A stretch of DNA of 64,000 bases from an uncultured Fidelibacterota bacterium (GTDB lineage Bacteria > Fidelibacterota > Marinisomatia > Marinisomatales > UBA1611): assembly GCA_913040915.1 (NCBI GenBank), contig CAJWHW010000004.1, positions 3,367 through 67,366 on the forward strand, written 5' to 3'. Positions 1 through 64,000 of this stretch are shown piece after piece. Position 1 is the first letter of the stretch. The number at the start of each line of letters is the position of its first letter. The position numbers were made by a program, and so were the translations under genes. The notes under the pieces are model-generated. The model saw only the letters and a list, made by a program, of their open reading frames with translations. It ran no database searches and was not told the DNA's origin.

Positions 1-1
1 A

Positions 2-1147
2 TTATCCAGAAAGGGTAATAAAATGTCTGATGGATACCTTGTCCCAGGTTTACCAGATGGTATGGGCGCATTTGCAGTCAAAAATAAAACAGTGATCATA
101 AGAAATCACGAATTGACTAAGTGGACCCATTCGAGAGAAAGTGCTTTTTCTAATCCAAAAAAAGAAATTCAAGCTCTAGATAATAAACATTACGATGTAA
201 AATCATTTGGTGGAACGACTACCATGGTGTATGATAATGCATCCAATAAGGTTGTTAATGAATACTTGAGTCTTAGTGGCACTATAGCTAATTGCGGAGG
301 AGGAATTACACCATGGGGAACTTGGCTTTCTTGTGAAGAGCATATTGAAAAAAAACAGAATAACCAAACACCTCACGGATATGTTTTTGAGGTCTCCCCC
401 CTTGGCGATTCTCTTGAAATACCTCGTCCGCTTAAAAAGATGGGGCGATTTAATCATGAAGCAGTTGCGTTTGATAAGTTTAATCAGGCTTATTTAACAG
501 AAGATAGAAATGATGGCTTGATTTATAAATTCATTCCAGAAAGAATTAATTCTCTAAAAAAAGGTGAGTTATTTGCCTTAAGAATCGATGATAATACATT
601 CACTGATTTTAGAAATTGGTCAAAATCACTTGTAACAAAAAATAAACGTTTTAATATTGAATGGATCAAAATTGAAGAACATGACCCTATCGAGGATTCT
701 GTGCGATTCGAAGGGCACTATAAGGGCGCAACAAAATTTGCACGAGGGGAAGGAATTACTTCAGATGGGGTTTCAATCTATATTGCCTGTACAAATGGTG
801 GGCCAGTCAAAAAAGGGCAAATTTGGAAAATCACTCCAACCTCAAAAAATGAATCCACCATAGAATTATGGTATGAAGTAGATATAGAAAATAATATTAA
901 TATGCCAGATAATATCATGATTGCACCATGGGGTGATTTGATTGTCTGTGAAGACAATTCAGATATAAATAGACTTTGGGGAATAAATCCAAATGGCCAA
1001 TCATATCTTATTGCTGAGAATAATTATAACGGTGCTGAGTTTGCTGGTGTTTGTTTTTCACCCATTGATGGTAGTATGTTTGTCAATCTCCAACAAAATG
1101 GCTTAACAATATCAGTGACTGGGAATTGGAAAGAAGTTTTAATCTAG
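2..1147 (+). CDS. PhoX-like / DUF839 family phosphatase (5' partial, runs off window start)
   Basis: The frame is open from nt 2 with no in-frame stop before the first ATG at 23. The motif GTIANCGGGITPWGTWLSCEE and the later ...APWGDLIVCEDN... repeat are typical of DUF839/PhoX alkaline phosphatases. It lies at the edge of a phosphate gene cluster. Confidence 0.7.
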   Translation, partial: LSRKGNKMSDGYLVPGLPDGMGAFAVKNKTVIIRNHELTKWTHSRESAFSNPKKEIQALDNKHYDVKSFGGTTTMVYDNASNKVVNEYLSLSGTIANCGGGITPWGTWLSCEEHIEKKQNNQTPHGYVFEVSPLGDSLEIPRPLKKMGRFNHEAVAFDKFNQAYLTEDRNDGLIYKFIPERINSLKKGELFALRIDDNTFTDFRNWSKSLVTKNKRFNIEWIKIEEHDPIEDSVRFEGHYKGATKFARGEGITSDGVSIYIACTNGGPVKKGQIWKITPTSKNESTIELWYEVDIENNINMPDNIMIAPWGDLIVCEDNSDINRLWGINPNGQSYLIAENNYNGAEFAGVCFSPIDGSMFVNLQQNGLTISVTGNWKEVLI

Positions 1148-1182
1148 GTATAAGTATACTTAGATAATATATAGCAATAATT

Positions 1183-2019
1183 ATGATAATATATAATAGA
1201 ACAGAATATAAAACTCTTTCACCAAAGCAATATAAAAAAGAGAAAAAAAGACTACAGGTAGAATTATTAAAACTTCAGGAATGGGTAATAAAGAACAATA
1301 AAAGAATTGGTATTGTTTTTGAGGGTAGAGACGCTGCTGGTAAGGGGTCCACTATAAAACGCTTTATAGAAAACATGATGCCCAAGACTGTCAGCGTTAT
1401 AGAATTAGGAGTTCCAAATAAAAAACAAAGAAAGCGATGGTTTGACACCTGGAATAAAATGATGCCCCCCCCAGGAAATATATATTTTTTTGACAGAAGC
1501 TGGTATTCAAGAGCCATTATACAGCCTGTCATGGGGTATTGCAACGAGACGCAATATAAATACTTTATGAAAAATGTAAATAAATGGGAGAATCATCTAA
1601 TAAATAATGGGATAATACTGATCAAATTCTACTTATCTATATCAAAAGAGAACCAACAACTAAGGTTTCATTTAAGAGAAATTAACCCGTTAAAATATTG
1701 GAAACTTTCACCAAACGATTGGAAATCACATAAAAACTGGCAAGTTCTTACAAAGTTCAAAGAGTATATGTTTAAACACACATCAACAGAAATATCTCCA
1801 TGGGTTATAATAAACTCAGACAATAAAATGATTGCACGCTTGAATGCAATGAGATATGTCCTTGCACAAATAGATTATGAAGGAAAAGAAAGGATAAAAA
1901 TAAAAAAATGGAACAGAGAAGACCCGACTTATCAGATGACAGTTAACAATGTTCTATTTGAAGATCTCAATAAAGAACAATATGAGTTTTTATATCAAAT
2001 AAAAGCAAATGAACAATAA
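1183..2019 (+). CDS. ppk2: polyphosphate kinase 2 (single-domain PPK2)
   Basis: It has the PPK2 hallmark FEGRDAAGKGSTIKRF (Walker A-like) and DRSWYSRA (lid/Walker B region). Length is about 278 aa. Confidence 0.85.
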   Translation: MIIYNRTEYKTLSPKQYKKEKKRLQVELLKLQEWVIKNNKRIGIVFEGRDAAGKGSTIKRFIENMMPKTVSVIELGVPNKKQRKRWFDTWNKMMPPPGNIYFFDRSWYSRAIIQPVMGYCNETQYKYFMKNVNKWENHLINNGIILIKFYLSISKENQQLRFHLREINPLKYWKLSPNDWKSHKNWQVLTKFKEYMFKHTSTEISPWVIINSDNKMIARLNAMRYVLAQIDYEGKERIKIKKWNREDPTYQMTVNNVLFEDLNKEQYEFLYQIKANEQ

Positions 2020-2470
2020 AATTAATACAGCTGGCGGAATTGTAATAAAAAACAATGCAATTTTATTTATAAAAAAAAATGATGTTTGGGATTTGCCAAA
2101 AGGAAAAATTAAAAAAGGCGACAAAAAAAGATATACAGCTATTAATGAAATATCTGAAGAAACTGGTTTAAAAAAAGAATCATTAATAATAAAAAATAAA
2201 TTAATCCCGACATATTACCATAAGAGGATTAATGCACACCATTTTATAAAAAAAACATATTGGTATCTAGTGGAGTATAATGGAAGTTTATCTCAAAAAT
2301 TAATTCCAGACAAACACGAGGGAATTACACAATGTAAGTGGGTGAGCTATAAAGACTTAGAATATATTCTTAAAGATTGCCACATATGGATAGCATACTT
2401 AATAAAATATTTTAAGGGGACAATATATTATAGAGATTCTATTAATTCGACCACCTCATCTAATATCTAA
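2009..2470 (+). CDS. Nudix hydrolase
   Basis: It has a Nudix-box-like segment, PKGKIKKGDKKRYTAINEISEETGL (G-x5-[ED]-x7-..-E-x2-EE-x-G). Its start overlaps the ppk2 stop by 11 nt. Confidence 0.7.
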   Translation: MNNKINTAGGIVIKNNAILFIKKNDVWDLPKGKIKKGDKKRYTAINEISEETGLKKESLIIKNKLIPTYYHKRINAHHFIKKTYWYLVEYNGSLSQKLIPDKHEGITQCKWVSYKDLEYILKDCHIWIAYLIKYFKGTIYYRDSINSTTSSNI

Positions 2471-2734
2471 AATCTGCTTTTCATAAAAGGCACGAGGTTT
2501 ATTAGCTGTCTTATTATCATGAACTACAACATATCCATTTTTAAACCTTGCCATACCGCTGATTGTTAATTCTTGTTTTTTTAGTTAAGGTCAACTATTG
2601 ATTATCTGCATACAAAAAACAGTATATTGATGTAGAAGATAGAATGATTTTATTTTTCATCAGATTTCAAATAATTATTTTTCTTAAAAACCCAATCAGT
2701 TTATGATACTATATAAAGAATTATTTCACCAAAC

Positions 2735-2764
2735 CTAATATATTTCTAACAAACCATTTATAAT
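2735..2764 (+). promoter_or_regulatory. candidate Pho box (CTAAT-N6-CTAAC, 11-bp phased) plus TATAAT -10 upstream of phoB-like gene
   Basis: CTAAT lies at 2735-2739, CTAAC at 2746-2750 and TATAAT at 2759-2764. The same repeat architecture occurs upstream of pstS and of the Na/Pi cotransporter operon. Confidence 0.35.
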
Positions 2765-2778
2765 TTTATTTTAATACC

Positions 2779-3474
2779 ATGTCAAAAAAACATATTTTAA
2801 TTATTGAAGACGAAAAAGACATTGCTGAGCTTCTTGAATATAACCTTGGTGCTGGTGGATATTATACATATGTCGCTAATAATGGGGAAACCGGCCTCAA
2901 AGTGGCTAGAAAACAAAATCCGGACCTCATTCTTCTTGATCTAATGCTGCCTGGAATTCAGGGGTTAGATGTTTGTCGAATTATCAAGACTGATGAAGAC
3001 ACAAAAAATATCCCAATAGTAATGCTTACTGCACTTGGGCAAGAAGAAAATATTGTGAAGGGCTTGGAATCGGGAGCTGATGATTATATTACCAAACCGT
3101 TCAGTTTTAAAATATTGTTAGCAAGAATTAAATCCGTTCTCCGTAGGGGTAAACTAGAAGAGCAAGACCTAAATAAAGAAATAAAAATTTTTGATGTAAC
3201 AATTAAACCAAGAACAAGAGAAGTGATTATAAGCAATGCATTTATTGAACTAACTTTTACAGAATTTCAAATTTTACATTTATTATCATCACACCCTGGA
3301 TGGGTTTTTACAAGGTATCAAATTATTGATAAGATACGTGGAGATAATTACCCCGTAACAGACCGTTCCATAGATTTTCAAATAGTTGGGTTGAGAAAAA
3401 AAATGGGTGAATCTGGGTCTCTCATTCAGACCATTCGTGGTGTTGGGTATCGATTTAAACCTGGGGATTCCTAG
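2779..3474 (+). CDS. phoB: OmpR/PhoB-family response regulator
   Basis: It has a receiver domain (ILIIEDE..., LILLDLMLPG, phospho-acceptor Asp context) and a C-terminal winged helix (IQTIRGVGYRFK). It sits immediately upstream of a histidine kinase and pstSCAB-phoU. Confidence 0.85.
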   Translation: MSKKHILIIEDEKDIAELLEYNLGAGGYYTYVANNGETGLKVARKQNPDLILLDLMLPGIQGLDVCRIIKTDEDTKNIPIVMLTALGQEENIVKGLESGADDYITKPFSFKILLARIKSVLRRGKLEEQDLNKEIKIFDVTIKPRTREVIISNAFIELTFTEFQILHLLSSHPGWVFTRYQIIDKIRGDNYPVTDRSIDFQIVGLRKKMGESGSLIQTIRGVGYRFKPGDS

Positions 3475-3507
3475 GTTTTCTATTGGTTTAATTCCTTATA
3501 ATTCTTG

Positions 3508-4548
3508 ATGGCCAAACACCTAAAAAGAAATAAAACAGAAGAAGATACAAATTTTGTCTTATCAAACATGACAGAAGGTGTATTGGTCGTAGATAACCAA
3601 AAAACTATTCTGATGATAAATAAATCAGGACTCACATATCTTAATATTATGACAAAGAATCCAATTGGGCTCAAGATTGACAAAGCAATAAAGGATGAGA
3701 ACTTTCAATCCTACATTAATGAATTAATTGAATCCAATACCGCTCAAAAAAAGGAGATCAGAATTAAAAAGAACATGGATAGATTTTTTCTGGTTAACGG
3801 AACCATTCTCCAGGGTCCTCAATCAGGATATCTTGTAGTGTTAAGCGATATTACCAAATTGAAACAACTTGAAAAAATAAGACAGGACTTTGTTGCAAAT
3901 GTTAGTCATGAACTAAAAACTCCAATTACATCAATTGTAGGGTTTCTGGAAACTGTTCAACAAAAAGGATTTCCAAAAGACAAAAGAAAATCATTTCTAA
4001 AAAAAGCGCTCAAAAACTCTAATAGACTAAATTCGATCATTGATGACCTCCTTTGGTTATCAAAAATTGAATCCATGGAAGACAATGACAGTTTTGATCT
4101 GACCAATCAGAGCCTTAATGATATTATACATGGTGCGGTTAATGATTTTCAAACCCTCATGGGTAAAGAAGATTTTTTTGTTGAAATAAAATGCGATTCA
4201 TCTATTCATTTAAACGCAGATGAACAATTACTCCGAGAGGCGTTTATAAATCTCTTAGACAATGCAATTAAATACGGTGACCCAGATCAAGGAATTTCAA
4301 TTACAGTTGAAATGAAATCAAGTTTGATTATACAATTTCAAAATTATGGTGAACCGATTCCCGCGAAGTATAAAGACAGGATCTTCCATAGATTTTATCG
4401 CATTGACAAATCAAGAAGTCGTCGGCAGGGCGGTACGGGTCTTGGATTAGCAATTGTAAAACATATTATATTTGTACACGGGGGAGATATTTCCGTTCAG
4501 AGCAATTATGAAATAGGTACTGTATTTACAATAGATATTCCAATTTAG
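3508..4548 (+). CDS. phoR: PhoR-like sensor histidine kinase, apparently soluble (PAS-HisKA-HATPase, no TM segment)
   Basis: It has an H-box VSHELKTPITSIVGF, an N-box NLLDNAIKYG and a G-box GGTGLGLAIVKHI. The N-terminus goes straight into a PAS-like fold (NMTEGVLVVDNQKTILMINKSG). I chose ATG 3508 over TTG 3505. Confidence 0.8.
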   Translation: MAKHLKRNKTEEDTNFVLSNMTEGVLVVDNQKTILMINKSGLTYLNIMTKNPIGLKIDKAIKDENFQSYINELIESNTAQKKEIRIKKNMDRFFLVNGTILQGPQSGYLVVLSDITKLKQLEKIRQDFVANVSHELKTPITSIVGFLETVQQKGFPKDKRKSFLKKALKNSNRLNSIIDDLLWLSKIESMEDNDSFDLTNQSLNDIIHGAVNDFQTLMGKEDFFVEIKCDSSIHLNADEQLLREAFINLLDNAIKYGDPDQGISITVEMKSSLIIQFQNYGEPIPAKYKDRIFHRFYRIDKSRSRRQGGTGLGLAIVKHIIFVHGGDISVQSNYEIGTVFTIDIPI

Positions 4549-4685
4549 ATTAAACCATTAATTATGTTATTCAAGCCAAAATGAAATAGTTTTTTGTCTG
4601 TTTTTTGTAATAACCTAACAATATCAACCCCGTCCAACCCTTACCCCGCCCACTCAATTAATATGGTCTGAAGTAACATTAATAT

Positions 4686-4739
4686 CTATTGTTATTCTAA
4701 CTAAAGGCTAACGCTATTCTAATGCTCCAGTAGTAAAAT
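4686..4739 (+). promoter_or_regulatory. candidate Pho box array (CTATT/CTAAC/CTAAC/CTAAT at 11-bp spacing) plus TAAAAT -10-like element upstream of pstS
   Basis: Pentamers lie at 4686, 4697, 4708 and 4719, each spaced exactly 11 bp. TAAAAT lies at 4734-4739, about 75 nt upstream of the pstS ATG. Confidence 0.35.
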
Positions 4740-4814
4740 TTTTTGGCATTTGTGGATAATGTATTTCGTTTTTAAGAATTATCTAATCACAAAGATTAAC
4801 AAATAAGGAAAATA

Positions 4815-5810
4815 ATGAATAGCAAGATCATTATAATATTGACAACTATCGGTCTCACTTTAATAAGTTGTGCAAAAGAAAAAAAAACACTAACTGGACT
4901 TAGTGGAACTGTAATGGTAGATGGGTCAAGCACCGTTTTCCCAATTACCGAAGCGGTTGCTGAGGAGTTTGGGAAAGTACACCCTAGGGTGCGTGTTACG
5001 GTTGGTGTTTCAGGAACAGGTGGCGGATTTAAAAAATATACTATTGGTGAAATAGATATTAATGATGCGTCTAGACCAATAAAGGGAAAAGAAATAAAAA
5101 AAGCGATTGAAAATAATGTTGAATTTATTGAATTGCCCGTGGCTTTTGATGGCCTCTCCGTTGTTGTGAGTAAAGAAAACACCTGGGTTAACAATCTCAC
5201 AAAAGAAGAGCTTCATATGATTTGGAAACCAGATAGTAGAATTACAAAATGGTCTGATATACGCCCCAACTGGCCTCAAGAAAAAATTAAACTATACGGC
5301 CCCGGTACAGATTCTGGAACGTTCGATTATTTTACAGAAGCCATCAATGGGAAATCACAGGTTTGTCGTTCAGATTTTTCAAAAAGCGAAGATGATAATG
5401 TATTGGTCCAGGGCATTGCGGGGGATAAACACTCATTAGGCTTCTTTGGTTTTGCTTATTACAAAGAAAATAAAGATAAATTAAAAATTGTGCCTATAGA
5501 TGGCGGCAATGGCCCCATAGCACCATCAGAAGAATCTATTAACAATGGGACATATCAGCCTCTTTCACGACCTATTTTTATTTATGTAAACCCAGTATCT
5601 GGAGAACGACCAGAAGTAAGTGCTTTTGTTGAGTTTTACATGAAAGAAGCAAAGCACCTTGTAGGCGAAGTTGGCTATGTGGCGTTGCCAGATCAAGTCT
5701 ATACTATGGGCTTGGATCGTTTTAATAAAAAAATAACTGGCTCGACATTCAGTGGCAAGAATACAGTGGGTGTTAAGATAGAAAACCTTTGGTCATCAAA
5801 TTTAAGATAG
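4815..5810 (+). CDS. pstS: phosphate ABC transporter substrate-binding lipoprotein PstS
   Basis: It has a lipoprotein-type signal (LTLISC) and the motifs MVDGSSTVFPITEAVAEEF and VSGTGGGFKK typical of PstS. It is followed by pstCAB. Confidence 0.9.
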   Translation: MNSKIIIILTTIGLTLISCAKEKKTLTGLSGTVMVDGSSTVFPITEAVAEEFGKVHPRVRVTVGVSGTGGGFKKYTIGEIDINDASRPIKGKEIKKAIENNVEFIELPVAFDGLSVVVSKENTWVNNLTKEELHMIWKPDSRITKWSDIRPNWPQEKIKLYGPGTDSGTFDYFTEAINGKSQVCRSDFSKSEDDNVLVQGIAGDKHSLGFFGFAYYKENKDKLKIVPIDGGNGPIAPSEESINNGTYQPLSRPIFIYVNPVSGERPEVSAFVEFYMKEAKHLVGEVGYVALPDQVYTMGLDRFNKKITGSTFSGKNTVGVKIENLWSSNLR

Positions 5811-5822
5811 AGTAAGTGTTTC

Positions 5823-6710
5823 TTGAAAAAATCTAATCAAATAATTGAGAGAATTGTTTATTATATTTTGGCTCTTGCGGCATTTGGTTCTGTTATTACT
5901 ACAGCAGGGATTATTATTGTGTTGGCCACAGAGTCAGCTGAGTTTTTTAAAGAAGTCCCTCTCGTTGATTTTTTGTTCGGAACTCGTTGGGAGCCACTGC
6001 TAGAGCCAAAATCATTCGGTATTTTACCTCTAGTGGCGGGTACATTAACCATTGTGCTTGGTTCTGGTATTATTGCTTTACCTGTGGGCATTATGACAGC
6101 TATTTATTTAAGCGAATATGCATCTCCAAAATCGCGAAGTATTATCAAACCAATTCTTGAAATATTAGCTGGCATCCCTACAGTGGTTTATGGATACTTT
6201 GCACTGACTTTTATTACGCCAATAATTAGAATGTTTTTAGCAGAAACACAAATTTTTAATTCAGGGAGCGCATCAATTGTTGTGGGAATTATGATATTGC
6301 CTATGGTTGCATCCTTATGTGATGATGCTATTCGATCTGTACCAACCAGTTTGCGTCAAGGAGGTTTTGCATTAGGTGCTACAACGTTTGAAGTAATTAA
6401 AAGTGTTGTTGCACCAGGAGCATTTTCGGGTATTATGGCATCGTTTGTACTTGCTTTATCCAGGGCATTTGGTGAAACCATGGCGGTAACATTGGCTGCG
6501 GGAGCAACGCCGAATTTGACACTAAATCCTCTAGAAAGTATCCAAACTATGACGGCCTACATTGTACAAGTTAGCCTCGGTGATACACCAGCAGGCGGGA
6601 TTGAGTATCAAACAATCTTTGCTGTTGGTGCTTTACTTTTTTGTGTCACTTTGGCTATGAATATATTTGCGAATCATGTCATGAATAAATATCGTGAGAT
6701 ATACGAATGA
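5823..6710 (+). CDS. pstC: phosphate ABC transporter permease PstC
   Basis: It is a multi-TM permease with the motif LSRAFGETMAV. Gene order is pstS-C-A-B. The start is a TTG. Confidence 0.9.
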   Translation: MKKSNQIIERIVYYILALAAFGSVITTAGIIIVLATESAEFFKEVPLVDFLFGTRWEPLLEPKSFGILPLVAGTLTIVLGSGIIALPVGIMTAIYLSEYASPKSRSIIKPILEILAGIPTVVYGYFALTFITPIIRMFLAETQIFNSGSASIVVGIMILPMVASLCDDAIRSVPTSLRQGGFALGATTFEVIKSVVAPGAFSGIMASFVLALSRAFGETMAVTLAAGATPNLTLNPLESIQTMTAYIVQVSLGDTPAGGIEYQTIFAVGALLFCVTLAMNIFANHVMNKYREIYE

Positions 6711-7570
6711 TAAAGACCAACTTAGAAAAAAGAAAAAAGAATGAGAGACGGTTTAAATTAATGTGTTTGTCACTAACTTGGATGTCGCTGGTTATTCTAG
6801 TTGTTTTATTGCTGCATGTAAGCTTGGAGGGGTTTAGTCGCTTAAGTCTGGATTTTTTAACCAATTTTCCTTCAAGATTTGCTCATAAGGCAGGATTAAA
6901 ATCCGCACTTTGGGGAAGTATCTGGCTTATGGGGTTAGTCTTTTTAATTGCAGTCCCTATTGGTGTTGCATCAGCCATTTATCTTGAAGAGTATAATTCA
7001 AGAGGAAAGCTTTCAAGGTTTATTGAAATAAATATTTCTAATCTTGCTGGAGTTCCATCTGTGGTCTATGGTATACTGGGTTTGGCAATTTTTGTACGGT
7101 TTTTTGGGTTAGATAGAAGTCTATTGGCAGGAAGTATGACCATGTCATTATTGATATTACCAGTTATTATTATATCATCAAGAGAATCTTTGAGGGCTGT
7201 ACCACAGAGTATTCGCCATGGTGCCTTTGCGCTGGGCGCAACGAATTTACAAACAATTTGGCACCATGTATTACCACCGGCATTTCCTGGAATCATGACA
7301 GGTGTCATTTTGGCTATGAGTCGCGCTATTGGAGAAACGGCACCACTGATAATGATAGGCGCATTAACTTATATAGCATTTTTGCCAACATCACCGATGG
7401 ATCCATTTACGACTCTCCCTATTCAAATTTTCAATTGGTCATCTAGGCCACAAAGTGCATTCCAAGAAGTAGCTGCCGCTGGTATTATTGTTCTTTTAAC
7501 AGTTTTATTATTGATGAATACAACTGCTGTCATCATTCGGTATCGCGCTCAAAAGAAATATAAATGGTAA
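6707..7570 (+). CDS. pstA: phosphate ABC transporter permease PstA
   Basis: It is a multi-TM permease with the motif MSRAIGETAPL. Its start overlaps pstC by ATGA. Confidence 0.9.
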   Translation: MIKTNLEKRKKNERRFKLMCLSLTWMSLVILVVLLLHVSLEGFSRLSLDFLTNFPSRFAHKAGLKSALWGSIWLMGLVFLIAVPIGVASAIYLEEYNSRGKLSRFIEINISNLAGVPSVVYGILGLAIFVRFFGLDRSLLAGSMTMSLLILPVIIISSRESLRAVPQSIRHGAFALGATNLQTIWHHVLPPAFPGIMTGVILAMSRAIGETAPLIMIGALTYIAFLPTSPMDPFTTLPIQIFNWSSRPQSAFQEVAAAGIIVLLTVLLLMNTTAVIIRYRAQKKYKW

Positions 7571-7573
7571 ATT

Positions 7574-8326
7574 ATGAATCAATCTGTATTATCAACACAA
7601 AACCTTTCAATTTTTTATGGCGATACATGTGCGGTAAAAGATTGCACAGTCTCTTTTGAAAAAAATAAAGTAACCGCTATTATTGGGCCATCTGGATGTG
7701 GTAAAAGTACTTTACTTCGTACATTCAATAGAATGAATGATTTTATTGATTCTTTCAGGGCAGAAGGGCAAGCGACTTTTTTAGGAAATAATATTTACGA
7801 TGAAGATACAGATCCAGTGGATATTCGTCGCAGGATTGGCATGGTGTTCCAAAAGCCAAACCCATTTCCAAAATCTATATATGAAAATATTATTTGGGGC
7901 CCTAAGATTAATGGATTCGATGGCAATGATGATTCCTTAGTTGAATCCAGTCTTAAAGCGGCAGCGTTATGGGATGAAGTTAAAGATCGGCTAAATGATT
8001 CTGCTATGGTACTTTCTGGCGGTCAGCAACAACGTCTTTGTATCGCACGTGCCATCGCAATGAAACCCGAAGTCATTCTTATGGATGAACCAGCGTCTGC
8101 ACTCGATCCAAAATCAACTACTAGGATTGAAGACCTCATTGGAGAATTACGCGAGAATTATACAATAGTTATTGTAACACATAACATGCAACAAGCCGCA
8201 CGAGTCTCTGATTTTACTGTGTTTTTATATGAGGGAGAATTAATAGAGTATGGAGATACTAAACAAGTTTTTACAAAGCCTAGCCATCAACAAACTGAAG
8301 ACTATATAACGGGTCGATTTGGATAA
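7574..8326 (+). CDS. pstB: phosphate ABC transporter ATP-binding protein PstB
   Basis: It has Walker [10 protein letters not shown], the signature LSGGQQQRL and Walker [12 protein letters not shown]. Confidence 0.95.
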
Positions 8327-8331
8327 AAAAT

Positions 8332-8991
8332 ATGTCAGAACAATTACAAAAAGAAATTCAAGATATAAATCAATTAATTCTAGAAGTTGGAACACGCGTT
8401 GAAGAAGCTGTAAGAAATTCTATGGATGCGCTTAAAAACATGGATTTTAAAAAAGCAAAAAAAATACAAAACGATGATGGTATTATTGATAGATTAGAAG
8501 TAGACGTAGAAGAATTGTGTTTAAAATGTTTTGCATTGCATCAGCCAGTTGCGATGGATTTGCGTTATATTTTTGCTGTATCTAAAATTAATAATGACTT
8601 AGAAAGAATAGGTGATTTAGCAACTAATATTGCTGGTACCGTAGAAAACTTAAAAGACCATCCATCAGTAGTGATTCCTAATCGGGTTTATGCCATGAGC
8701 GTAACTGTGGGTGAAATGCTTAAGATTAGTTTGGATGCTTTGGTAAATAAAAATGCTGTCATGGCACGAACTGTTTTAAACATGGATGATGATGTAGATA
8801 AAATTCATAACAGCATGTATGAATATGTACAGGAAAAATCTATTGATAATACAAAAGAAATGGGGCAATGGTTTTATGTTTTATCTATATCAAGATATCT
8901 TGAAAGAATTGCAGATCATACAACAAATATTTCTGAAGATGTTATTTACATGGTTGAAGGTGAGATTGCTCGCCATGGATATAAATCTTGA
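8332..8991 (+). CDS. phoU: phosphate signalling regulator PhoU
   Basis: It has two PhoU repeats (LERIGDLATNI and LERIADHTTNI). It sits directly downstream of pstB. Confidence 0.9.
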   Translation: MSEQLQKEIQDINQLILEVGTRVEEAVRNSMDALKNMDFKKAKKIQNDDGIIDRLEVDVEELCLKCFALHQPVAMDLRYIFAVSKINNDLERIGDLATNIAGTVENLKDHPSVVIPNRVYAMSVTVGEMLKISLDALVNKNAVMARTVLNMDDDVDKIHNSMYEYVQEKSIDNTKEMGQWFYVLSISRYLERIADHTTNISEDVIYMVEGEIARHGYKS

Positions 8992-9016
8992 ACAAAAAAT
9001 AAAAAGGAGTGATATA

Positions 9017-9958
9017 ATGAAAAAGAGTTTGATGTTTATGTGGGTGTATTTGTGTCTTGGTGCTTTTCTATTTGCCGGAACACAGACAAGCGGAAAGGTC
9101 TTCTACAATTACACTAGGAACCTAGATGACGGTAGCAATTCCTTTAACATTAAAAGAGGATACTTAACATTTGTAAATAATGCCACTGAAACGGTCTCAT
9201 ATAAACTAACCTACGATATTGGGTCTAATAATGCTGGAAGCGCATATACTGCATTTTTAAAAGTGGCTATGGTAAAGTGGGAAACTAGATTGGGAGTTGT
9301 TTCTATCGGTATGCAGGGAATGAACATGTACAAGACCATGGAAAACACATGGGGACATCGTTTTATAGCAAAGGGTAGCATGGGCGCCTATGGTTATTCA
9401 TCATCAGCGGATATAGGCATAGGGCTTGCCCGGGAACTTGGTCCGATCACAACCAGTGCCATGGTTACAAACGGTGGTGGCTACAAACGACCGGAAACCG
9501 ATGCACACAAAAAACTATCCCTACACATGGTCTATGGTCAACCACAACTAAACAAGGAAGATGGTTTTAATTGTGGCGGTAGTTTTTCAATGGAGCCGTA
9601 TGATGTAGATGATTCGAGAACTGAGAATATAAATGTAGTGGGGGTCTTTGGTGGATATGCAGGGCTTGGTTTCAGGGGTGGTGTAGAATTTGACACAAAG
9701 AAAAACGGTGAAACCATGGGGCAAATAATTTCCCTATATGGAACCTACGCCATATCTGATAAAATTTCTTTTTTGGCAAAAGTAGACCAAGTAGATGAAA
9801 ATACTTCAGTAGATAAAGATGGAATCCAGGCTATCATATTGGGGCTTCATTATGGCCTTGGTGAAGGTATGATAGTGGCACCAACATTTAGAATGACAAA
9901 ACCAGAAAATGGAGACCCAGACAACTCAATTGTTGTGAACTTTGAATTCAAATTTTAG
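9017..9958 (+). CDS. outer-membrane beta-barrel porin (possibly phosphate-starvation porin)
   Basis: I chose ATG 9017, preceded by AAGGAG at 9004-9009, over the track's 8819 start, which overlaps phoU. It has a signal peptide (MKKSLMFMWVYLCLGAFLFAG), alternating beta-strand patterning and a C-terminal ...NFEFKF with terminal Phe. Confidence 0.65.
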   Translation: MKKSLMFMWVYLCLGAFLFAGTQTSGKVFYNYTRNLDDGSNSFNIKRGYLTFVNNATETVSYKLTYDIGSNNAGSAYTAFLKVAMVKWETRLGVVSIGMQGMNMYKTMENTWGHRFIAKGSMGAYGYSSSADIGIGLARELGPITTSAMVTNGGGYKRPETDAHKKLSLHMVYGQPQLNKEDGFNCGGSFSMEPYDVDDSRTENINVVGVFGGYAGLGFRGGVEFDTKKNGETMGQIISLYGTYAISDKISFLAKVDQVDENTSVDKDGIQAIILGLHYGLGEGMIVAPTFRMTKPENGDPDNSIVVNFEFKF

Positions 9959-9992
9959 GTGGGGCCTAAATCAATTGTTGGCCCATGGTGCT

Positions 9993-10163
9993 CTAGTCCA
10001 TTTTTCTAGGAAGAAACGCATACAAGATAGCGCCTAATACACAGGCAAGAATGCCTTTATTCCAACCCATTTTAGACGGTAGAAGACCCCCTTCTTGAAA
10101 CCAAGAAAGAATTGCAAACATTATGCCAAATGATGATAGGGAAAGCCATATCAGTTTTTTCAT
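9993..10163 (-). CDS. small (56 aa) predicted 2-TM membrane protein, below ORF-track cutoff
   Basis: My own translation is MKKLIWLSLSSFGIMFAILSWFQEGGLLPSKMGWNKGILACVLGAILYAFLPRKMD. Its ATG overlaps the TAA stop of the upstream PhoU-like gene (TAATG). Confidence 0.4.
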   Translation of the reverse strand: MKKLIWLSLSSFGIMFAILSWFQEGGLLPSKMGWNKGILACVLGAILYAFLPRKMD

Positions 10164-10834
10164 TACTTTTTATAGCCAACTGCCTCAAATGGATTGACAA
10201 GGATCGTAGATATGTTTTTAAGGTGCGCGGCTATCCTTTTGAGGTATCTAGCATATAAAGCAAGAGTGACAGATTTTGACTCACTTCCTTGAGACAGCTC
10301 ACCAGATATGCATCCATTTACTATGTTATCTGAGCTGGAAACAACATCTTTATAGGTTGCCATGAGCGAACGAGCAACCTCCTCATCTTGAGAGTTAATT
10401 GCAGTAATGGTCTTTTCAAAACGTGAGATGACCTCTCTCTCTATTTCTGCGAGTTCACTAGAAAATTCTTCAGCCAACATTGTATCAGGGTAGTTCAATG
10501 CCAGATCTAAAATATTTTTAGTATAGTCCCCAACTCTTTCTACGTCCACGACCATGTTCAAAAGTACAAGGCCATTTGGTAGATCTTCAACATTCTGACT
10601 GACGGCATAGTGTGTCACCACCTTACGCCGAACATCCTTTTGAAATAGATTGATCTCTACATCGCGTTTTTTTAGTGCTTTAATTGCATCAAGGTCTTCA
10701 TTTTCTCGTAGATATCTTATGGCCTTGTTAAATATCTGGTTTGATAAGACCATCATCTCATAAGACTCATCCCAGGCCTGAGATAAAAGGTCATCTGAGT
10801 TCCAAAGTTTTACAATATCCCTAAATAACGACAT
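10163..10834 (-). CDS. PhoU-domain protein associated with Na/Pi cotransporter
   Basis: It has two PhoU-like helical repeats (VERVGDYTKNI and LKRIAAHLKNI). It lies 25 nt downstream of the Na/Pi cotransporter gene. Confidence 0.75.
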   Translation of the reverse strand: MSLFRDIVKLWNSDDLLSQAWDESYEMMVLSNQIFNKAIRYLRENEDLDAIKALKKRDVEINLFQKDVRRKVVTHYAVSQNVEDLPNGLVLLNMVVDVERVGDYTKNILDLALNYPDTMLAEEFSSELAEIEREVISRFEKTITAINSQDEEVARSLMATYKDVVSSSDNIVNGCISGELSQGSESKSVTLALYARYLKRIAAHLKNISTILVNPFEAVGYKK

Positions 10835-10859
10835 GATAGATCCTATTTTTCTTTCTTAT

Positions 10860-11963
10860 CTACCGACCTAACAAGATAATGGTTAATGGCATTCCCACGA
10901 AAACCAGGAGCAGATAAAGCACAGGAATCAACTTGTTCTTAACGGCTTGATCGGCAATCCACTCTGCGCAATTTAAAGGAATGACCCTTAAAAATGGTAG
11001 GCCATATATGATTATTATTCCAAAAATATTAAAGAGTAAATGACTGATCGCTGCAATAAGCGCCGCTACGGTTCCTGTGATCGCGGCCAATAGGGCCGTT
11101 ACGGTCGTGCCGATGTTGGCACCAAGGGTGAATGGGAATATCTGACGTAAGGTCAATACACCTGCACCCGCAAGAGGGACGACCAGAGATGTTGTTATTG
11201 AAGAACTCTGAACCATGATTGTCAGTACTATTCCAAAACCAATAGCCCTTATGGCTGTTTTAAAAATATATTCATCAAAAAACACTTCTACTTTTTTTAA
11301 TACAAGACTTCGCAAGATTTTTACCAGTGCGTAAAGCATTGCAAATGTGATCAGGATACTGAGGATGAGGTATATGACATCATTGTCAAATGAGAACTTT
11401 TCCACAAACTTTGCACCAGACTTTATTGCAACCTTAATGGGGCTTTTCGCTTTTAATATCTCAACATTTTGTATTTTTCCAAACATCAGAGAGGATATCC
11501 ACTCTGCAGATCGCTGTATTCCATGGAATGCCATTTCTAATGGAAAAAGAACCATGACAGACATCATGTTAAAAAAGTCGTGAACAGTAGATGCTGCAAA
11601 TGCTCTTCGAAATTCACTTCCGCGATTGAGGTGTCCAATAGAAACGATCGTATTTGTTACGGTTGTGCCAATATTTGCACCCATGATCATGGGTACCGCA
11701 CCGGCAAGCCCCAGTGCACCACTGCTTACCATTCCAACAATCAACGATGTTGTAGTTGACGAGCTTTGAAATAAAACTGTGGCAAACACACCGATAAAAA
11801 GAGCAATTACAGGATCACTTGTTGTTGTGAATATCGAATCTGCAACATCTGACCCCATATGCTTGATGGCCGACGACATACCTTTGATTCCCACTAAGAA
11901 AAGGTAAAGTGCGCCGAAGATACCCAAGACCTTAAGTCCAACATTCTTTGATTCGGTGCTCAT
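10860..11963 (-). CDS. Na+/phosphate cotransporter family protein (NptA-like)
   Basis: It has the duplicated signature GANIGTTVT (MGANIGTTVTNT and LGANIGTTVTAL) in a polytopic membrane protein. Confidence 0.85.
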   Translation of the reverse strand: MSTESKNVGLKVLGIFGALYLFLVGIKGMSSAIKHMGSDVADSIFTTTSDPVIALFIGVFATVLFQSSSTTTSLIVGMVSSGALGLAGAVPMIMGANIGTTVTNTIVSIGHLNRGSEFRRAFAASTVHDFFNMMSVMVLFPLEMAFHGIQRSAEWISSLMFGKIQNVEILKAKSPIKVAIKSGAKFVEKFSFDNDVIYLILSILITFAMLYALVKILRSLVLKKVEVFFDEYIFKTAIRAIGFGIVLTIMVQSSSITTSLVVPLAGAGVLTLRQIFPFTLGANIGTTVTALLAAITGTVAALIAAISHLLFNIFGIIIIYGLPFLRVIPLNCAEWIADQAVKNKLIPVLYLLLVFVGMPLTIILLGR

Positions 11964-12003
11964 GCTGCCCCTTTTTTATGTATGATCAGTTTTGACACAA
12001 ATG

Positions 12004-12035
12004 ATATTATTATCCTATTGTTAGGATTGTGTTAG
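12004..12035 (-). promoter_or_regulatory. candidate Pho box (CTAAC-N6-CTAAC on minus strand) plus TAATAT -10-like element upstream of Na/Pi cotransporter operon
   Basis: On the plus strand GTTAG lies at 12020-12024 and 12031-12035, spaced 11 bp. On the minus strand TAATAT lies at 12009-12004, 15 nt from the proximal repeat start, which matches the pstS spacing. Confidence 0.35.
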
Positions 12036-12135
12036 GGCATGGCGTTTTAAAATGGTTTTTCGAGAAGGGTCCCTATTGATAATTATCGGTCTTTGCTAGA
12101 ATGCTATTATGACCTAGACTCCCCTAGTAAAATGT

Positions 12136-13689
12136 TTAGTGCTTAAAGCATCGAGTGCCTGTAAAGATCATTGCGAACCCATGTTCATCACATGCGTCAA
12201 TGACCTCTTGGTCTCGTATCGAACCCCCAGGCTGGATTACGGTACCAATACCCGAGTCTTTTATTATATCAATACTATCTCTAAATGGAAAGAATGCATC
12301 TGATGCCAAAACCCCACCCTTGACACCTTCCCCACCTTTTTTTAATGCCATGTGAACTGCATCAACTCGACTTACCTGACCTGCGCCAAGACCGATAGTC
12401 GTACCATTTTTTGCTATTAGGATTCCATTGGACTTAGCATGCCTTAAGACCTTCCAGGTGAAAAGAGCAGTATTAATATCTTGGTCAGATGGTTTCTTTT
12501 TTGTGACGATGGTCAGATTGTTTTTTGTTAAGATCTTTGTATCTGTATCTTGAACAAGAATACCTCCATCCACATTGCGTATCTCAATTTTTTTCTCTCG
12601 TTTATTAAACTTTCCAAGTTCTAATATTCTAAAATTTTTCTTCTTTTTGAATATTGCAAGTGCTTCTTGATCAAAGTCTGGTGCGATGACTATTTCAACA
12701 AAAACTTTTGTAATGGCATCTGCCACTTCTTTGGTACATGTTCGATTAAATGCAATAATTCCTCCAAACGCAGAAAGAGAGTCAGCATTGAAAGCGCGGT
12801 TGTAAACATCTAACAGGTCATTACCGGTAGCTACACCGCAGGGATTGGCATGCTTCACTACTACGCATGCTGGCTCATCAAATTCCCTAACACAAGCCAG
12901 AGCAGCATCTGCATCCATAATATTATTGTAGGAGAGTGTTTTACCTTGGTGAATAGTTGCATTCAAAATATTGGGCTCAGTATTTCCAGGGATCTTATAA
13001 GACGATGCGGACTGGTGTGGGTTTTCTCCATAGCGCATTGTGGAATGTTTTTTAAAAGTCAGGGAAAGTTCATCAGATAGATTTTGATCTTTAACATAAT
13101 TATGAATAATTGTGTCATATTGAGCAGTATGGCCAAATGCCTTTGCTGATAGTCTACGGCGTGTTTCAAAGGAAACTTCTCCCAATGCCATTTCATCTGC
13201 AATGGTATCGTAATCATTCGGGTCAACCACCGCACAGACCCAACCCACATTTTTAGCTGCTGAGCGAATCATGGTTGGACCGCCAATATCCACATTTTCC
13301 AGCGCGTCTGCTAATTCACAACCTTCTTGAGAAATAGTTTTTGAAAATGGATAAAGATTACATATCACAAGATCAATCCATTGAATTTTATTGTTTTCCG
13401 CATCGGTATTATGTTTATCGCGGAGACCCAGAATACCGCCCCCCACTAGTGGATTAATTGTCTTTACACGGCCGTCCATGATTTCCGGAAACTGGGTGTA
13501 GTCACTTATATCCTTTACAGGGATATCCACTTCTCTTAATGCTTTAGCTGTGCCGCCGGTGGACAGTATCTCCACATTATTAGCATGGAGAGATTGCGCA
13601 AGTTCAATGATGCCGGTTTTATCAAAAACAGAAATAAGTGCTCGATTAATATTTATGGGATTTTTGTTTAAAGACGGATTATCTAACAT
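12136..13689 (-). CDS. purH: bifunctional AICAR transformylase / IMP cyclohydrolase
   Basis: It shows full-length PurH similarity (N-terminal RALISVFDKTGI, ...NLYPF..., ...VVVKHANPCG..., C-terminal GTRCFKH). Confidence 0.95.
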   Translation of the reverse strand: MLDNPSLNKNPININRALISVFDKTGIIELAQSLHANNVEILSTGGTAKALREVDIPVKDISDYTQFPEIMDGRVKTINPLVGGGILGLRDKHNTDAENNKIQWIDLVICNLYPFSKTISQEGCELADALENVDIGGPTMIRSAAKNVGWVCAVVDPNDYDTIADEMALGEVSFETRRRLSAKAFGHTAQYDTIIHNYVKDQNLSDELSLTFKKHSTMRYGENPHQSASSYKIPGNTEPNILNATIHQGKTLSYNNIMDADAALACVREFDEPACVVVKHANPCGVATGNDLLDVYNRAFNADSLSAFGGIIAFNRTCTKEVADAITKVFVEIVIAPDFDQEALAIFKKKKNFRILELGKFNKREKKIEIRNVDGGILVQDTDTKILTKNNLTIVTKKKPSDQDINTALFTWKVLRHAKSNGILIAKNGTTIGLGAGQVSRVDAVHMALKKGGEGVKGGVLASDAFFPFRDSIDIIKDSGIGTVIQPGGSIRDQEVIDACDEHGFAMIFTGTRCFKH

Positions 13690-14263
13690 AAAAATTATTT
13701 TGTATTAATTGTATTGCTTCAATGAAGGCTTCACCTTCAAGTGACTGAACTTTTGTTTTTAGCGATTCTACTGTTTCATCGATAGATACTTCACATTTTT
13801 TCTGTACTAATATAGGTCCTGAGTCTAATTCATCTGTTACAAAATGGATAGTGCAACCTGTTTCAGTATCACCGTTGGTTAGTACCTCCTGATGCACGTT
13901 GGTATCCATACCACCTGCATATTTTGGCAGAAGTGAAGGATGAACATTCAACAGACGGTCTTTCCAAATATCACAAAATTCTTCAGATAGGATGCGCATA
14001 AAACCAATCAGCAAAACAAGGTCCACATTATGGTCCTGTAAAACTACTGTCATTTTCTGGTCAAAGTCTTTCCTCTCTTTACCCAGGTGAGGGATAAAAA
14101 TGTTAGGTATATTGTGGTTATTGGCTCGTTCTAAAATGTAAGCGTTCTTTCGATTTGAGATGACTACAGATACTTCTGCATTTAATGTACCTGCACTAAT
14201 AGCATCCAGTATAAACTGTAGGTCAGTGCCACTGGTTGAGCCTATTATGCCAAGCTTTATCAT
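13679..14263 (-). CDS. purN: phosphoribosylglycinamide formyltransferase
   Basis: It has the motifs LLNVHPSLLPKYAG and GCTIHFV..ELDSGPI. It overlaps purH by 11 nt. Confidence 0.9.
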   Translation of the reverse strand: MIKLGIIGSTSGTDLQFILDAISAGTLNAEVSVVISNRKNAYILERANNHNIPNIFIPHLGKERKDFDQKMTVVLQDHNVDLVLLIGFMRILSEEFCDIWKDRLLNVHPSLLPKYAGGMDTNVHQEVLTNGDTETGCTIHFVTDELDSGPILVQKKCEVSIDETVESLKTKVQSLEGEAFIEAIQLIQNNFYVR

Positions 14264-15573
14264 CGTAATGAATTCATATGGTCAATGCGTTGCTGTACTA
14301 CACTTGCTGTGCCTATATCTCTGCGATGAAACAAGGGACCTTTTACTGCGGATATTTCTTTTTCTGCAATTGCTTCTGCTTTAGATATTGTATCGGCCAT
14401 CCCTACAACTGCCACAGTGCGGCTACCAGCTTCTATCAATTGACCATTTTTAATATCTACTGAAGCGTAAAAAAGACCATCCCGGTTTTCAACACTGGAC
14501 ACATCGATCTCCTGGCCTTTTATCGGGCTTTCTGGATACCCTTTTGGAACGGCATATTTACAAACGGTAGCCTGGTTGGAAAATTGAACATTGATCTGAT
14601 CCAAGGTGCCTTCTGCAATAGCAATGCAAATATCAATATAATCTGATTCCAATAGGGAAAGTACATTCATCGCTTCCGGGTCACCCAGGCGAGCATTATA
14701 TTCGATCAGCTTCACGCCGTTAGCAGTGGCCATAAAACCACCGTAGAGAATACCCTTATAGCCTTCACTAAACTTAGCCTTTAAAGCTTTGGCGGTTGCA
14801 AAATTGATAGCTTTGGCTTCCGCGATTTCATTATCATTCAAAAAAGGCAAACCATGATTCGCATCAGAATAAGTACCCATTCCACCAGTGTTGGGCCCTC
14901 GGTCTCCTTCGTAGGCCCGTTTATGATCTTGAACAATAGGCATATGCTTCAGGTTATCTCCATCACAAAAGCTCATAAGAGAGAATTCCTGTCCCACAAA
15001 TTTTTCTTCGATCACAAAGCTGCCACCATTATCTGTCAAATCTTGGCAGTAGACTAAAGCTTCATCATGGGAATGTAAATGATCTCCTGATACTTTTACT
15101 CCCTTGCCACCCATAAGACCATCATATTTTACTACGTAATTTTCTTTTAGCTCTTTCAGGAATTCTGCTACCCCGTCCATGGAATCAAAGGTCTGGTATT
15201 TAGGACCTCCAGGGATTACAAATTCCTTTAATAAATTTCTGGTGAACGCTTTAGATGTTTCCAGCTGCGCAAGTTTTTGTTTGGGCCCTACAGTTTTTAC
15301 GCCGACATTCCAAAGGGCATCGGCAACACCGTTTTCCAGTGGATTTTCCGGGCCTATGATAGCCAGAGTTGCGGCGGTCTCCTGAGCATAGTTTACGACA
15401 AAGTCTGGATCACTCATCTTACCCACTGTTAATTCATCGCAGATTTCTGCAATCCCTGGGTTCATATTGGACGCGAGGCAGTAAAGCTCTTTTTCTTGTG
15501 GAGATCTGTCTAATGCACGGACAATGGCATGCTCCCGGGCACCGGAACCTATGATTAAAATTTTATTCACCAT
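14260..15573 (-). CDS. purD: phosphoribosylamine-glycine ligase
   Basis: It has ILIIGSGAREHA at the N-terminus, an ATP-grasp core and ...EYNARLGDPE... Confidence 0.95.
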   Translation of the reverse strand: MVNKILIIGSGAREHAIVRALDRSPQEKELYCLASNMNPGIAEICDELTVGKMSDPDFVVNYAQETAATLAIIGPENPLENGVADALWNVGVKTVGPKQKLAQLETSKAFTRNLLKEFVIPGGPKYQTFDSMDGVAEFLKELKENYVVKYDGLMGGKGVKVSGDHLHSHDEALVYCQDLTDNGGSFVIEEKFVGQEFSLMSFCDGDNLKHMPIVQDHKRAYEGDRGPNTGGMGTYSDANHGLPFLNDNEIAEAKAINFATAKALKAKFSEGYKGILYGGFMATANGVKLIEYNARLGDPEAMNVLSLLESDYIDICIAIAEGTLDQINVQFSNQATVCKYAVPKGYPESPIKGQEIDVSSVENRDGLFYASVDIKNGQLIEAGSRTVAVVGMADTISKAEAIAEKEISAVKGPLFHRRDIGTASVVQQRIDHMNSLR

Positions 15574-15583
15574 TCGATTCGTT

Positions 15584-17146
15584 TTATAAAATATTTTTTC
15601 TTTTTAAGAATGGATCTTTACTTTCAAGACCTCTTATTCTATAGGTAATCGACTTATATAAAGATTTTAAATTTTTATATTTATCAACATAATTAGGATC
15701 TGGATTACAACGTAATTGTTCATCATATTCTACAAAATTATCTGTGAGCTCGGTCAAATTAATATTTTTATTACCTGATTCTAATTCCCAAACCCATGCT
15801 GCGTGTATCGCGGCACCTAAAGCAGCTCCTTCACCTATTACTGGAACAGCTTGACAATTAAAAATATTTGCTATGGTTTGACACCAGCTTTTTGATAAAG
15901 ACAATCCGCCTGTTAAATGGAGTATCTTTGGCTTAACTGGCATTCTTTCAAAACCTTGATTTAAGTTAAGTATGTGACCTTCAAGTATTCCCCTTGCAAT
16001 GGATTTTTTATTAAGGTCTTTAAATCCAAATCCAAAATATAGTGGTGCTGCATTAGGTATATCAGGCGTTCTTTCACCTTCATACCAAGGTACAATAATG
16101 TTACCATTATTACATGGCTCTGTCTTGGAAATCAAATCTTCAAAATCTAGATGAGATAGAGAATGTTCTTTTAAAAATGTATTATATCCGCCTGACATAT
16201 TTGAGACACAAAGAAGCGGCATATAGTTTCCAGTGCTATCACAAAATAAAGCAATCTCTCCTTCTTCATCAACATATGGGTTTTCTAATATTGTAAACGC
16301 AGTCCCACTGGTACCGAGACTAATTGTAACAGTCCCTGGTTTTGTATTTGCAGTACCAATGGCACTGTACATATTATCACCTGATCCGGCATCAATTTTA
16401 CATTGAGGATTGAAACCATACTTGGCAACTAATTCTTCTGAGATATTTCCAATTGATTCTGTAGATGAAGTAACATTTGGTAATTTTTCTAACAAATCAT
16501 CAGAAATTATTTTTATTAACTCTGTTGACCATGTTTTGCTTACAGGATCCCATAGACCACTACCAGAAGCATCTCCCGGCTCCATAGCGATTATTCCACC
16601 TGTTAAATACCAGTTAATAAAATTATGAACCAGTAAAAATGAATCTGTATTCTCATAATATGATTTCTCATTTCTATACATATGAAATATTTTTGATGCA
16701 GTATATCCTGTCCGTTGAGTATTGCCAATTTTTGCAATCATGGCACTTACTCCACCTAATGAATCTGTTAATATTTCACATTCACGTTGTGTTGAAAAAT
16801 CATTCCAAAGTTTGGATGTTGGTTTGGTCAGTTTACCAAATTTATCCAGTGCAACTAAACCATGCTGTTGGCCAGAAATAGATAATGCATTTATTTTATG
16901 TAATATTTGTCCTTCAAGTTTTAATCTTTGGAAAATAATGTTGAGAGCTTCAATCCACATATTGGGGTCGGACTCTGAGATCCCCAGTGAGTTATCCCCA
17001 ATTGTGCCATTTATGGTACGATAAGTTGGTAAATCAGTATCATAAACCAGCGTATCCTGATATATTATAGAATAATTGGAAATATTTAATACGGAGATTG
17101 TTAGACTTTGAGTTGAAACATCGATTCCTGCAAAAAATTTATCCAT
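15584..17146 (-). CDS. FGGY-family carbohydrate kinase (xylulokinase-like)
   Basis: It has the motifs GIDVSTQS, SGQQHGLV and GTSGT, and a C-terminal GGLSLSKSWCQTIANIF.. region typical of FGGY kinases. Confidence 0.8.
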   Translation of the reverse strand: MDKFFAGIDVSTQSLTISVLNISNYSIIYQDTLVYDTDLPTYRTINGTIGDNSLGISESDPNMWIEALNIIFQRLKLEGQILHKINALSISGQQHGLVALDKFGKLTKPTSKLWNDFSTQRECEILTDSLGGVSAMIAKIGNTQRTGYTASKIFHMYRNEKSYYENTDSFLLVHNFINWYLTGGIIAMEPGDASGSGLWDPVSKTWSTELIKIISDDLLEKLPNVTSSTESIGNISEELVAKYGFNPQCKIDAGSGDNMYSAIGTANTKPGTVTISLGTSGTAFTILENPYVDEEGEIALFCDSTGNYMPLLCVSNMSGGYNTFLKEHSLSHLDFEDLISKTEPCNNGNIIVPWYEGERTPDIPNAAPLYFGFGFKDLNKKSIARGILEGHILNLNQGFERMPVKPKILHLTGGLSLSKSWCQTIANIFNCQAVPVIGEGAALGAAIHAAWVWELESGNKNINLTELTDNFVEYDEQLRCNPDPNYVDKYKNLKSLYKSITYRIRGLESKDPFLKRKNIL

Positions 17147-17403
17147 ATATTATTTTCTTATTAATTATGATTAAGGAGTATTTCATTAAAAAGGCCTCAG
17201 CATAATAAATGAATAACCGAAGATACAATTGCCCAAAAAAAGAAAAACTGTTTATGGGTTTAAAACATCTCAATAAAATATTATGCTTATTTATATTAGA
17301 AATTTTATGATAGTATCGTTTGTAAACAATCAATTTCAATTATATATAATTGTTTAAACTGAATTTTGATCATCTATTTGTATATTTAAATGATCTATTA
17401 TAA

Positions 17404-19041
17404 TTGACTATGACTATTTTTACTACATTTGACTGGATTGTACTGGCTCTCTTTTTTGGTGTGCTTGGTTATATTATTTGGTGGGTTATCAACCAAAAAC
17501 AAGATTCCACTGAAGAATACTTCTTGGCCGGAAGAAACTTAGGCTGGTTTGTAATTGGAGCTTCAATTTTCGCCTCTAATATAGGCTCTGAACACATTGT
17601 TGGATTAGCAGGAACAGCTGCAAATAGCGGTATGGTTATGGGGCACTATGAATTACATTCTTGGATTATTCTGTTACTGGGTTGGGTATTTGTACCATTT
17701 TATTTACGCAGTACTGTTTTCACAATGCCCGAATTTATCGAGCGTAGATATTCTGAAGAGTCCAGATGGATTTTGACGGTTATTACCCTGATTAGTTATG
17801 TTCTTACGAAAGTGTCTGTTACGGTGTATGCCGGAGCTGTTGTTTTTCAAACTCTAATGGGTATTGAATTTTGGTCGGGAGCACTTACAATCGTTATATT
17901 GACAGGCCTATATACTGTCCTTGGCGGATTAAGAGCAGTAATCTATACTGATGCAATTCAGGCCATAGTCTTATTAGTAGGATCAGCAACCATTACTATT
18001 TTGGGCTTAATAAAGATTGGAGGCTGGAATAATTTAGTTTCTGGAATTGAAGCATCACATTTTAACATGTTTCTGCCAGCAGACCATCCGGATTTTCCTT
18101 GGATCGGTATGGTTTTTGCTCCGCCGATTATAGGTATTTGGTATTGGTGTACAGATCAATATATTGTACAAAGAGTTTTATCAGCGAGGGATGAAACACA
18201 GGCAAGAAGAGGGACCATTTTCGCAGGATATTTAAAGATATTACCTATTTTTATGTTTTTTATCCCAGGGTTAATTGCTTATGCCCTATCTAAATCAGGT
18301 CAAATGAGCTATGGATCATCTGATCAAGTTTTCCCAATGCTTGTTAGAGACCTTTTACCCTCTGGTATCCGCGGTCTGGTAGCTGGCGGACTTTTAGCTG
18401 CTTTGATGAGTTCTCTTTCTTCAGTTTTCAATTCTTGTTCCACATTATTTACAATGGATATTTATAAAAAACTTAATCCAAATGTTGAAGAAAAAAAGCT
18501 AGTATTTGTTGGCCGACTAGCTACAGGTATTGTGGTGTTAACTGGAATATTGTGGATACCTTTAATGAAAGTTGTCAGCAGTGGTGGGCTATACAAATAT
18601 TTGCAAAGTGTTCAGGCATATATAGCACCACCAATTGCAGCAGTATTTTTACTTGGGATATTCTGGAAAAGAATCAATGCAAACGGTGCTCTGGCTACCT
18701 TGATAAGTGGTTTTTCAGCTGGGATGCTGCGCCTTTTTCTAGAGATAAAGAAGGAAACTCTTTCATCCGGTTTTTGGCTCAGCGTTGCAGAGCTTAATTT
18801 TCTCTATTTTGCAATTTTCTCATTTTTATTTTCAGTCATAATATTGATAGTGGTAAGTCTATTTACTCCTGAACCTAATCTGGACAAACTACAGGGGCTC
18901 ACTTTTGGCACAGTGACACAGGAAGATAAAAAATTGTCACAACAAAGTTGGGTTAATTCAGATTTAATCCATTCTGTAGTAATTGTTCTCATCCTGATAT
19001 TAATATTGGTTTATTTTTCGCCGCTTGGCATTGGAGGTTAA
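17404..19041 (+). CDS. sodium:solute symporter (SSF/SGLT-like)
   Basis: It has YFLAGRNLGWFVIGASIFASNIGSEHIVGLAG, about 13-14 TM segments and a GLRAVIYTDAIQ motif. The start is either TTG 17404 or ATG 17410. Confidence 0.85.
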   Translation: MTMTIFTTFDWIVLALFFGVLGYIIWWVINQKQDSTEEYFLAGRNLGWFVIGASIFASNIGSEHIVGLAGTAANSGMVMGHYELHSWIILLLGWVFVPFYLRSTVFTMPEFIERRYSEESRWILTVITLISYVLTKVSVTVYAGAVVFQTLMGIEFWSGALTIVILTGLYTVLGGLRAVIYTDAIQAIVLLVGSATITILGLIKIGGWNNLVSGIEASHFNMFLPADHPDFPWIGMVFAPPIIGIWYWCTDQYIVQRVLSARDETQARRGTIFAGYLKILPIFMFFIPGLIAYALSKSGQMSYGSSDQVFPMLVRDLLPSGIRGLVAGGLLAALMSSLSSVFNSCSTLFTMDIYKKLNPNVEEKKLVFVGRLATGIVVLTGILWIPLMKVVSSGGLYKYLQSVQAYIAPPIAAVFLLGIFWKRINANGALATLISGFSAGMLRLFLEIKKETLSSGFWLSVAELNFLYFAIFSFLFSVIILIVVSLFTPEPNLDKLQGLTFGTVTQEDKKLSQQSWVNSDLIHSVVIVLILILILVYFSPLGIGG

Positions 19042-19119
19042 TAATATATTGCCAGTGTTTACGATTAGGTAAAAAGAACACGTAGCTTTTGACTAACTCA
19101 AATAAAGCTAGGGCACATT

Positions 19120-19479
19120 TTAAATCCAGACATCGTTCTCAGTTGTGAGTGAACCACCAGCGTCTCCAGTATTGGTTACCCCTTTTGGTTCTATGATCAT
19201 AATCTGGCATTCGTTCTGTGCTGCCGGTTTGTGTTTCATACCCTTGGGAACAACAATCATTTCACCCTTTGACAGTGTTACGGTTTTATCAGGGAATTCA
19301 ATGGTCAGTTCACCATCCAGTACGATGAATGCTTCGTCCGTATCTTCATGAGCATGCCAGATAAACTCACCATCCACCTTTGCAAGTTTGAACTGATAAT
19401 CATTCATTTCAGCGATTACCTTTGGTGTCCAGTGATCCGAAATTTTTTCGAGTTTTTCAGAAAGATTGATTATTTGCAA
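19120..19479 (-). CDS. cupin domain protein
   Basis: It is a 119-aa protein with cupin motifs (WHAHEDTDEAFIVLDG...; ...GEMIVVPKGMKHKP). It lies 8 nt downstream of purF. Confidence 0.7.
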   Translation of the reverse strand: MQIINLSEKLEKISDHWTPKVIAEMNDYQFKLAKVDGEFIWHAHEDTDEAFIVLDGELTIEFPDKTVTLSKGEMIVVPKGMKHKPAAQNECQIMIIEPKGVTNTGDAGGSLTTENDVWI

Positions 19480-19487
19480 AGGATGTC

Positions 19488-20975
19488 CTAAGTAATCGGG
19501 TTTCCCGTATTGCGATCATTCACACGCATGGTTTCCATTTCAACTACCTTGGCTGCATCAATATCATTAGCCACGTAATTTCCATCCAGGCAGGCCATAC
19601 ATGGTCGGTCAATGTGATGATCCCCTCTGCGGGTTACTGCCTCCACAAGATCATCGATGGTTTGATAGAGCAGGGCATCCACTTCCATATATGCTTCAAT
19701 GGCATCTTCTGTCATATTTCCTGCGATAAGTTCATCCTTGGTAGGCATATCCACGCCGTAAAAGCAAGGCGATTTCACAGGAGGGCAAGCCACAGCGAAA
19801 TAGACTTCCTTTGCCCCGAAATCTTTAAGCATACGAACGATCTCCCAACTGGTATTCCCTCGGACAATGCTGTCATCCATGATCATGACTTTTTTATTTC
19901 TGATTTCTAATTCCTGAGGTACCAGCTTGTATTTTACAGATTTTTTCCGTTCCGCTTGCCCTGGCATAATAAAGGTTCTGCCGATGAACGTGTTTTTGTA
20001 CAGGCCTTCCGAATAACGAACACCAAGTTCATGAGCAAAGGATAGTGCAGCGGTATTGGCCGTGCTCGGTGCAGGTATCACAATATCCGGTATTTTATTT
20101 GGATATTTTTTTTGCCAGGCTTCTGCCAGATTTTGCCCCATGCGCAGGCGTGCCCTGTATACACTCACATCATTCAGGGTGGAATCAGGGCGGGCAAAAT
20201 ATACATATTCAAAAATGCAGGGATTGAATTCCTTCTTTATTAGGCGCTTGTTGAAAACCTGTCCACTTTCATCCACGTAAATTAATTCACCGGGCAGTAC
20301 AGTTCCGGTGGGCTCATATCCTAGTGCATAAAACATGGTGTTTTCGGAAGCAAAAATATAATCTTTTCTGCCATTACCATTCGATCGCTGCCCCTTAACC
20401 AGAGGACGAATCCCCTGGGGGTCTCTAAAAACAACAAGTCCTTTGCCAATAATAATACATGTAACGGAATATGCCCCCGTTACTTTATTAAAAATATTTT
20501 TGACTGCTTCACATAGCAGTTCAAAGAATTCTTCACTAGTTTGGGGAGGAATTTCTTTATGCAATGCGTCAGCAAATAAATGCAATAGCACTTCTGAATC
20601 ACTGGTTGTATTTAGGTACCTTGTTTCTTTTTTTGTTACTTCAGAAGCCATCTCATTATAGTTTGTTAAATTGCCGTTATGGGCTAGTGCAATACCGTAA
20701 GGAACTGATGTCCAAAAAGGTTGGACCTCTCCATGACTAAATCCGCCGTGAGTAGGATAGCGGTTGTGAGAAATACCAATGTTCCCCGTTAGAAGCTGCA
20801 TGTTTTCTTTATTGAAAATTTCTTTGGCTAGGCCGACCCCTTTCTCTTTATGCATTCGGTCGTCATAAGTCATGATGCCAGCGGCGTCTTGTCCTCGGTG
20901 CTGTAGGTGAATTATACTATCGTAAAGCTCAGCGGCAACAGGTTTATGAGAAAATATTCCGGCGATTCCGCACAT
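19488..20975 (-). CDS. purF: amidophosphoribosyltransferase
   Basis: It has the N-terminal nucleophile MCGIAGIF and the PRPP loop VMIMDDSIVRGNT. Confidence 0.95.
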   Translation of the reverse strand: MCGIAGIFSHKPVAAELYDSIIHLQHRGQDAAGIMTYDDRMHKEKGVGLAKEIFNKENMQLLTGNIGISHNRYPTHGGFSHGEVQPFWTSVPYGIALAHNGNLTNYNEMASEVTKKETRYLNTTSDSEVLLHLFADALHKEIPPQTSEEFFELLCEAVKNIFNKVTGAYSVTCIIIGKGLVVFRDPQGIRPLVKGQRSNGNGRKDYIFASENTMFYALGYEPTGTVLPGELIYVDESGQVFNKRLIKKEFNPCIFEYVYFARPDSTLNDVSVYRARLRMGQNLAEAWQKKYPNKIPDIVIPAPSTANTAALSFAHELGVRYSEGLYKNTFIGRTFIMPGQAERKKSVKYKLVPQELEIRNKKVMIMDDSIVRGNTSWEIVRMLKDFGAKEVYFAVACPPVKSPCFYGVDMPTKDELIAGNMTEDAIEAYMEVDALLYQTIDDLVEAVTRRGDHHIDRPCMACLDGNYVANDIDAAKVVEMETMRVNDRNTGNPIT

Positions 20976-22327
20976 TAGATTAGATCCACTAGTTTAGGGG
21001 CAATGCCTACATATGTTTTGGGAGATAAGGATAATAGAATATTCTTATCTTCCTTAGAGATATTCAATCCCGACACAAATTCTGCCATGGATTCAGCATT
21101 GATGGTTTGTCCGTGAGTCAGTGATTTCAATTGTTCGTAAGCGTTTGGTTTCCCTGATTTTCGTAAAATGGTCTGTACTGCTTCTGCCAGCACTTCCCAG
21201 TGGTTATCCAGCTCATTCCCCATCTGTATTTTATTAATTGTAATTCTCCCCAAGCCTTTTAAAATATTTTTAAGAGCTAAGTAAGAATGCCCTAGAGATA
21301 CACCCTGATTACGCAGAGTGGTAGAATCTGTGAGATCGCGCTGCATGCTTGAGATGGGTAGTTTTACCGCTAGGTGATTTAATAAAGCATTGGCAATCCC
21401 CATGTTCCCTTCCGCATTCTCGAATTGAATGGGGTTAATCTTATGGGGCATTGTGGAAGAGCCTACTTCGCCAGCTACCTTTTTTTGCATCAATACTCCC
21501 CGGCTTATGTAAGCCCAAATATCACGGCACAGGTCAGTCAGAATAGAGTTTACACGTACGATCTGGTGATAACTTTCTGCTAAAGAATCATGGTCTTCAA
21601 TCTGAGTAGTGATAAGATTTGGTTCAAGCCCGAATGATTTAATGAATCTGGATGCAAATCGTGGCCAGTCTGTTTTTGGAGATGCAGTCACATGGGCAGA
21701 CCAGGTGCCGGTAGCACCGCCAAATTTCCCCATCAGAGAATGAGTTTTTATTTTTTTGATTTGTCGATCGAGCCGACCGTAGAACACTGCCAGTTCTTTA
21801 CCAAATGTAGTGGGGGTGGCCGGTTGGCCATGTGTCAAAGAGAGCATGGGAACATTCCTGTACTTACGAGCCAGTCTCTTTAAATACTTATTTATCGCTT
21901 GCAGTGCTGGTAGATACACTTGTTTTAATCCATCCTGCCACATGAGCGAATAGGATAAATTATTCACATCTTCCGATGTCAGAGCAAAATGGATCCAGGG
22001 ATGGATGGATTGTTTAATTCTGCCCTGTATGTAATATTCAATTGCTTTCACATCGTGATTAGTTGTTGATTCAATATTCTTTACTTTTTCTGCAGCAGCA
22101 GTGTTGAAGTTTTTATAGATATTCCGTAGGCGGGCCTGTTCATCTTTGGAAAATGGCGATAGTTCTTGAATGCTCTTTTCATGGCCCAAGGCTATGATAT
22201 ATTCTATCTCCACTTTTAAACGGTATTGCATAAGAGCAGATTCAGAAAAGTATGCAGAAAGGTCCTCTACGCTATTGTTATAACGTCCATCAAGTGGTGA
22301 AATTGCATTGAGTCGACTAGACACCAA
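20975..22327 (-). CDS. purB: adenylosuccinate lyase
   Basis: It has the fumarate-lyase signature GSSTMPHKINPIQFEN and is 450 aa long. Confidence 0.95.
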   Translation of the reverse strand: MVSSRLNAISPLDGRYNNSVEDLSAYFSESALMQYRLKVEIEYIIALGHEKSIQELSPFSKDEQARLRNIYKNFNTAAAEKVKNIESTTNHDVKAIEYYIQGRIKQSIHPWIHFALTSEDVNNLSYSLMWQDGLKQVYLPALQAINKYLKRLARKYRNVPMLSLTHGQPATPTTFGKELAVFYGRLDRQIKKIKTHSLMGKFGGATGTWSAHVTASPKTDWPRFASRFIKSFGLEPNLITTQIEDHDSLAESYHQIVRVNSILTDLCRDIWAYISRGVLMQKKVAGEVGSSTMPHKINPIQFENAEGNMGIANALLNHLAVKLPISSMQRDLTDSTTLRNQGVSLGHSYLALKNILKGLGRITINKIQMGNELDNHWEVLAEAVQTILRKSGKPNAYEQLKSLTHGQTINAESMAEFVSGLNISKEDKNILLSLSPKTYVGIAPKLVDLI

Positions 22328-22703
22328 AAATGCGTTTAACAGCTAACGCACAATTACCTGGATCAACCACAGTAAGTACCGGTGTATTGCTGGGCATTTG
22401 CAGAGTCGAATGAATGTTCACCAGCATATCCGCCTTATCTGAAAAAGGCGGACAGCCTAAGGTGGGAAATGCAGAATTGGCAGCCACGAATCCGGACAGG
22501 GCATTGGATCGTCCGGCGATAGTGATATACACAATATCTTTATTATCTTTATTAGCATTTAAGATATCCAGAACTTTCAGAGGCTCCTTATGTGCTGATG
22601 CTGCATGCTGTTCCCATGCAATTCCGTATTCATCCAGTTTGTCAGTAATTTTTTTCGCGTGGGGTTCATCTGATGTTGAACCCATGATAATCACTGTTTT
22701 CAT
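22317..22703 (-). CDS. purE: class II PurE-type AIR carboxylase (PAICS-like)
   Basis: It has IMGSTSD, SAHKEP (class I has SAHRTP) and IAGRSNALSGFVAANSAFPTLGCPP. The last closely resembles the human PAICS segment [24 protein letters not shown] as I recall it. Confidence 0.85.
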   Translation of the reverse strand: MKTVIIMGSTSDEPHAKKITDKLDEYGIAWEQHAASAHKEPLKVLDILNANKDNKDIVYITIAGRSNALSGFVAANSAFPTLGCPPFSDKADMLVNIHSTLQMPSNTPVLTVVDPGNCALAVKRIFGV

Positions 22704-23686
22704 AATTCATCCTTTAAGTTTGTGTTAATGCGTTTCTGTACTTCCTTACCGGTCTCTGGAAAAGGGAAGGCGACCCCAGTAATGGTTTCGTAGAGATATA
22801 TATAGCGACTGGAAAGTTCAATCACCAAATCAGTCGGGGCCTCCGGCAATGTTTCATCGTTGTAGGGGTCACAATTATCCACGAACCACAGGCGTAGGAA
22901 TTCTTTATCAATATTTTGAGGCTCCTGCCCATTGGAAATACGTTGTTCGTAGGTTTCAGCAATCCAATATCTGCTGGAATCTGGAGTATGGATTTCATCA
23001 ATCAACACAATATTTCCATCGGCGTCTCGTCCCATTTCATACTTAGTATCTACCAAGATCATGCCGTGTTCTGCTGCTTTCTGCTGGCCGAAGGTAAAAA
23101 GTTCCAGAGCCTTCTGACTGCAGTAATCCCAATCTTTCTGGTTCATCCATCCTTCGCTCACAATCTCTGCCGGTGCAATGGGCCGGTCATGGTGTTCCTC
23201 CTTTGTAGTCGGTGTAAGCATATTAGTATCTAGTTTTTGGTTTTTCTTAAGCCCTTCTGGTAGAACATTACCACAATATTGTCGATCACCATTATTATAA
23301 ACCGTCCACAGCGATGTGCTGGTACTACCTGTAATATATCCGCGAACCACAAATTCAATGGGGAAAACATCGCATGTTTTTACCAATGTTACATTGGGGT
23401 CTGGCACATGAAGCACATGGTTTGGAATAATGTTTTTTGTCTGATCAAACCACCAGGCGCTAGTTAGGTTAAGGACCTGTCCCTTAAAGGGAATAGCAGC
23501 CAGCACGCGGTCAAAAGCACTTTGTCGGTCCGTGGTTATCAACGCAATTTTATCTCCCAGGTTATATTGGTCTCTAACCTTGCCGGTCTTTTTGGAACCA
23601 CTGGGAAGATTTGTTTTAGTGAGGGTGTTATTTAATTCCGCCTCGATGCGGTCTTTGTAGTGTTTAGTTGATTCGATAGCATTCAT
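22700..23686 (-). CDS. purC: SAICAR synthetase (long, Ade1-like form)
   Basis: It has GKVRDQY, VVRGYITGS, LVDTKYEMG and DEIHTPDSSRYW. It overlaps purE by 4 nt. Confidence 0.9.
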   Translation of the reverse strand: MNAIESTKHYKDRIEAELNNTLTKTNLPSGSKKTGKVRDQYNLGDKIALITTDRQSAFDRVLAAIPFKGQVLNLTSAWWFDQTKNIIPNHVLHVPDPNVTLVKTCDVFPIEFVVRGYITGSTSTSLWTVYNNGDRQYCGNVLPEGLKKNQKLDTNMLTPTTKEEHHDRPIAPAEIVSEGWMNQKDWDYCSQKALELFTFGQQKAAEHGMILVDTKYEMGRDADGNIVLIDEIHTPDSSRYWIAETYEQRISNGQEPQNIDKEFLRLWFVDNCDPYNDETLPEAPTDLVIELSSRYIYLYETITGVAFPFPETGKEVQKRINTNLKDEL

Positions 23687-24929
23687 GAGATAGTGGGTTG
23701 TATAGTATATTAGTGTTTAATATGTCTTGTAAAACAGTGTTTAAATTACCGCTATTTACGGATACATTCCATATGACACCACGCTTTAATTTGGTAAGTT
23801 CTTGAATTTCAAACCGTTCTGTAAGGGATTCAAATTTTGCACGCCCATGCATATCTTCTTTCTGGCGCACTAAAAAAGACACTGTGTTTTTATCTGCTTT
23901 TGTTTGACTGATAAATTCTTTGTTTGAATTATAAAGCTCTCCTGTGGCATCAATGCGTTTTAAATTTGCATCCCGGTCGCCACTGGTAGAAATTTCCCAA
24001 TGAGTCTGGCGGGAAATAGTGACATCGTGACCAAGTTGATTTAGTGCATTATGTACTGACGCTGCTTCGTTATCGGTAATAATCATATCAATCACCCATT
24101 CTGTTGCCTTCGGGTTTGCTATATGTTCTTGCACTTCGTATTGGGGACGGTCATAGAATAATTTATGTTTTGTGATCGGATTTCCAAGTTCAATAAACTC
24201 TTTCATAGAAGAAAAAATAACATCTCCGTTATCCGTTCGTTCCGGATGAGGCATCATGGCCATAATATTTCCCTGCGTATTGCATACAGCAGCTAGGTTA
24301 TACATAGATCCGTTGGGATTCGTAGGAAACTCATCCATCACGTTTCCGTTGTCATCGCAGTAGCGGTAAACGGTTTGCTCATTAGCAATCATTTTTTCCA
24401 ATAATTCTTCTGGAATGATAAAACGTCCTTCGCCATGGGCTAGCGGTATATTAATAAAATCACCAGTCTTTAAATGACGTGTAAATGCACAGCGTTCAGG
24501 TGAAATAGACATTTGTAGATTAGCCCAGGTATTGTAATAACCCACACCCACAACATGGCCACCTTTTACCCGCTTGTTATCTGTGAGTGCCAATCCGACT
24601 CGGTGATTTGCCATCCCGGGGACGAGCTTGCTTTCTACCAGAATCTGGGCTCCATTGCAGATGCCAAGTACTGGCTTCCCTTTATTTGCCTCAATTTTGA
24701 TCTTCTTCATGATGGGATCCAGGGCCGCAATAACGCCGGCACGGGAGCGGTCTTCATAGGCAAATCCGCCCACAATTATATAACCATGAAAATCTGATAG
24801 TTTTTCGGCCTGCTCATTCCATAGAAATTCAATTGGGTTCAATCCCACGCGGTGGCAAGCCATGATTGTTTCACGTTCTGTATTGGAACCAGGGAATTGA
24901 ATGATTGCAATTTTTGCCATAGAGCTCAC
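23664..24929 (-). CDS. purQ: FGAM synthase glutaminase subunit PurQ fused to two C-terminal PurS-like repeats
   Basis: The N-terminal ~245 aa is PurQ-like (IAIIQFPGSNTERE, GICNGAQIL nucleophile Cys, MMPHPER). The C-terminal ~175 aa contains two ~80-aa segments ending in LYNSNKEF and LYNPLSHECYRI, which resemble the PurS C-terminal L-x-NP-x-x-E-x-Y motif. Confidence 0.8.
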   Translation of the reverse strand: MSSMAKIAIIQFPGSNTERETIMACHRVGLNPIEFLWNEQAEKLSDFHGYIIVGGFAYEDRSRAGVIAALDPIMKKIKIEANKGKPVLGICNGAQILVESKLVPGMANHRVGLALTDNKRVKGGHVVGVGYYNTWANLQMSISPERCAFTRHLKTGDFINIPLAHGEGRFIIPEELLEKMIANEQTVYRYCDDNGNVMDEFPTNPNGSMYNLAAVCNTQGNIMAMMPHPERTDNGDVIFSSMKEFIELGNPITKHKLFYDRPQYEVQEHIANPKATEWVIDMIITDNEAASVHNALNQLGHDVTISRQTHWEISTSGDRDANLKRIDATGELYNSNKEFISQTKADKNTVSFLVRQKEDMHGRAKFESLTERFEIQELTKLKRGVIWNVSVNSGNLNTVLQDILNTNILYNPLSHECYRIN

Positions 24930-25636
24930 AGAGAACTATTTAACCAACTATATATTTTTGTTATTGTTTTTTTACTCATTTCGTGACCAATAGAATCTTC
25001 AAAGTATTCAGCATTAGCCCCCAATCCATCAAAAAAGGCTTTTGCCTGTATTGACCATTTTTTACTAAAACTATCTTCTGTTCCATGCAAAATCAAAACA
25101 TTCAGATCTTTATAATCATCTTCAGAGTTTCTTAATGTATATTTAATTGGAATACGTGCACTATGAGCAAAGATACCTGCAAAATATTCTGGATGGGATA
25201 GGCCCAAATTAAAGGCCATAATCCCTCCTTGGCTAAAGCCACCTATAAATACATTAGAAATATCATAATTGTATTGTTTGTTGATTGTGTCAATAGTAGA
25301 GAGTATTCTTTGTTTACTATGTTCGATCTGTGTCTGATTGGATGCAGTATCTCCATCAATAATGCTAAACTCATACCATCTATTTAAAAAGCCCAACATA
25401 AATCCATAAGGTGCTTCTATGGATACAATAAGAAACCGATCATCAATAATTTCAATTACATCATTAAATTGATTTTTATTGCTCCCGTATCCATGTAATA
25501 AGAATAACACAGGCGGTTTTTCTCCAACATCTTTATGCATTTTTAATTTATATTGTAATGGTACATTGTTACTCGTGGCAAAAAGCACACAAAACACAAT
25601 AATTAATACTAACAATGATGATAATATTCGTTTCAT
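24926..25636 (-). CDS. secreted alpha/beta hydrolase (phospholipase/carboxylesterase-like)
   Basis: It has a signal peptide (MKRILSSLLVLIIVFCVLFATS), a nucleophile elbow GFSQGG and a late HGTEDS/GH pair. It has 4-nt overlaps with both purM and purQ. Confidence 0.7.
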   Translation of the reverse strand: MKRILSSLLVLIIVFCVLFATSNNVPLQYKLKMHKDVGEKPPVLFLLHGYGSNKNQFNDVIEIIDDRFLIVSIEAPYGFMLGFLNRWYEFSIIDGDTASNQTQIEHSKQRILSTIDTINKQYNYDISNVFIGGFSQGGIMAFNLGLSHPEYFAGIFAHSARIPIKYTLRNSEDDYKDLNVLILHGTEDSFSKKWSIQAKAFFDGLGANAEYFEDSIGHEMSKKTITKIYSWLNSSL

Positions 25637-26670
25637 TTGAAGCTCACTATACTGCTCCCAGCTACTATGGTACCTATATCATAAATATGAGTTAATTCTT
25701 TCAGCGCATCTTTCACTAATTTCACATCGTTTGCATCCACAATAAAGACCATTCCAATACCCATATTAAAAGTACGAAACATTTCATCTTCATCTACATT
25801 ACCGATGGTTTGCATCACATCAAAAACCGGTAGGATTGGCCAAGATCTTTTTTGAATTTCTACTCCGCAGCCATCCGGTAAAATGCGTGGCATATTTTCT
25901 ACCAATCCGCCGCCGGTGATGTGGGCAACCCCTTTGATATCAACTCCGGCATCAAGCGTTGCAAATACATGCTTTGTATAATTAATATGGGGTTCAAGCA
26001 AAGTCAACCCAACAGACTTATCCAATCCAGGAATGGGGTCATTCACATCATATCCGCCAATTTCAAAAAAGAGTTTTCGGGCAAAGGAATATCCATTGGT
26101 GTGTAATCCATTAGAAGGCAACCCCAAGACCGAATGACCAGGCACAATTTTTTTGCCGTTAATAATGTTATCTTTTTCAACAACTCCAGTAATAACGCCT
26201 ACTAAATCGTGCTCGCCAGGCAGATATGTGTCAGGCATTTCTGCTGTTTCTCCACCCACCAAAGAAACACCTGTATCCTGACAGGCTTTCACCATTCCAG
26301 ATACAATCTCTTCAATAATTGTCGGATTTAGTTTGTCGTTTGCAATATAATCCAAAAAAGTGAGTGGTCGGGCACCCATGACTAAAATATCATTGGCGCA
26401 GGCGCTTAACAGATCAATGCCAATTGTATCGAATTTGCCTAGCTTTCTGGCAATGATGATCTTAGTACCTACACCGTCAATACTTTGCACCATGACAGGA
26501 TTCTTGTAACCATTAAGAATAGATTTAAGATCATAAAGGGAACCGAAACTGCCAAGACTAGTCAGCACATTAGATGTAAAAGTGGACTTTACGCCATCTT
26601 TGATGCGATTAACTGCTTCATTACCGGCATCAATATCAACGCCAGCTGATTTGTAGTCCAGCTTGCTCAT
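25633..26670 (-). CDS. purM: phosphoribosylformylglycinamidine cyclo-ligase (AIR synthetase)
   Basis: It has the SIDGVGTK motif and the AIRS/AIRS_C architecture, and is 345 aa long. Confidence 0.95.
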   Translation of the reverse strand: MSKLDYKSAGVDIDAGNEAVNRIKDGVKSTFTSNVLTSLGSFGSLYDLKSILNGYKNPVMVQSIDGVGTKIIIARKLGKFDTIGIDLLSACANDILVMGARPLTFLDYIANDKLNPTIIEEIVSGMVKACQDTGVSLVGGETAEMPDTYLPGEHDLVGVITGVVEKDNIINGKKIVPGHSVLGLPSNGLHTNGYSFARKLFFEIGGYDVNDPIPGLDKSVGLTLLEPHINYTKHVFATLDAGVDIKGVAHITGGGLVENMPRILPDGCGVEIQKRSWPILPVFDVMQTIGNVDEDEMFRTFNMGIGMVFIVDANDVKLVKDALKELTHIYDIGTIVAGSSIVSFK

Positions 26671-28999
26671 AGCTTATCACGCAAACCATTCGCCCAAGCT
26701 TCCACTGCATCAAGAACCGCAAGATTCACCGTTTTATTGATGTTAATTGTTGTACCACCGGTAGTTCCTATATCAAAAGGTCTCACACCATAGTTTGAAA
26801 AAATAGCTTGGACTTTTTCAATATTACCTTGATGCGTTTCTGCTAAAAAGCCACCTGTTTCAGAAAACAGAACCTTGACAAGGGAAAGGTCACTTTCAAT
26901 ATGGACTTTACAGCCGATATTCTTTCCAAAAGTCATTTCTGCGAGAGCTGATGAAATTCCACCATCAGCAATATCATGGCATGACAAAAACAACTCTTGA
27001 TCAATACAGTCGGTAACCGCAAATATCTGGTTTTTCACTTCATTTAAATCAGGTTTCGGTATTTGTGCTCCCAGCTCATCATAGAGAGAATAATACACCG
27101 ACCCCCCCAGCTCATCTTTCCGTTCGCCAATCATTAAAATCACAGAATCCGTTTTTTGAAAATGCATAGGTACAGTACGACGCACATCCTTTATACGACC
27201 CAGACAGCTTACAATAGGACTAGGAGGAATGGCCCCGTTTTTTGATTCATTATAAAAACTCACATTTCCTGCAATAATGGGTGTGGCGTCATGAGGGTTA
27301 TCTTTCAGTGTAATTGTATGGCAGGCATCAGCAATGCCCCTGGCACTTTCTACAAACTCCCACATCTGGTGAGGCTTCTCTGGGTTGCCAAAACATAGAC
27401 AATCTGAAATAGCATGTGGTGTGGCGCCCACAGCTGCAACATTACGCATAGCTTCTACAACAGCATTCACCCCACACCAATATGGATCTATTAGACCATG
27501 GCGTGGATTATTATCTGTAGAAAGTGCTATACCTACATTACGAAGTTCTTCCGGATAATTTTCAGAATTAAAGGGAGCCAAGACTCCTGCATCAGCTAGA
27601 CCTGTTTCGGTATAGATTCTTCCCTGAACCTGTTTGTCGTACGTTTCAAAAACAGGCTCACGGCTGGCCATATTTTCATGGGCTAAAATTTTCAGCATTA
27701 TTTCATTATAATCGAAACCCTCCACAATCTCTGGTTCTGTAAATTTTTGTTGCCGTGCTTCGTAAGGGCGATCGTATAAAAAGCCTTTAGTTACTTCTGA
27801 TGCTGGGGCGTTGATAATTTCTTCATCACCGCTGTGAACAATATACTGACCATCTCTGCGGATTTTGCCTATGACAGATGCCTGTGCACCTTTACTCACG
27901 CCGGGCAGGTTAAATACATTATTATAATGATCTAGTATCATTGGTGTCACCTCCGGAGGTGACACCCACATAAAACGCTCTTGGGTCTCGCTACACAGGT
28001 AAACCGATGGGTGGAGGTTTTCCATACCAATATGAATTTTGTCCATCCACACTTCAGAACCATACCCCGATGTTTCTGCCAGTTCGACGCTTGCACAGGC
28101 AACACCACCAGCCCCTAGATCCTTAAAACCCATTTTATGGACTAGTCCCTTTTCTTTTAGGATATCAAATAAGGCGTAAGATGATTTTAATAGATGGCGC
28201 TCCAGAAAAGCGTTAGGTTCCTGAACAGCACCCTTGTTTTGTTCCTTTTTATCTTCTTCTAGTTCTAGAGATGCAAAACTTGCACCGCCAAATCCGCTAT
28301 TATCGGTAGGCTTACCAATGAGAATTAGGTCATAGCCATCAGCATCCTTCGGGGCGTAGGAATGAAGGATGTGGTCTTCGCGAACTATACCCAATGTAAC
28401 TAAAGTGACTAAACAATTTTCATTATATCCTTTATGGTAATAAATGTCTCCACCAATGTTTGGAATACCTAATGGATTACCGTAGCCAGCGACGCCTGCC
28501 ACCACGCCGTCATGAATCCATTTAGTTTTATTACTACTAATTTCTCCAAAGCGAAAAGAATCGGTGCAGGCAATCACCTCTGCGCCCATACACAAGACAT
28601 CCCGGACATTCCCGCCAACGCCAGTAGCCGCTCCTTCGTAAGGAACAATTTGGGATGGGTGATTGTGTGATTCGTGGCTCATGACCACACACCATCGGTG
28701 ACCTTCATTATCGGTTGCAACCGATACCACGCCCGCATCTTCTTTGGCACCAAGGATTACGTCGGGTCCTTTAGTAGTAAATTGCTTTAAATGGATGCGG
28801 CTACTTTTATAGGAGCAGTGTTCAGACCCTTGGATGGAGAATAGAATAAGCTCCGCCAAAGATGGAGCACGCCCTAGCATATTATTTTGAATTTTAAGAG
28901 CTTCTTCAGCGGTAAGGGGAATGTTCAGATCATGTAGTCTGCTATTGATAGCTTCATCATTGAGCCCGTTGAAATCAACAAGTTCCTGTGTAAAGGGCA

Positions 29000-29000
<1 letters not shown>
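26667..29000 (-). CDS. purL: FGAM synthase II (small PurL)
   Basis: It has the MSHESHNHPS motif, is 777 aa long and has duplicated AIRS-like domains. Confidence 0.95.
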
Positions 29001-30331
<1,331 letters not shown>

Positions 30332-30395
30332 TCACGAAAAATAGAGTAAATATTATTCGAATATTATAGAGATAACAATATTAAAAAAACCGCTA

Positions 30396-30593
30396 TTAAA
30401 AATCTTTTTTATTTAATCCGGATTTCTTTTTTGCCCATTCCAGCACGCGCTTTACTGGTGGAAAATAATCTGCCAAGATAATTAATCCGGGAATACCAAA
30501 CATCCAGCCTTGAAAAACTGGAATCAAACCACCAATCAATCCAACTATCAAAAGGAATATTCCCAATGTGATCCGGATTGTTTTTCTGATCAT
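30396..30593 (-). CDS. small 2-TM membrane protein (PGPGW-like)
   Basis: It is 65 aa with two hydrophobic helices and a G-I-P-G turn (GWMFGIPGLIILADYF). Its start overlaps the stop of the upstream hydrolase by 4 nt. Confidence 0.5.
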   Translation of the reverse strand: MIRKTIRITLGIFLLIVGLIGGLIPVFQGWMFGIPGLIILADYFPPVKRVLEWAKKKSGLNKKDF

Positions 30594-31966
30594 TGAACTT
30601 GCTCTAAGTTAATGTGATTTAACAAAGAATAAAATTTTGAATCTGACAGGCCTAGCAAATAAACATTTAAATACTCATAGACTATATTATTAAGTAAATC
30701 TATCGAAATATCAGTGGTTAAGTGACTCACATCTCGCATTACCCAGTGAATAATTGGAGAAAATATGGGGACATCTGAAAAATCTAAATGTTCTGATTCT
30801 TTGACAATGTATTGATGATACTGTTCTTGAGAATTTAAAATCAATGTATCCAGTGTCTTATAATTATTTGGATAATCAGAATTATGCCAACTCGGTCTCA
30901 TCAAAAAAAGTTGTGGTATTTTCAATCCTGAATTTAAAATAACCTTTGGTACAGGACTTATCCAAGGGTCTAGCCCAAAACAAGTCTTGATTCTTGGATC
31001 CCAAAAGGATGATACTAGCGCTGTTGCGCCACCATATGAATGGCCGCCAACCGCTATCTTATCCATATCCAACTGGCTATTTAAATTAGATTGAATTTGA
31101 CCTAATTGAATTTTTTTCATTTGATTAATGATAAAAGATATATCTTTACCACGAGTATTTATTTGCATTTTACGTAGAGCGAGACTATCTGGATGCCCAG
31201 TAATGTTTGAACGATAATCAGCCATGCTTCCATCTGGGAAAATAGTTAAATTGGCATCGTAGCTATGATCTAGGGCCGCTATAACGAACCCCCGGCTTGC
31301 CAAATATTCGTAGAGGGCCTGATGTAAATGACGAGACCCAGTTATCCCGTGAGAAAATACTAGGATAGGTAATTTAAACTTTGAGATTATAGCCGTTGCA
31401 TTTAAATGACTATTAGTGGAAATATAATTTAAATGTTTAGGAAAAAACTCAGGAATGCCTCCTGCCCTAGCTAAGGTTTTAGCTCTCAATTCAATATAGT
31501 CCATATAGGGTTCTGTCTTTTTTTCACTTTTAAGATCTGCAGGATACCAAATTTGGATCATAATTTGGCGAAAATCGGATTTGTTTTCTGTAAACAACTC
31601 GGCTCTGCTTGAATCAATCCAATGATGTACTTCTGTCCCTATTGAATATTTGCCCCCGGGGTTTGGTAAATTAAAAACTGGTATAATCCAAAGAATAGAA
31701 CCCGCAAGAATTAACCAACTCATTAACAAAGTTTTTGTTGTAACATTAATCTCCTTTGCTTTTAATTTGTGAGCAATATACATTGCCGGTAGAAAATATA
31801 TAATAAAAGTAAATTGCCATCTGATGCCTTCTATAAAAAACTGCATCAGGATCGTTAGTATAGCACCAAAGATAAGGTAAAGAAAGATTCGCCTATCTTT
31901 ATGGTACAATAAAGCAGTTAAAGCGCCAATTGTTAAAATCAACGTTAGAATTTCAAAAGTGCGCAT
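30590..31966 (-). CDS. membrane-anchored alpha/beta hydrolase (PAF-acetylhydrolase/lipase-like)
   Basis: It has about 4 N-terminal TM helices. These are followed by VFSHGITGSRHLHQALYEYLASRGFVIAALDH and the nucleophile elbow GHSYGG, which resemble the plasma PAF-AH family. Confidence 0.65.
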   Translation of the reverse strand: MRTFEILTLILTIGALTALLYHKDRRIFLYLIFGAILTILMQFFIEGIRWQFTFIIYFLPAMYIAHKLKAKEINVTTKTLLMSWLILAGSILWIIPVFNLPNPGGKYSIGTEVHHWIDSSRAELFTENKSDFRQIMIQIWYPADLKSEKKTEPYMDYIELRAKTLARAGGIPEFFPKHLNYISTNSHLNATAIISKFKLPILVFSHGITGSRHLHQALYEYLASRGFVIAALDHSYDANLTIFPDGSMADYRSNITGHPDSLALRKMQINTRGKDISFIINQMKKIQLGQIQSNLNSQLDMDKIAVGGHSYGGATALVSSFWDPRIKTCFGLDPWISPVPKVILNSGLKIPQLFLMRPSWHNSDYPNNYKTLDTLILNSQEQYHQYIVKESEHLDFSDVPIFSPIIHWVMRDVSHLTTDISIDLLNNIVYEYLNVYLLGLSDSKFYSLLNHINLEQVQ

Positions 31967-32016
31967 TCAAAAACCATGTGTAAATTGAACGTATAAAAAC
32001 CATTATGTTTTAAACT

Positions 32017-32670
32017 ATGTCCTTTCAAAAGTTAAGATTTACAACCTTGCCTGAACCAGATATGATATCTCGATCTACATCTTTTTTAAATCATCTAATG
32101 CAACGAAGAACCATACGGGATTTTTCAGATAAATCGATTCCATTAGAAATTATAAAAAATGCCATTAAAGCTGCATCTTCTGCACCATCAGGAGCGAACA
32201 AGCAGCCATGGCATTTTGTAATCGTTCAAGATCCTGAAGTAAAAAAAGAAATTAGAACTGCAGCAGAAAAAGAAGAAAAAGAATTTTATAAACATAGAGC
32301 ACCAGATTATTGGTTAGAAGATTTAAATCAGTTTGAAACAGATTGGCATAAACCATTTTTAGAAATAGCACCATATTTAATTGTGGTATTTAAACAGAGT
32401 TATGATTTAGGAGATGATGGTAAAAGAAAGAATTATTATGTCAATGAATCGGTGGGTATTGCTTCTGGGTTTTTATTAGTGGCTTTGCATAATGCTGGAC
32501 TTGCGACATTAACACATACTCCAAGCCCAATGGGTTTCTTGGAAAGAATATTAAACAGGCCAGAAAATGAAAAAGCTGTCCTACTTATACCAGTGGGGTT
32601 ACCGGCTCACGATGCAGAAGTCCCAGAGCTAAACAAAAAATCCTTTCGGGATGTTTGTACAATTATCTAA
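32017..32670 (+). CDS. iodotyrosine deiodinase (IYD)-like FMN nitroreductase-superfamily dehalogenase
   Basis: It is colinear with my recollection of human IYD: [8 protein letters not shown] / [34 protein letters not shown] / [36 protein letters not shown] / [23 protein letters not shown] / LQNAGLVTVTTTP and [20 protein letters not shown] / [20 protein letters not shown]. Confidence 0.8.
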   Translation: [217 protein letters not shown]

Positions 32671-32682
32671 GGTCAACAGATT

Positions 32683-33168
32683 ATGCCAGTTCGAATTTTA
32701 ATAACCGGTGGAACTTTTGATAAAGAATATGATGAAATAACAGGTGAACTTTATTTTAAAGATACGCACATGCGTGAAATATTAGCTCTCGGAAGATCTA
32801 AACTAAAGGTGAAAATTCGAACATTAATGCTTATCGATAGTTTGGATATGACCGATGAAGATAGAAAGTTAATTCTTGATAATTGTAATAAGATAGAGGA
32901 GGATCAAATTGTCATTACTCATGGCACAGATACAATGACGCAAACTGCTCGGACGATTGCAAATGAAAATTTGAATAAAACAATTGTACTCACCGGTGCA
33001 ATGATACCATACAAATTTGGCAGTAGCGATGGTTTATTTAATTGCGGCAGTGCCTTAGCCTTAGCTCAAGCCTTACCCCATGGTGTATATATTGCAATGA
33101 ATGGGCGATATTTTAATTGGGATAAAGTAGAAAAAAATAAAAAAACAGGTGTATTTGAAGAAATATAG
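32683..33168 (+). CDS. single-domain asparaginase-like protein (N-terminal domain only)
   Basis: It has ILITGGTFDK (cf. TGGTIAG), ITHGTDTMTQTA and LTGAMIPY..SDGLFN. At 161 aa it is about half a canonical L-asparaginase. Confidence 0.65.
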   Translation: MPVRILITGGTFDKEYDEITGELYFKDTHMREILALGRSKLKVKIRTLMLIDSLDMTDEDRKLILDNCNKIEEDQIVITHGTDTMTQTARTIANENLNKTIVLTGAMIPYKFGSSDGLFNCGSALALAQALPHGVYIAMNGRYFNWDKVEKNKKTGVFEEI

Positions 33169-33188
33169 TATGCATTTACACGTATGTA

Positions 33189-34238
33189 TTAATCTTGCAT
33201 TTTTCTAATCCAATTTTTAACAAGCTCTACACCTTCTTTATGAACCAGTTTTCTGCCCAGTTCAGGCATCATGATTCCAGGGTCTGTTGATTCTATTCGA
33301 TAAAGCATTATTGATTTATCTGGATGCCTTGGTACAATGGTGTATTTCATATCACCCGAGCCCCGTCCTGCTGCAATAGGTGGTTTCATGATCCCTAATT
33401 TTGTTGGATCAGTTTCTTCAACATTCAAAAATAAACCTGATGTTTCTCCTGGAGCACCAAACCGATGGCAATGGGCACAGTTAATATCAATCCAGGCCCG
33501 CGCTCGTTCAGCAACAGTTCCATCTTCGTGATTATCATAATCGGGCGTATAAGGCAATTCAGAAATTGGAGGTAGCCCTTTTATCATATCTAATTCTGAC
33601 CATTTCTGTAGTTGATTCATTATCTCATTCCCATAATCATAGTCATTATTTAGTAGTCTTACTTTTGGTCCAATAGGTACCATTTTATTGTGACTGACAT
33701 GACAACCTTTACATTGATTGAAGTTGGGGACACTATATTTAAAATTGACTTGTTCGCCTGCAAAATTAGTAAATGACACATCCATTCTGTCACCGGCAAT
33801 TTCTAAGAATGCATCTGACTGCTCTTCATCCCAAATATAGGGGAAGCCCATCCAGCCATCGGGAGTATGAATAAGTAGCCTTGTCTCCATGAGACGAATA
33901 TTTTCTTCAGGATATCTTAAATCAGCAGGGAAATAAAATGTTTTAATCAGTATGGACTCAATTGGAAAATCAAAGGAACCGTCTACTTGGTAGATTAATT
34001 GTTCACCGGCTGGTAAAACAATAAATCTAGATTTTAGAGCATAATCAGAAAATAATTGAGCTGATATATTATATGGGACTATGCCATCTGCTGGCTGGTG
34101 TTGTGCTATCCGTCCTTCAAAGAAATTATAATCAGATAATTTAGGCTTTGCATATTTAAGTGGACTTATTCCAGAAAGAAGGGAAAATAGAATAAGAGAA
34201 AAAGCAAAGCGATGCACTTTTCTCAAAAAAATAATCAT
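33189..34238 (-). CDS. diheme c-type cytochrome (SO2930-like family)
   Basis: It has a signal/anchor N-terminus and two CxxCH motifs (CKGCH, CAHCH). It is coupled by 4-nt overlap to the beta-helix gene upstream. Confidence 0.7.
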   Translation of the reverse strand: MIIFLRKVHRFAFSLILFSLLSGISPLKYAKPKLSDYNFFEGRIAQHQPADGIVPYNISAQLFSDYALKSRFIVLPAGEQLIYQVDGSFDFPIESILIKTFYFPADLRYPEENIRLMETRLLIHTPDGWMGFPYIWDEEQSDAFLEIAGDRMDVSFTNFAGEQVNFKYSVPNFNQCKGCHVSHNKMVPIGPKVRLLNNDYDYGNEIMNQLQKWSELDMIKGLPPISELPYTPDYDNHEDGTVAERARAWIDINCAHCHRFGAPGETSGLFLNVEETDPTKLGIMKPPIAAGRGSGDMKYTIVPRHPDKSIMLYRIESTDPGIMMPELGRKLVHKEGVELVKNWIRKMQD

Positions 34239-35422
34239 TTTTTTATTTCTAAGATCAATTGGTGTTCACTACCACAATGATGCGGAGATAGATCTTCCGA
34301 AAAATTAGAAATAAATGGTGAATACCATTCTTTAAAATTGTGTTCTATGTCTAGATTTGTAAATCTAGCGCGCCCATTATTTTGAATACATAGTCCTGCT
34401 GTTATTTTTGGATCTTGCATACCATCATAAATAATATCTGGTATGTTCCTTCCGTATTTAATTGCTAATAATTTTCCAATGTCATAATCTAAGGTGGGGA
34501 ATCCTGGCCATCGCTCATAAACATTATTATATATATGAATATCTGCTGTGTAAGGATTATATAGAGAATCCTTAATTGTTTCTTCTGTCATGAAATAACT
34601 GACCACACCAGTTCCTACACTTTTATTATTTCGAATTGTATTCCGGTAAATATATATATCTCTACAGGCTAAAATCATAATTCCTGTACCCGGGAGTACT
34701 TTTCCAACAATATTACCCGGGGGTGCGAAATTGAATAAATTATTGGATTCAATAATGTTATTAAAAACATGAATATTCCCGCCTTTTTTCTGTATCAGGT
34801 CAGGTAAATCAAATACAAGAATACCCCCCGTATTATTATAGGTATGATTTTTGTAGACTTTTGCATTATTTGAATTTTCAATTTCAATACCAGCCACATT
34901 ATCAAAAACAGTGTTATAGCGCACAATGATTTCATTAGACTGACCCACATAAATTCCGGCGTCAGAAGCACCGATCGAAAGTGAATGTTCAATTAACACA
35001 TTATTACATTGCACTGGATATAGTCCATAGGCTCCATTGGTAGGTTTGGGACCTCCTGTCCATTCTGTTTTTAAGTGACGGAAAACAATTCCATCCGTAT
35101 ATTGAACCTTAATGGCATCACCTTTTGAATCTTGAACTGTAAAATTTTCCAATGTTATATTTTTGGAATTAGTAATGCTGATGCCTTGCGCTCCTTCTTC
35201 TTGATTGGAAAACTGCAGGATGGATTTATCCATGCCGGATCCACGAATAAACAAATTTTCTTTTCCTTCAATTGATAAAGTACCTAAAATTAGATGGACA
35301 CCATCCGGCACTGTGATGGTGTCACCGAACTCTGCTAGAATGAATTGCATTTGCAGTTCTTTTTCCAGATTCGCATAAGCTATGCAAACTAAAAGATGAA
35401 GTGATATGGTTAAATGGGTCAT
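34235..35422 (-). CDS. parallel beta-helix repeat protein
   Basis: It has periodic Asn-ladder repeats (NITLENFTV, NNVLIEHS, NEIIVRYNTVFDN, NAKVYKNHTYNN, NIHVFNNIIESNN). Confidence 0.65.
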   Translation of the reverse strand: MTHLTISLHLLVCIAYANLEKELQMQFILAEFGDTITVPDGVHLILGTLSIEGKENLFIRGSGMDKSILQFSNQEEGAQGISITNSKNITLENFTVQDSKGDAIKVQYTDGIVFRHLKTEWTGGPKPTNGAYGLYPVQCNNVLIEHSLSIGASDAGIYVGQSNEIIVRYNTVFDNVAGIEIENSNNAKVYKNHTYNNTGGILVFDLPDLIQKKGGNIHVFNNIIESNNLFNFAPPGNIVGKVLPGTGIMILACRDIYIYRNTIRNNKSVGTGVVSYFMTEETIKDSLYNPYTADIHIYNNVYERWPGFPTLDYDIGKLLAIKYGRNIPDIIYDGMQDPKITAGLCIQNNGRARFTNLDIEHNFKEWYSPFISNFSEDLSPHHCGSEHQLILEIKK

Positions 35423-35534
35423 GCGTATAATTAAGAAATTAAGTGCAACTTAAGGTATGAATAAACATCAAAATAACGCATTCAATAATTCCCGCATATT
35501 TTCTTTTTTAAAAATCTTTGCTTAGATTTAAAAA

Positions 35535-36251
35535 ATGAAGCCTACTCGTTTCCATTCCTGGAATGTTTCTCCTGAAGAAGCATCTGCAATTCAGCTCAAT
35601 TTGCGTGATAAAGTTGAAGTTCAACCTTTGCCAAATGATATTGAATTGGTGTGTGGGACATCTATATCTCATGATCCAAATACCAATACAGTGCATGTAG
35701 CATTAGTGGTCTCAAAATTTCCAGCGATGGAATTAGTAGAGTGTCACAGTCTATCAGAAGAAACCACATTCCCTTATGTTAGTGGTCTATTGGCATTTCG
35801 GGAAGCACCGTCTTTGATGACATTGCTAAAGAGAATCCAGTACCAGCCTGATGTAATATTATTTCATTCTCACGGGCTTGCCCACCCCAGAAAGTTTGGC
35901 TTAGCATGCCATTTAGGTGTTTTATTTAATATACCATCGATTGGTGTTGCAGACCGGGTTTTGGTTGGATACCATGATAATTTGCCGATAGAGAAAGGAT
36001 GCTATGTCCCACTTAAGGATAACAAGCAAGAACTTGGACTTGTTCTGCGTACAAAGGAAGATGAGAATCCTATATTTGTTTCTGTTGGGCACAAATCGGA
36101 TCTTTTCACTGCTATGGAATTAACTATGAAATGCATCACGCGTTACCGGCATCCCGAACCCATACGCCAGGCACAATTAGCTGTGAGAGCCCAAAGAGAT
36201 GGTGAAAATATTGATTTAGAACATGGTAGTAATCAAGCGTCTTTATTTTAG
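35535..36251 (+). CDS. nfi: endonuclease V homolog with substituted metal-binding residues
   Basis: It is colinear with E. coli Nfi: LLAFRE / LSFRE, HGLAHPRKFGLACHLGVL / HGISHPRRLGVASHFGLL, IGVA / IGVAKK and RYRHPEPIRQA / GYRLPEPTRWA. See findings for the catalytic-site changes. Confidence 0.8.
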   Translation: MKPTRFHSWNVSPEEASAIQLNLRDKVEVQPLPNDIELVCGTSISHDPNTNTVHVALVVSKFPAMELVECHSLSEETTFPYVSGLLAFREAPSLMTLLKRIQYQPDVILFHSHGLAHPRKFGLACHLGVLFNIPSIGVADRVLVGYHDNLPIEKGCYVPLKDNKQELGLVLRTKEDENPIFVSVGHKSDLFTAMELTMKCITRYRHPEPIRQAQLAVRAQRDGENIDLEHGSNQASLF

Positions 36252-36414
36252 TACATATTTTTATGCTCCAAATAAAACAATAACTATAGGAATTGTAAGT
36301 TTCTAGGATAGAGGTTAGAGTTTTAGCATAATGGTCACTTATTTCTTATTTTATATTTTAGTTATTAATAATAACCTAACATTGTTTTTTTAAAGTAAAA
36401 ATAAAGGAATAGAT

Positions 36415-36768
36415 ATGTCTGAATTCACCCTATATCATAATCCAAGGTGAGGGAAAAGCAGGGGAGCCGTGTCGCTCCTCAAAGAAGAAAATATAGATTT
36501 CAAAATTATAGAATATTTAAAAACACCCTTAAATAAAAAAGAAATCTTATCTATCTCTAAAAAACTGAACCTTCCTCCATCAGGTTTTGTGCGAAAGAAT
36601 GAAGTAGAATTCAAAGATAATAATTTGAGTGATGAGCTTGATAATGATGAAACAATGGCAGAAGCAATCGCGAAATTTCCAAAAATTATGCAACGTCCCA
36701 TTGCTGTTAAAGGCAACCAGGCAGTCATTGGACGTCCGCCAGAAAATGTTTTAATTTTAATTCGTTGA
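36415..36768 (+). CDS. ArsC-family (Grx-type arsenate reductase-like) protein with in-frame UGA (predicted Sec) at the catalytic Cys position
   Basis: ATG 36415 has AAGGA 6-11 nt upstream. The translation is MSEFTLYHNPR-U-GKSRGAVSLLKEENIDF..., compared with R773 ArsC MSNITIYHNPACGTSRN. TGA at 36448-36450 is in frame with the track ORF 36469..36768. Arg equivalents are conserved (VRKN, QRPI, GRPPE). Confidence 0.7.
36461..36480 (+). promoter_or_regulatory. candidate bacterial SECIS hairpin
   Basis: The sequence GGGGAGC-CGUGUC-GCUCCUC forms a 7-bp stem with one G-U pair and a 6-nt loop containing GU. It starts 11 nt after the UGA. It is locally GC-rich in an AT-rich gene. Confidence 0.5.
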
Positions 36769-36779
36769 GAGAAAAAAAC

Positions 36780-37889
36780 ATGAAAAAAACATTATTGCTT
36801 TTTACCCTGTTTATCATGTGCTGTGAGCCATTCGTTACCACCTTCCCAGACTCATCTGATGCAGTCATGTATGAAGCTACTGATAAGACCAATGTGGCTT
36901 ATAGTGGAGAAAATATAAAAGTGATTACATGGAACATCCGTTTTGGTGTTGGACGTTTTCCATTCTTTGGCGATTCCTGTGGTGATAGTGTTATTTTAGA
37001 TGATGGTTCCATTGAAAAAATAATGTCTAACATAGCAGACTCCATTAATGCTATGAATGCTGATATTGTGTTGTTGCAGGAAGTGGATGTATCATCGAAA
37101 AGAACAGGCTACATAGATCAGGTTCAATATCTTTTGGACAATACCCACATGAATTATGGGTGTTACGCTTCCATGTGGAAGGCCGATTATATACCTAGTG
37201 GTGGCATTGGACGTGTTGATGCTGGGAATGCTATTTTATCAAAATATAAACTTACAGATGCAGAACGAATCCAACTTAGGCTAAGAACAGATCAGGACGA
37301 GTTGATTCAGTATTTTTATTTAAGACGTAATATATTAAAAGCAAAGGTCCCTGAATTATCACAAGGAGGAAAATCTTTTTATGCTGTGGATATCCATGCT
37401 ACAGCTTTTGCAACAGATGATACCAAACAGCAGCACATTGATAAATATGTTCAAACTCTAGCAACTATTCATAATAATGGTGATTATTTTGTTACCGGAG
37501 GTGATCTCAATTCTGTGCCACCTGGATCGGTTACCGATTTTTGTGAAAGTGATATGTGTGAAGGAGATGATTACCACACTGAAGGTGCTGAAGAATATCA
37601 TAAAGAGGGGAGCTATTTCGAAAACTTTGATGGTGAACCTGATCTGTTGCTTCCGCTTTATAACTCTTACAATGCGGCTATCGATTCGGCAGATGCAAAT
37701 CTTCCTGGTCATTTTACCCATGGCCCGAGTACCAGTTATGAAATTAATAATATTAAATATGATAGAAAATTGGACTATCTTTTTACGAATAAAACTTGGG
37801 TAGATGGCGCATCCAGAACGCACCAAGCAGCCTGGGCACTAAGTGATCATATGCCGGTTAGCTCAATTATAAATATGGGAGGTGATTAA
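36780..37889 (+). CDS. endonuclease/exonuclease/phosphatase (EEP) family lipoprotein
   Basis: It has a lipobox-like signal (LLLFTLFIMCCEP) and the motifs WNIRFG, LLQEVD and a C-terminal SDHMPV. I chose ATG 36780 over TTG 36765. Confidence 0.75.
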   Translation: MKKTLLLFTLFIMCCEPFVTTFPDSSDAVMYEATDKTNVAYSGENIKVITWNIRFGVGRFPFFGDSCGDSVILDDGSIEKIMSNIADSINAMNADIVLLQEVDVSSKRTGYIDQVQYLLDNTHMNYGCYASMWKADYIPSGGIGRVDAGNAILSKYKLTDAERIQLRLRTDQDELIQYFYLRRNILKAKVPELSQGGKSFYAVDIHATAFATDDTKQQHIDKYVQTLATIHNNGDYFVTGGDLNSVPPGSVTDFCESDMCEGDDYHTEGAEEYHKEGSYFENFDGEPDLLLPLYNSYNAAIDSADANLPGHFTHGPSTSYEINNIKYDRKLDYLFTNKTWVDGASRTHQAAWALSDHMPVSSIINMGGD

Positions 37890-38692
37890 TGGGCCGTATC
37901 ATTTCTTCTATACTTCTTTCCTGTTATCTTATTGCAGAAACCAAAATTTGGGATTCCCATTCTGCTTACTTGCTTCCTCAAAAACGATGGGAAATAGGTT
38001 TGTTTCAGCCATTTAGATATGGCTATTCAGATAAATTGGAATATAGTGTATATCCATTATGGTTTTTTGTCATGCCTAATATATCTTTGAAAAAGCCTTA
38101 CAAGCCAATTGGCAGTTTCACAAGTGCATTTCAATCTTCCTTGTTTTATCCAACGCCTTTTCTCAATATGATTGCTAAGAAAGATATTTTGGGTTTCATT
38201 TCTCCAGAATTTCAAATTCCACCCATGCTTGGTCTTTCTGGTACATTCCTTATATCTAATAATATAGCTGGGGTGGATTTAACTGTAAATGGTGGTTTAG
38301 ACTTAGGCCTAGTGATGGGTGATTTGGATTATCGCTCCACTATTGATCTGCCCCTCGTGTATCATCGTTTGGGCGTGTATTACAACAATTGGGGAATGCA
38401 TATGGGATTAGATATACAGAAAAGTATTTCATCAATGATAGAAATTTTAGTTGATATTGATTACAGACTATTGCCTGAATTTCCTTTAAAACAGTTAGGA
38501 AAGAATTATTCTATAGAACATAAGCTTATTCTTAGTTGGAGAAAATCAGATCACTTCCGGTTAATAACCGGTTATAAATTTGTTATGGGAGAGTTTCCTT
38601 ACGGTTCCGATATGCGATTACTACCCTATATACCCTTAGTTGAACGATGGGTACCCATAATTGAATTACAATGGGCTGGGAGAAAAAAATAA
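37889..38692 (+). CDS. hypothetical protein (possible membrane/outer-membrane protein)
   Basis: It has a hydrophobic N-terminus and is rich in aromatic/Gly beta-like segments. It is coupled to the EEP gene by a TAATG overlap. I do not recognise a family. Confidence 0.4.
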   Translation: MGRIISSILLSCYLIAETKIWDSHSAYLLPQKRWEIGLFQPFRYGYSDKLEYSVYPLWFFVMPNISLKKPYKPIGSFTSAFQSSLFYPTPFLNMIAKKDILGFISPEFQIPPMLGLSGTFLISNNIAGVDLTVNGGLDLGLVMGDLDYRSTIDLPLVYHRLGVYYNNWGMHMGLDIQKSISSMIEILVDIDYRLLPEFPLKQLGKNYSIEHKLILSWRKSDHFRLITGYKFVMGEFPYGSDMRLLPYIPLVERWVPIIELQWAGRKK

Positions 38693-38709
38693 AATTAATC
38701 CAAATTCTA

Positions 38710-39432
38710 TTAGTTAAAAATTCGGTTTAACATTTCATATAATTCTGGGTTAGGGATTCCTTGCCCAAGATATATTTCATGCTGCTTGTTTTGCAGTATC
38801 ATTTCCCAATGAAGATGAGATTGTTTTTTTGTCCCTAATGTGCTTGCTTTCATTCCAGTATTTCCTGACTTACCAATTACTTCATTTGCTAATACTTTTA
38901 CTCCAGGTTTGATATTTTTTTCAATGTGGGATAAATGCGCATAAATTGTAATGGTTCTAAACCCCGGAACAAGACCAAATCCATGATCAATAAAAATTGC
39001 TTTCCCTAATAAAACATTATTAAATATATCAGAAGGCGTTGAGCCCACTTTTCTGCTAGCCTCCAGCATGTTTACTCTAAAACTTGCAGGCACTTCCATA
39101 TAACCATGATCTGCTCGTACGACAACACCATTTGCAACTGCATGCACTGCTGTTCCCCAATTTGCTAAAAAATCCACACCACGATGAATACCGCTTCGAT
39201 TATCTCTAGGTGCATTTGGAAGATAACCAGACTGTTTTGGAACTTTGATATTTTTACATGGCAGAGCAAGTTGAAGAGAGTCAACCCACTTAGGATTAAA
39301 AATCTCTTTTTTGATTTCTTTGTCCTGTTTTACTGTGATTGAAGTTATAACGGAGAGACTTGAGTTTTTAGGACTCTCAGCTGATTGAGCAAGCATTATG
39401 GAGCCTCCAAATAATAGTATTTTTAATTTCAT
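38710..39432 (-). CDS. M23 family metallopeptidase
   Basis: It has a signal peptide, HRGVDF (HxxxD) and SHLHWEM (HxH). Confidence 0.85.
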   Translation of the reverse strand: MKLKILLFGGSIMLAQSAESPKNSSLSVITSITVKQDKEIKKEIFNPKWVDSLQLALPCKNIKVPKQSGYLPNAPRDNRSGIHRGVDFLANWGTAVHAVANGVVVRADHGYMEVPASFRVNMLEASRKVGSTPSDIFNNVLLGKAIFIDHGFGLVPGFRTITIYAHLSHIEKNIKPGVKVLANEVIGKSGNTGMKASTLGTKKQSHLHWEMILQNKQHEIYLGQGIPNPELYEMLNRIFN

Positions 39433-39860
39433 CTTTTTTGAGATAAAAGATGATCAATACCATTAATACATGCTGCAATAGGTTGCCCAGAGAATGAATT
39501 AATATATTTCCCTGTTAAAATAGATTCTGTTTCTTTACAACCTAGAAAAAATGGTTTTTCAAAGTAAACCATAGACGTTGGAATTTTAATCACATTTAAT
39601 GTGTCTGCCACTGTCCAATCATACTTTGCCCAAGATGTTGGAATCATCAATAATCCATCAGCCCAATTTCGGTTCCGTTGTAGAAAATTAATACATTGAA
39701 ATTGCTTGTGGGTTTGGAAAAATTTTAGTTTTATTTCTTTGCCATGGATATGCTTTCGAATGGCTTTATTTAATTTATCCAAAGTGAGCTGGTTCCCACT
39801 ATCAGCGGATATTGTACCCAACAAATTCAGATTAGGGCCCTGTAGTATTAAAACATTCAT
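39429..39860 (-). CDS. type II 3-dehydroquinase (AroQ)-like protein lacking canonical catalytic residues
   Basis: It has LILQGPNLNLLG (cf. NGPNLNLLG) and KFFQT (cf. FFQSNHEG). The REPxxYG, THTS and HISN motifs are replaced (see findings). Confidence 0.6.
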   Translation of the reverse strand: MNVLILQGPNLNLLGTISADSGNQLTLDKLNKAIRKHIHGKEIKLKFFQTHKQFQCINFLQRNRNWADGLLMIPTSWAKYDWTVADTLNVIKIPTSMVYFEKPFFLGCKETESILTGKYINSFSGQPIAACINGIDHLLSQKR

Positions 39861-40243
39861 TTTAAGGGAATCATATGACCCAAAATATACCCAATGATAA
39901 TTCCGATCAGGAGGCCAAGAGTAACAATTCTGCTTTTAGCCAATTCGGTAGCATATCCCTTTTTGATTGCTATTCCTGAAACCACATAACCCATGGCGTT
40001 AAAAAACCAAAATACTGGTATAGAAACAATTTTTATGATGATGGGGCCTACAATAGGTATCATCCCGATTAAAGCACCGAGACCAACGAACATCTGTGTA
40101 AAAATGCTAATTACAAATGTTACAAATACTACAATCTTTTTATCAATACCAAAATATAGAGAAGTACAGATTCCTATAACTGCAATAATCCAACCAAGAA
40201 TTTGTTTTTGGTATAGTTTTATAAATGATGATTTGTGATTCAT
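39857..40243 (-). CDS. small polytopic membrane protein
   Basis: It is 128 aa with about 4 hydrophobic helices, and it overlaps the AroQ-like gene by 4 nt. Confidence 0.5.
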   Translation of the reverse strand: MNHKSSFIKLYQKQILGWIIAVIGICTSLYFGIDKKIVVFVTFVISIFTQMFVGLGALIGMIPIVGPIIIKIVSIPVFWFFNAMGYVVSGIAIKKGYATELAKSRIVTLGLLIGIIIGYILGHMIPLK

Positions 40244-40258
40244 GTTAGAAGAAAGTGT

Positions 40259-40693
40259 TTAGTATGCTTTAGAACCTATAAACATCTTCTTATATTTTAA
40301 AACTGAGTTAGAACTGTAGTATTCATCTGTTTCTTTTTCATCAATTATTAATGTAAGGATATTTTCATTTATTTTATATTTACCAATTGTTTTTTCTTTT
40401 TTCATATTTAAAGTTAATGCTCCGTTATTTGTTTCCCATATGCCCAATTCCGCATCTTCAAAACCTTCATAAATTCCTCGGGCACTGAATGACCCATCTT
40501 TTCGAAATGTAAATGTTTCTTGATAATAACTACTTTTATCAGTTGTTATTATCTCTTTCGGTTCACTAAAGTAAATAGTGGTCATAGTTTGATATTCCCA
40601 ACTGCCAATGATTTCCTTATCTCTTTCTTGGGCTTGAAGTAGTATTGATAAAACTATAATACTATAACAGATTTTTGATATAATGTTTTTCAT
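40259..40693 (-). CDS. secreted lipocalin-like domain protein
   Basis: It has a signal peptide followed by IIGSWEY...FTFRKDGSFSA...WETNNGALTL...ILTLI, a pattern typical of small lipocalin-like beta-barrels. Confidence 0.5.
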   Translation of the reverse strand: MKNIISKICYSIIVLSILLQAQERDKEIIGSWEYQTMTTIYFSEPKEIITTDKSSYYQETFTFRKDGSFSARGIYEGFEDAELGIWETNNGALTLNMKKEKTIGKYKINENILTLIIDEKETDEYYSSNSVLKYKKMFIGSKAY

Positions 40694-40745
40694 TTGAATT
40701 TCCTTAGAAACAAGTCCAAATAGAAATGAATTTTTATCGCGTTTA

Positions 40746-41444
40746 TTATTCCTTAATTAGTGCTGTAATTGGAAACCAAGCAGTTTTAAGTGATGCTTGA
40801 ATAATTCTTTTAGGTATTTGGTTTGAAACCCATATTTCTCTTATATTTTCCTCTATTACTATCTTTTCCATAAAATAATCAGACTGCGCATTTATTTTTG
40901 TAGTATTATCAATGATTTTAAGATCAAGACGATAATAGTCACAAAAAATAGAATCATTACCATTCCAAACATTAACAGTATCAGCCCAAAGAAATCGTGC
41001 ATTTCCAATCATACCTTCATGTTCATAAGGTAACCACTTTGTATCAATTCTTTCTGCTTCAATATTTTGTATTAAGGATAGGAGATTCAGAATAGATCTT
41101 GTCGAGTCTGGTAAATTAATTTTGTTCTTTTTATCGTAAACTAAAACTCCAGAAGAATCTAAATGTGCATTCAATTTCTGTTTGAAGTCACCTTGCTGTA
41201 TCTTTTTTCCCCAGGATTGTAAAATGTAAGAATTAGTATCATGCTGGGCCTCATAGTAATTCTTAGTTGGCCATATCAAGTCAAAAACTCCTATGCTATA
41301 CGTGTCAAATTTAATTTTACCTGATTCATTAATGGTTTGCTCTACATTAGCTACTGGAAAACCCCAAATAGATATTTCATATTTTTGTCCAATGCACAGA
41401 TTAAAAAGTATGGTTAAACTGTATACTCTTTTCATGGTTTCCAT
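40746..41444 (-). CDS. hypothetical secreted protein (possibly DUF3108-like)
   Basis: It has an N-terminal hydrophobic signal and a beta-rich sequence. It overlaps the upstream GT2 gene by 13 nt. The family call is weak. Confidence 0.4.
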   Translation of the reverse strand: METMKRVYSLTILFNLCIGQKYEISIWGFPVANVEQTINESGKIKFDTYSIGVFDLIWPTKNYYEAQHDTNSYILQSWGKKIQQGDFKQKLNAHLDSSGVLVYDKKNKINLPDSTRSILNLLSLIQNIEAERIDTKWLPYEHEGMIGNARFLWADTVNVWNGNDSIFCDYYRLDLKIIDNTTKINAQSDYFMEKIVIEENIREIWVSNQIPKRIIQASLKTAWFPITALIKE

Positions 41445-42520
41445 TTGAACTTATTAAAAATTCCCATACAGCCGATAATGGGAATGTAAAAAGGCTGGAT
41501 AAGTGACCAAATTATATAGACACCAGGCTTGATTGATGTTTCAAAAAGCCTACCTCCTAGATATATAACTAAACCTTCAAAAATAAATTTGATTAAAAAT
41601 ACAAATCCCCATCCTGAGATTCCTAATATAGCATAAAACAAAATAGTAATATTGGTCAAAAAAGCAGAAACTAAAAAAACGAAAAATAGAGGTCTAGATT
41701 GGATAATATTTCTTGAATTAGATGACCATCTAACGCGCTGATTGATAAAGTCATAGATTGTACCTACCCCAAGAGTGGTAACAAAAGAATTGGGATCGAT
41801 ATTTATTAACCCATTCTGTACTTTGGAAATTGATTGTACCAAATACATATCATCTCCGGATAGCTGATCTTTTACTGTTTCAAAACCATTGATTTTTTCA
41901 AAGTATGATTTTCTATAAGCTAAATTTTGACCGGTTCCTGACCAAAAATGATTCCATCCACCAGCACCTGCGTTTACTGCAATAATTCCTAGAAAATCAA
42001 TACATTGATAATGATCAAAAAATTCTTCTCCTACAACTTTTGAATAACCAATTGAAATTCCATCAGTTTGAAAAACGCTATAAACCATGCTTGATACCCA
42101 AAGTGATTTTACCCGACAATCTGCATCCGTAGAAATAATCACATCACCTCTTGCAGCTTCTATGCCTAGTTTAAGGGCATGTTTTTTTGGAGTCATTTCT
42201 TCTGATTTTTTCTCCACTTTAATTTGTGTAATAAAACTATAATTTTTTTCCGCTTCTTCTAAAATAGATAAAGTTGAATCGTTGGAGCGATCATTAACAA
42301 TAATTACTTCTATTTTATCAGTTGGATATTCTTGCTTGACAAGATCATGAATTAAATCCGGTAGATTCTTTTCTTCATTGCGAGCAGCAATCACAACTGA
42401 AACAAATGGTAAACTCGAAATTGCATTAATGGGTAATTCTGAGTGGCGGAATAATCCTAAAATAATAAAAGAAATAAATGCAAAATATAATCCTGCACTT
42501 ATAATCAGGAAAAATGACAT
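41432..42520 (-). CDS. membrane-embedded family 2 glycosyltransferase with QxxRW motif
   Basis: It has VSVVIAARNEE, IIVNDRSND, STDADC and GDDMYL, plus QRVRW. TM helices flank it at both ends. Confidence 0.8.
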   Translation of the reverse strand: MSFFLIISAGLYFAFISFIILGLFRHSELPINAISSLPFVSVVIAARNEEKNLPDLIHDLVKQEYPTDKIEVIIVNDRSNDSTLSILEEAEKNYSFITQIKVEKKSEEMTPKKHALKLGIEAARGDVIISTDADCRVKSLWVSSMVYSVFQTDGISIGYSKVVGEEFFDHYQCIDFLGIIAVNAGAGGWNHFWSGTGQNLAYRKSYFEKINGFETVKDQLSGDDMYLVQSISKVQNGLINIDPNSFVTTLGVGTIYDFINQRVRWSSNSRNIIQSRPLFFVFLVSAFLTNITILFYAILGISGWGFVFLIKFIFEGLVIYLGGRLFETSIKPGVYIIWSLIQPFYIPIIGCMGIFNKFKWKP

Positions 42521-42523
42521 GGT

Positions 42524-43894
42524 TTAAATTGAAAGGAGGTTCCCAGCAATACCGAAATAAAGTAACACACCTAATATATCAATGCTGGTTGTAACGAAAG
42601 GTCCAGTTGCAATTGCTGGATCAACATCAATTTTTCTGAAAATAAGAGGAATAAATGTCCCCATTGCAGCTGCAATGAGCATGGATGAGCAGATACTTAG
42701 GCCTACAACAATACCCAGCATTGGATCAGTATCCATAAAGCTAAATTTGGCAAATAAACCAAGTAAGAGCCCGTAAAGAATACCTAATATCATTCCAACC
42801 TGAATCTCTTTAAAAAGAACCTTTAATTCATTGCCAGCCTCAATTCGTCCTGTGGCGATCCCACGGACAATGATGGTGGAAGATTGAGTCCCAATATTAC
42901 CTCCCATTCCTATAATCACAGGAATAAAAGCTGCCAGTGAAATTATACTTTCCAACATATATTCAAAAGTGCCGATTACATTTGCAGCAGTGATACCGCC
43001 AATCCAAGAAGCAAATAACCAGGGTAACCGAGCTTTTGCATTGCCCCAGCTCGATTTAAGTAAAATTTCACGATCCTTACCAGCACCTGCCATTTGTAAA
43101 AAGTCTTCGGTCGCTTCTTGACGAATTACGTCAACCACATCATCCACAGTGACAATCCCAATTAAATGATCATCTTCATCTAAAACAGGTACAGCTAAAT
43201 AATTATATTGAGCAACAATTTGAGCTACATCTTCTTGGTCAGTTTCTGGCCGCACAGAATGTACTCGTTTTACCATGATGTCCATCAGGAGAGCATCCTG
43301 TGGTGTGGTTGCCAATGCACGGAGTGATGCTACTCCAACGAGCCGATTATCATCATCTGTAATGTAAAGATAAAAGACCATTTCTGCTTCTTCTTGATCT
43401 TGAAGCGTCCTTAATGCTTCACCACAGGTTGTATTCTGATAAAGGGTAAAAACATTTGTAGTCATCATGGCACCAGCGGAATCTCCCGGATAGCCCATAA
43501 GTTCTTCAATCTCTTCCTGTTCTTCAGTTTTCAATAAATCAATAACTGACTGTGCCTGCTCTTCTTCAAGTGTCCCTAGTATATAGCTTTGATCATTTGT
43601 TGAAGCATATTCAATTAATCTAGCAATCCTCTGGGGATGTTCTTCTATCAATAAATTGGCTATTATAGTATCATCCAGTTCAACTAAAAATTCAGCTGTA
43701 TGTTCATTCTCTTTTAAGAGATTGAACACTTGATATTGTTCTTCATCATTAAAGTATCGAAATACAATTGCTAGATCTGCGGGATGCGTTTTATTAATTA
43801 GTTTGCCTAGGTTCGTATGGGCATGTCTGCGCAATAATCGGCCAAAAGTATCCCTTAAAATAGTGATTTCATGCCTAAACATTTCTTTTTTCAT
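42524..43894 (-). CDS. mgtE: magnesium transporter MgtE
   Basis: It has an N-domain, a tandem CBS pair and a TM domain with GMGGNIGTQSSTI and the ATGPFVTTSIDILG motif. Confidence 0.9.
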   Translation of the reverse strand: MKKEMFRHEITILRDTFGRLLRRHAHTNLGKLINKTHPADLAIVFRYFNDEEQYQVFNLLKENEHTAEFLVELDDTIIANLLIEEHPQRIARLIEYASTNDQSYILGTLEEEQAQSVIDLLKTEEQEEIEELMGYPGDSAGAMMTTNVFTLYQNTTCGEALRTLQDQEEAEMVFYLYITDDDNRLVGVASLRALATTPQDALLMDIMVKRVHSVRPETDQEDVAQIVAQYNYLAVPVLDEDDHLIGIVTVDDVVDVIRQEATEDFLQMAGAGKDREILLKSSWGNAKARLPWLFASWIGGITAANVIGTFEYMLESIISLAAFIPVIIGMGGNIGTQSSTIIVRGIATGRIEAGNELKVLFKEIQVGMILGILYGLLLGLFAKFSFMDTDPMLGIVVGLSICSSMLIAAAMGTFIPLIFRKIDVDPAIATGPFVTTSIDILGVLLYFGIAGNLLSI

Positions 43895-44688
43895 TATCTA
43901 ACCTTTATTTGATTGATTTCTTTAAATCCAAAAGCAGTCGCACCTAAAGCCATAATAATAATCCAAGGCGCTACATGACCATACCAAATATAGACACTTG
44001 ATTCAGCTGTATTTGAAAATGAAAATAACATAGCTCCAGCATTATTCATCCCATGTAAGATCAAAGGAGGCAACACTGATCCTGTTCTCCAGGCTAAAAA
44101 TCCCAAAAGGATTCCTAATAAATATATTTGTATAAACCAAAAAGGGTTCATGTGAATCATAGCGAAAAACAAAGCAGTAATTAGAATAGCCCGTGTAACA
44201 TCTTTCCAATATTTTTCTAAAAATTGTTGGAGAAAACCACGAAACAAGAGTTCTTCACCTAAAGGTGCAATTAAAACAACCGCAACAAATAAAAGAATGA
44301 ATCCACTGACAGACTCAGGTTGGAGTAGTCCGTTAAGGTCCACAATATAATCCGGTGCCGGTATAAACATTTGTACAATTCTATCAAGTTCATCTGATAG
44401 TATGATTACGCCAAAAGAAAAAAGAGTGGTAGATATAAATATTTCTTGAGAGATAGGATTTAATCTAAGTCGTTTGAAAAGAGGTTGTTTTTTGGAAATC
44501 AGGAACCAGAGCAAGGGAGCAACCATAAACCCTTGCCCAACAATAAAGGAAATAAATGTATAGAGCTTTTTTGAAGAATCCGGATTAGATAAACCAATCC
44601 CCAATACCAATCCACCAGCAAAAAAGGCAGATAGAATGGATAGCACTACAATGCCGAAAGCGGTTTGGATACTGAACGTATTGTTCAT
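43894..44688 (-). CDS. CPBP family intramembrane glutamic endopeptidase
   Basis: It has the motifs EELLFRG, FAMIH and HGMNN in a polytopic membrane protein. Confidence 0.8.
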   Translation of the reverse strand: MNNTFSIQTAFGIVVLSILSAFFAGGLVLGIGLSNPDSSKKLYTFISFIVGQGFMVAPLLWFLISKKQPLFKRLRLNPISQEIFISTTLFSFGVIILSDELDRIVQMFIPAPDYIVDLNGLLQPESVSGFILLFVAVVLIAPLGEELLFRGFLQQFLEKYWKDVTRAILITALFFAMIHMNPFWFIQIYLLGILLGFLAWRTGSVLPPLILHGMNNAGAMLFSFSNTAESSVYIWYGHVAPWIIIMALGATAFGFKEINQIKVR

Positions 44689-44822
44689 AAGGGTCGGATT
44701 CCTTGGAATTCATTTAACAAAAATTACGATACTGAATCAGTTTTTTAAAAAGATGATTTATTAAATATCTATATCAATTCATTCAAATAAAAATTTGACT
44801 TGATTATATTATTTAATTGATA

Positions 44823-45569
44823 TTAAGGCTCCTTTCTAGAAAATTTATACATAAGAATAGAGCCAGCTACTGAAACATTCAGCGATTCTCCAAAGCCCTG
44901 TTTATTAATTGTTACAAATTCATGAAGTAGATTACGAGATTCATCAGATAGGCCACGTGCTTCGTTGCCAAAAACTAAAACATAATTTTTGGGTACAGAA
45001 AATTGATCTGATGATTTTCCAGATTGATCTGCGCCAATTAAGGTATGAGATACAGTAAATTGGCTCAAAAAAACATTAGTATATATGGAAAGCCCAAAAT
45101 GTGCACCCATGCCTGCACGTACAACTTTAGGATTAAATGGATCAACACAATCAGGTGATAATGCAATATGATTAAATCCAAAATATCCTGCAGATCGAAT
45201 AAGTGTCCCCATATTTCCAGGGTCTGAAATTTTATCAAAAAACACCCATTTTGGTATTGATTCATTTAGTGGTTTTGGTTTTGGTAATCGACATATAGCT
45301 GCAATACCTGATGGCGATTCTGTGAAAGATAATTTTTTCATAACTTTAGATGGAATACATGTCATCTCCACTCCACAAGCAAAGATTTTATCTTTAAAAT
45401 CGGAATTATCCTTAAGGAATGAATGGGTAACATAAATGATCTCAAGGTTGGCTTGCATCTCTATCGCAGTTTGAACTAACCGTTTTCCTTCAATGAAATA
45501 TTGTTGATATCTCTGCCGATATTTTATTTTTTCTAACGAATGTACTCTCTTTATTTCACTATTTATCAT
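44823..45569 (-). CDS. TrmH/SpoU family RNA 2'-O-methyltransferase
   Basis: It has the SPOUT motifs DPGNMGTLIRSA, VFGNEARGL and SLNVSVA. Confidence 0.8.
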   Translation of the reverse strand: MINSEIKRVHSLEKIKYRQRYQQYFIEGKRLVQTAIEMQANLEIIYVTHSFLKDNSDFKDKIFACGVEMTCIPSKVMKKLSFTESPSGIAAICRLPKPKPLNESIPKWVFFDKISDPGNMGTLIRSAGYFGFNHIALSPDCVDPFNPKVVRAGMGAHFGLSIYTNVFLSQFTVSHTLIGADQSGKSSDQFSVPKNYVLVFGNEARGLSDESRNLLHEFVTINKQGFGESLNVSVAGSILMYKFSRKEP

Positions 45570-45693
45570 ATCTGCTTGATAGTTTTACATATTGAAAATA
45601 ACAGAATCTTCAATGATAAATCTAAAGAAATCTACCTTGGTGTGTACAGCAGTCACCGGTAATTTTCCCTTCAATAATTAAGCATTTTATATT

Positions 45694-47160
45694 ATGAGCA
45701 AAGGATTACCCAATAGAGATACTGATTTTTCTGCATGGTATACCCAAGTGGTACACCGTGCCGGGTTAGCTGATTATGGCCCGGTGAAAGGAACCATGGT
45801 CATTAAGCCTTATGGTTTCCAATTGTGGGACAACATTAAACAAGCATTTGATAAAATGATTAAAGAAACTGGGCATGTGAATGCCTATTTCCCTTTGTTT
45901 ATACCAAAATCATTTTTGGCTAAGGAAGCTAAACATGTGGAGGGCTTTGCAAAAGAATGTGCGGTAGTAACCCATACACGATTAAAAGCCGATGATGATT
46001 ATGGTGTCGTGGTAGACCCAGAGTCAAAATTAGATGAAGAAATTATTGTTCGCCCTACATCTGAAACTGTGATTTGGTCCATGTATAAAAAATGGATTCA
46101 ATCCTATCGTGATTTACCATTACTCATAAATCAATGGGCTAATGTAGTACGATGGGAAATGCGAACAAGGCTCTTTTTACGTACATCAGAATTTTTATGG
46201 CAGGAAGGTCATACAGCCCACGCGACAGCAGAAGAAGCCCAAAAAGAAACACTAAAAATTTTAGAGCTTTATCGTCAATTAGCAGAAGATTACTTAGCCG
46301 TTCCCGTTTTTATTGGTGTTAAAACAGAATCAGAAAAATTTGCCGGAGCAGAAAAAACATACTGTATTGAAGCAATGATGGGGGATAAAAGGGCATTGCA
46401 GGCAGGCACCAGTCATAATTTAGGTCAAAATTTTGCTAAAGCATTTGATGTAAAATTTCAAACAAAAGATAATAGAGAAGAATTAGTATGGGCCACAAGT
46501 TGGGGGGTTAGTACAAGATTAGTTGGTGCTATAATCTTAACTCATGGTGATGAAAAAGGTCTCCGGCTGCCGCCTAAAATATCCCCTATTCAATTAGTGA
46601 TAATCCCTATTTCACGGAATGAAGAACAGGAAAATGCTGTAAAAAATTATTTAGCTCCACTTGTTGAATCATTAAAGAAGATAGGTATACGAGTTCACCA
46701 GGATTGGTCTGATAATTCTCCCGGATTTAAATTTAATGAATGGGAAATGAAAGGTGTCCCATTACGCATGGAAGTTGGCCCACGCGATGTTGAAAACGGT
46801 AATGTGATTGTAGCTAGACGAGATACCAGTGAAAAATCTTTTTTATCTAAAAAAGATGCTTTAGATAAAATACCAGAACTATTAACTCAAATTCAGCAGG
46901 GATTATTTAATCAGGCAAAACAATTTCAAAATAAAAATACTCATTCTGTTGAAAGCTATGATTCGTTGAAAAAAGTAATTGAAAAAGGAGGGTTTGTCCG
47001 TTGTGGGTGGGATGGGACTGATAAAACAGAAGCTAAAGTAAAAGAAGAAACCAAAGCAACTATTCGATGTATTCTTATGGATGAAAACCCGCATGGATTA
47101 ACTTGTATCTATTCTGGTAAGCCCGCAAAACATGAGGTGATTTACGCTAAAGCGTATTGA
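45694..47160 (+). CDS. proS: proline--tRNA ligase (archaeal/eukaryote-like type, no INS editing domain)
   Basis: It has the FSAWYTQVV..A.L.DY.PVKG N-terminus, a class II core, an anticodon-binding domain and a C-terminal domain ending in Tyr (..YAKAY). Confidence 0.95.
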   Translation: MSKGLPNRDTDFSAWYTQVVHRAGLADYGPVKGTMVIKPYGFQLWDNIKQAFDKMIKETGHVNAYFPLFIPKSFLAKEAKHVEGFAKECAVVTHTRLKADDDYGVVVDPESKLDEEIIVRPTSETVIWSMYKKWIQSYRDLPLLINQWANVVRWEMRTRLFLRTSEFLWQEGHTAHATAEEAQKETLKILELYRQLAEDYLAVPVFIGVKTESEKFAGAEKTYCIEAMMGDKRALQAGTSHNLGQNFAKAFDVKFQTKDNREELVWATSWGVSTRLVGAIILTHGDEKGLRLPPKISPIQLVIIPISRNEEQENAVKNYLAPLVESLKKIGIRVHQDWSDNSPGFKFNEWEMKGVPLRMEVGPRDVENGNVIVARRDTSEKSFLSKKDALDKIPELLTQIQQGLFNQAKQFQNKNTHSVESYDSLKKVIEKGGFVRCGWDGTDKTEAKVKEETKATIRCILMDENPHGLTCIYSGKPAKHEVIYAKAY

Positions 47161-47203
47161 AGTTTTTTATAAGAAAAATCGAAAAAAACTTAATTAATTT
47201 AAC

Positions 47204-47893
47204 TTGATTATTCATACTCCTGCCATTGTTTTAAATTCATTCCCATATGGTGATACATCTCTAATTGCCAGATGTTTTACAAAAGACCAAGGTAAGGTAA
47301 GTCTAATTGTAAAAGGGGCCCGTACAAAAACCTCACCGAAATCTGCCCAGTTTCAACCAATTAGTTTTATCGATATAATATATCACCAAAAATCAAATCG
47401 GGCATTACAAGTACTCTCTAAAGTTAATTTTCGGGAATCGTGGTCCAGAATTTTAGATGATTTAAAATCAGTCACACTAGCCATGGCTATTTTAGAAATG
47501 ACGGAAAGAACAATCCATGATGATGATCCACATCCTGGGCTATTTTCAATACTTGTCGATGTACTGAGAGCTTATAACCATGGCGAAGTTGATCCAAATT
47601 TATTATTCTGGTTCTATGAATGTAGCTTGTTATCTCACTTAGGCTTCCAACCAAACTTGGACCAAAGAGAATTACCCGGAGTGATACTTCCTGATCCAAA
47701 TCTAGGCCCTAATAGTGGAATTATTTTAGCGAGTCTTTTATCAGAAGATATAACGAAATTACCGAGAGAGGAGATTACTCCGATTGATTTGAAAATTATC
47801 AGCGATTATCTTTGGACATTACTTCGCTATCATTTTGACAATTTGGATAAAATGAAATCTATGGGGGTGGCTAGAAAAATTTTAAATAATTAA
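47204..47893 (+). CDS. recO: DNA repair protein RecO
   Basis: It has an OB-fold N-terminus (PAIVLNSFPYGDTSLIARCFTKDQGKVSLIVKGAR) and typical RecO length. The start is a TTG. Confidence 0.8.
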   Translation: MIIHTPAIVLNSFPYGDTSLIARCFTKDQGKVSLIVKGARTKTSPKSAQFQPISFIDIIYHQKSNRALQVLSKVNFRESWSRILDDLKSVTLAMAILEMTERTIHDDDPHPGLFSILVDVLRAYNHGEVDPNLLFWFYECSLLSHLGFQPNLDQRELPGVILPDPNLGPNSGIILASLLSEDITKLPREEITPIDLKIISDYLWTLLRYHFDNLDKMKSMGVARKILNN

Positions 47894-48011
47894 ATATTCA
47901 ATCATAATCTGATGTAAAAATGTACATCGAATTTATATAAATTATATAAAGCTATAAATTGAAGCTATGGAACTATTTCCAAACCAATGAATTACTTAAT
48001 TTCAAAAGCCT

Positions 48012-48839
48012 ATGAGATATCAATTTCAATCAAACCCAAGCCAATTTTCATATAAACCATCAATATTTACAGATGCGATCAAGATACTTGTTTCTATAAA
48101 TTTTGGTATATTTGTACTGCAAACCATCTCTGGTGCAGAGTCACTATTCTTTCCATTATTCGGACTGGTTCCTAAACTGGTCTGGTCCCAGTTTATGTTA
48201 TGGCAGCCCTTCACTTATTTGTTTTTCCATGGAGGGGTTTGGCACGTACTCATTAATATGTTTGTACTATGGATGTTTGGTAGCGAATTAGAAAGGCTAT
48301 GGGGTAAAGTTCATTTTTTGAGATTTTATTTTATTACTGGCATTGGAGCAGGTCTGCTCACCATGCTTTTTGGCCTTGATTCAATAACGCCAATAGTTGG
48401 AGCCAGTGGGGCTGTTTACGGTATTCTTCTAGCATATGGGCTTACTTATCCAAATCGAACAATTTATCTTTATGGAATCATTCCTATTAAATCATTATGG
48501 TTTATAATTGGTATTGGCACCATTGCTTTTATATCGTCTTTTGATGGAGGCTCCCAAATAAGTCATCTTACACATTTATCGGGCATGGTAATAGGCTACT
48601 TTGTATTAAAAAAGCCTGTTCGTTTGAATGATCTTTGGTTCAGTATTCGCAAACGGACCATGGAATACAAAGTGCAACAACAAGAAAAAAAGTTCTCGGA
48701 ACAGCAAGCCATCGAACTAGACATTGATCGAATTTTAGATAAGATCCACCGCGAAGGATTTGACAGTTTAAGTGAGGAGGAAAATGATCGTTTATACAAA
48801 GGCAGTCAATCCATCTCCCGTTCAAGGAAAAAAGATTGA
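48012..48839 (+). CDS. rhomboid family intramembrane serine protease
   Basis: It has WHVLINM, the catalytic GASGAVYG and a downstream H in a TM helix (HLSGMVIG). Confidence 0.85.
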   Translation: MRYQFQSNPSQFSYKPSIFTDAIKILVSINFGIFVLQTISGAESLFFPLFGLVPKLVWSQFMLWQPFTYLFFHGGVWHVLINMFVLWMFGSELERLWGKVHFLRFYFITGIGAGLLTMLFGLDSITPIVGASGAVYGILLAYGLTYPNRTIYLYGIIPIKSLWFIIGIGTIAFISSFDGGSQISHLTHLSGMVIGYFVLKKPVRLNDLWFSIRKRTMEYKVQQQEKKFSEQQAIELDIDRILDKIHREGFDSLSEEENDRLYKGSQSISRSRKKD

Positions 48840-48898
48840 TTCACTTTTTTGGGGACTTTCTTAATTTTACCTTCTATTAAATCTATTTTAATAAAAAT

Positions 48899-49822
48899 AT
48901 GGATAATCAAAAAGGCACAACTGATTTAGGGACTTTGATTGGTTTCTTAGCTGGCATAAGCATTATTGTGATTGGTGTTGTGCAAAGTGGTGGAAAATTA
49001 TTTTGGTTTTTTAATTTTAATTCTTTGCTAATTGTTGTTGGTGGGACCTTTGCTGCTACTATGGTTAATCTTCCTTTAAAAGCAGTAGGCAATTTATTTA
49101 ATATTTTGAAAAATGTTTTTAAAGGCGAAGATTACAATTATGTTGGGACCATTAATGAAATTGTTGAAAAAGCACAAAAAGCTCGCAAAAATGGGTTACT
49201 TTCATTAGAAAAAGAATTGCCAAACATGCGTGAAGGGTTTTTTAAAAATGGGATTGAGTTAGCTATCAATGAAAGAGAATCTTCTCGTCTTCGAACCTTT
49301 TTGAATCTTGAAATGAATAATATTCAAAACAGGCATATAGCTGGGCAGGAATTATTTCTTTATATGGGGTCCTATGCACCGGCATTTGGAATGTTAGGAA
49401 CTGTATTAGGTCTTATTGTAATGATGAACAATTTTGCAGGCGGTGAAATCACTACTGCAATGGCAACATCTTATGATATAGCAGATCGTTTTGCAGAATT
49501 ATTATCCGGGATGGGTTTAGCTTTAATAACAACCTTCTATGGTGTATTTATGGCTAACATGATTTTTCTCCCAATTGGCGGGAAACTCAAACGGCGTTCC
49601 GAAAATGAAATGATGTTGAAAAGTATTGTTGTTGAAGGTATTATCAGTATTCATGCTCGAGAACATCCTATTTTAATTAAAGAGAAACTTCTGACATTTG
49701 TTCCTGCTTATGTACGCTATAAGCCCGAAGACATTATAATTGAAGATAAACCTCAATCTTCCTTATCAGCCGTAAAGGAAAAACTAGAGGAAGAAAAAGT
49801 AAACAAAGACGAAGAAGGGTAA
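48899..49822 (+). CDS. motA: MotA/PomA-type stator proton-channel protein
   Basis: It has four TM helices with a long cytoplasmic loop, plus the YAPAFGMLGTVLGLI and TTFYGVFMANMIFLPIG motifs. Confidence 0.75.
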   Translation: MDNQKGTTDLGTLIGFLAGISIIVIGVVQSGGKLFWFFNFNSLLIVVGGTFAATMVNLPLKAVGNLFNILKNVFKGEDYNYVGTINEIVEKAQKARKNGLLSLEKELPNMREGFFKNGIELAINERESSRLRTFLNLEMNNIQNRHIAGQELFLYMGSYAPAFGMLGTVLGLIVMMNNFAGGEITTAMATSYDIADRFAELLSGMGLALITTFYGVFMANMIFLPIGGKLKRRSENEMMLKSIVVEGIISIHAREHPILIKEKLLTFVPAYVRYKPEDIIIEDKPQSSLSAVKEKLEEEKVNKDEEG

Positions 49823-49826
49823 TATT

Positions 49827-50561
49827 TTGACGCAATTTCGTCAGCCTGTTTCCATGGATGAAAGGAAAGCTAAAGCTACTGCATGGGCATTAACATTTGC
49901 AGATATGGTCACATTATTGCTTACATTTTTTGTTTTATTGCTTGTAATTCTCAATGATGCGGAAAAACAGATTGATGCAGTTATTAATAAACTGTTGGAT
50001 GATACTTATGAAAAAATGAATGATGATTTAAGCTCCGCTACTGTATCTGTTGATAGAGTCACAAAAGGTATTAAAATCACAATTCGTGGAAATTTATTTA
50101 AATCTACTGCAGCAGACGTTGAACCTGAATATTATCCTGTAATACATCAAATTGGTAAAATTATTAGGGAATCAGAAGTAATCAATATATTTGATGATGC
50201 CGGTTATGCCAATATATTAGAATTAATTCATAATCGAGGCTCTCAATTGAATGTGGAAGTACGGTGTGAAGGACATACAGATGATGAAAAATTACCACCA
50301 AATTCGGATTATCCTAGTAACTGGGAACTATCAGCAGCTAGGTCCTTGAATTTAGTGCGAATTATGAATAAATATGCTGCTATGCCTGAAAAATATTTTT
50401 CTGCCATGGGATATGGTGAATTCCGACCTATTATTGATGTCGGTTCTATTCGTAATCCAGAAGAAAAGAGAAAAGCTCGAGCCATAAACCGTAGAGTCGA
50501 AATCTATTTAGATGCTTTCTTAAAGAAAAAGGTATTATCAGAAATTAAAATAAACGTTTAA
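49827..50561 (+). CDS. motB: MotB-type stator protein with OmpA-like peptidoglycan-binding domain
   Basis: It has a single TM helix with a conserved Asp (TFADMVTLLLTFF), and the C-terminal motifs NWELSAARS and NRRVEI. The start is a TTG. Confidence 0.75.
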   Translation: MTQFRQPVSMDERKAKATAWALTFADMVTLLLTFFVLLLVILNDAEKQIDAVINKLLDDTYEKMNDDLSSATVSVDRVTKGIKITIRGNLFKSTAADVEPEYYPVIHQIGKIIRESEVINIFDDAGYANILELIHNRGSQLNVEVRCEGHTDDEKLPPNSDYPSNWELSAARSLNLVRIMNKYAAMPEKYFSAMGYGEFRPIIDVGSIRNPEEKRKARAINRRVEIYLDAFLKKKVLSEIKINV

Positions 50562-50573
50562 AATTTATTACTT

Positions 50574-50933
50574 CTAAGGTTTTTCAGTTATTTTTGGTAT
50601 TACTTTAAAAACTTTTTCTCCTGGCTTTGCCATCCTAAATCGTTCACGGGCCAATTTTTCAATATATTCTAGATCATTCTCCAATCTGTTTTTTTCAGCG
50701 ATAAGTGTTTCCCTATTGGCCCTCAATTCACCAATTTTTTTCTGAATTTGCACTCTTTCTTGTTTAAGTGTATAAAGTTGGAATAGCCCGTGGTCTCCAA
50801 AAATGAAAATGATCAGTAATGTGATACCTATCAATAACAATATACCGCGCACGAATTGACGCTGTGTTTCAGCAATTTGGTATTTAATTGTTTTTGGTTC
50901 GCCTTGTCTTTTCATTTTTGAATATTGTATCAT
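50574..50933 (-). CDS. ftsB: septum formation initiator (FtsB/DivIC family)
   Basis: It has a single TM helix followed by a coiled coil ([32 protein letters not shown]). It lies immediately downstream of eno, as in many bacteria. Confidence 0.7.
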
Positions 50934-52219
50934 TTAGAATGCCCTAGAACATCGATTGTGGCAAACCTTGCTGATGTCCCTAATTCTTCCTCAATTCTTA
51001 TAAGCTGATTGTATTTACAAACCCTATCCGTGCGAGAAGCAGAGCCAGTTTTGATTTGCCCCATGCCCATGGCAACAGCGAAATCTGCAATAGTAGTATC
51101 TTCTGTCTCACCAGATCGATGAGAAATTATTGCACCGTATTCTGCGTTTCTTGCCATTTCCACAGCTTGAATTGTTTCTGTTACAGTACCAATTTGATTT
51201 AGTTTGATAAGGATCCCATTCATACTATTTTCATTAATAGCACGTTCTAAGCGATTAATATTAGTAACCGTCAAATCATCTCCAACAATTTGAATTTTTT
51301 CTCCAAATTCTGATGTAAAATAATTCCACCCTGACCAATCATCTTCATGCAGGCCATCTTCAATAGAAACGATAGGGTACTTGGTAGCTAAGCTCCCAAG
51401 ATATTGCACCATTTCTGTAGATGAAAGTGATTTACCTTCAGATTCTAAATGATACTTTCCATCCTTATATAATTCACTAGCTGCTACATCCAATGCTATA
51501 TACAGATCTTTTCCTGATTTATATCCTGATTTTACAATTGCCTCTAATATTACCTCAATAGCTTCTTCGTTAGATGATAAATTAGGTGCAAAGCCTCCTT
51601 CATCTCCAACTGCTGTATTCATTTCTTTAGATTTGAGTACGGATTTCAAACAGTGAAAAACTTCTGTTCCCATCTGCAGAGCCTCAGAAAATGTATTTGC
51701 ACCAAATGGGAAAATCATAAATTCCTGGATATCTACTGTATTATCTGCATGACTGCCACCATTAAGAATATTCATCATGGGAACAGGAAGTATTCTTGCT
51801 TTGTCTCCGCCTAAATAATGGTAAAGAGGTCGACCTGTTACTTTTGCGCCAGCGTGTGCAGCAGCCATTGATACACCCAATAATGCATTAGCTCCAAGGT
51901 TGGATTTATTATCTGTGCCATCTAATCGAATCATTAATTGATCTATTTCTACTTGATTAGTTACATCCATACCTTTCAGTGCACTAGCTATAGTAGAATT
52001 AATATGTGTAATTGCAGATCGTACGCCTTTACCCATATATCTTTTATGATCGCCATCCCGCATTTCAATAGCCTCATGATCACCAGTGGATGCACCTGAA
52101 GGGACTGCCGCCCGCCCTAAAATATTATTTGTGAGAAAAATATCAACCTCTACGGTTGGATTCCCGCGAGAATCTAATATCTCGCGGGCATGGATTTTTT
52201 CAATAGCAGAATTCAACAA
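50930..52219 (-). CDS. eno: enolase
   Basis: It has [13 protein letters not shown] and SHRSGETED, and is 429 aa long. Confidence 0.97.
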
Positions 52220-52334
52220 TTACTCCTGTAAATTATATGACCAAATTAGAAATAGTGATAACCACCATTCAATAGGAATAACATTTAATTGAGATTTTGG
52301 AACAAGTAAAAAATTACTCCATTAAACTAGATTC

Positions 52335-53300
52335 ATGTTCGAATTAAAATCATATAATCAAAAAGAAGAATCCCAGTGGGATGATTTTGTGGGAAAAAGT
52401 AATAATGGAACCATATTTCATCTCCGCCGATTTTTAAATTATCATCCGAAAGGTCGTTTCAAAGACCAAAGTATTTTAATAGAGAAAAAGGGGAAGTTAT
52501 TTTCAGTATTACCAGCTGTAGAGCATGATTTACAAGGCTCCAAGTATTTAATTTCTCACCCTGGTTCAACAGTAGGATCATTTGTTGTGGCAGAGAATTT
52601 ATCTATAGCCGATGCAATGGAGATAGTATCACTTTTGATAGAATTTGCGAAAAAGAATAATTTTGATGGTGTTCGTATTACTTTACCACCAGTACTTTAC
52701 CAAAGGCGTTTATCCCATTATTTAGATTTTGCTTTTTTCAAATCAGGATTTAAATATTTAAAAAGAGATTTGACCAGTATACTTTTTTTAGAAAACTCAT
52801 TGCAGCAAAACCTAGATAAGTTTAGATCATCTCATAAAAGAGCAGTACGAAATGCAGAGTCAAAAGGAGTACTTGTAAAGAAGACAAATGATTTTGCTAC
52901 TTTCTATAAAATATTAGAGAAAAATCTGAATATTAGACATGGTGTTACTCCTACTCATAATTTAAATGAATTATTGGATCTTCATCAGCGATTCCCTGAA
53001 AGAATCAATTTATTTGGTGCATTTATTAATAATCAAATGGTAGCAGGTGTTGTGAATTTTATAGTAAATAAACAGGTCGTATTAGCTTTCTATATCAGCC
53101 ATGATGAATCATTTAAAGATTACCGAGCCGTTAACTTGCTATTTTTTTCTATTTTTGATTGGGCAATTCAACAAAAGTTCAAGATTTATGATTTTGGCAT
53201 TTTTACAGTAAATGGTGAACCGAATATGGGGCTAGGTAGGTTTAAGGAAAATTTTGGTTCCAGCGGTATTTTCAGAGATACGATCGAAATTAAACTTTAA
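52335..53300 (+). CDS. FemAB-like / GNAT-fold acyl- or aminoacyl-transferase
   Basis: It has the length and tandem GNAT-like layout of the FemAB family and a KENFGS C-terminal motif. It is the first gene of the glycan cluster. Confidence 0.55.
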   Translation: MFELKSYNQKEESQWDDFVGKSNNGTIFHLRRFLNYHPKGRFKDQSILIEKKGKLFSVLPAVEHDLQGSKYLISHPGSTVGSFVVAENLSIADAMEIVSLLIEFAKKNNFDGVRITLPPVLYQRRLSHYLDFAFFKSGFKYLKRDLTSILFLENSLQQNLDKFRSSHKRAVRNAESKGVLVKKTNDFATFYKILEKNLNIRHGVTPTHNLNELLDLHQRFPERINLFGAFINNQMVAGVVNFIVNKQVVLAFYISHDESFKDYRAVNLLFFSIFDWAIQQKFKIYDFGIFTVNGEPNMGLGRFKENFGSSGIFRDTIEIKL

Positions 53301-53305
53301 TAATA

Positions 53306-54739
53306 ATGTCACTAAAAAGTCTTGGTAAGCAGTCACTCATTTATGGATTGGGCCATATTATATCCCGATTAGTTACATTCCTTTTATTACCGCTTTATAC
53401 GAATGTTTTTACAACGGAAGAATACGGTGTTGTTGCACTTTTCTACACTTTTCTGGGATTCATGAATGTTATTATGAGATATGGATTAGGTGCAGCTTTT
53501 TTAAAATATTATGTTCCAGCAAGTCCTAATGATAGAAATGCTGTTTTATCCAATGTTATTACTTCGCTGGTGATGACGGGAATTCCATTTTTGATTATTT
53601 GGCATTTTGCAAATGAATTACTTTCTCCAATAATACTTGGAATCAATGAGCCAAGTTACATATCCATCATGGGAGTAATTATAGTTGTGGATACAATTTG
53701 GTCAATTCCCTTGTTGGGCTTTCGCGCTGAAAATCAACCATTATTGTTTACAGCATATAGTTTACTTAATGTAGGTATTACTATAGGATTAAATCTTTTT
53801 TTGATATTAAAAATGGGCTTAGGGATTAAAGCTATTTTCTATAGTAATTTGACTGCTTCTATCATAGTTCTGATATTGTGCCTTCCTTTTATTTGGAAAC
53901 GATTTGTTATTGCAGATATTTCCTTCAATCTCTGGAAAAAGATTCTTTCTTTTGCTGTCCCTTTTTTGCCTGCAGGGCTTTTTTCTATGACTATGGAACT
54001 AGCTGATAGATATATTCTAAAAATGCTTACAGATCTTTCAACAGTTGGTATTTATAATGCTGGGTATAAAGTTAGTATGTTAATGATGCTCGCAGTGACT
54101 GCTTTTAATTATGGTTGGCAACCTTATTTTTTGGAAGAAGGAAAACAAGGAGAAAAAAATCAATTATTTAGCAGGATCACCACTTTTGTTGTAGCAATAT
54201 TGGGATTTATTTGGCTTCTTTTGGTATTGTGGGCTGATGATTTTATAAAAATAAAAATTATGGGGTATTCATTTTTAGGAGAAGATTTTCAATCTTCTCT
54301 TTCAATCGTTCCTTGGATAGGACTGGGATATGTATTTTATGGGTTTTATGTGCTACAAACTCCTGGATTATTTTTAAAAAACCGTCCTGGGGTTGCAGCC
54401 TGGACACGGGGAGTAGGCGCAGTGACGAACATTATACTGTGTTTTTTACTAATTCCTCATTATGGTGCAAAAGGTGCTGCAGTAGCAACTTGCTTTTCTT
54501 TTATGGCTATGTTTATCATGATTTATCTGATGAATACAAAATTATATCCAATTGATTTGGAATGGAGCAAGTTAACTGCTATCGGTATCATGATGTTTTC
54601 TGGATATTTTGCTTCTCTACTCTTAAATGATCATTGGGGAGTTAATCTGATAATTACAGCACTTTATCCGATTCTTGTTTTATCATCAAAACTGATAAAA
54701 ACAGGTATGGTCGCAGAAATGATTGGTGATGATGAATGA
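53306..54739 (+). CDS. polysaccharide/oligosaccharide flippase (MOP superfamily, Wzx-like)
   Basis: It is 477 aa with about 12-14 TM helices and the N-terminal motif GLGHIISRLVTFLLLPLYT, typical of polysaccharide biosynthesis proteins. Confidence 0.8.
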   Translation: MSLKSLGKQSLIYGLGHIISRLVTFLLLPLYTNVFTTEEYGVVALFYTFLGFMNVIMRYGLGAAFLKYYVPASPNDRNAVLSNVITSLVMTGIPFLIIWHFANELLSPIILGINEPSYISIMGVIIVVDTIWSIPLLGFRAENQPLLFTAYSLLNVGITIGLNLFLILKMGLGIKAIFYSNLTASIIVLILCLPFIWKRFVIADISFNLWKKILSFAVPFLPAGLFSMTMELADRYILKMLTDLSTVGIYNAGYKVSMLMMLAVTAFNYGWQPYFLEEGKQGEKNQLFSRITTFVVAILGFIWLLLVLWADDFIKIKIMGYSFLGEDFQSSLSIVPWIGLGYVFYGFYVLQTPGLFLKNRPGVAAWTRGVGAVTNIILCFLLIPHYGAKGAAVATCFSFMAMFIMIYLMNTKLYPIDLEWSKLTAIGIMMFSGYFASLLLNDHWGVNLIITALYPILVLSSKLIKTGMVAEMIGDDE

Positions 54740-55623
54740 ATGGGCTTCAACCTAATTTTTTTATTATAGGAGCACCAAAGTGCGGTACCACATCCATGTC
54801 AGTGTATTTATCGAGTCATCCTGATATCATTATTTCCAATCCAAAGGAACCACATTATTTCAGCAAAGATATTAATAACGGTGGTATCCGTAAAATGCAA
54901 GAGTACTTAGATTGTTTTTCATCAGTAGATAAAAAGGCCAATGCTATTGGGGAAGCATCAACGCTTTATCTTTATTCAAAAGTTGCGGTTCCAAATATAT
55001 TGGCTTTTAATAAAGATGTTAGATTCATAGTTATGCTTAGAAATCCTAAAGAAGTTGCTTATTCTTATCATCAGCTTGCATTAAAAATGTTTGGTGAAAC
55101 AGAAACAAATTTTGAAACAGCATGGGATTATTTAGATGACAGGCAAGAAGGTAAACATGTGCCAGCCGGCTGCCCAGATAATAAATTAATTTGTTATGGT
55201 AACATTGCAAAATTTGGAGAGCAAATAGAACAGTTGCTTTCAATAGTGGATCATAAAAAAGTACATTTTATAATTTTTGAAGATCTGGATAAAAATCCAA
55301 AAAAAGAATTTCAAAGTGTACTTGAGTTTTTAAATCTAGATTCACACTACCAGACAAACTTTGTAATTCATAATCCAACTCAAACTATCAAAAATTTATT
55401 TGTTACAAAAATGATAAATAAAGCTTTCGGGATGAAAAAAGCTTTGGGTATTACAAAGCAATTCGGTATTGCAAATAAAATTCATTCATCAAATATTAAA
55501 CAGGGAAAACATAAGTTGTTAGATAATCAACTGTTAATCAAAATGAATGAATTTTTTCATGATGACATTCAGTTATTATCAACTCTGTTAGATAAAGATT
55601 TTACTCATTGGCTAAAAAATTAA
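54736..55623 (+). CDS. sulfotransferase (PAPS-dependent)
   Basis: It has the 5'-PSB loop IIGAPKCGTTS and the 3'-PB motif MLRNPKEVAYSYH. Confidence 0.8.
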   Translation: MNGLQPNFFIIGAPKCGTTSMSVYLSSHPDIIISNPKEPHYFSKDINNGGIRKMQEYLDCFSSVDKKANAIGEASTLYLYSKVAVPNILAFNKDVRFIVMLRNPKEVAYSYHQLALKMFGETETNFETAWDYLDDRQEGKHVPAGCPDNKLICYGNIAKFGEQIEQLLSIVDHKKVHFIIFEDLDKNPKKEFQSVLEFLNLDSHYQTNFVIHNPTQTIKNLFVTKMINKAFGMKKALGITKQFGIANKIHSSNIKQGKHKLLDNQLLIKMNEFFHDDIQLLSTLLDKDFTHWLKN

Positions 55624-56594
55624 ATATAGGTTTTATTGGCGGTACTGGGCGCTGTGGCACATCTATTTTACGCAGAATTATAGCTTCCCATTCTCAGGTT
55701 GCGACCTTGCCGACTGAATACAAGATTACTATAGAGCCAGAAGGAGTCATAGATTATTACAATAGTTTTTCTAGTAGCTGGTCTCCCTATTTAGCAGATC
55801 AAAAACTAAAAAGATTAGAATCCTTTTTATACTCCCTTTCATCTAAATCAATAGTAGATAAGTCAATTCATTATTTATTAAGAATATTTTCAATATTTGG
55901 AATACCAATTACACCAAAAGTGTATTTAGATTTAGAACTTAGTAGATCAATACCTTCATACTTACATCATGTAGACACTTTAATTAATGAGCTAACAGAC
56001 TTTACGTATTCTGCTAATAGATTGGGTATGGATAGTTACACATTACATCCAAAGATTAGATATGCTTCATTTGCAACCAAATCAGAACTCCAACCAGTTT
56101 TTAAAAAATTTATTTCAAATCTTATTAAAGATTTTTTAAAGCACCAGAAAAAAGATTTTTTTATAGAAGATAACACATGGAATATTCTCTTTGCTAATGA
56201 TTTGTTACAAATTTTACCTGATGCAAAATTTATTTCGATTATCCGAGACCCAAGAGATGTAGTCACTTCGCTTGCAAACCAACCATGGATGCCAAATGAT
56301 AAAAGTAAAGTAGCAATCATATATAATGATATAATGTCCCATTGGCTTGAGATCCAAACAAAGTTACCAGTGAATCGTTGGATACAGATTAAATTGGAAG
56401 ATTTAACCCGTACACCGGAAAAGGAGTTAAAAAATATCTGTTCTTTCTTAGAGCTTCCATGGGAAGCTCAGTTACTTGAAATGGATTTAACAAAATCAAA
56501 TTCAGGGCGATGGAAAAAAGAAATTCATAATCACGAAACCAATCAGGTTTTGTCCCTACTACAAGAAAATATTGAATTATTGGGTTATGAATAA
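55608..56594 (+). CDS. sulfotransferase family protein (second paralog type)
   Basis: It has a 5'-PSB-like loop GGTGRCGTSIL and the 3'-PB motif IIRDPRDVVTS. Confidence 0.7.
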   Translation: MAKKLNIGFIGGTGRCGTSILRRIIASHSQVATLPTEYKITIEPEGVIDYYNSFSSSWSPYLADQKLKRLESFLYSLSSKSIVDKSIHYLLRIFSIFGIPITPKVYLDLELSRSIPSYLHHVDTLINELTDFTYSANRLGMDSYTLHPKIRYASFATKSELQPVFKKFISNLIKDFLKHQKKDFFIEDNTWNILFANDLLQILPDAKFISIIRDPRDVVTSLANQPWMPNDKSKVAIIYNDIMSHWLEIQTKLPVNRWIQIKLEDLTRTPEKELKNICSFLELPWEAQLLEMDLTKSNSGRWKKEIHNHETNQVLSLLQENIELLGYE

Positions 56595-57816
56595 GGCAAA
56601 TGTTGCTCTTAGGGAATTCCCATTTCCTGCTCATTGCGCGGTTGCAATATCCAGCGATATTGATAATGCAAGTTCTGTTGATTCTTTTAAAGAGATTATG
56701 AATTATTTTAATAGTTCATCTAATACAATCTTTGGTAATGGCTTAGGGTTAGAAGTTGGAAACAGTTTTTGGTTTTATACAAACTCAAACAAACCGCAAC
56801 TTTCATATTTTGAAGGTATCACAACCAGAAAAAGTAAATTTGCACCTATCATTCGTGAATTATGGAAGAGTGGCCATATTGATACGATGCATTCTTGGGG
56901 TAATTTTGACTTGGGTGGCTTCGATAGAAGCCTGGCAGATGCTGGATTGAATGAGCTGCAAAAATGTTCAACAAAGATCCCTGTTTGGGTCAATCACGGA
57001 GTTGGTTTAAATCTTCAAAAACTAGGTAACTACCCTAATATGAAAGGAGATGATCCTAGTCATGATGCATATCATTTAGATCTATCGGTTGAAGCTGGTT
57101 GTGAGTATTTCTGGATCGGGAAAACAACCCATATCATTGGTCAAAATTCACACCCATCAATAACAAACAAATTAAAATTAGGATTACAATGGCTTATTAA
57201 ACGCACAAAATATTACGGGACTAAAGATCCAATATATGATGATGGGAATGAACTTCTTTTTCCAATTGAATTTCGTGATGGTCGGAAAATGTGGGAGTTT
57301 ATTCGATTTATTAATGCTTGGGGACAAGAACATATTTTAGATATTAATGAACTTACCAAACAGTTGAATCCTAGTATTATCAAAAGGCTCATAAAAAACC
57401 AAGGTTATATGATATTGTATACACATCTCAATGAACATGTTGATTTAGCGGGCTTGCCACAGTCATTAGTCAAAAATTTATTTTATTTACAAGAACATGT
57501 TGTGAATGGCAATATATTGATGGGGACGACATCCAGAATCCTTAAATACAAAGAAATCCGAGATTATCTATCTTACAAGATTGTTGAAACTGATAATGAA
57601 GTTAAAATTGAAGTTCAGGACTTTATAGAAACTCCAATTGGGGTCAAAAAAATTCAAGAGAATCAATTAATGGGAGTCACCTTCTATTGTGATACTCCGG
57701 AAAAAACCACCATATTACTGGGAAAAACCAAATTAGATTTTAAAATTAACCCTAAAGATGAGACAGGCAGACAGTCCATATCAATACCTTGGCAAAATCT
57801 GATTTATCCTAGTTAA
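56572..57816 (+). CDS. hypothetical protein in glycan cluster
   Basis: It is a 414-aa soluble ORF (alternative start ATG 56587). I do not recognise a family, and it is coding only by length and context. Confidence 0.4.
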   Translation: MNYWVMNKANVALREFPFPAHCAVAISSDIDNASSVDSFKEIMNYFNSSSNTIFGNGLGLEVGNSFWFYTNSNKPQLSYFEGITTRKSKFAPIIRELWKSGHIDTMHSWGNFDLGGFDRSLADAGLNELQKCSTKIPVWVNHGVGLNLQKLGNYPNMKGDDPSHDAYHLDLSVEAGCEYFWIGKTTHIIGQNSHPSITNKLKLGLQWLIKRTKYYGTKDPIYDDGNELLFPIEFRDGRKMWEFIRFINAWGQEHILDINELTKQLNPSIIKRLIKNQGYMILYTHLNEHVDLAGLPQSLVKNLFYLQEHVVNGNILMGTTSRILKYKEIRDYLSYKIVETDNEVKIEVQDFIETPIGVKKIQENQLMGVTFYCDTPEKTTILLGKTKLDFKINPKDETGRQSISIPWQNLIYPS

Positions 57817-57818
57817 AA

Positions 57819-58913
57819 ATGGCGATTAAAATTTTATATATTTCTCCAGAAAATACAGTTGGAACTCTCACTCTATGGAAATTGGAGCATGAATCCCGTG
57901 GTAATTATTGTCGTACAGTAACATTTTTTAGATCACCAAAAAATTTTAAAGAAGATATTTGTCTTAACCTTCCCTTTAATTTTACAAGAAGGAATATGTC
58001 TTTTCTTCGCAATCAGCTATATAAATATTACAGAGGTGAAGAAGGTTATTTTAAACCAAAAGAAGGTTATCCACCTGCTTGGCGGCCAGAAGGATGGCTT
58101 GATACTATGTTTTTTAAATTTAAAGATTTGTTATGGAAGTCCATTATTAAAAAAGCAATTAAAGATTTTGATCTATATAATTTTGATGTGATTCATTATG
58201 AAAGTGGTTCAGATTTTTTAAAAAATGAATTTTTTGTTAAAGAAATACATCGTAGAGGGAAAAAGATAATCGCCCATTATCATGGAGAAGATTTACGCTC
58301 TAGTGGCGTTATGCCATTTTTGGATTCAGTCTCAAATTTAAATTTAACAAATGAAATAGATTTACTAGATAAACATCCAAATATTAATTATTTATTTTTA
58401 CCATATGATACATCAAAATTTTCAGCTAAAAATAAATTAAGTGATACAATTGTTGTTTCCCATGCCCCTACAAACCGATTCTATAAAGGATCTAATTTTA
58501 TTATTTCAGTTTGTAAAAAATTAGAAAAAGAAGAATTAATTCAATTTGATTTGATCGAAAATCTACCACACTCAGTTACATTAGATAGAAAGTACAAATC
58601 AGATATTTTTATTGATCAAATAGGTGATAGAGGAGGCTGGGGTTATGGGATGAATTCCGTTGAGTCATTATCCATGGGAATTTGCACTCTAACAGAGATA
58701 AATGATCAATGCCATAATTTTATACCTGACCATCCTTTTATAAATATAAACAAATATAATCTAGAAGAAACGTTGAGAAACCTATGCCAAAATAAAGAAG
58801 AGATTATAAAAAAGGCACAGGAGGGCAGGAGGTGGGTCGTTAATCATCATGATATTAAACAAGTTGCTAAAAAACTTTACACTTATTATAGTATGATTGG
58901 ATTGCCAGTTTGA
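57819..58913 (+). CDS. hypothetical protein, possibly GT-B-like glycosyltransferase
   Basis: It is 364 aa. The VSHAPTNRFYKGSNFI segment resembles the C-terminal-domain start of some GT-B/capsule transferases. The call is weak. Confidence 0.35.
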   Translation: MAIKILYISPENTVGTLTLWKLEHESRGNYCRTVTFFRSPKNFKEDICLNLPFNFTRRNMSFLRNQLYKYYRGEEGYFKPKEGYPPAWRPEGWLDTMFFKFKDLLWKSIIKKAIKDFDLYNFDVIHYESGSDFLKNEFFVKEIHRRGKKIIAHYHGEDLRSSGVMPFLDSVSNLNLTNEIDLLDKHPNINYLFLPYDTSKFSAKNKLSDTIVVSHAPTNRFYKGSNFIISVCKKLEKEELIQFDLIENLPHSVTLDRKYKSDIFIDQIGDRGGWGYGMNSVESLSMGICTLTEINDQCHNFIPDHPFININKYNLEETLRNLCQNKEEIIKKAQEGRRWVVNHHDIKQVAKKLYTYYSMIGLPV

Positions 58914-60001
58914 AAGCAACTGTATACAATCCCAAATATATTTTTTGGGCTAAAGTAGTAAGTTTTTTGCTATCACCATTTTATTTTGTTTTGAATTGTA
59001 TTAGGCCATCTTTTTATTTTGATCAAAATAAAATAAAATCTATCTTAGTTTGCGAATACCATCGTATTGGCGATGTGCTATTAATTATACCAGTTCTACA
59101 TTTATTAAGGAAACATTACCCTAAAGCAAAAATAACCTTGTTGTGTTGTTCATCTGCCAAGTTATTAGTGGCAGATCTAAAAGTTGTCGATGAGGTTATT
59201 GAAATTGATGTCCCTTGGACTACATGGAGTTTTTCACCTTTTAAATGGATAAGGGCTCGGTCTTATGCTCGGACCTTAAAAAAGAAAAATTTTGATTTAG
59301 CCATTGATTTTAAAGGTGATTTACGTAATAGCTGGTTTTTATGGCATATAAAAGCCAAAAAGAGTTTAGGATATACCGACACAGGCGGATCTATGTTTTA
59401 TACTCATCCAATAAATCCACCTTATGGTATTCATCAAAGTAGTAGAGCATTGGCATTAATATCCCATCTTGGTCTTGACACTCAATATTCTCCAGATAAG
59501 AAAATTTACTTTCATGATCATGGTTCAATTGTGTTACACCCTGGCGGGTCAGATCCAAAAAGAATGTGGCCAAAAGCAAAATGGGTTAAATTAACTGAAT
59601 TACTCTCGAAGGAGCATACATTAACTATGGTAAAAACCCCAGATTCCAATGCTGTTGTTAAACAAATAATTGAAAAACAATTAAATGTAGATTTCTTTGA
59701 AGACAATTTAGTTCAATTCAAACATTGGCTTGGAGGGCAAAAACTTCTTGTTTGCATCGATTCAATGCCGGGACACTTAGCAGCTTATTTAGGTATTCCG
59801 ACTGTTTCTATTTTTGGTTCTCAAGATCCAAAAATAACACGGCCTCTCGGTAAATTAGTAGAAATTGTCACTCCGGATTTTCCATGTAATCATCAACGCT
59901 CTCATTGGCGATTATGTAACTTGTGTATGGAAACAATAACAGTGGACCAAGTTTTTAAAGCAATAGAAACCTTAATATATAGAGCTGTAAGTAATCAATA
60001 A
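58910..60001 (+). CDS. family 9 glycosyltransferase (heptosyltransferase-like)
   Basis: It has YHRIGDVLL near the N-terminus and ...CIDSMPGHLAAYLGIPTVSIFG..., which are characteristic of GT9. Confidence 0.8.
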   Translation: MKATVYNPKYIFWAKVVSFLLSPFYFVLNCIRPSFYFDQNKIKSILVCEYHRIGDVLLIIPVLHLLRKHYPKAKITLLCCSSAKLLVADLKVVDEVIEIDVPWTTWSFSPFKWIRARSYARTLKKKNFDLAIDFKGDLRNSWFLWHIKAKKSLGYTDTGGSMFYTHPINPPYGIHQSSRALALISHLGLDTQYSPDKKIYFHDHGSIVLHPGGSDPKRMWPKAKWVKLTELLSKEHTLTMVKTPDSNAVVKQIIEKQLNVDFFEDNLVQFKHWLGGQKLLVCIDSMPGHLAAYLGIPTVSIFGSQDPKITRPLGKLVEIVTPDFPCNHQRSHWRLCNLCMETITVDQVFKAIETLIYRAVSNQ

Positions 60002-60159
60002 ATATAAATATTGCCATTATCTTCTTTATTTGTAAATTTAGTAAATAGAAAAGGGATTGCCCTTCAGTTCCACGAATTACAAAGGACAATTCATAAAAAA
60101 AAGAACTTTGATAAGTTATCATTGTTCTGACCAAAGAACCAAACCATGGAGGTATCGGC

Positions 60160-60369
60160 ATGGCTGACTTGAACTCAACCGTACAAAACGCAGCGTCAGG
60201 AATCGTTGGCATTATTAAAGCACTGATTGTGCTATTCGTATTTGTCAACATTGTTTATTCCACACAATTTGACCCAATTGGTGGGATTGTTGACTTGGTA
60301 AACACATTTCTGGATGGTGGTTTTGCCGGTCTGCTAGCTCTGCTGGTTTTTCTCTCGTTTCTGGGATAA
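60160..60369 (+). CDS. small (69 aa) 2-TM membrane protein, paralog A
   Basis: It has a GGAGG RBS upstream, two hydrophobic helices and the C-terminal motif FLDGGFAGLLALLVF. It aligns without gaps to the next ORF. Confidence 0.55.
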   Translation: MADLNSTVQNAASGIVGIIKALIVLFVFVNIVYSTQFDPIGGIVDLVNTFLDGGFAGLLALLVFLSFLG

Positions 60370-60435
60370 ACACACAGGTATTGACACAGGGTCTAATTTA
60401 ATTTTGGGCCCTGTGCCTAATAACAGGAGGAAAAT

Positions 60436-60654
60436 ATGCTGAAAGACGCATTGCAGACCGTTAACGGGTGGCTTGATCAAGTCATTGACTTGCTCAAAAC
60501 TCTCATTATTGTAGGTATTATTGTTGGAATTTTGTTTGATGACTTCTTTGGAGTCATTGCCGGATTGGGTCGAGTTATGGCTCAGTTTGGGGATGCAGGT
60601 TTCGCAGGTATACTTGCTTTGATGATCCTCGTTATGTGGTACGAAAAAAAATAG
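60436..60654 (+). CDS. small (72 aa) 2-TM membrane protein, paralog B
   Basis: It has an AGGAGG RBS at 60425-60430 and the motif FGDAGFAGILALMIL. It is followed by a strong terminator. Confidence 0.55.
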   Translation: MLKDALQTVNGWLDQVIDLLKTLIIVGIIVGILFDDFFGVIAGLGRVMAQFGDAGFAGILALMILVMWYEKK

Positions 60655-60675
60655 AACGAATCTTATGTTCGCTTT

Positions 60676-60710
60676 AGCGCCCTGGTACTTAACTGGGGCG
60701 CTATTATTTT
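60676..60710 (+). terminator. rho-independent terminator after the small-protein pair
   Basis: AGCGCCC (60676-60682) pairs with GGGCGCT (60696-60702). The stem can be extended by inner G-U, G-C and U-A pairs, and it is followed by ATTATTTT. Confidence 0.6.
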
Positions 60711-60974
60711 AGCAAGCCTTAGTAGTACATAAAATAAGTGCTCATAACATAATAGCTGTACTTATTTTCAATATGGTATTTTATCTCTATCCATTATTCA
60801 GAGATTTTAAATCAGGCTATTTGTAAATAATTGAAAACAAAGTTTGGGTGCTTTATTTTCCCCATATGCTAATTTTTCAGGCATAATTATTGATCCGAGC
60901 AATAATTTTTATAATTAATTATAAATTAGTCATTATATTGTTCGGGAACAGTCAGTCAGGATAAATTCAACCTT

Positions 60975-62450
60975 ATGTATTTAAGAATCTTACTCATTTA
61001 TCTGTTCATCTTAAATGTGTTACCGGGTGAAATCCATGTCTTTAATCGTAGCACAGGAAAGGAATCAGAGATCAAAACTCTTCTGGATTCTAAATTATTG
61101 TATATTTCTACAAAAGATCTTTCCAAGTCTCTATCTTCTAAGTTATATGAAAATACAGAAAGAAAGAAGCTAGTATTATACATAGCTGGTCGTAAAATAA
61201 AGATTTCAGGATATACAAGCTATATCATGATAGATGACCAGCCCTATCAAATGCATCAAATAACTAAAGTTAAATCCAATGATCTTTATGTGCCGGCACA
61301 AGAATTTTTAAAAATATTAAAATTAACGGTATTACCAGGGATTAATTTTGATTCGAAAAAAGAATTTTTAGATATTGATATTGTTCGATACAATATTACA
61401 GGTATTCATGTTGATGTAAAATCAAATGGTACAATTATTCGTCTTACAACAAGAAAACCATTTTCTGATAGAAATATTAGTTCATTTATTAATAAACACG
61501 GGTGGTATTATTTAACAGTGGCAGGTGCAATAGTTGACACTACCAATATTAATAATGGTTTAACTAGAGGTGCAGTACGAAAAATTGAATCCGATCAAAT
61601 TGGCGAGACTGCTCAGGTGGCATTCAAATTGGGTACTGAGATAATTAGTCACGAATGGTTCCAAAGCTTAGATCCAAATGAAATTGTAATCACATTAAGA
61701 ACGCCTTTAGGGCAAGTTCAAGATAGAATTGATGATGTGAAGGACAAGTGGCGTTTGGACAGGGTGGTTTTAGATGCTGGTCATGGTGGAAAAGATCCTG
61801 GGGCAATAGGTAAATATGGTACCAAAGAAAAAGATGTTGTTTTAGATATTACCAAACGATTAGGGCGCCTAATTGAAAAGAACACCTCAATTAAAGTTGT
61901 ATATACCCGTGATGAAGATGTGTTTGTCCCTCTGATGGATCGGACTAAAATGGCAAATGATGCCAATGGAAAATTATTTGTTAGCATTCATGCTAACGCA
62001 AACAAAAATAGAAAAATCCAGGGATTTGAAACCTACCTTTTGAGACCAGGGAAAAGCCAAGATGCTATCGAAGTTGCATCAAGAGAAAATTCTGTAATAG
62101 AACTAGAAGACTTTAAGGATCAGTATGCAGATCTGACAGGGGAGAATTTGATAATGGCAACAATGGCTCAAAGTATGTTTATGAAGGAGAGTGAAGATTT
62201 AGCTGCAATTATACAAATGGAATTAGATAAAAGACTTACCACTCCTAACCGTGGCGTTAAACAAGCAGGTTTCTATGTTTTAATTGGCGCATCAATGCCA
62301 AATGCTTTAGTTGAAGTTGGTTTTTTATCTAACCCGCATGAAGAAAAATTATTAAAACAAAGTAAATATAAACAGTCAATTGCAGAGGCTATTTTTGCGG
62401 GTATTAAACATTTTAAATATTCTCGAGAGAAATTATTAGCAGGTGAGTAA
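60975..62450 (+). CDS. N-acetylmuramoyl-L-alanine amidase (Amidase_3, AmiC-like with N-terminal targeting domains)
   Basis: It has VLDAGHGGKDPGA, SIHANA and the GFLSN..E motifs in the C-terminal half, plus an N-terminal signal and AMIN-like beta domain. Confidence 0.9.
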   Translation: MYLRILLIYLFILNVLPGEIHVFNRSTGKESEIKTLLDSKLLYISTKDLSKSLSSKLYENTERKKLVLYIAGRKIKISGYTSYIMIDDQPYQMHQITKVKSNDLYVPAQEFLKILKLTVLPGINFDSKKEFLDIDIVRYNITGIHVDVKSNGTIIRLTTRKPFSDRNISSFINKHGWYYLTVAGAIVDTTNINNGLTRGAVRKIESDQIGETAQVAFKLGTEIISHEWFQSLDPNEIVITLRTPLGQVQDRIDDVKDKWRLDRVVLDAGHGGKDPGAIGKYGTKEKDVVLDITKRLGRLIEKNTSIKVVYTRDEDVFVPLMDRTKMANDANGKLFVSIHANANKNRKIQGFETYLLRPGKSQDAIEVASRENSVIELEDFKDQYADLTGENLIMATMAQSMFMKESEDLAAIIQMELDKRLTTPNRGVKQAGFYVLIGASMPNALVEVGFLSNPHEEKLLKQSKYKQSIAEAIFAGIKHFKYSREKLLAGE

Positions 62451-62452
62451 AG

Positions 62453-63250
62453 ATGGATAACAGGCCTATAGGAGTTTTTGATTCCGGGATTGGCGGTTTA
62501 ACTGTAGTGGAAGCCTTGGCTAATGAATTACCAGATGAATCAATTTTATATGTGGGGGATACGGCTCGAGTGCCATATGGGAATAAAAGCAAAGACCGGA
62601 TTCAGGAGTTTTCAAAACAGATTACTAAATGGCTTATCAGCAGAGATTGTAAAGTAATAGTTGTGGCATGTAATACAGCATCTTCACTTGCTTTGGATTT
62701 TTTAAGATTAAACTTTAATCTGCCAATTATAGGCGTAATCATACCTGGGATACAATCCGCTATAGAAACTACACAGAATAAACATATTGGTGTATTGGGC
62801 ACTATAGGTACAATCAAATCAGATGCTTATGGACAAAGTTTAAAAAAGATTAGTGCTGCAATTACAGTTGTAAGCCAGTCTTGTCCATTATTTGTCCCCT
62901 TAGTAGAAGAGGGCTGGGTACATGGGCATGTACCAAAATCTATTGCAAAAAATTACCTGATGACGATTTTAAACTCCAAGGCTGATACTGTTATCTTGGG
63001 ATGTACACATTATCCATTGTTAAAACCAGTTATAAGCAGCATATTAGGTTCAGATGTAAATCTGGTTGACTCAGGTGAAGCTACTTCTGCAATGGTTAAA
63101 TCTCTTTTAAAAAACAATCAATCACTTGCAGATAAAAGCCCAGGAGAAATTCATTGTTTTGTAACTGATTCTCCTGAAACATTTAAGACTCTTACAGGTA
63201 GATTTATTAAGACGGAAATTTATTCAATTCAGCACATTGACATCACCTGA
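62453..63250 (+). CDS. murI: glutamate racemase
   Basis: It has GVFDSGIGGLTV, ACNTAS and GCTHYP. Confidence 0.95.
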   Translation: MDNRPIGVFDSGIGGLTVVEALANELPDESILYVGDTARVPYGNKSKDRIQEFSKQITKWLISRDCKVIVVACNTASSLALDFLRLNFNLPIIGVIIPGIQSAIETTQNKHIGVLGTIGTIKSDAYGQSLKKISAAITVVSQSCPLFVPLVEEGWVHGHVPKSIAKNYLMTILNSKADTVILGCTHYPLLKPVISSILGSDVNLVDSGEATSAMVKSLLKNNQSLADKSPGEIHCFVTDSPETFKTLTGRFIKTEIYSIQHIDIT

Positions 63251-64000
63251 GTTCTCATATCTATTAAATTCCCTATTTAATCTTCAGCGACACGGGCTAA
63301 AGCTGGGTTTAGAACATACATTCCAATTATTGGATTCAATCGGAAATCCTCAAAAAAAATTAGATATGATTCATGTCGCGGGGACTAATGGAAAAGGATC
63401 GACCTGTGCTCAAATTTCAAGTATTCTATCAACTGTAGGATATAAAGTTGGATTGTACTCATCTCCCCATTTGATAAATTTTAATGAAAGGATACGGGTA
63501 AATGGGTACCCGATTTCAGATAAAGAAATTGCTGTATTTATGCAAAATATTGAACCAGTAATCAATCAGTTACAATCCACATTTTTTGAAGTAACGACTG
63601 CAATGGCATTACACTATTTTAGACAGCAAAGGGTTGATATTGCAATTATTGAAACAGGCTTGGGAGGCCGATTGGATTCTACCAATGTTATTGTTCCTTC
63701 GATAACAGTCATAACCCATATTTCAATGGATCATATGGATATTTTAGGAGAAGACCTGGAAAACATTGCATCTGAAAAAGCAGGTATAATTAAAAAAGGG
63801 AAACCATTAGTAATAGCAAATCAAAACCCAATTGTAAAAAAAATTCTAATTGAAACGGCTAAAGAAAAGAATGCACCAGTTGTTGAACTAGGTCAAATTT
63901 CTAAGGTAATCCCTAACATCAATGGGACACAATTTACATATGATAATGAAAGATTTTTTACTCCCTTAATAGGTAACCATCAAGCTTTAAATGGGGCATT
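63237..64000 (+). CDS. folC: folylpolyglutamate synthase / dihydrofolate synthase (3' partial, runs off window end)
   Basis: My own translation of the open frame gives ...GLKLGLEHTFQLLDSIGNPQKKLDMIHVAGTNGKGST...ETGLGGRLDSTN...SEKAGIIKKG. TTG 63237 is the only canonical start between the in-frame stop at 63162 and the conserved N-terminal region, so the start is uncertain. Confidence 0.85.
   Translation, partial: MTSPEFSYLLNSLFNLQRHGLKLGLEHTFQLLDSIGNPQKKLDMIHVAGTNGKGSTCAQISSILSTVGYKVGLYSSPHLINFNERIRVNGYPISDKEIAVFMQNIEPVINQLQSTFFEVTTAMALHYFRQQRVDIAIIETGLGGRLDSTNVIVPSITVITHISMDHMDILGEDLENIASEKAGIIKKGKPLVIANQNPIVKKILIETAKEKNAPVVELGQISKVIPNINGTQFTYDNERFFTPLIGNHQALNGA

Follow-up and report, generated by a model that had tools for sequence, protein, structure and literature searches.

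A predicted selenocysteine-containing ArsC-family reductase of Candidatus Marinimicrobia, with a SECIS-like hairpin and a truncated database annotation

Here we describe a gene that very probably encodes an ArsC-family reductase (glutaredoxin-type, thioredoxin-fold) with selenocysteine (Sec) as its nucleophile, located on the plus strand at positions 36415-36768 of a 64-kb stretch of DNA, hereafter the window, from the open-ocean organism Candidatus Marinimicrobia (SAR406). The predicted product has 117 residues, carries Sec (U) as residue 12 within the motif U12-G-K-S15 (UxxS), and ends at a second TGA, at 36766-36768. A first-pass annotation of this DNA had already proposed a Sec-containing ArsC-family reductase with its SECIS element, missed by the open reading frame caller, and the proposal is now supported by family scores, by a Sec/Cys column among homologues, by selection on the coding sequence and by a covarying hairpin.

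Translated from the ATG at 36415, the coding sequence reads MSEFTLYHNPR*GKSRGAVSLLKEEN..., i.e., 117 residues with the TGA codon counted. The asterisk corresponds to the in-frame UGA at 36448-36450 of the plus strand, read here as the Sec codon and equivalent to the catalytic Cys12 of R773 ArsC. A Shine-Dalgarno-like AAGGA can be read from the sequence at 36404-36408 of the same strand, 6 nt 5' of the ATG, and purine-rich motifs (AAAGGGAA, AAAGGAAG) occupy the equivalent position in the homologous loci L002-L009. The mechanical list of open reading frames starts the gene at GTG 36469 instead, giving a protein of 99 aa; the earlier claim that the true start is the in-frame ATG 36415, with AAGGA upstream, is borne out from the sequence. 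Judging from this list and from the position of the hairpin described below, the GTG that gene callers have taken for a start (36469-36471, plus strand) is the codon of Val19 and lies within the SECIS loop, preceded by the GGAG of the hairpin stem. The GenBank entry MBL50651.1 (Candidatus Marinimicrobia) is the truncated 99-aa form of this exact gene, and this annotation is an artefact.

The comparison of homologous loci indicates that the segment preceding the UGA is a genuine part of the gene. In codons -6 to -1 (LYHNPR) the amino acid is kept in 15-16 of 16 sequences and synonymous diversity amounts to 0.43-0.70; since the peptide is conserved and its synonymous sites vary, the pre-UGA peptide appears to be translated and under selection. 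Conservation of the 11 upstream codons, on which the first reading of the gene depended, thus takes the form of purifying selection at the protein level before the UGA. Protein conservation is found downstream of the UGA too, so that both sides behave as coding sequence. Moreover, the codon aligned with the UGA is restricted to three triplets in the 89 homologous loci compared (TGA in 26, TGC in 38, TGT in 25; no other codon), and the expected homologues with either Cys or TGA in this column are therefore both found, in the proportion of 63 to 26. The TGA-bearing genes comprise 20 distinct sequences, and by tblastn the identity of their products to the window protein falls as low as 45-60%. 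Ten independent assemblies retain the TGA together with the hairpin, a strain at 98% identity among them.

As regards family assignment, the profile scans against PF03960 and TIGR00014 were performed with Cys put in place of the UGA. The product matches Pfam ArsC PF03960 (E = 7e-13; 49.1 bits, cutoff 24) and narrowly passes NCBIfam TIGR00014, arsC (glutaredoxin), with 110.1 bits against 106.05, but its 62.4 bits against NF007456, the model of E. coli chromosomal/R773 ArsC proper, fall below the cutoff of 242. The protein is thus in the broader YfgD-like branch, outside the NF007456 subfamily. An assignment to the Spx/MgsR regulators was considered and rejected, given the scores of 41.1 bits against 75.05 for TIGR01617 and of 31.9 against 123 for NF002459, and a UxxS motif instead of CxxC. 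Among solved structures, the ArsC proteins 3f0i, 3rdw, 2mu0 and 1i9d are matched with E values from 3e-19 to 9e-13.

R773 ArsC (PDB 1i9d/1jzw) aligns without gaps over residues 1-115, and the absence of gaps implies that codon 12, the UGA, matches Cys12; the claim that the TGA falls exactly on the catalytic cysteine stands. The nucleophile position of the HNPxC(G/S)xSR loop is hence occupied, with a predicted Sec for Cys. Furthermore, the three arginines of the arsenate-binding triad, which the first-pass annotation had recognized in the motifs VRKN, QRPI and GRPPE, bear the same residue numbers as in R773 ArsC: Arg60 (codon at 36592-36594), Arg94 (36694-36696) and Arg107 (36733-36735), all on the plus strand, align with Arg60, Arg94 and Arg107 of the R773 enzyme (1i9d) and are invariant in an alignment of 22 sequences (A1), as would be the case for an oxyanion-binding triad.

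A SECIS-like stem-loop follows the UGA at 36461-36480 of the plus strand. Its arms, GGGGAGC (36461-36467) and GCUCCUC (36474-36480), enclose the loop CGUGUC (36468-36473) and form 7 bp including one G-U pair, with a minimum free energy of -12 kcal/mol; the conserved core of the stem comprises 5 bp (36463-36467 with 36474-36478). The spacing between UGA and stem is 10 nt, the stem beginning at the 11th, and the apical loop starts 17 nt after the UGA. The GC content of the hairpin is 75%, against 32.6% for the remainder of the gene. The element had been described beforehand as a 7-bp GC-rich stem with a 6-nt GU-containing loop, starting at the 11th nucleotide after the UGA in an AT-rich gene, and each of these features was confirmed. 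The folding energy by itself is not significant (z = -0.89 for a 56-nt segment); we regard the hairpin as beyond chance because of the comparative analysis, not because of single-sequence energy. Rfam scans of the region, both at the gathering threshold and at a permissive E-value, returned no SECIS match, and the four weak matches obtained are attributable to chance.

Indeed, a hairpin in the same register is present in 16 of the 20 distinct TGA sequences, as against 2 of 61 Cys homologues. The inner 5 bp are paired in all 80 cells of the comparison and three of the pairs show compensatory changes, among them GGAGC/GCUCC to GAAGC/GCUUC and AAAAUC/GAUUUU. The covariation score was reached by none of 500 shuffles and lies above those of all slid registers, and the C-G-U of the apical loop is invariant. 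Synonymous sites tell of the same constraint: the codons GGA, GCC, GTG and TCG of the hairpin are frozen (diversity 0-0.14), compared with 0.77-0.78 at the flanking Arg and Leu codons, and they are minor codons in the genome, with a joint frequency of 3e-5. Within about 84 kb, this is the only site of its kind, UGA plus hairpin. Hence a stem-loop lies 3' of the UGA with G and U in its apical loop, and on comparative sequence grounds the hairpin is a putative minimal bacterial SECIS, backed by covariation, of which it offers a clean example. With the loop at +17 and an invariant G/U, it presumably also fits the bSECISearch criteria for a bacterial SECIS.

In the SECIS of E. coli fdhF, the apical loop has a conserved G and U, and the minimal upper stem-loop is separated from the UGA by some 11 nt. 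The window hairpin resembles elements of this type: it is a stem-loop situated within coding sequence just past the UGA, and it has a similar G/U in the apical loop and a similar spacing of about 11 nt, but its stem is much shorter (5-bp core), lacks the bulged U, and carries the loop CGUGUC instead of GGUC. In a sister subclade, the element is situated 12 nt further downstream and the CGUG loop is kept.

The default interpretation, adopted by gene callers and in MBL50651.1, is that of a pseudogene or nonsense mutation, in which the TGA terminates translation and the locus gives nothing functional, or else a 99-aa protein from GTG 36469; that the Sec machinery is not seen in the window and its flank would agree with it. 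However, a TGA retained by 20 such diverged sequences and a protein-level selection acting on the 11 codons before it are not what a dead gene would display, the 99-aa product would be devoid of strand beta-1 and of the entire catalytic HNPxC loop, and the supposed GTG start is the invariant loop triplet of a conserved hairpin. The TGA/Cys column and the upstream selection effectively refute this interpretation, and we consider it very improbable. An error of sequencing or assembly, with TGA standing for TGT or TGC, has a prior plausibility in a metagenome-derived contig, the only point in its favor. Nevertheless, TGA is the codon in each of the ten independent assemblies, which stem from differing projects and samples (TARA, other ENA assemblies, GCA_002722105.1 and GCA_001039925.1) and of which five differ from the window elsewhere in the gene, and dozens of diverged homologues have TGA as well, which settles the doubt raised at the outset about the identity of this codon and leaves the error with a practically null probability. 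A reassigned code (table 4 or 25), where TGA would mean Trp or Gly and the residue would be Trp, could be suggested by the W that 49 of the 120 nearest proteins in the databases show at this position. Yet this W is itself a TGA, rendered as Trp on short contigs whose genes were called in code-4 style, and the loci concerned fail to give the stored protein under table 11. Furthermore, of the 55 long open reading frames of the window, 16 stop at TGA, this gene included, as corresponds to the standard code; genes are unfragmented under table 11, no other gene of the window has an in-frame TGA, and a Trp at the catalytic Cys position would be biochemically senseless. Reassignment is, consequently, exceedingly improbable.

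Two further interpretations concern the hairpin. According to one of them, it would be the intrinsic terminator of a minus-strand transcript, unrelated to the TGA, and a consensus scan does flag the minus strand, with GGAGCGACACGGCTCC followed by CCTGCTTTTC. We reject it because there is no gene for the hairpin to terminate: no minus-strand gene ends there, and the sole minus-strand open reading frame lies within the ArsC coding sequence as its shadow. Besides, the three terminator-like sites counted are within the 1.8 +/- 1.6 expected from shuffling, and the hairpin accompanies the TGA from homologue to homologue, being nearly absent from those with Cys, so that hardly any likelihood is left to a terminator. 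The other interpretation accepts the read-through but not the Sec: a near-cognate tRNA (for Trp or Cys) would decode the UGA with low efficiency, and the hairpin would act as a stimulator or a regulatory pause, with no SelB binding. The lack of Sec machinery in the window and flank is compatible with this, as is the fact that SAR406 single-cell genomes were scored for SelD only (PMC5029168). Against it, at this redox-active position the UGA alternates with Cys codons and with no others, which is the hallmark of Sec/Cys pairs; the loop at +17 and the invariant apical G/U fit the SECIS model of the Sargasso and GOS surveys; specialists have scored the same family as a selenoprotein (PMC1088965; PMC2398784; PMC13188914); and SelD is present in the phylum (PMC5029168). 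We therefore deem Sec-independent read-through improbable.

For the Sec-containing reductase, the following sequence of events can be proposed. Translation would begin at ATG 36415, and the stem-loop at 36461-36480 would recruit a SelB-type elongation factor, loaded with Sec-tRNA(Sec), to the UGA at 36448-36450, where Sec would be inserted and translation would continue to the TGA at 36766. The Sec12 selenolate, located in the conserved loop HNPR-U-GKSR and ringed by Arg60, Arg94 and Arg107, would stand in for the Cys12 of R773 ArsC. Following the analogy with this enzyme, it would attack an oxyanion, arsenate, and be subsequently regenerated by glutathione and glutaredoxin. Arsenate is put forward as a possible physiological substrate on this analogy, and we word it as such in view of the YfgD-like character of the protein and of its surroundings: none of the ars operon genes occurs among the annotated neighbours and open reading frames of the 64-kb window.

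The gene is preceded by nfi, coding for endonuclease V (35535-36251, plus strand; Pfam PF04493, E = 2e-61), and the same order is observed in L002-L005 and L090-L099. Downstream, an Exo_endo_phos family protein (36780-37889, plus strand; Pfam PF03372) begins 11 nt past the ArsC stop, and gene calls are found at the equivalent site in the same two groups of loci; given so short a gap, both genes are probably co-transcribed. No selA, selB, selD or tRNA-Sec gene was found in the annotated 64-kb window, nor any Sec machinery in about 20 kb of additional flank (10 kb past each window end on a 98.6-kb TARA contig), and tRNA scans of the window and 16 loci yielded no tRNA-Sec. A candidate for SelD, the AIRS-family protein at 25633-26670, turned out to be PurM. 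Likewise, intergenic gaps of the window scanned for TGA-split genes contained no second selenoprotein gene, and what seemed a second TGA gene, an uncalled aldehyde dehydrogenase in L002, is accounted for by a 100-N scaffold gap and not by recoding. If Sec is inserted as proposed, selA, selB, selC and selD would be encoded elsewhere in the genome. The sole relevant item on Sec use in Marinimicrobia that a literature search retrieved is the report of SelD in three SAR406 single-cell genomes, classed as "orphan SelD", meaning that SelA and SelB went undetected in those partial genomes (Peng et al., 2016; PMC5029168).

The gene family itself has been known since 2005. ArsC selenoproteins of the UxxS type were described in the Sargasso Sea, with 14 sequences and a predicted SECIS (Zhang, Fomenko and Gladyshev, 2005; PMC1088965), and then in the GOS data, with 77 sequences (Zhang and Gladyshev, 2008; PMC2398784); a 2026 review (PMC13188914) places the family under TIGR00014, and the 2022 and 2026 reviews list it as "Arsenate reductase (ArsC) 1" under COG1393/TIGR00014. 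The mention, in the first-pass annotation, of ArsC-like Sec proteins in marine surveys has thus been verified in the first three of these sources. With its ArsC domain and U12-G13-K14-S15, the window protein belongs to this "ArsC 1 (UxxS)" family: it shares with it PF03960, the COG and TIGR00014, the U-x-x-S motif, an origin in open-ocean metagenomes, Sec in place of the catalytic Cys and a SECIS predicted directly downstream, and nothing substantively different was noticed. What is added here is the assignment to Candidatus Marinimicrobia, taken from cluster names, the evidence from SECIS covariation and synonymous sites, and the realization that mis-calling, by truncation or as Trp forms, affects nearly all database entries of the clade.

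Regarding its Cys-containing relatives, the protein has in common with the glutaredoxin-coupled ArsC of R773 and E. coli (PDB 1i9d, 1j9b, 1jzw) the thioredoxin-like fold family, the nucleophile at position 12, Ser15, Arg16, Arg60, Arg94 and Arg107. It differs in having Sec for Cys12, in lacking some 25 aa of C-terminal extension (117 versus 141 aa), and in its location outside an ars operon, and the similarity is modest (E = 9e-13). The closest solved relatives are the YfgD-like 3f0i and 3rdw, deposited as "putative arsenate reductase" (E = 3e-19 and 5e-19), which belong to the same class of about 119-121 aa, with a YHNP(R/K)C-SKSR loop and a C-terminal GRPPE, and have Cys where the window protein has Sec. 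To our knowledge, the physiological substrate of YfgD-like proteins is not firmly established, and these two structures consequently leave the function unsettled. The "Arsenate reductase-like protein" of the UxxC type (cd03032/NF041106) is also a selenoprotein of the ArsC/Spx superfamily brought to light by metagenome surveys, but the motif in the window is UxxS and NF041106 is absent from the NCBIfam matches at E <= 0.01.

The main value of the present case concerns annotation quality, as a selenoprotein abundant in the ocean is being systematically mis-called. Of the 120 nearest proteins in the databases, TGA forms make up 110: 61 begin at the codon position of Val19, truncated at a GTG or ATG in the SECIS loop, and 49 carry the spurious Trp discussed above; all the W-forms and truncated forms among the homologues have TGA in their DNA. 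Truncation inside the SECIS loop entails the loss of the active site, and correction restores the catalytic residue. Moreover, it would mark Marinimicrobia, one of the most abundant lineages of the deep ocean, as selenium-dependent, with a bearing on trace-element biogeochemistry. With the family on record since 2005, no new biological question is opened.

There is, finally, a small chance that the clade does not serve arsenate detoxification and represents a YfgD-like selenoenzyme acting on another oxyanion or redox substrate, in a conserved nfi / arsC / Exo_endo_phos neighbourhood, perhaps with a SECIS reduced to an unusual degree (a 5-bp stem and a CGUG loop) and recognized by a lineage-specific SelB. 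Were this the case, the shifted element of the sister subclade, with its CGUG kept, would suggest that CGUG is a SelB determinant in the phylum. In a separate search of GTDB genomes with the single protein as query, the matches listed included one distant Cys homologue, from Cellvibrionaceae.

In the mechanical ORF list of the window, the gene starts at GTG 36469 and encodes 99 aa, a product 100% identical to GenBank MBL50651.1, 'MAG: arsenate reductase (glutaredoxin) [Candidatus Marinimicrobia bacterium]'; the assignment of the gene to Marinimicrobia is added by the present analysis. The frame of this ORF stays open from ATG 36415, preceded by AAGGA at 36404-36408. Translation of 36415-36768 gives MSEFTLYHNPR*GKSRGAVSLLKEEN..., with TGA 36448-36450 as the only internal stop codon and TGA 36766-36768 at the end, i.e., a product of 117 aa when Cys is placed at the internal TGA. 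GTG 36469 is the Val19 codon, located within the loop of a hairpin, and is preceded by the GGAG of its stem, which accounts for a systematic mis-annotation of the start. The first-pass annotation, which had described this region (ATG 36415, TGA, hairpin and GTG-started ORF), agrees exactly with the sequence. Moreover, the mechanism it proposed, a selenocysteine (Sec)-containing ArsC with UGA at the catalytic Cys codon and a downstream SECIS, is judged right on comparative evidence, and the gene is very probably a Sec-decoded member of the ArsC family.

Several layers of evidence indicate that the TGA is translated. The 120 closest matches (among them P0002-P0120) in a 5.8-billion-protein collection were classed according to their catalytic column. 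In 61, of 96-100 aa, the protein begins (M/V)SLL..., with the same truncation as the window ORF at a GTG or ATG inside the SECIS loop; 49 are full length with Trp at the column (YHNPRWGKSR), and only 10 carry Cys. In the DNA of these homologues every 'W' is TGA, and upstream of every truncated call the frame M..LYHNPR-TGA is intact and preceded by an RBS. A single-query scan of the genome collection found only one distant Cys homologue. Among 89 metagenome and genome loci, the column holds either TGA (26) or a Cys codon (63: 38 TGC and 25 TGT) and nothing else, which makes it a textbook Sec/Cys pair. Furthermore, at each of codons -6 to -1 (L-Y-H-N-P-R) the amino acid is the same in 15-16 of the 16 distinct sequences of the window's clade, with free synonymous variation (diversity 0.43-0.70). 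Purifying selection thus acts on the peptide encoded ahead of the TGA, which must be translated, and a start at GTG 36469 is ruled out.

Other explanations of the internal TGA must be considered. A sequencing error is excluded: that the codon is TGA and not TGT or TGC holds in ten independent assemblies (TARA and other ENA assemblies, together with NCBI GCA_002722105.1 and GCA_001039925.1), all with an identical hairpin; a T-to-C difference elsewhere in the gene is common to five of the ten, among them L095, a locus about 98% identical to the window. A reassigned code is likewise excluded, as 16 of 55 long ORFs end in TGA, the ArsC gene included, and a scan of intergenic gaps and in-frame TGAs found no other TGA-interrupted gene in the window. 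Conservation around the TGA excludes a pseudogene. Sec-independent read-through of the UGA, the one rival left after these exclusions, would be very improbable, conflicting both with the exclusive Sec/Cys exchange at the column and with the SECIS-like geometry of the hairpin. As for the hairpin itself, a minus-strand intrinsic terminator (candidate 36478-36463) is a false call of the consensus scan, with no gene to serve.

The hairpin (36461-36480, plus strand; GGGGAGC / CGUGUC / GCUCCUC) forms 7 bp (MFE -12 kcal/mol), lies ten nt after the internal TGA, and reaches 75% G+C vs 32.6% in the rest of the gene. Its folding energy by itself is not significant (z = -0.89), so that the case for it rests on comparative evidence. 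Of 20 distinct TGA sequences, 16 have a stem of 5 bp or more whose 6-nt loop begins exactly 17 nt past the UGA; among 61 distinct Cys homologues, only 2 show such a stem in this register. In the alignment of those 16 sequences the five inner pairs are paired in 80/80 cells, with compensatory double changes in three pairs: GGAGC/GCUCC becomes GAAGC/GCUUC in loci L016 and L026, and AAAAUC/GAUUUU in L041. The structure beats 500/500 shuffles on percentage of cells paired and covariation score, as well as every slid register, and the loop C-G-U is invariant even with a wholly different stem sequence. Codons +5 to +8 (Gly-Ala-Val-Ser) are frozen (GGA 12/13, GCC 15/15, GTG 15/16, TCG 10/10), against a synonymous diversity of 0.77-0.78 in the flanking Arg and Leu codons. 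In the window genome GCC, TCG and CTC are minor codons (16%, 5.5% and 6.2% of their families), and the five codons of the hairpin (GGA, GCC, GTG, TCG, CTC) have a joint frequency of 3e-5. Over about 84 kb of this genome, no in-frame TGA other than that of ArsC combines an open frame to either side with a hairpin of this kind. No Rfam family matches it, as expected, bacterial SECIS elements being, to our knowledge, short and gene-specific. Altogether, the covariation and synonymous-site figures, new here, point to a minimal predicted SECIS with a CGUG loop.

A sister Sec-ArsC subclade (metagenome loci L018, L020, L024, L029, L030 and L042; MDGFTIYHNPR-U-GKSR[KQ][AT]LQLL) is without the +17 hairpin and has a 6-bp stem with loop GCGUGAC, beginning 29 nt past the UGA and showing its own covariation. 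The CGUG motif is common to both loops, and this element, also added by the present analysis, would be a relocated predicted SECIS.

ORF annotation of the 64-kb window revealed no selA, selB or selD, nor are there tRNA genes in it, and no Sec machinery was found in the 10 kb past each end (98.6-kb TARA contig). An AIRS-family protein (25633-26670), considered as SelD, is PurM (TIGR00878, 372 bits). Three SAR406 single-cell genomes, which are partial, have been listed with an 'orphan' SelD, SelA and SelB not being reported in them (Peng et al., 2016, PMC5029168); selenophosphate synthetase thus exists in the phylum. From the conservation of the recoded gene, we infer that the window genome would also encode the Sec machinery.

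The 117-aa product, with Cys at the TGA, matches Pfam ArsC PF03960 (E = 7e-13) and passes the curated cutoff of TIGR00014, the NCBIfam glutaredoxin-type arsenate reductase (110.1 bits vs 106.05). It falls below the cutoffs of the NCBIfam Spx/MgsR models, and fails NF007456, the narrow model for E. coli ArsC proper (62 bits vs 242). Among solved structures, the best matches are the ArsC-family 3f0i, 3rdw and 2mu0, followed by R773 ArsC (1i9d/1jzw). Alignment with the latter is gapless over residues 1-115, and therefore codon 12, the TGA, corresponds to catalytic Cys12; R60, R94 and R107 match the Arg60/Arg94/Arg107 triad. An alignment of 22 sequences shows no variation at these three residues or at Y7-H8-N9-P10, K14, S15 and R16. 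By structure matches, the closest kin are YfgD-like 'putative' arsenate reductases, and no ars operon lies near the gene; for these two reasons, arsenate is put forward as only somewhat the likelier substrate.

With U12-G-K-S15 and the TIGR00014 match, the protein meets the definition of the published 'arsenate reductase' selenoprotein family with a UxxS motif. As the first-pass annotation had stated, ArsC-like Sec proteins have been predicted in marine metagenome surveys: the first description of the family, from the Sargasso Sea, comprised 14 sequences and showed a predicted SECIS (PMC1088965), and GOS then gave, as 'ArsC 1, pfam03960, UxxS', 77 Sec sequences from 23 samples, alongside 784 Cys homologues (PMC2398784). 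It is listed in 2022 and 2026 reviews, in the latter under TIGR00014 (PMC13188914). The finding is the correct re-annotation of a known selenoprotein family, not a discovery, and the remark of the 2026 review that nearly all such families are bioinformatics-only, with uncharacterised functions (PMC13188914), applies here too. The present analysis also adds the scale of database mis-annotation, 110 of the 120 nearest entries. The Trp entries go back to gene calling of short contigs with TGA read as Trp, and, together with the truncated ones, they would mislead any alignment-based analysis of the active site.

The gene order nfi / arsC / Exo_endo_phos is kept in related contigs. Just upstream of nfi (33189-35422), the genes for an SO2930-family diheme c-type cytochrome (TIGR03806, 397 bits) and for a NosD-like right-handed beta-helix protein overlap by 4 nt and form a conserved pair. 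On the TARA contig, about 1.9 kb past the right window end, rho and an aminotransferase flank a lone gene (L103, 13406-14452) whose 348-aa product matches Pfam Cas6b_N and Cas6b_C; no cas genes are called beside it.

Besides housekeeping and cell-envelope genes, the window carries a Pho regulon and a large cluster for purine biosynthesis. The latter, on the minus strand, contains almost all of the de novo pathway (12136-30328: purH, purN, purD, purF-like, purB, a small purE-like ORF at ~22330-22700, purC, purQ, purM, purL, purA), with genes for an esterase, for a sugar kinase and for an SSF transporter lying in between. A dense phosphate-scavenging cluster (23-11963) comprises phoX, ppk2, a NUDIX gene, a phoB/phoR-like two-component system, pstSCAB, two phoU and a Na/Pi cotransporter. 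Phosphate transporters let arsenate into cells, but 24 kb separate the ArsC gene from this cluster. Two strain-variant contigs of the same population lack pstS-pstC-pstA-pstB, which in the window (4815-8326) stand between the phoR-like kinase and phoU, and have a 54-aa ORF instead (L101, 9149-9667; L102, 13366-13884), the high-affinity phosphate ABC transporter being a presence/absence polymorphism in this population.
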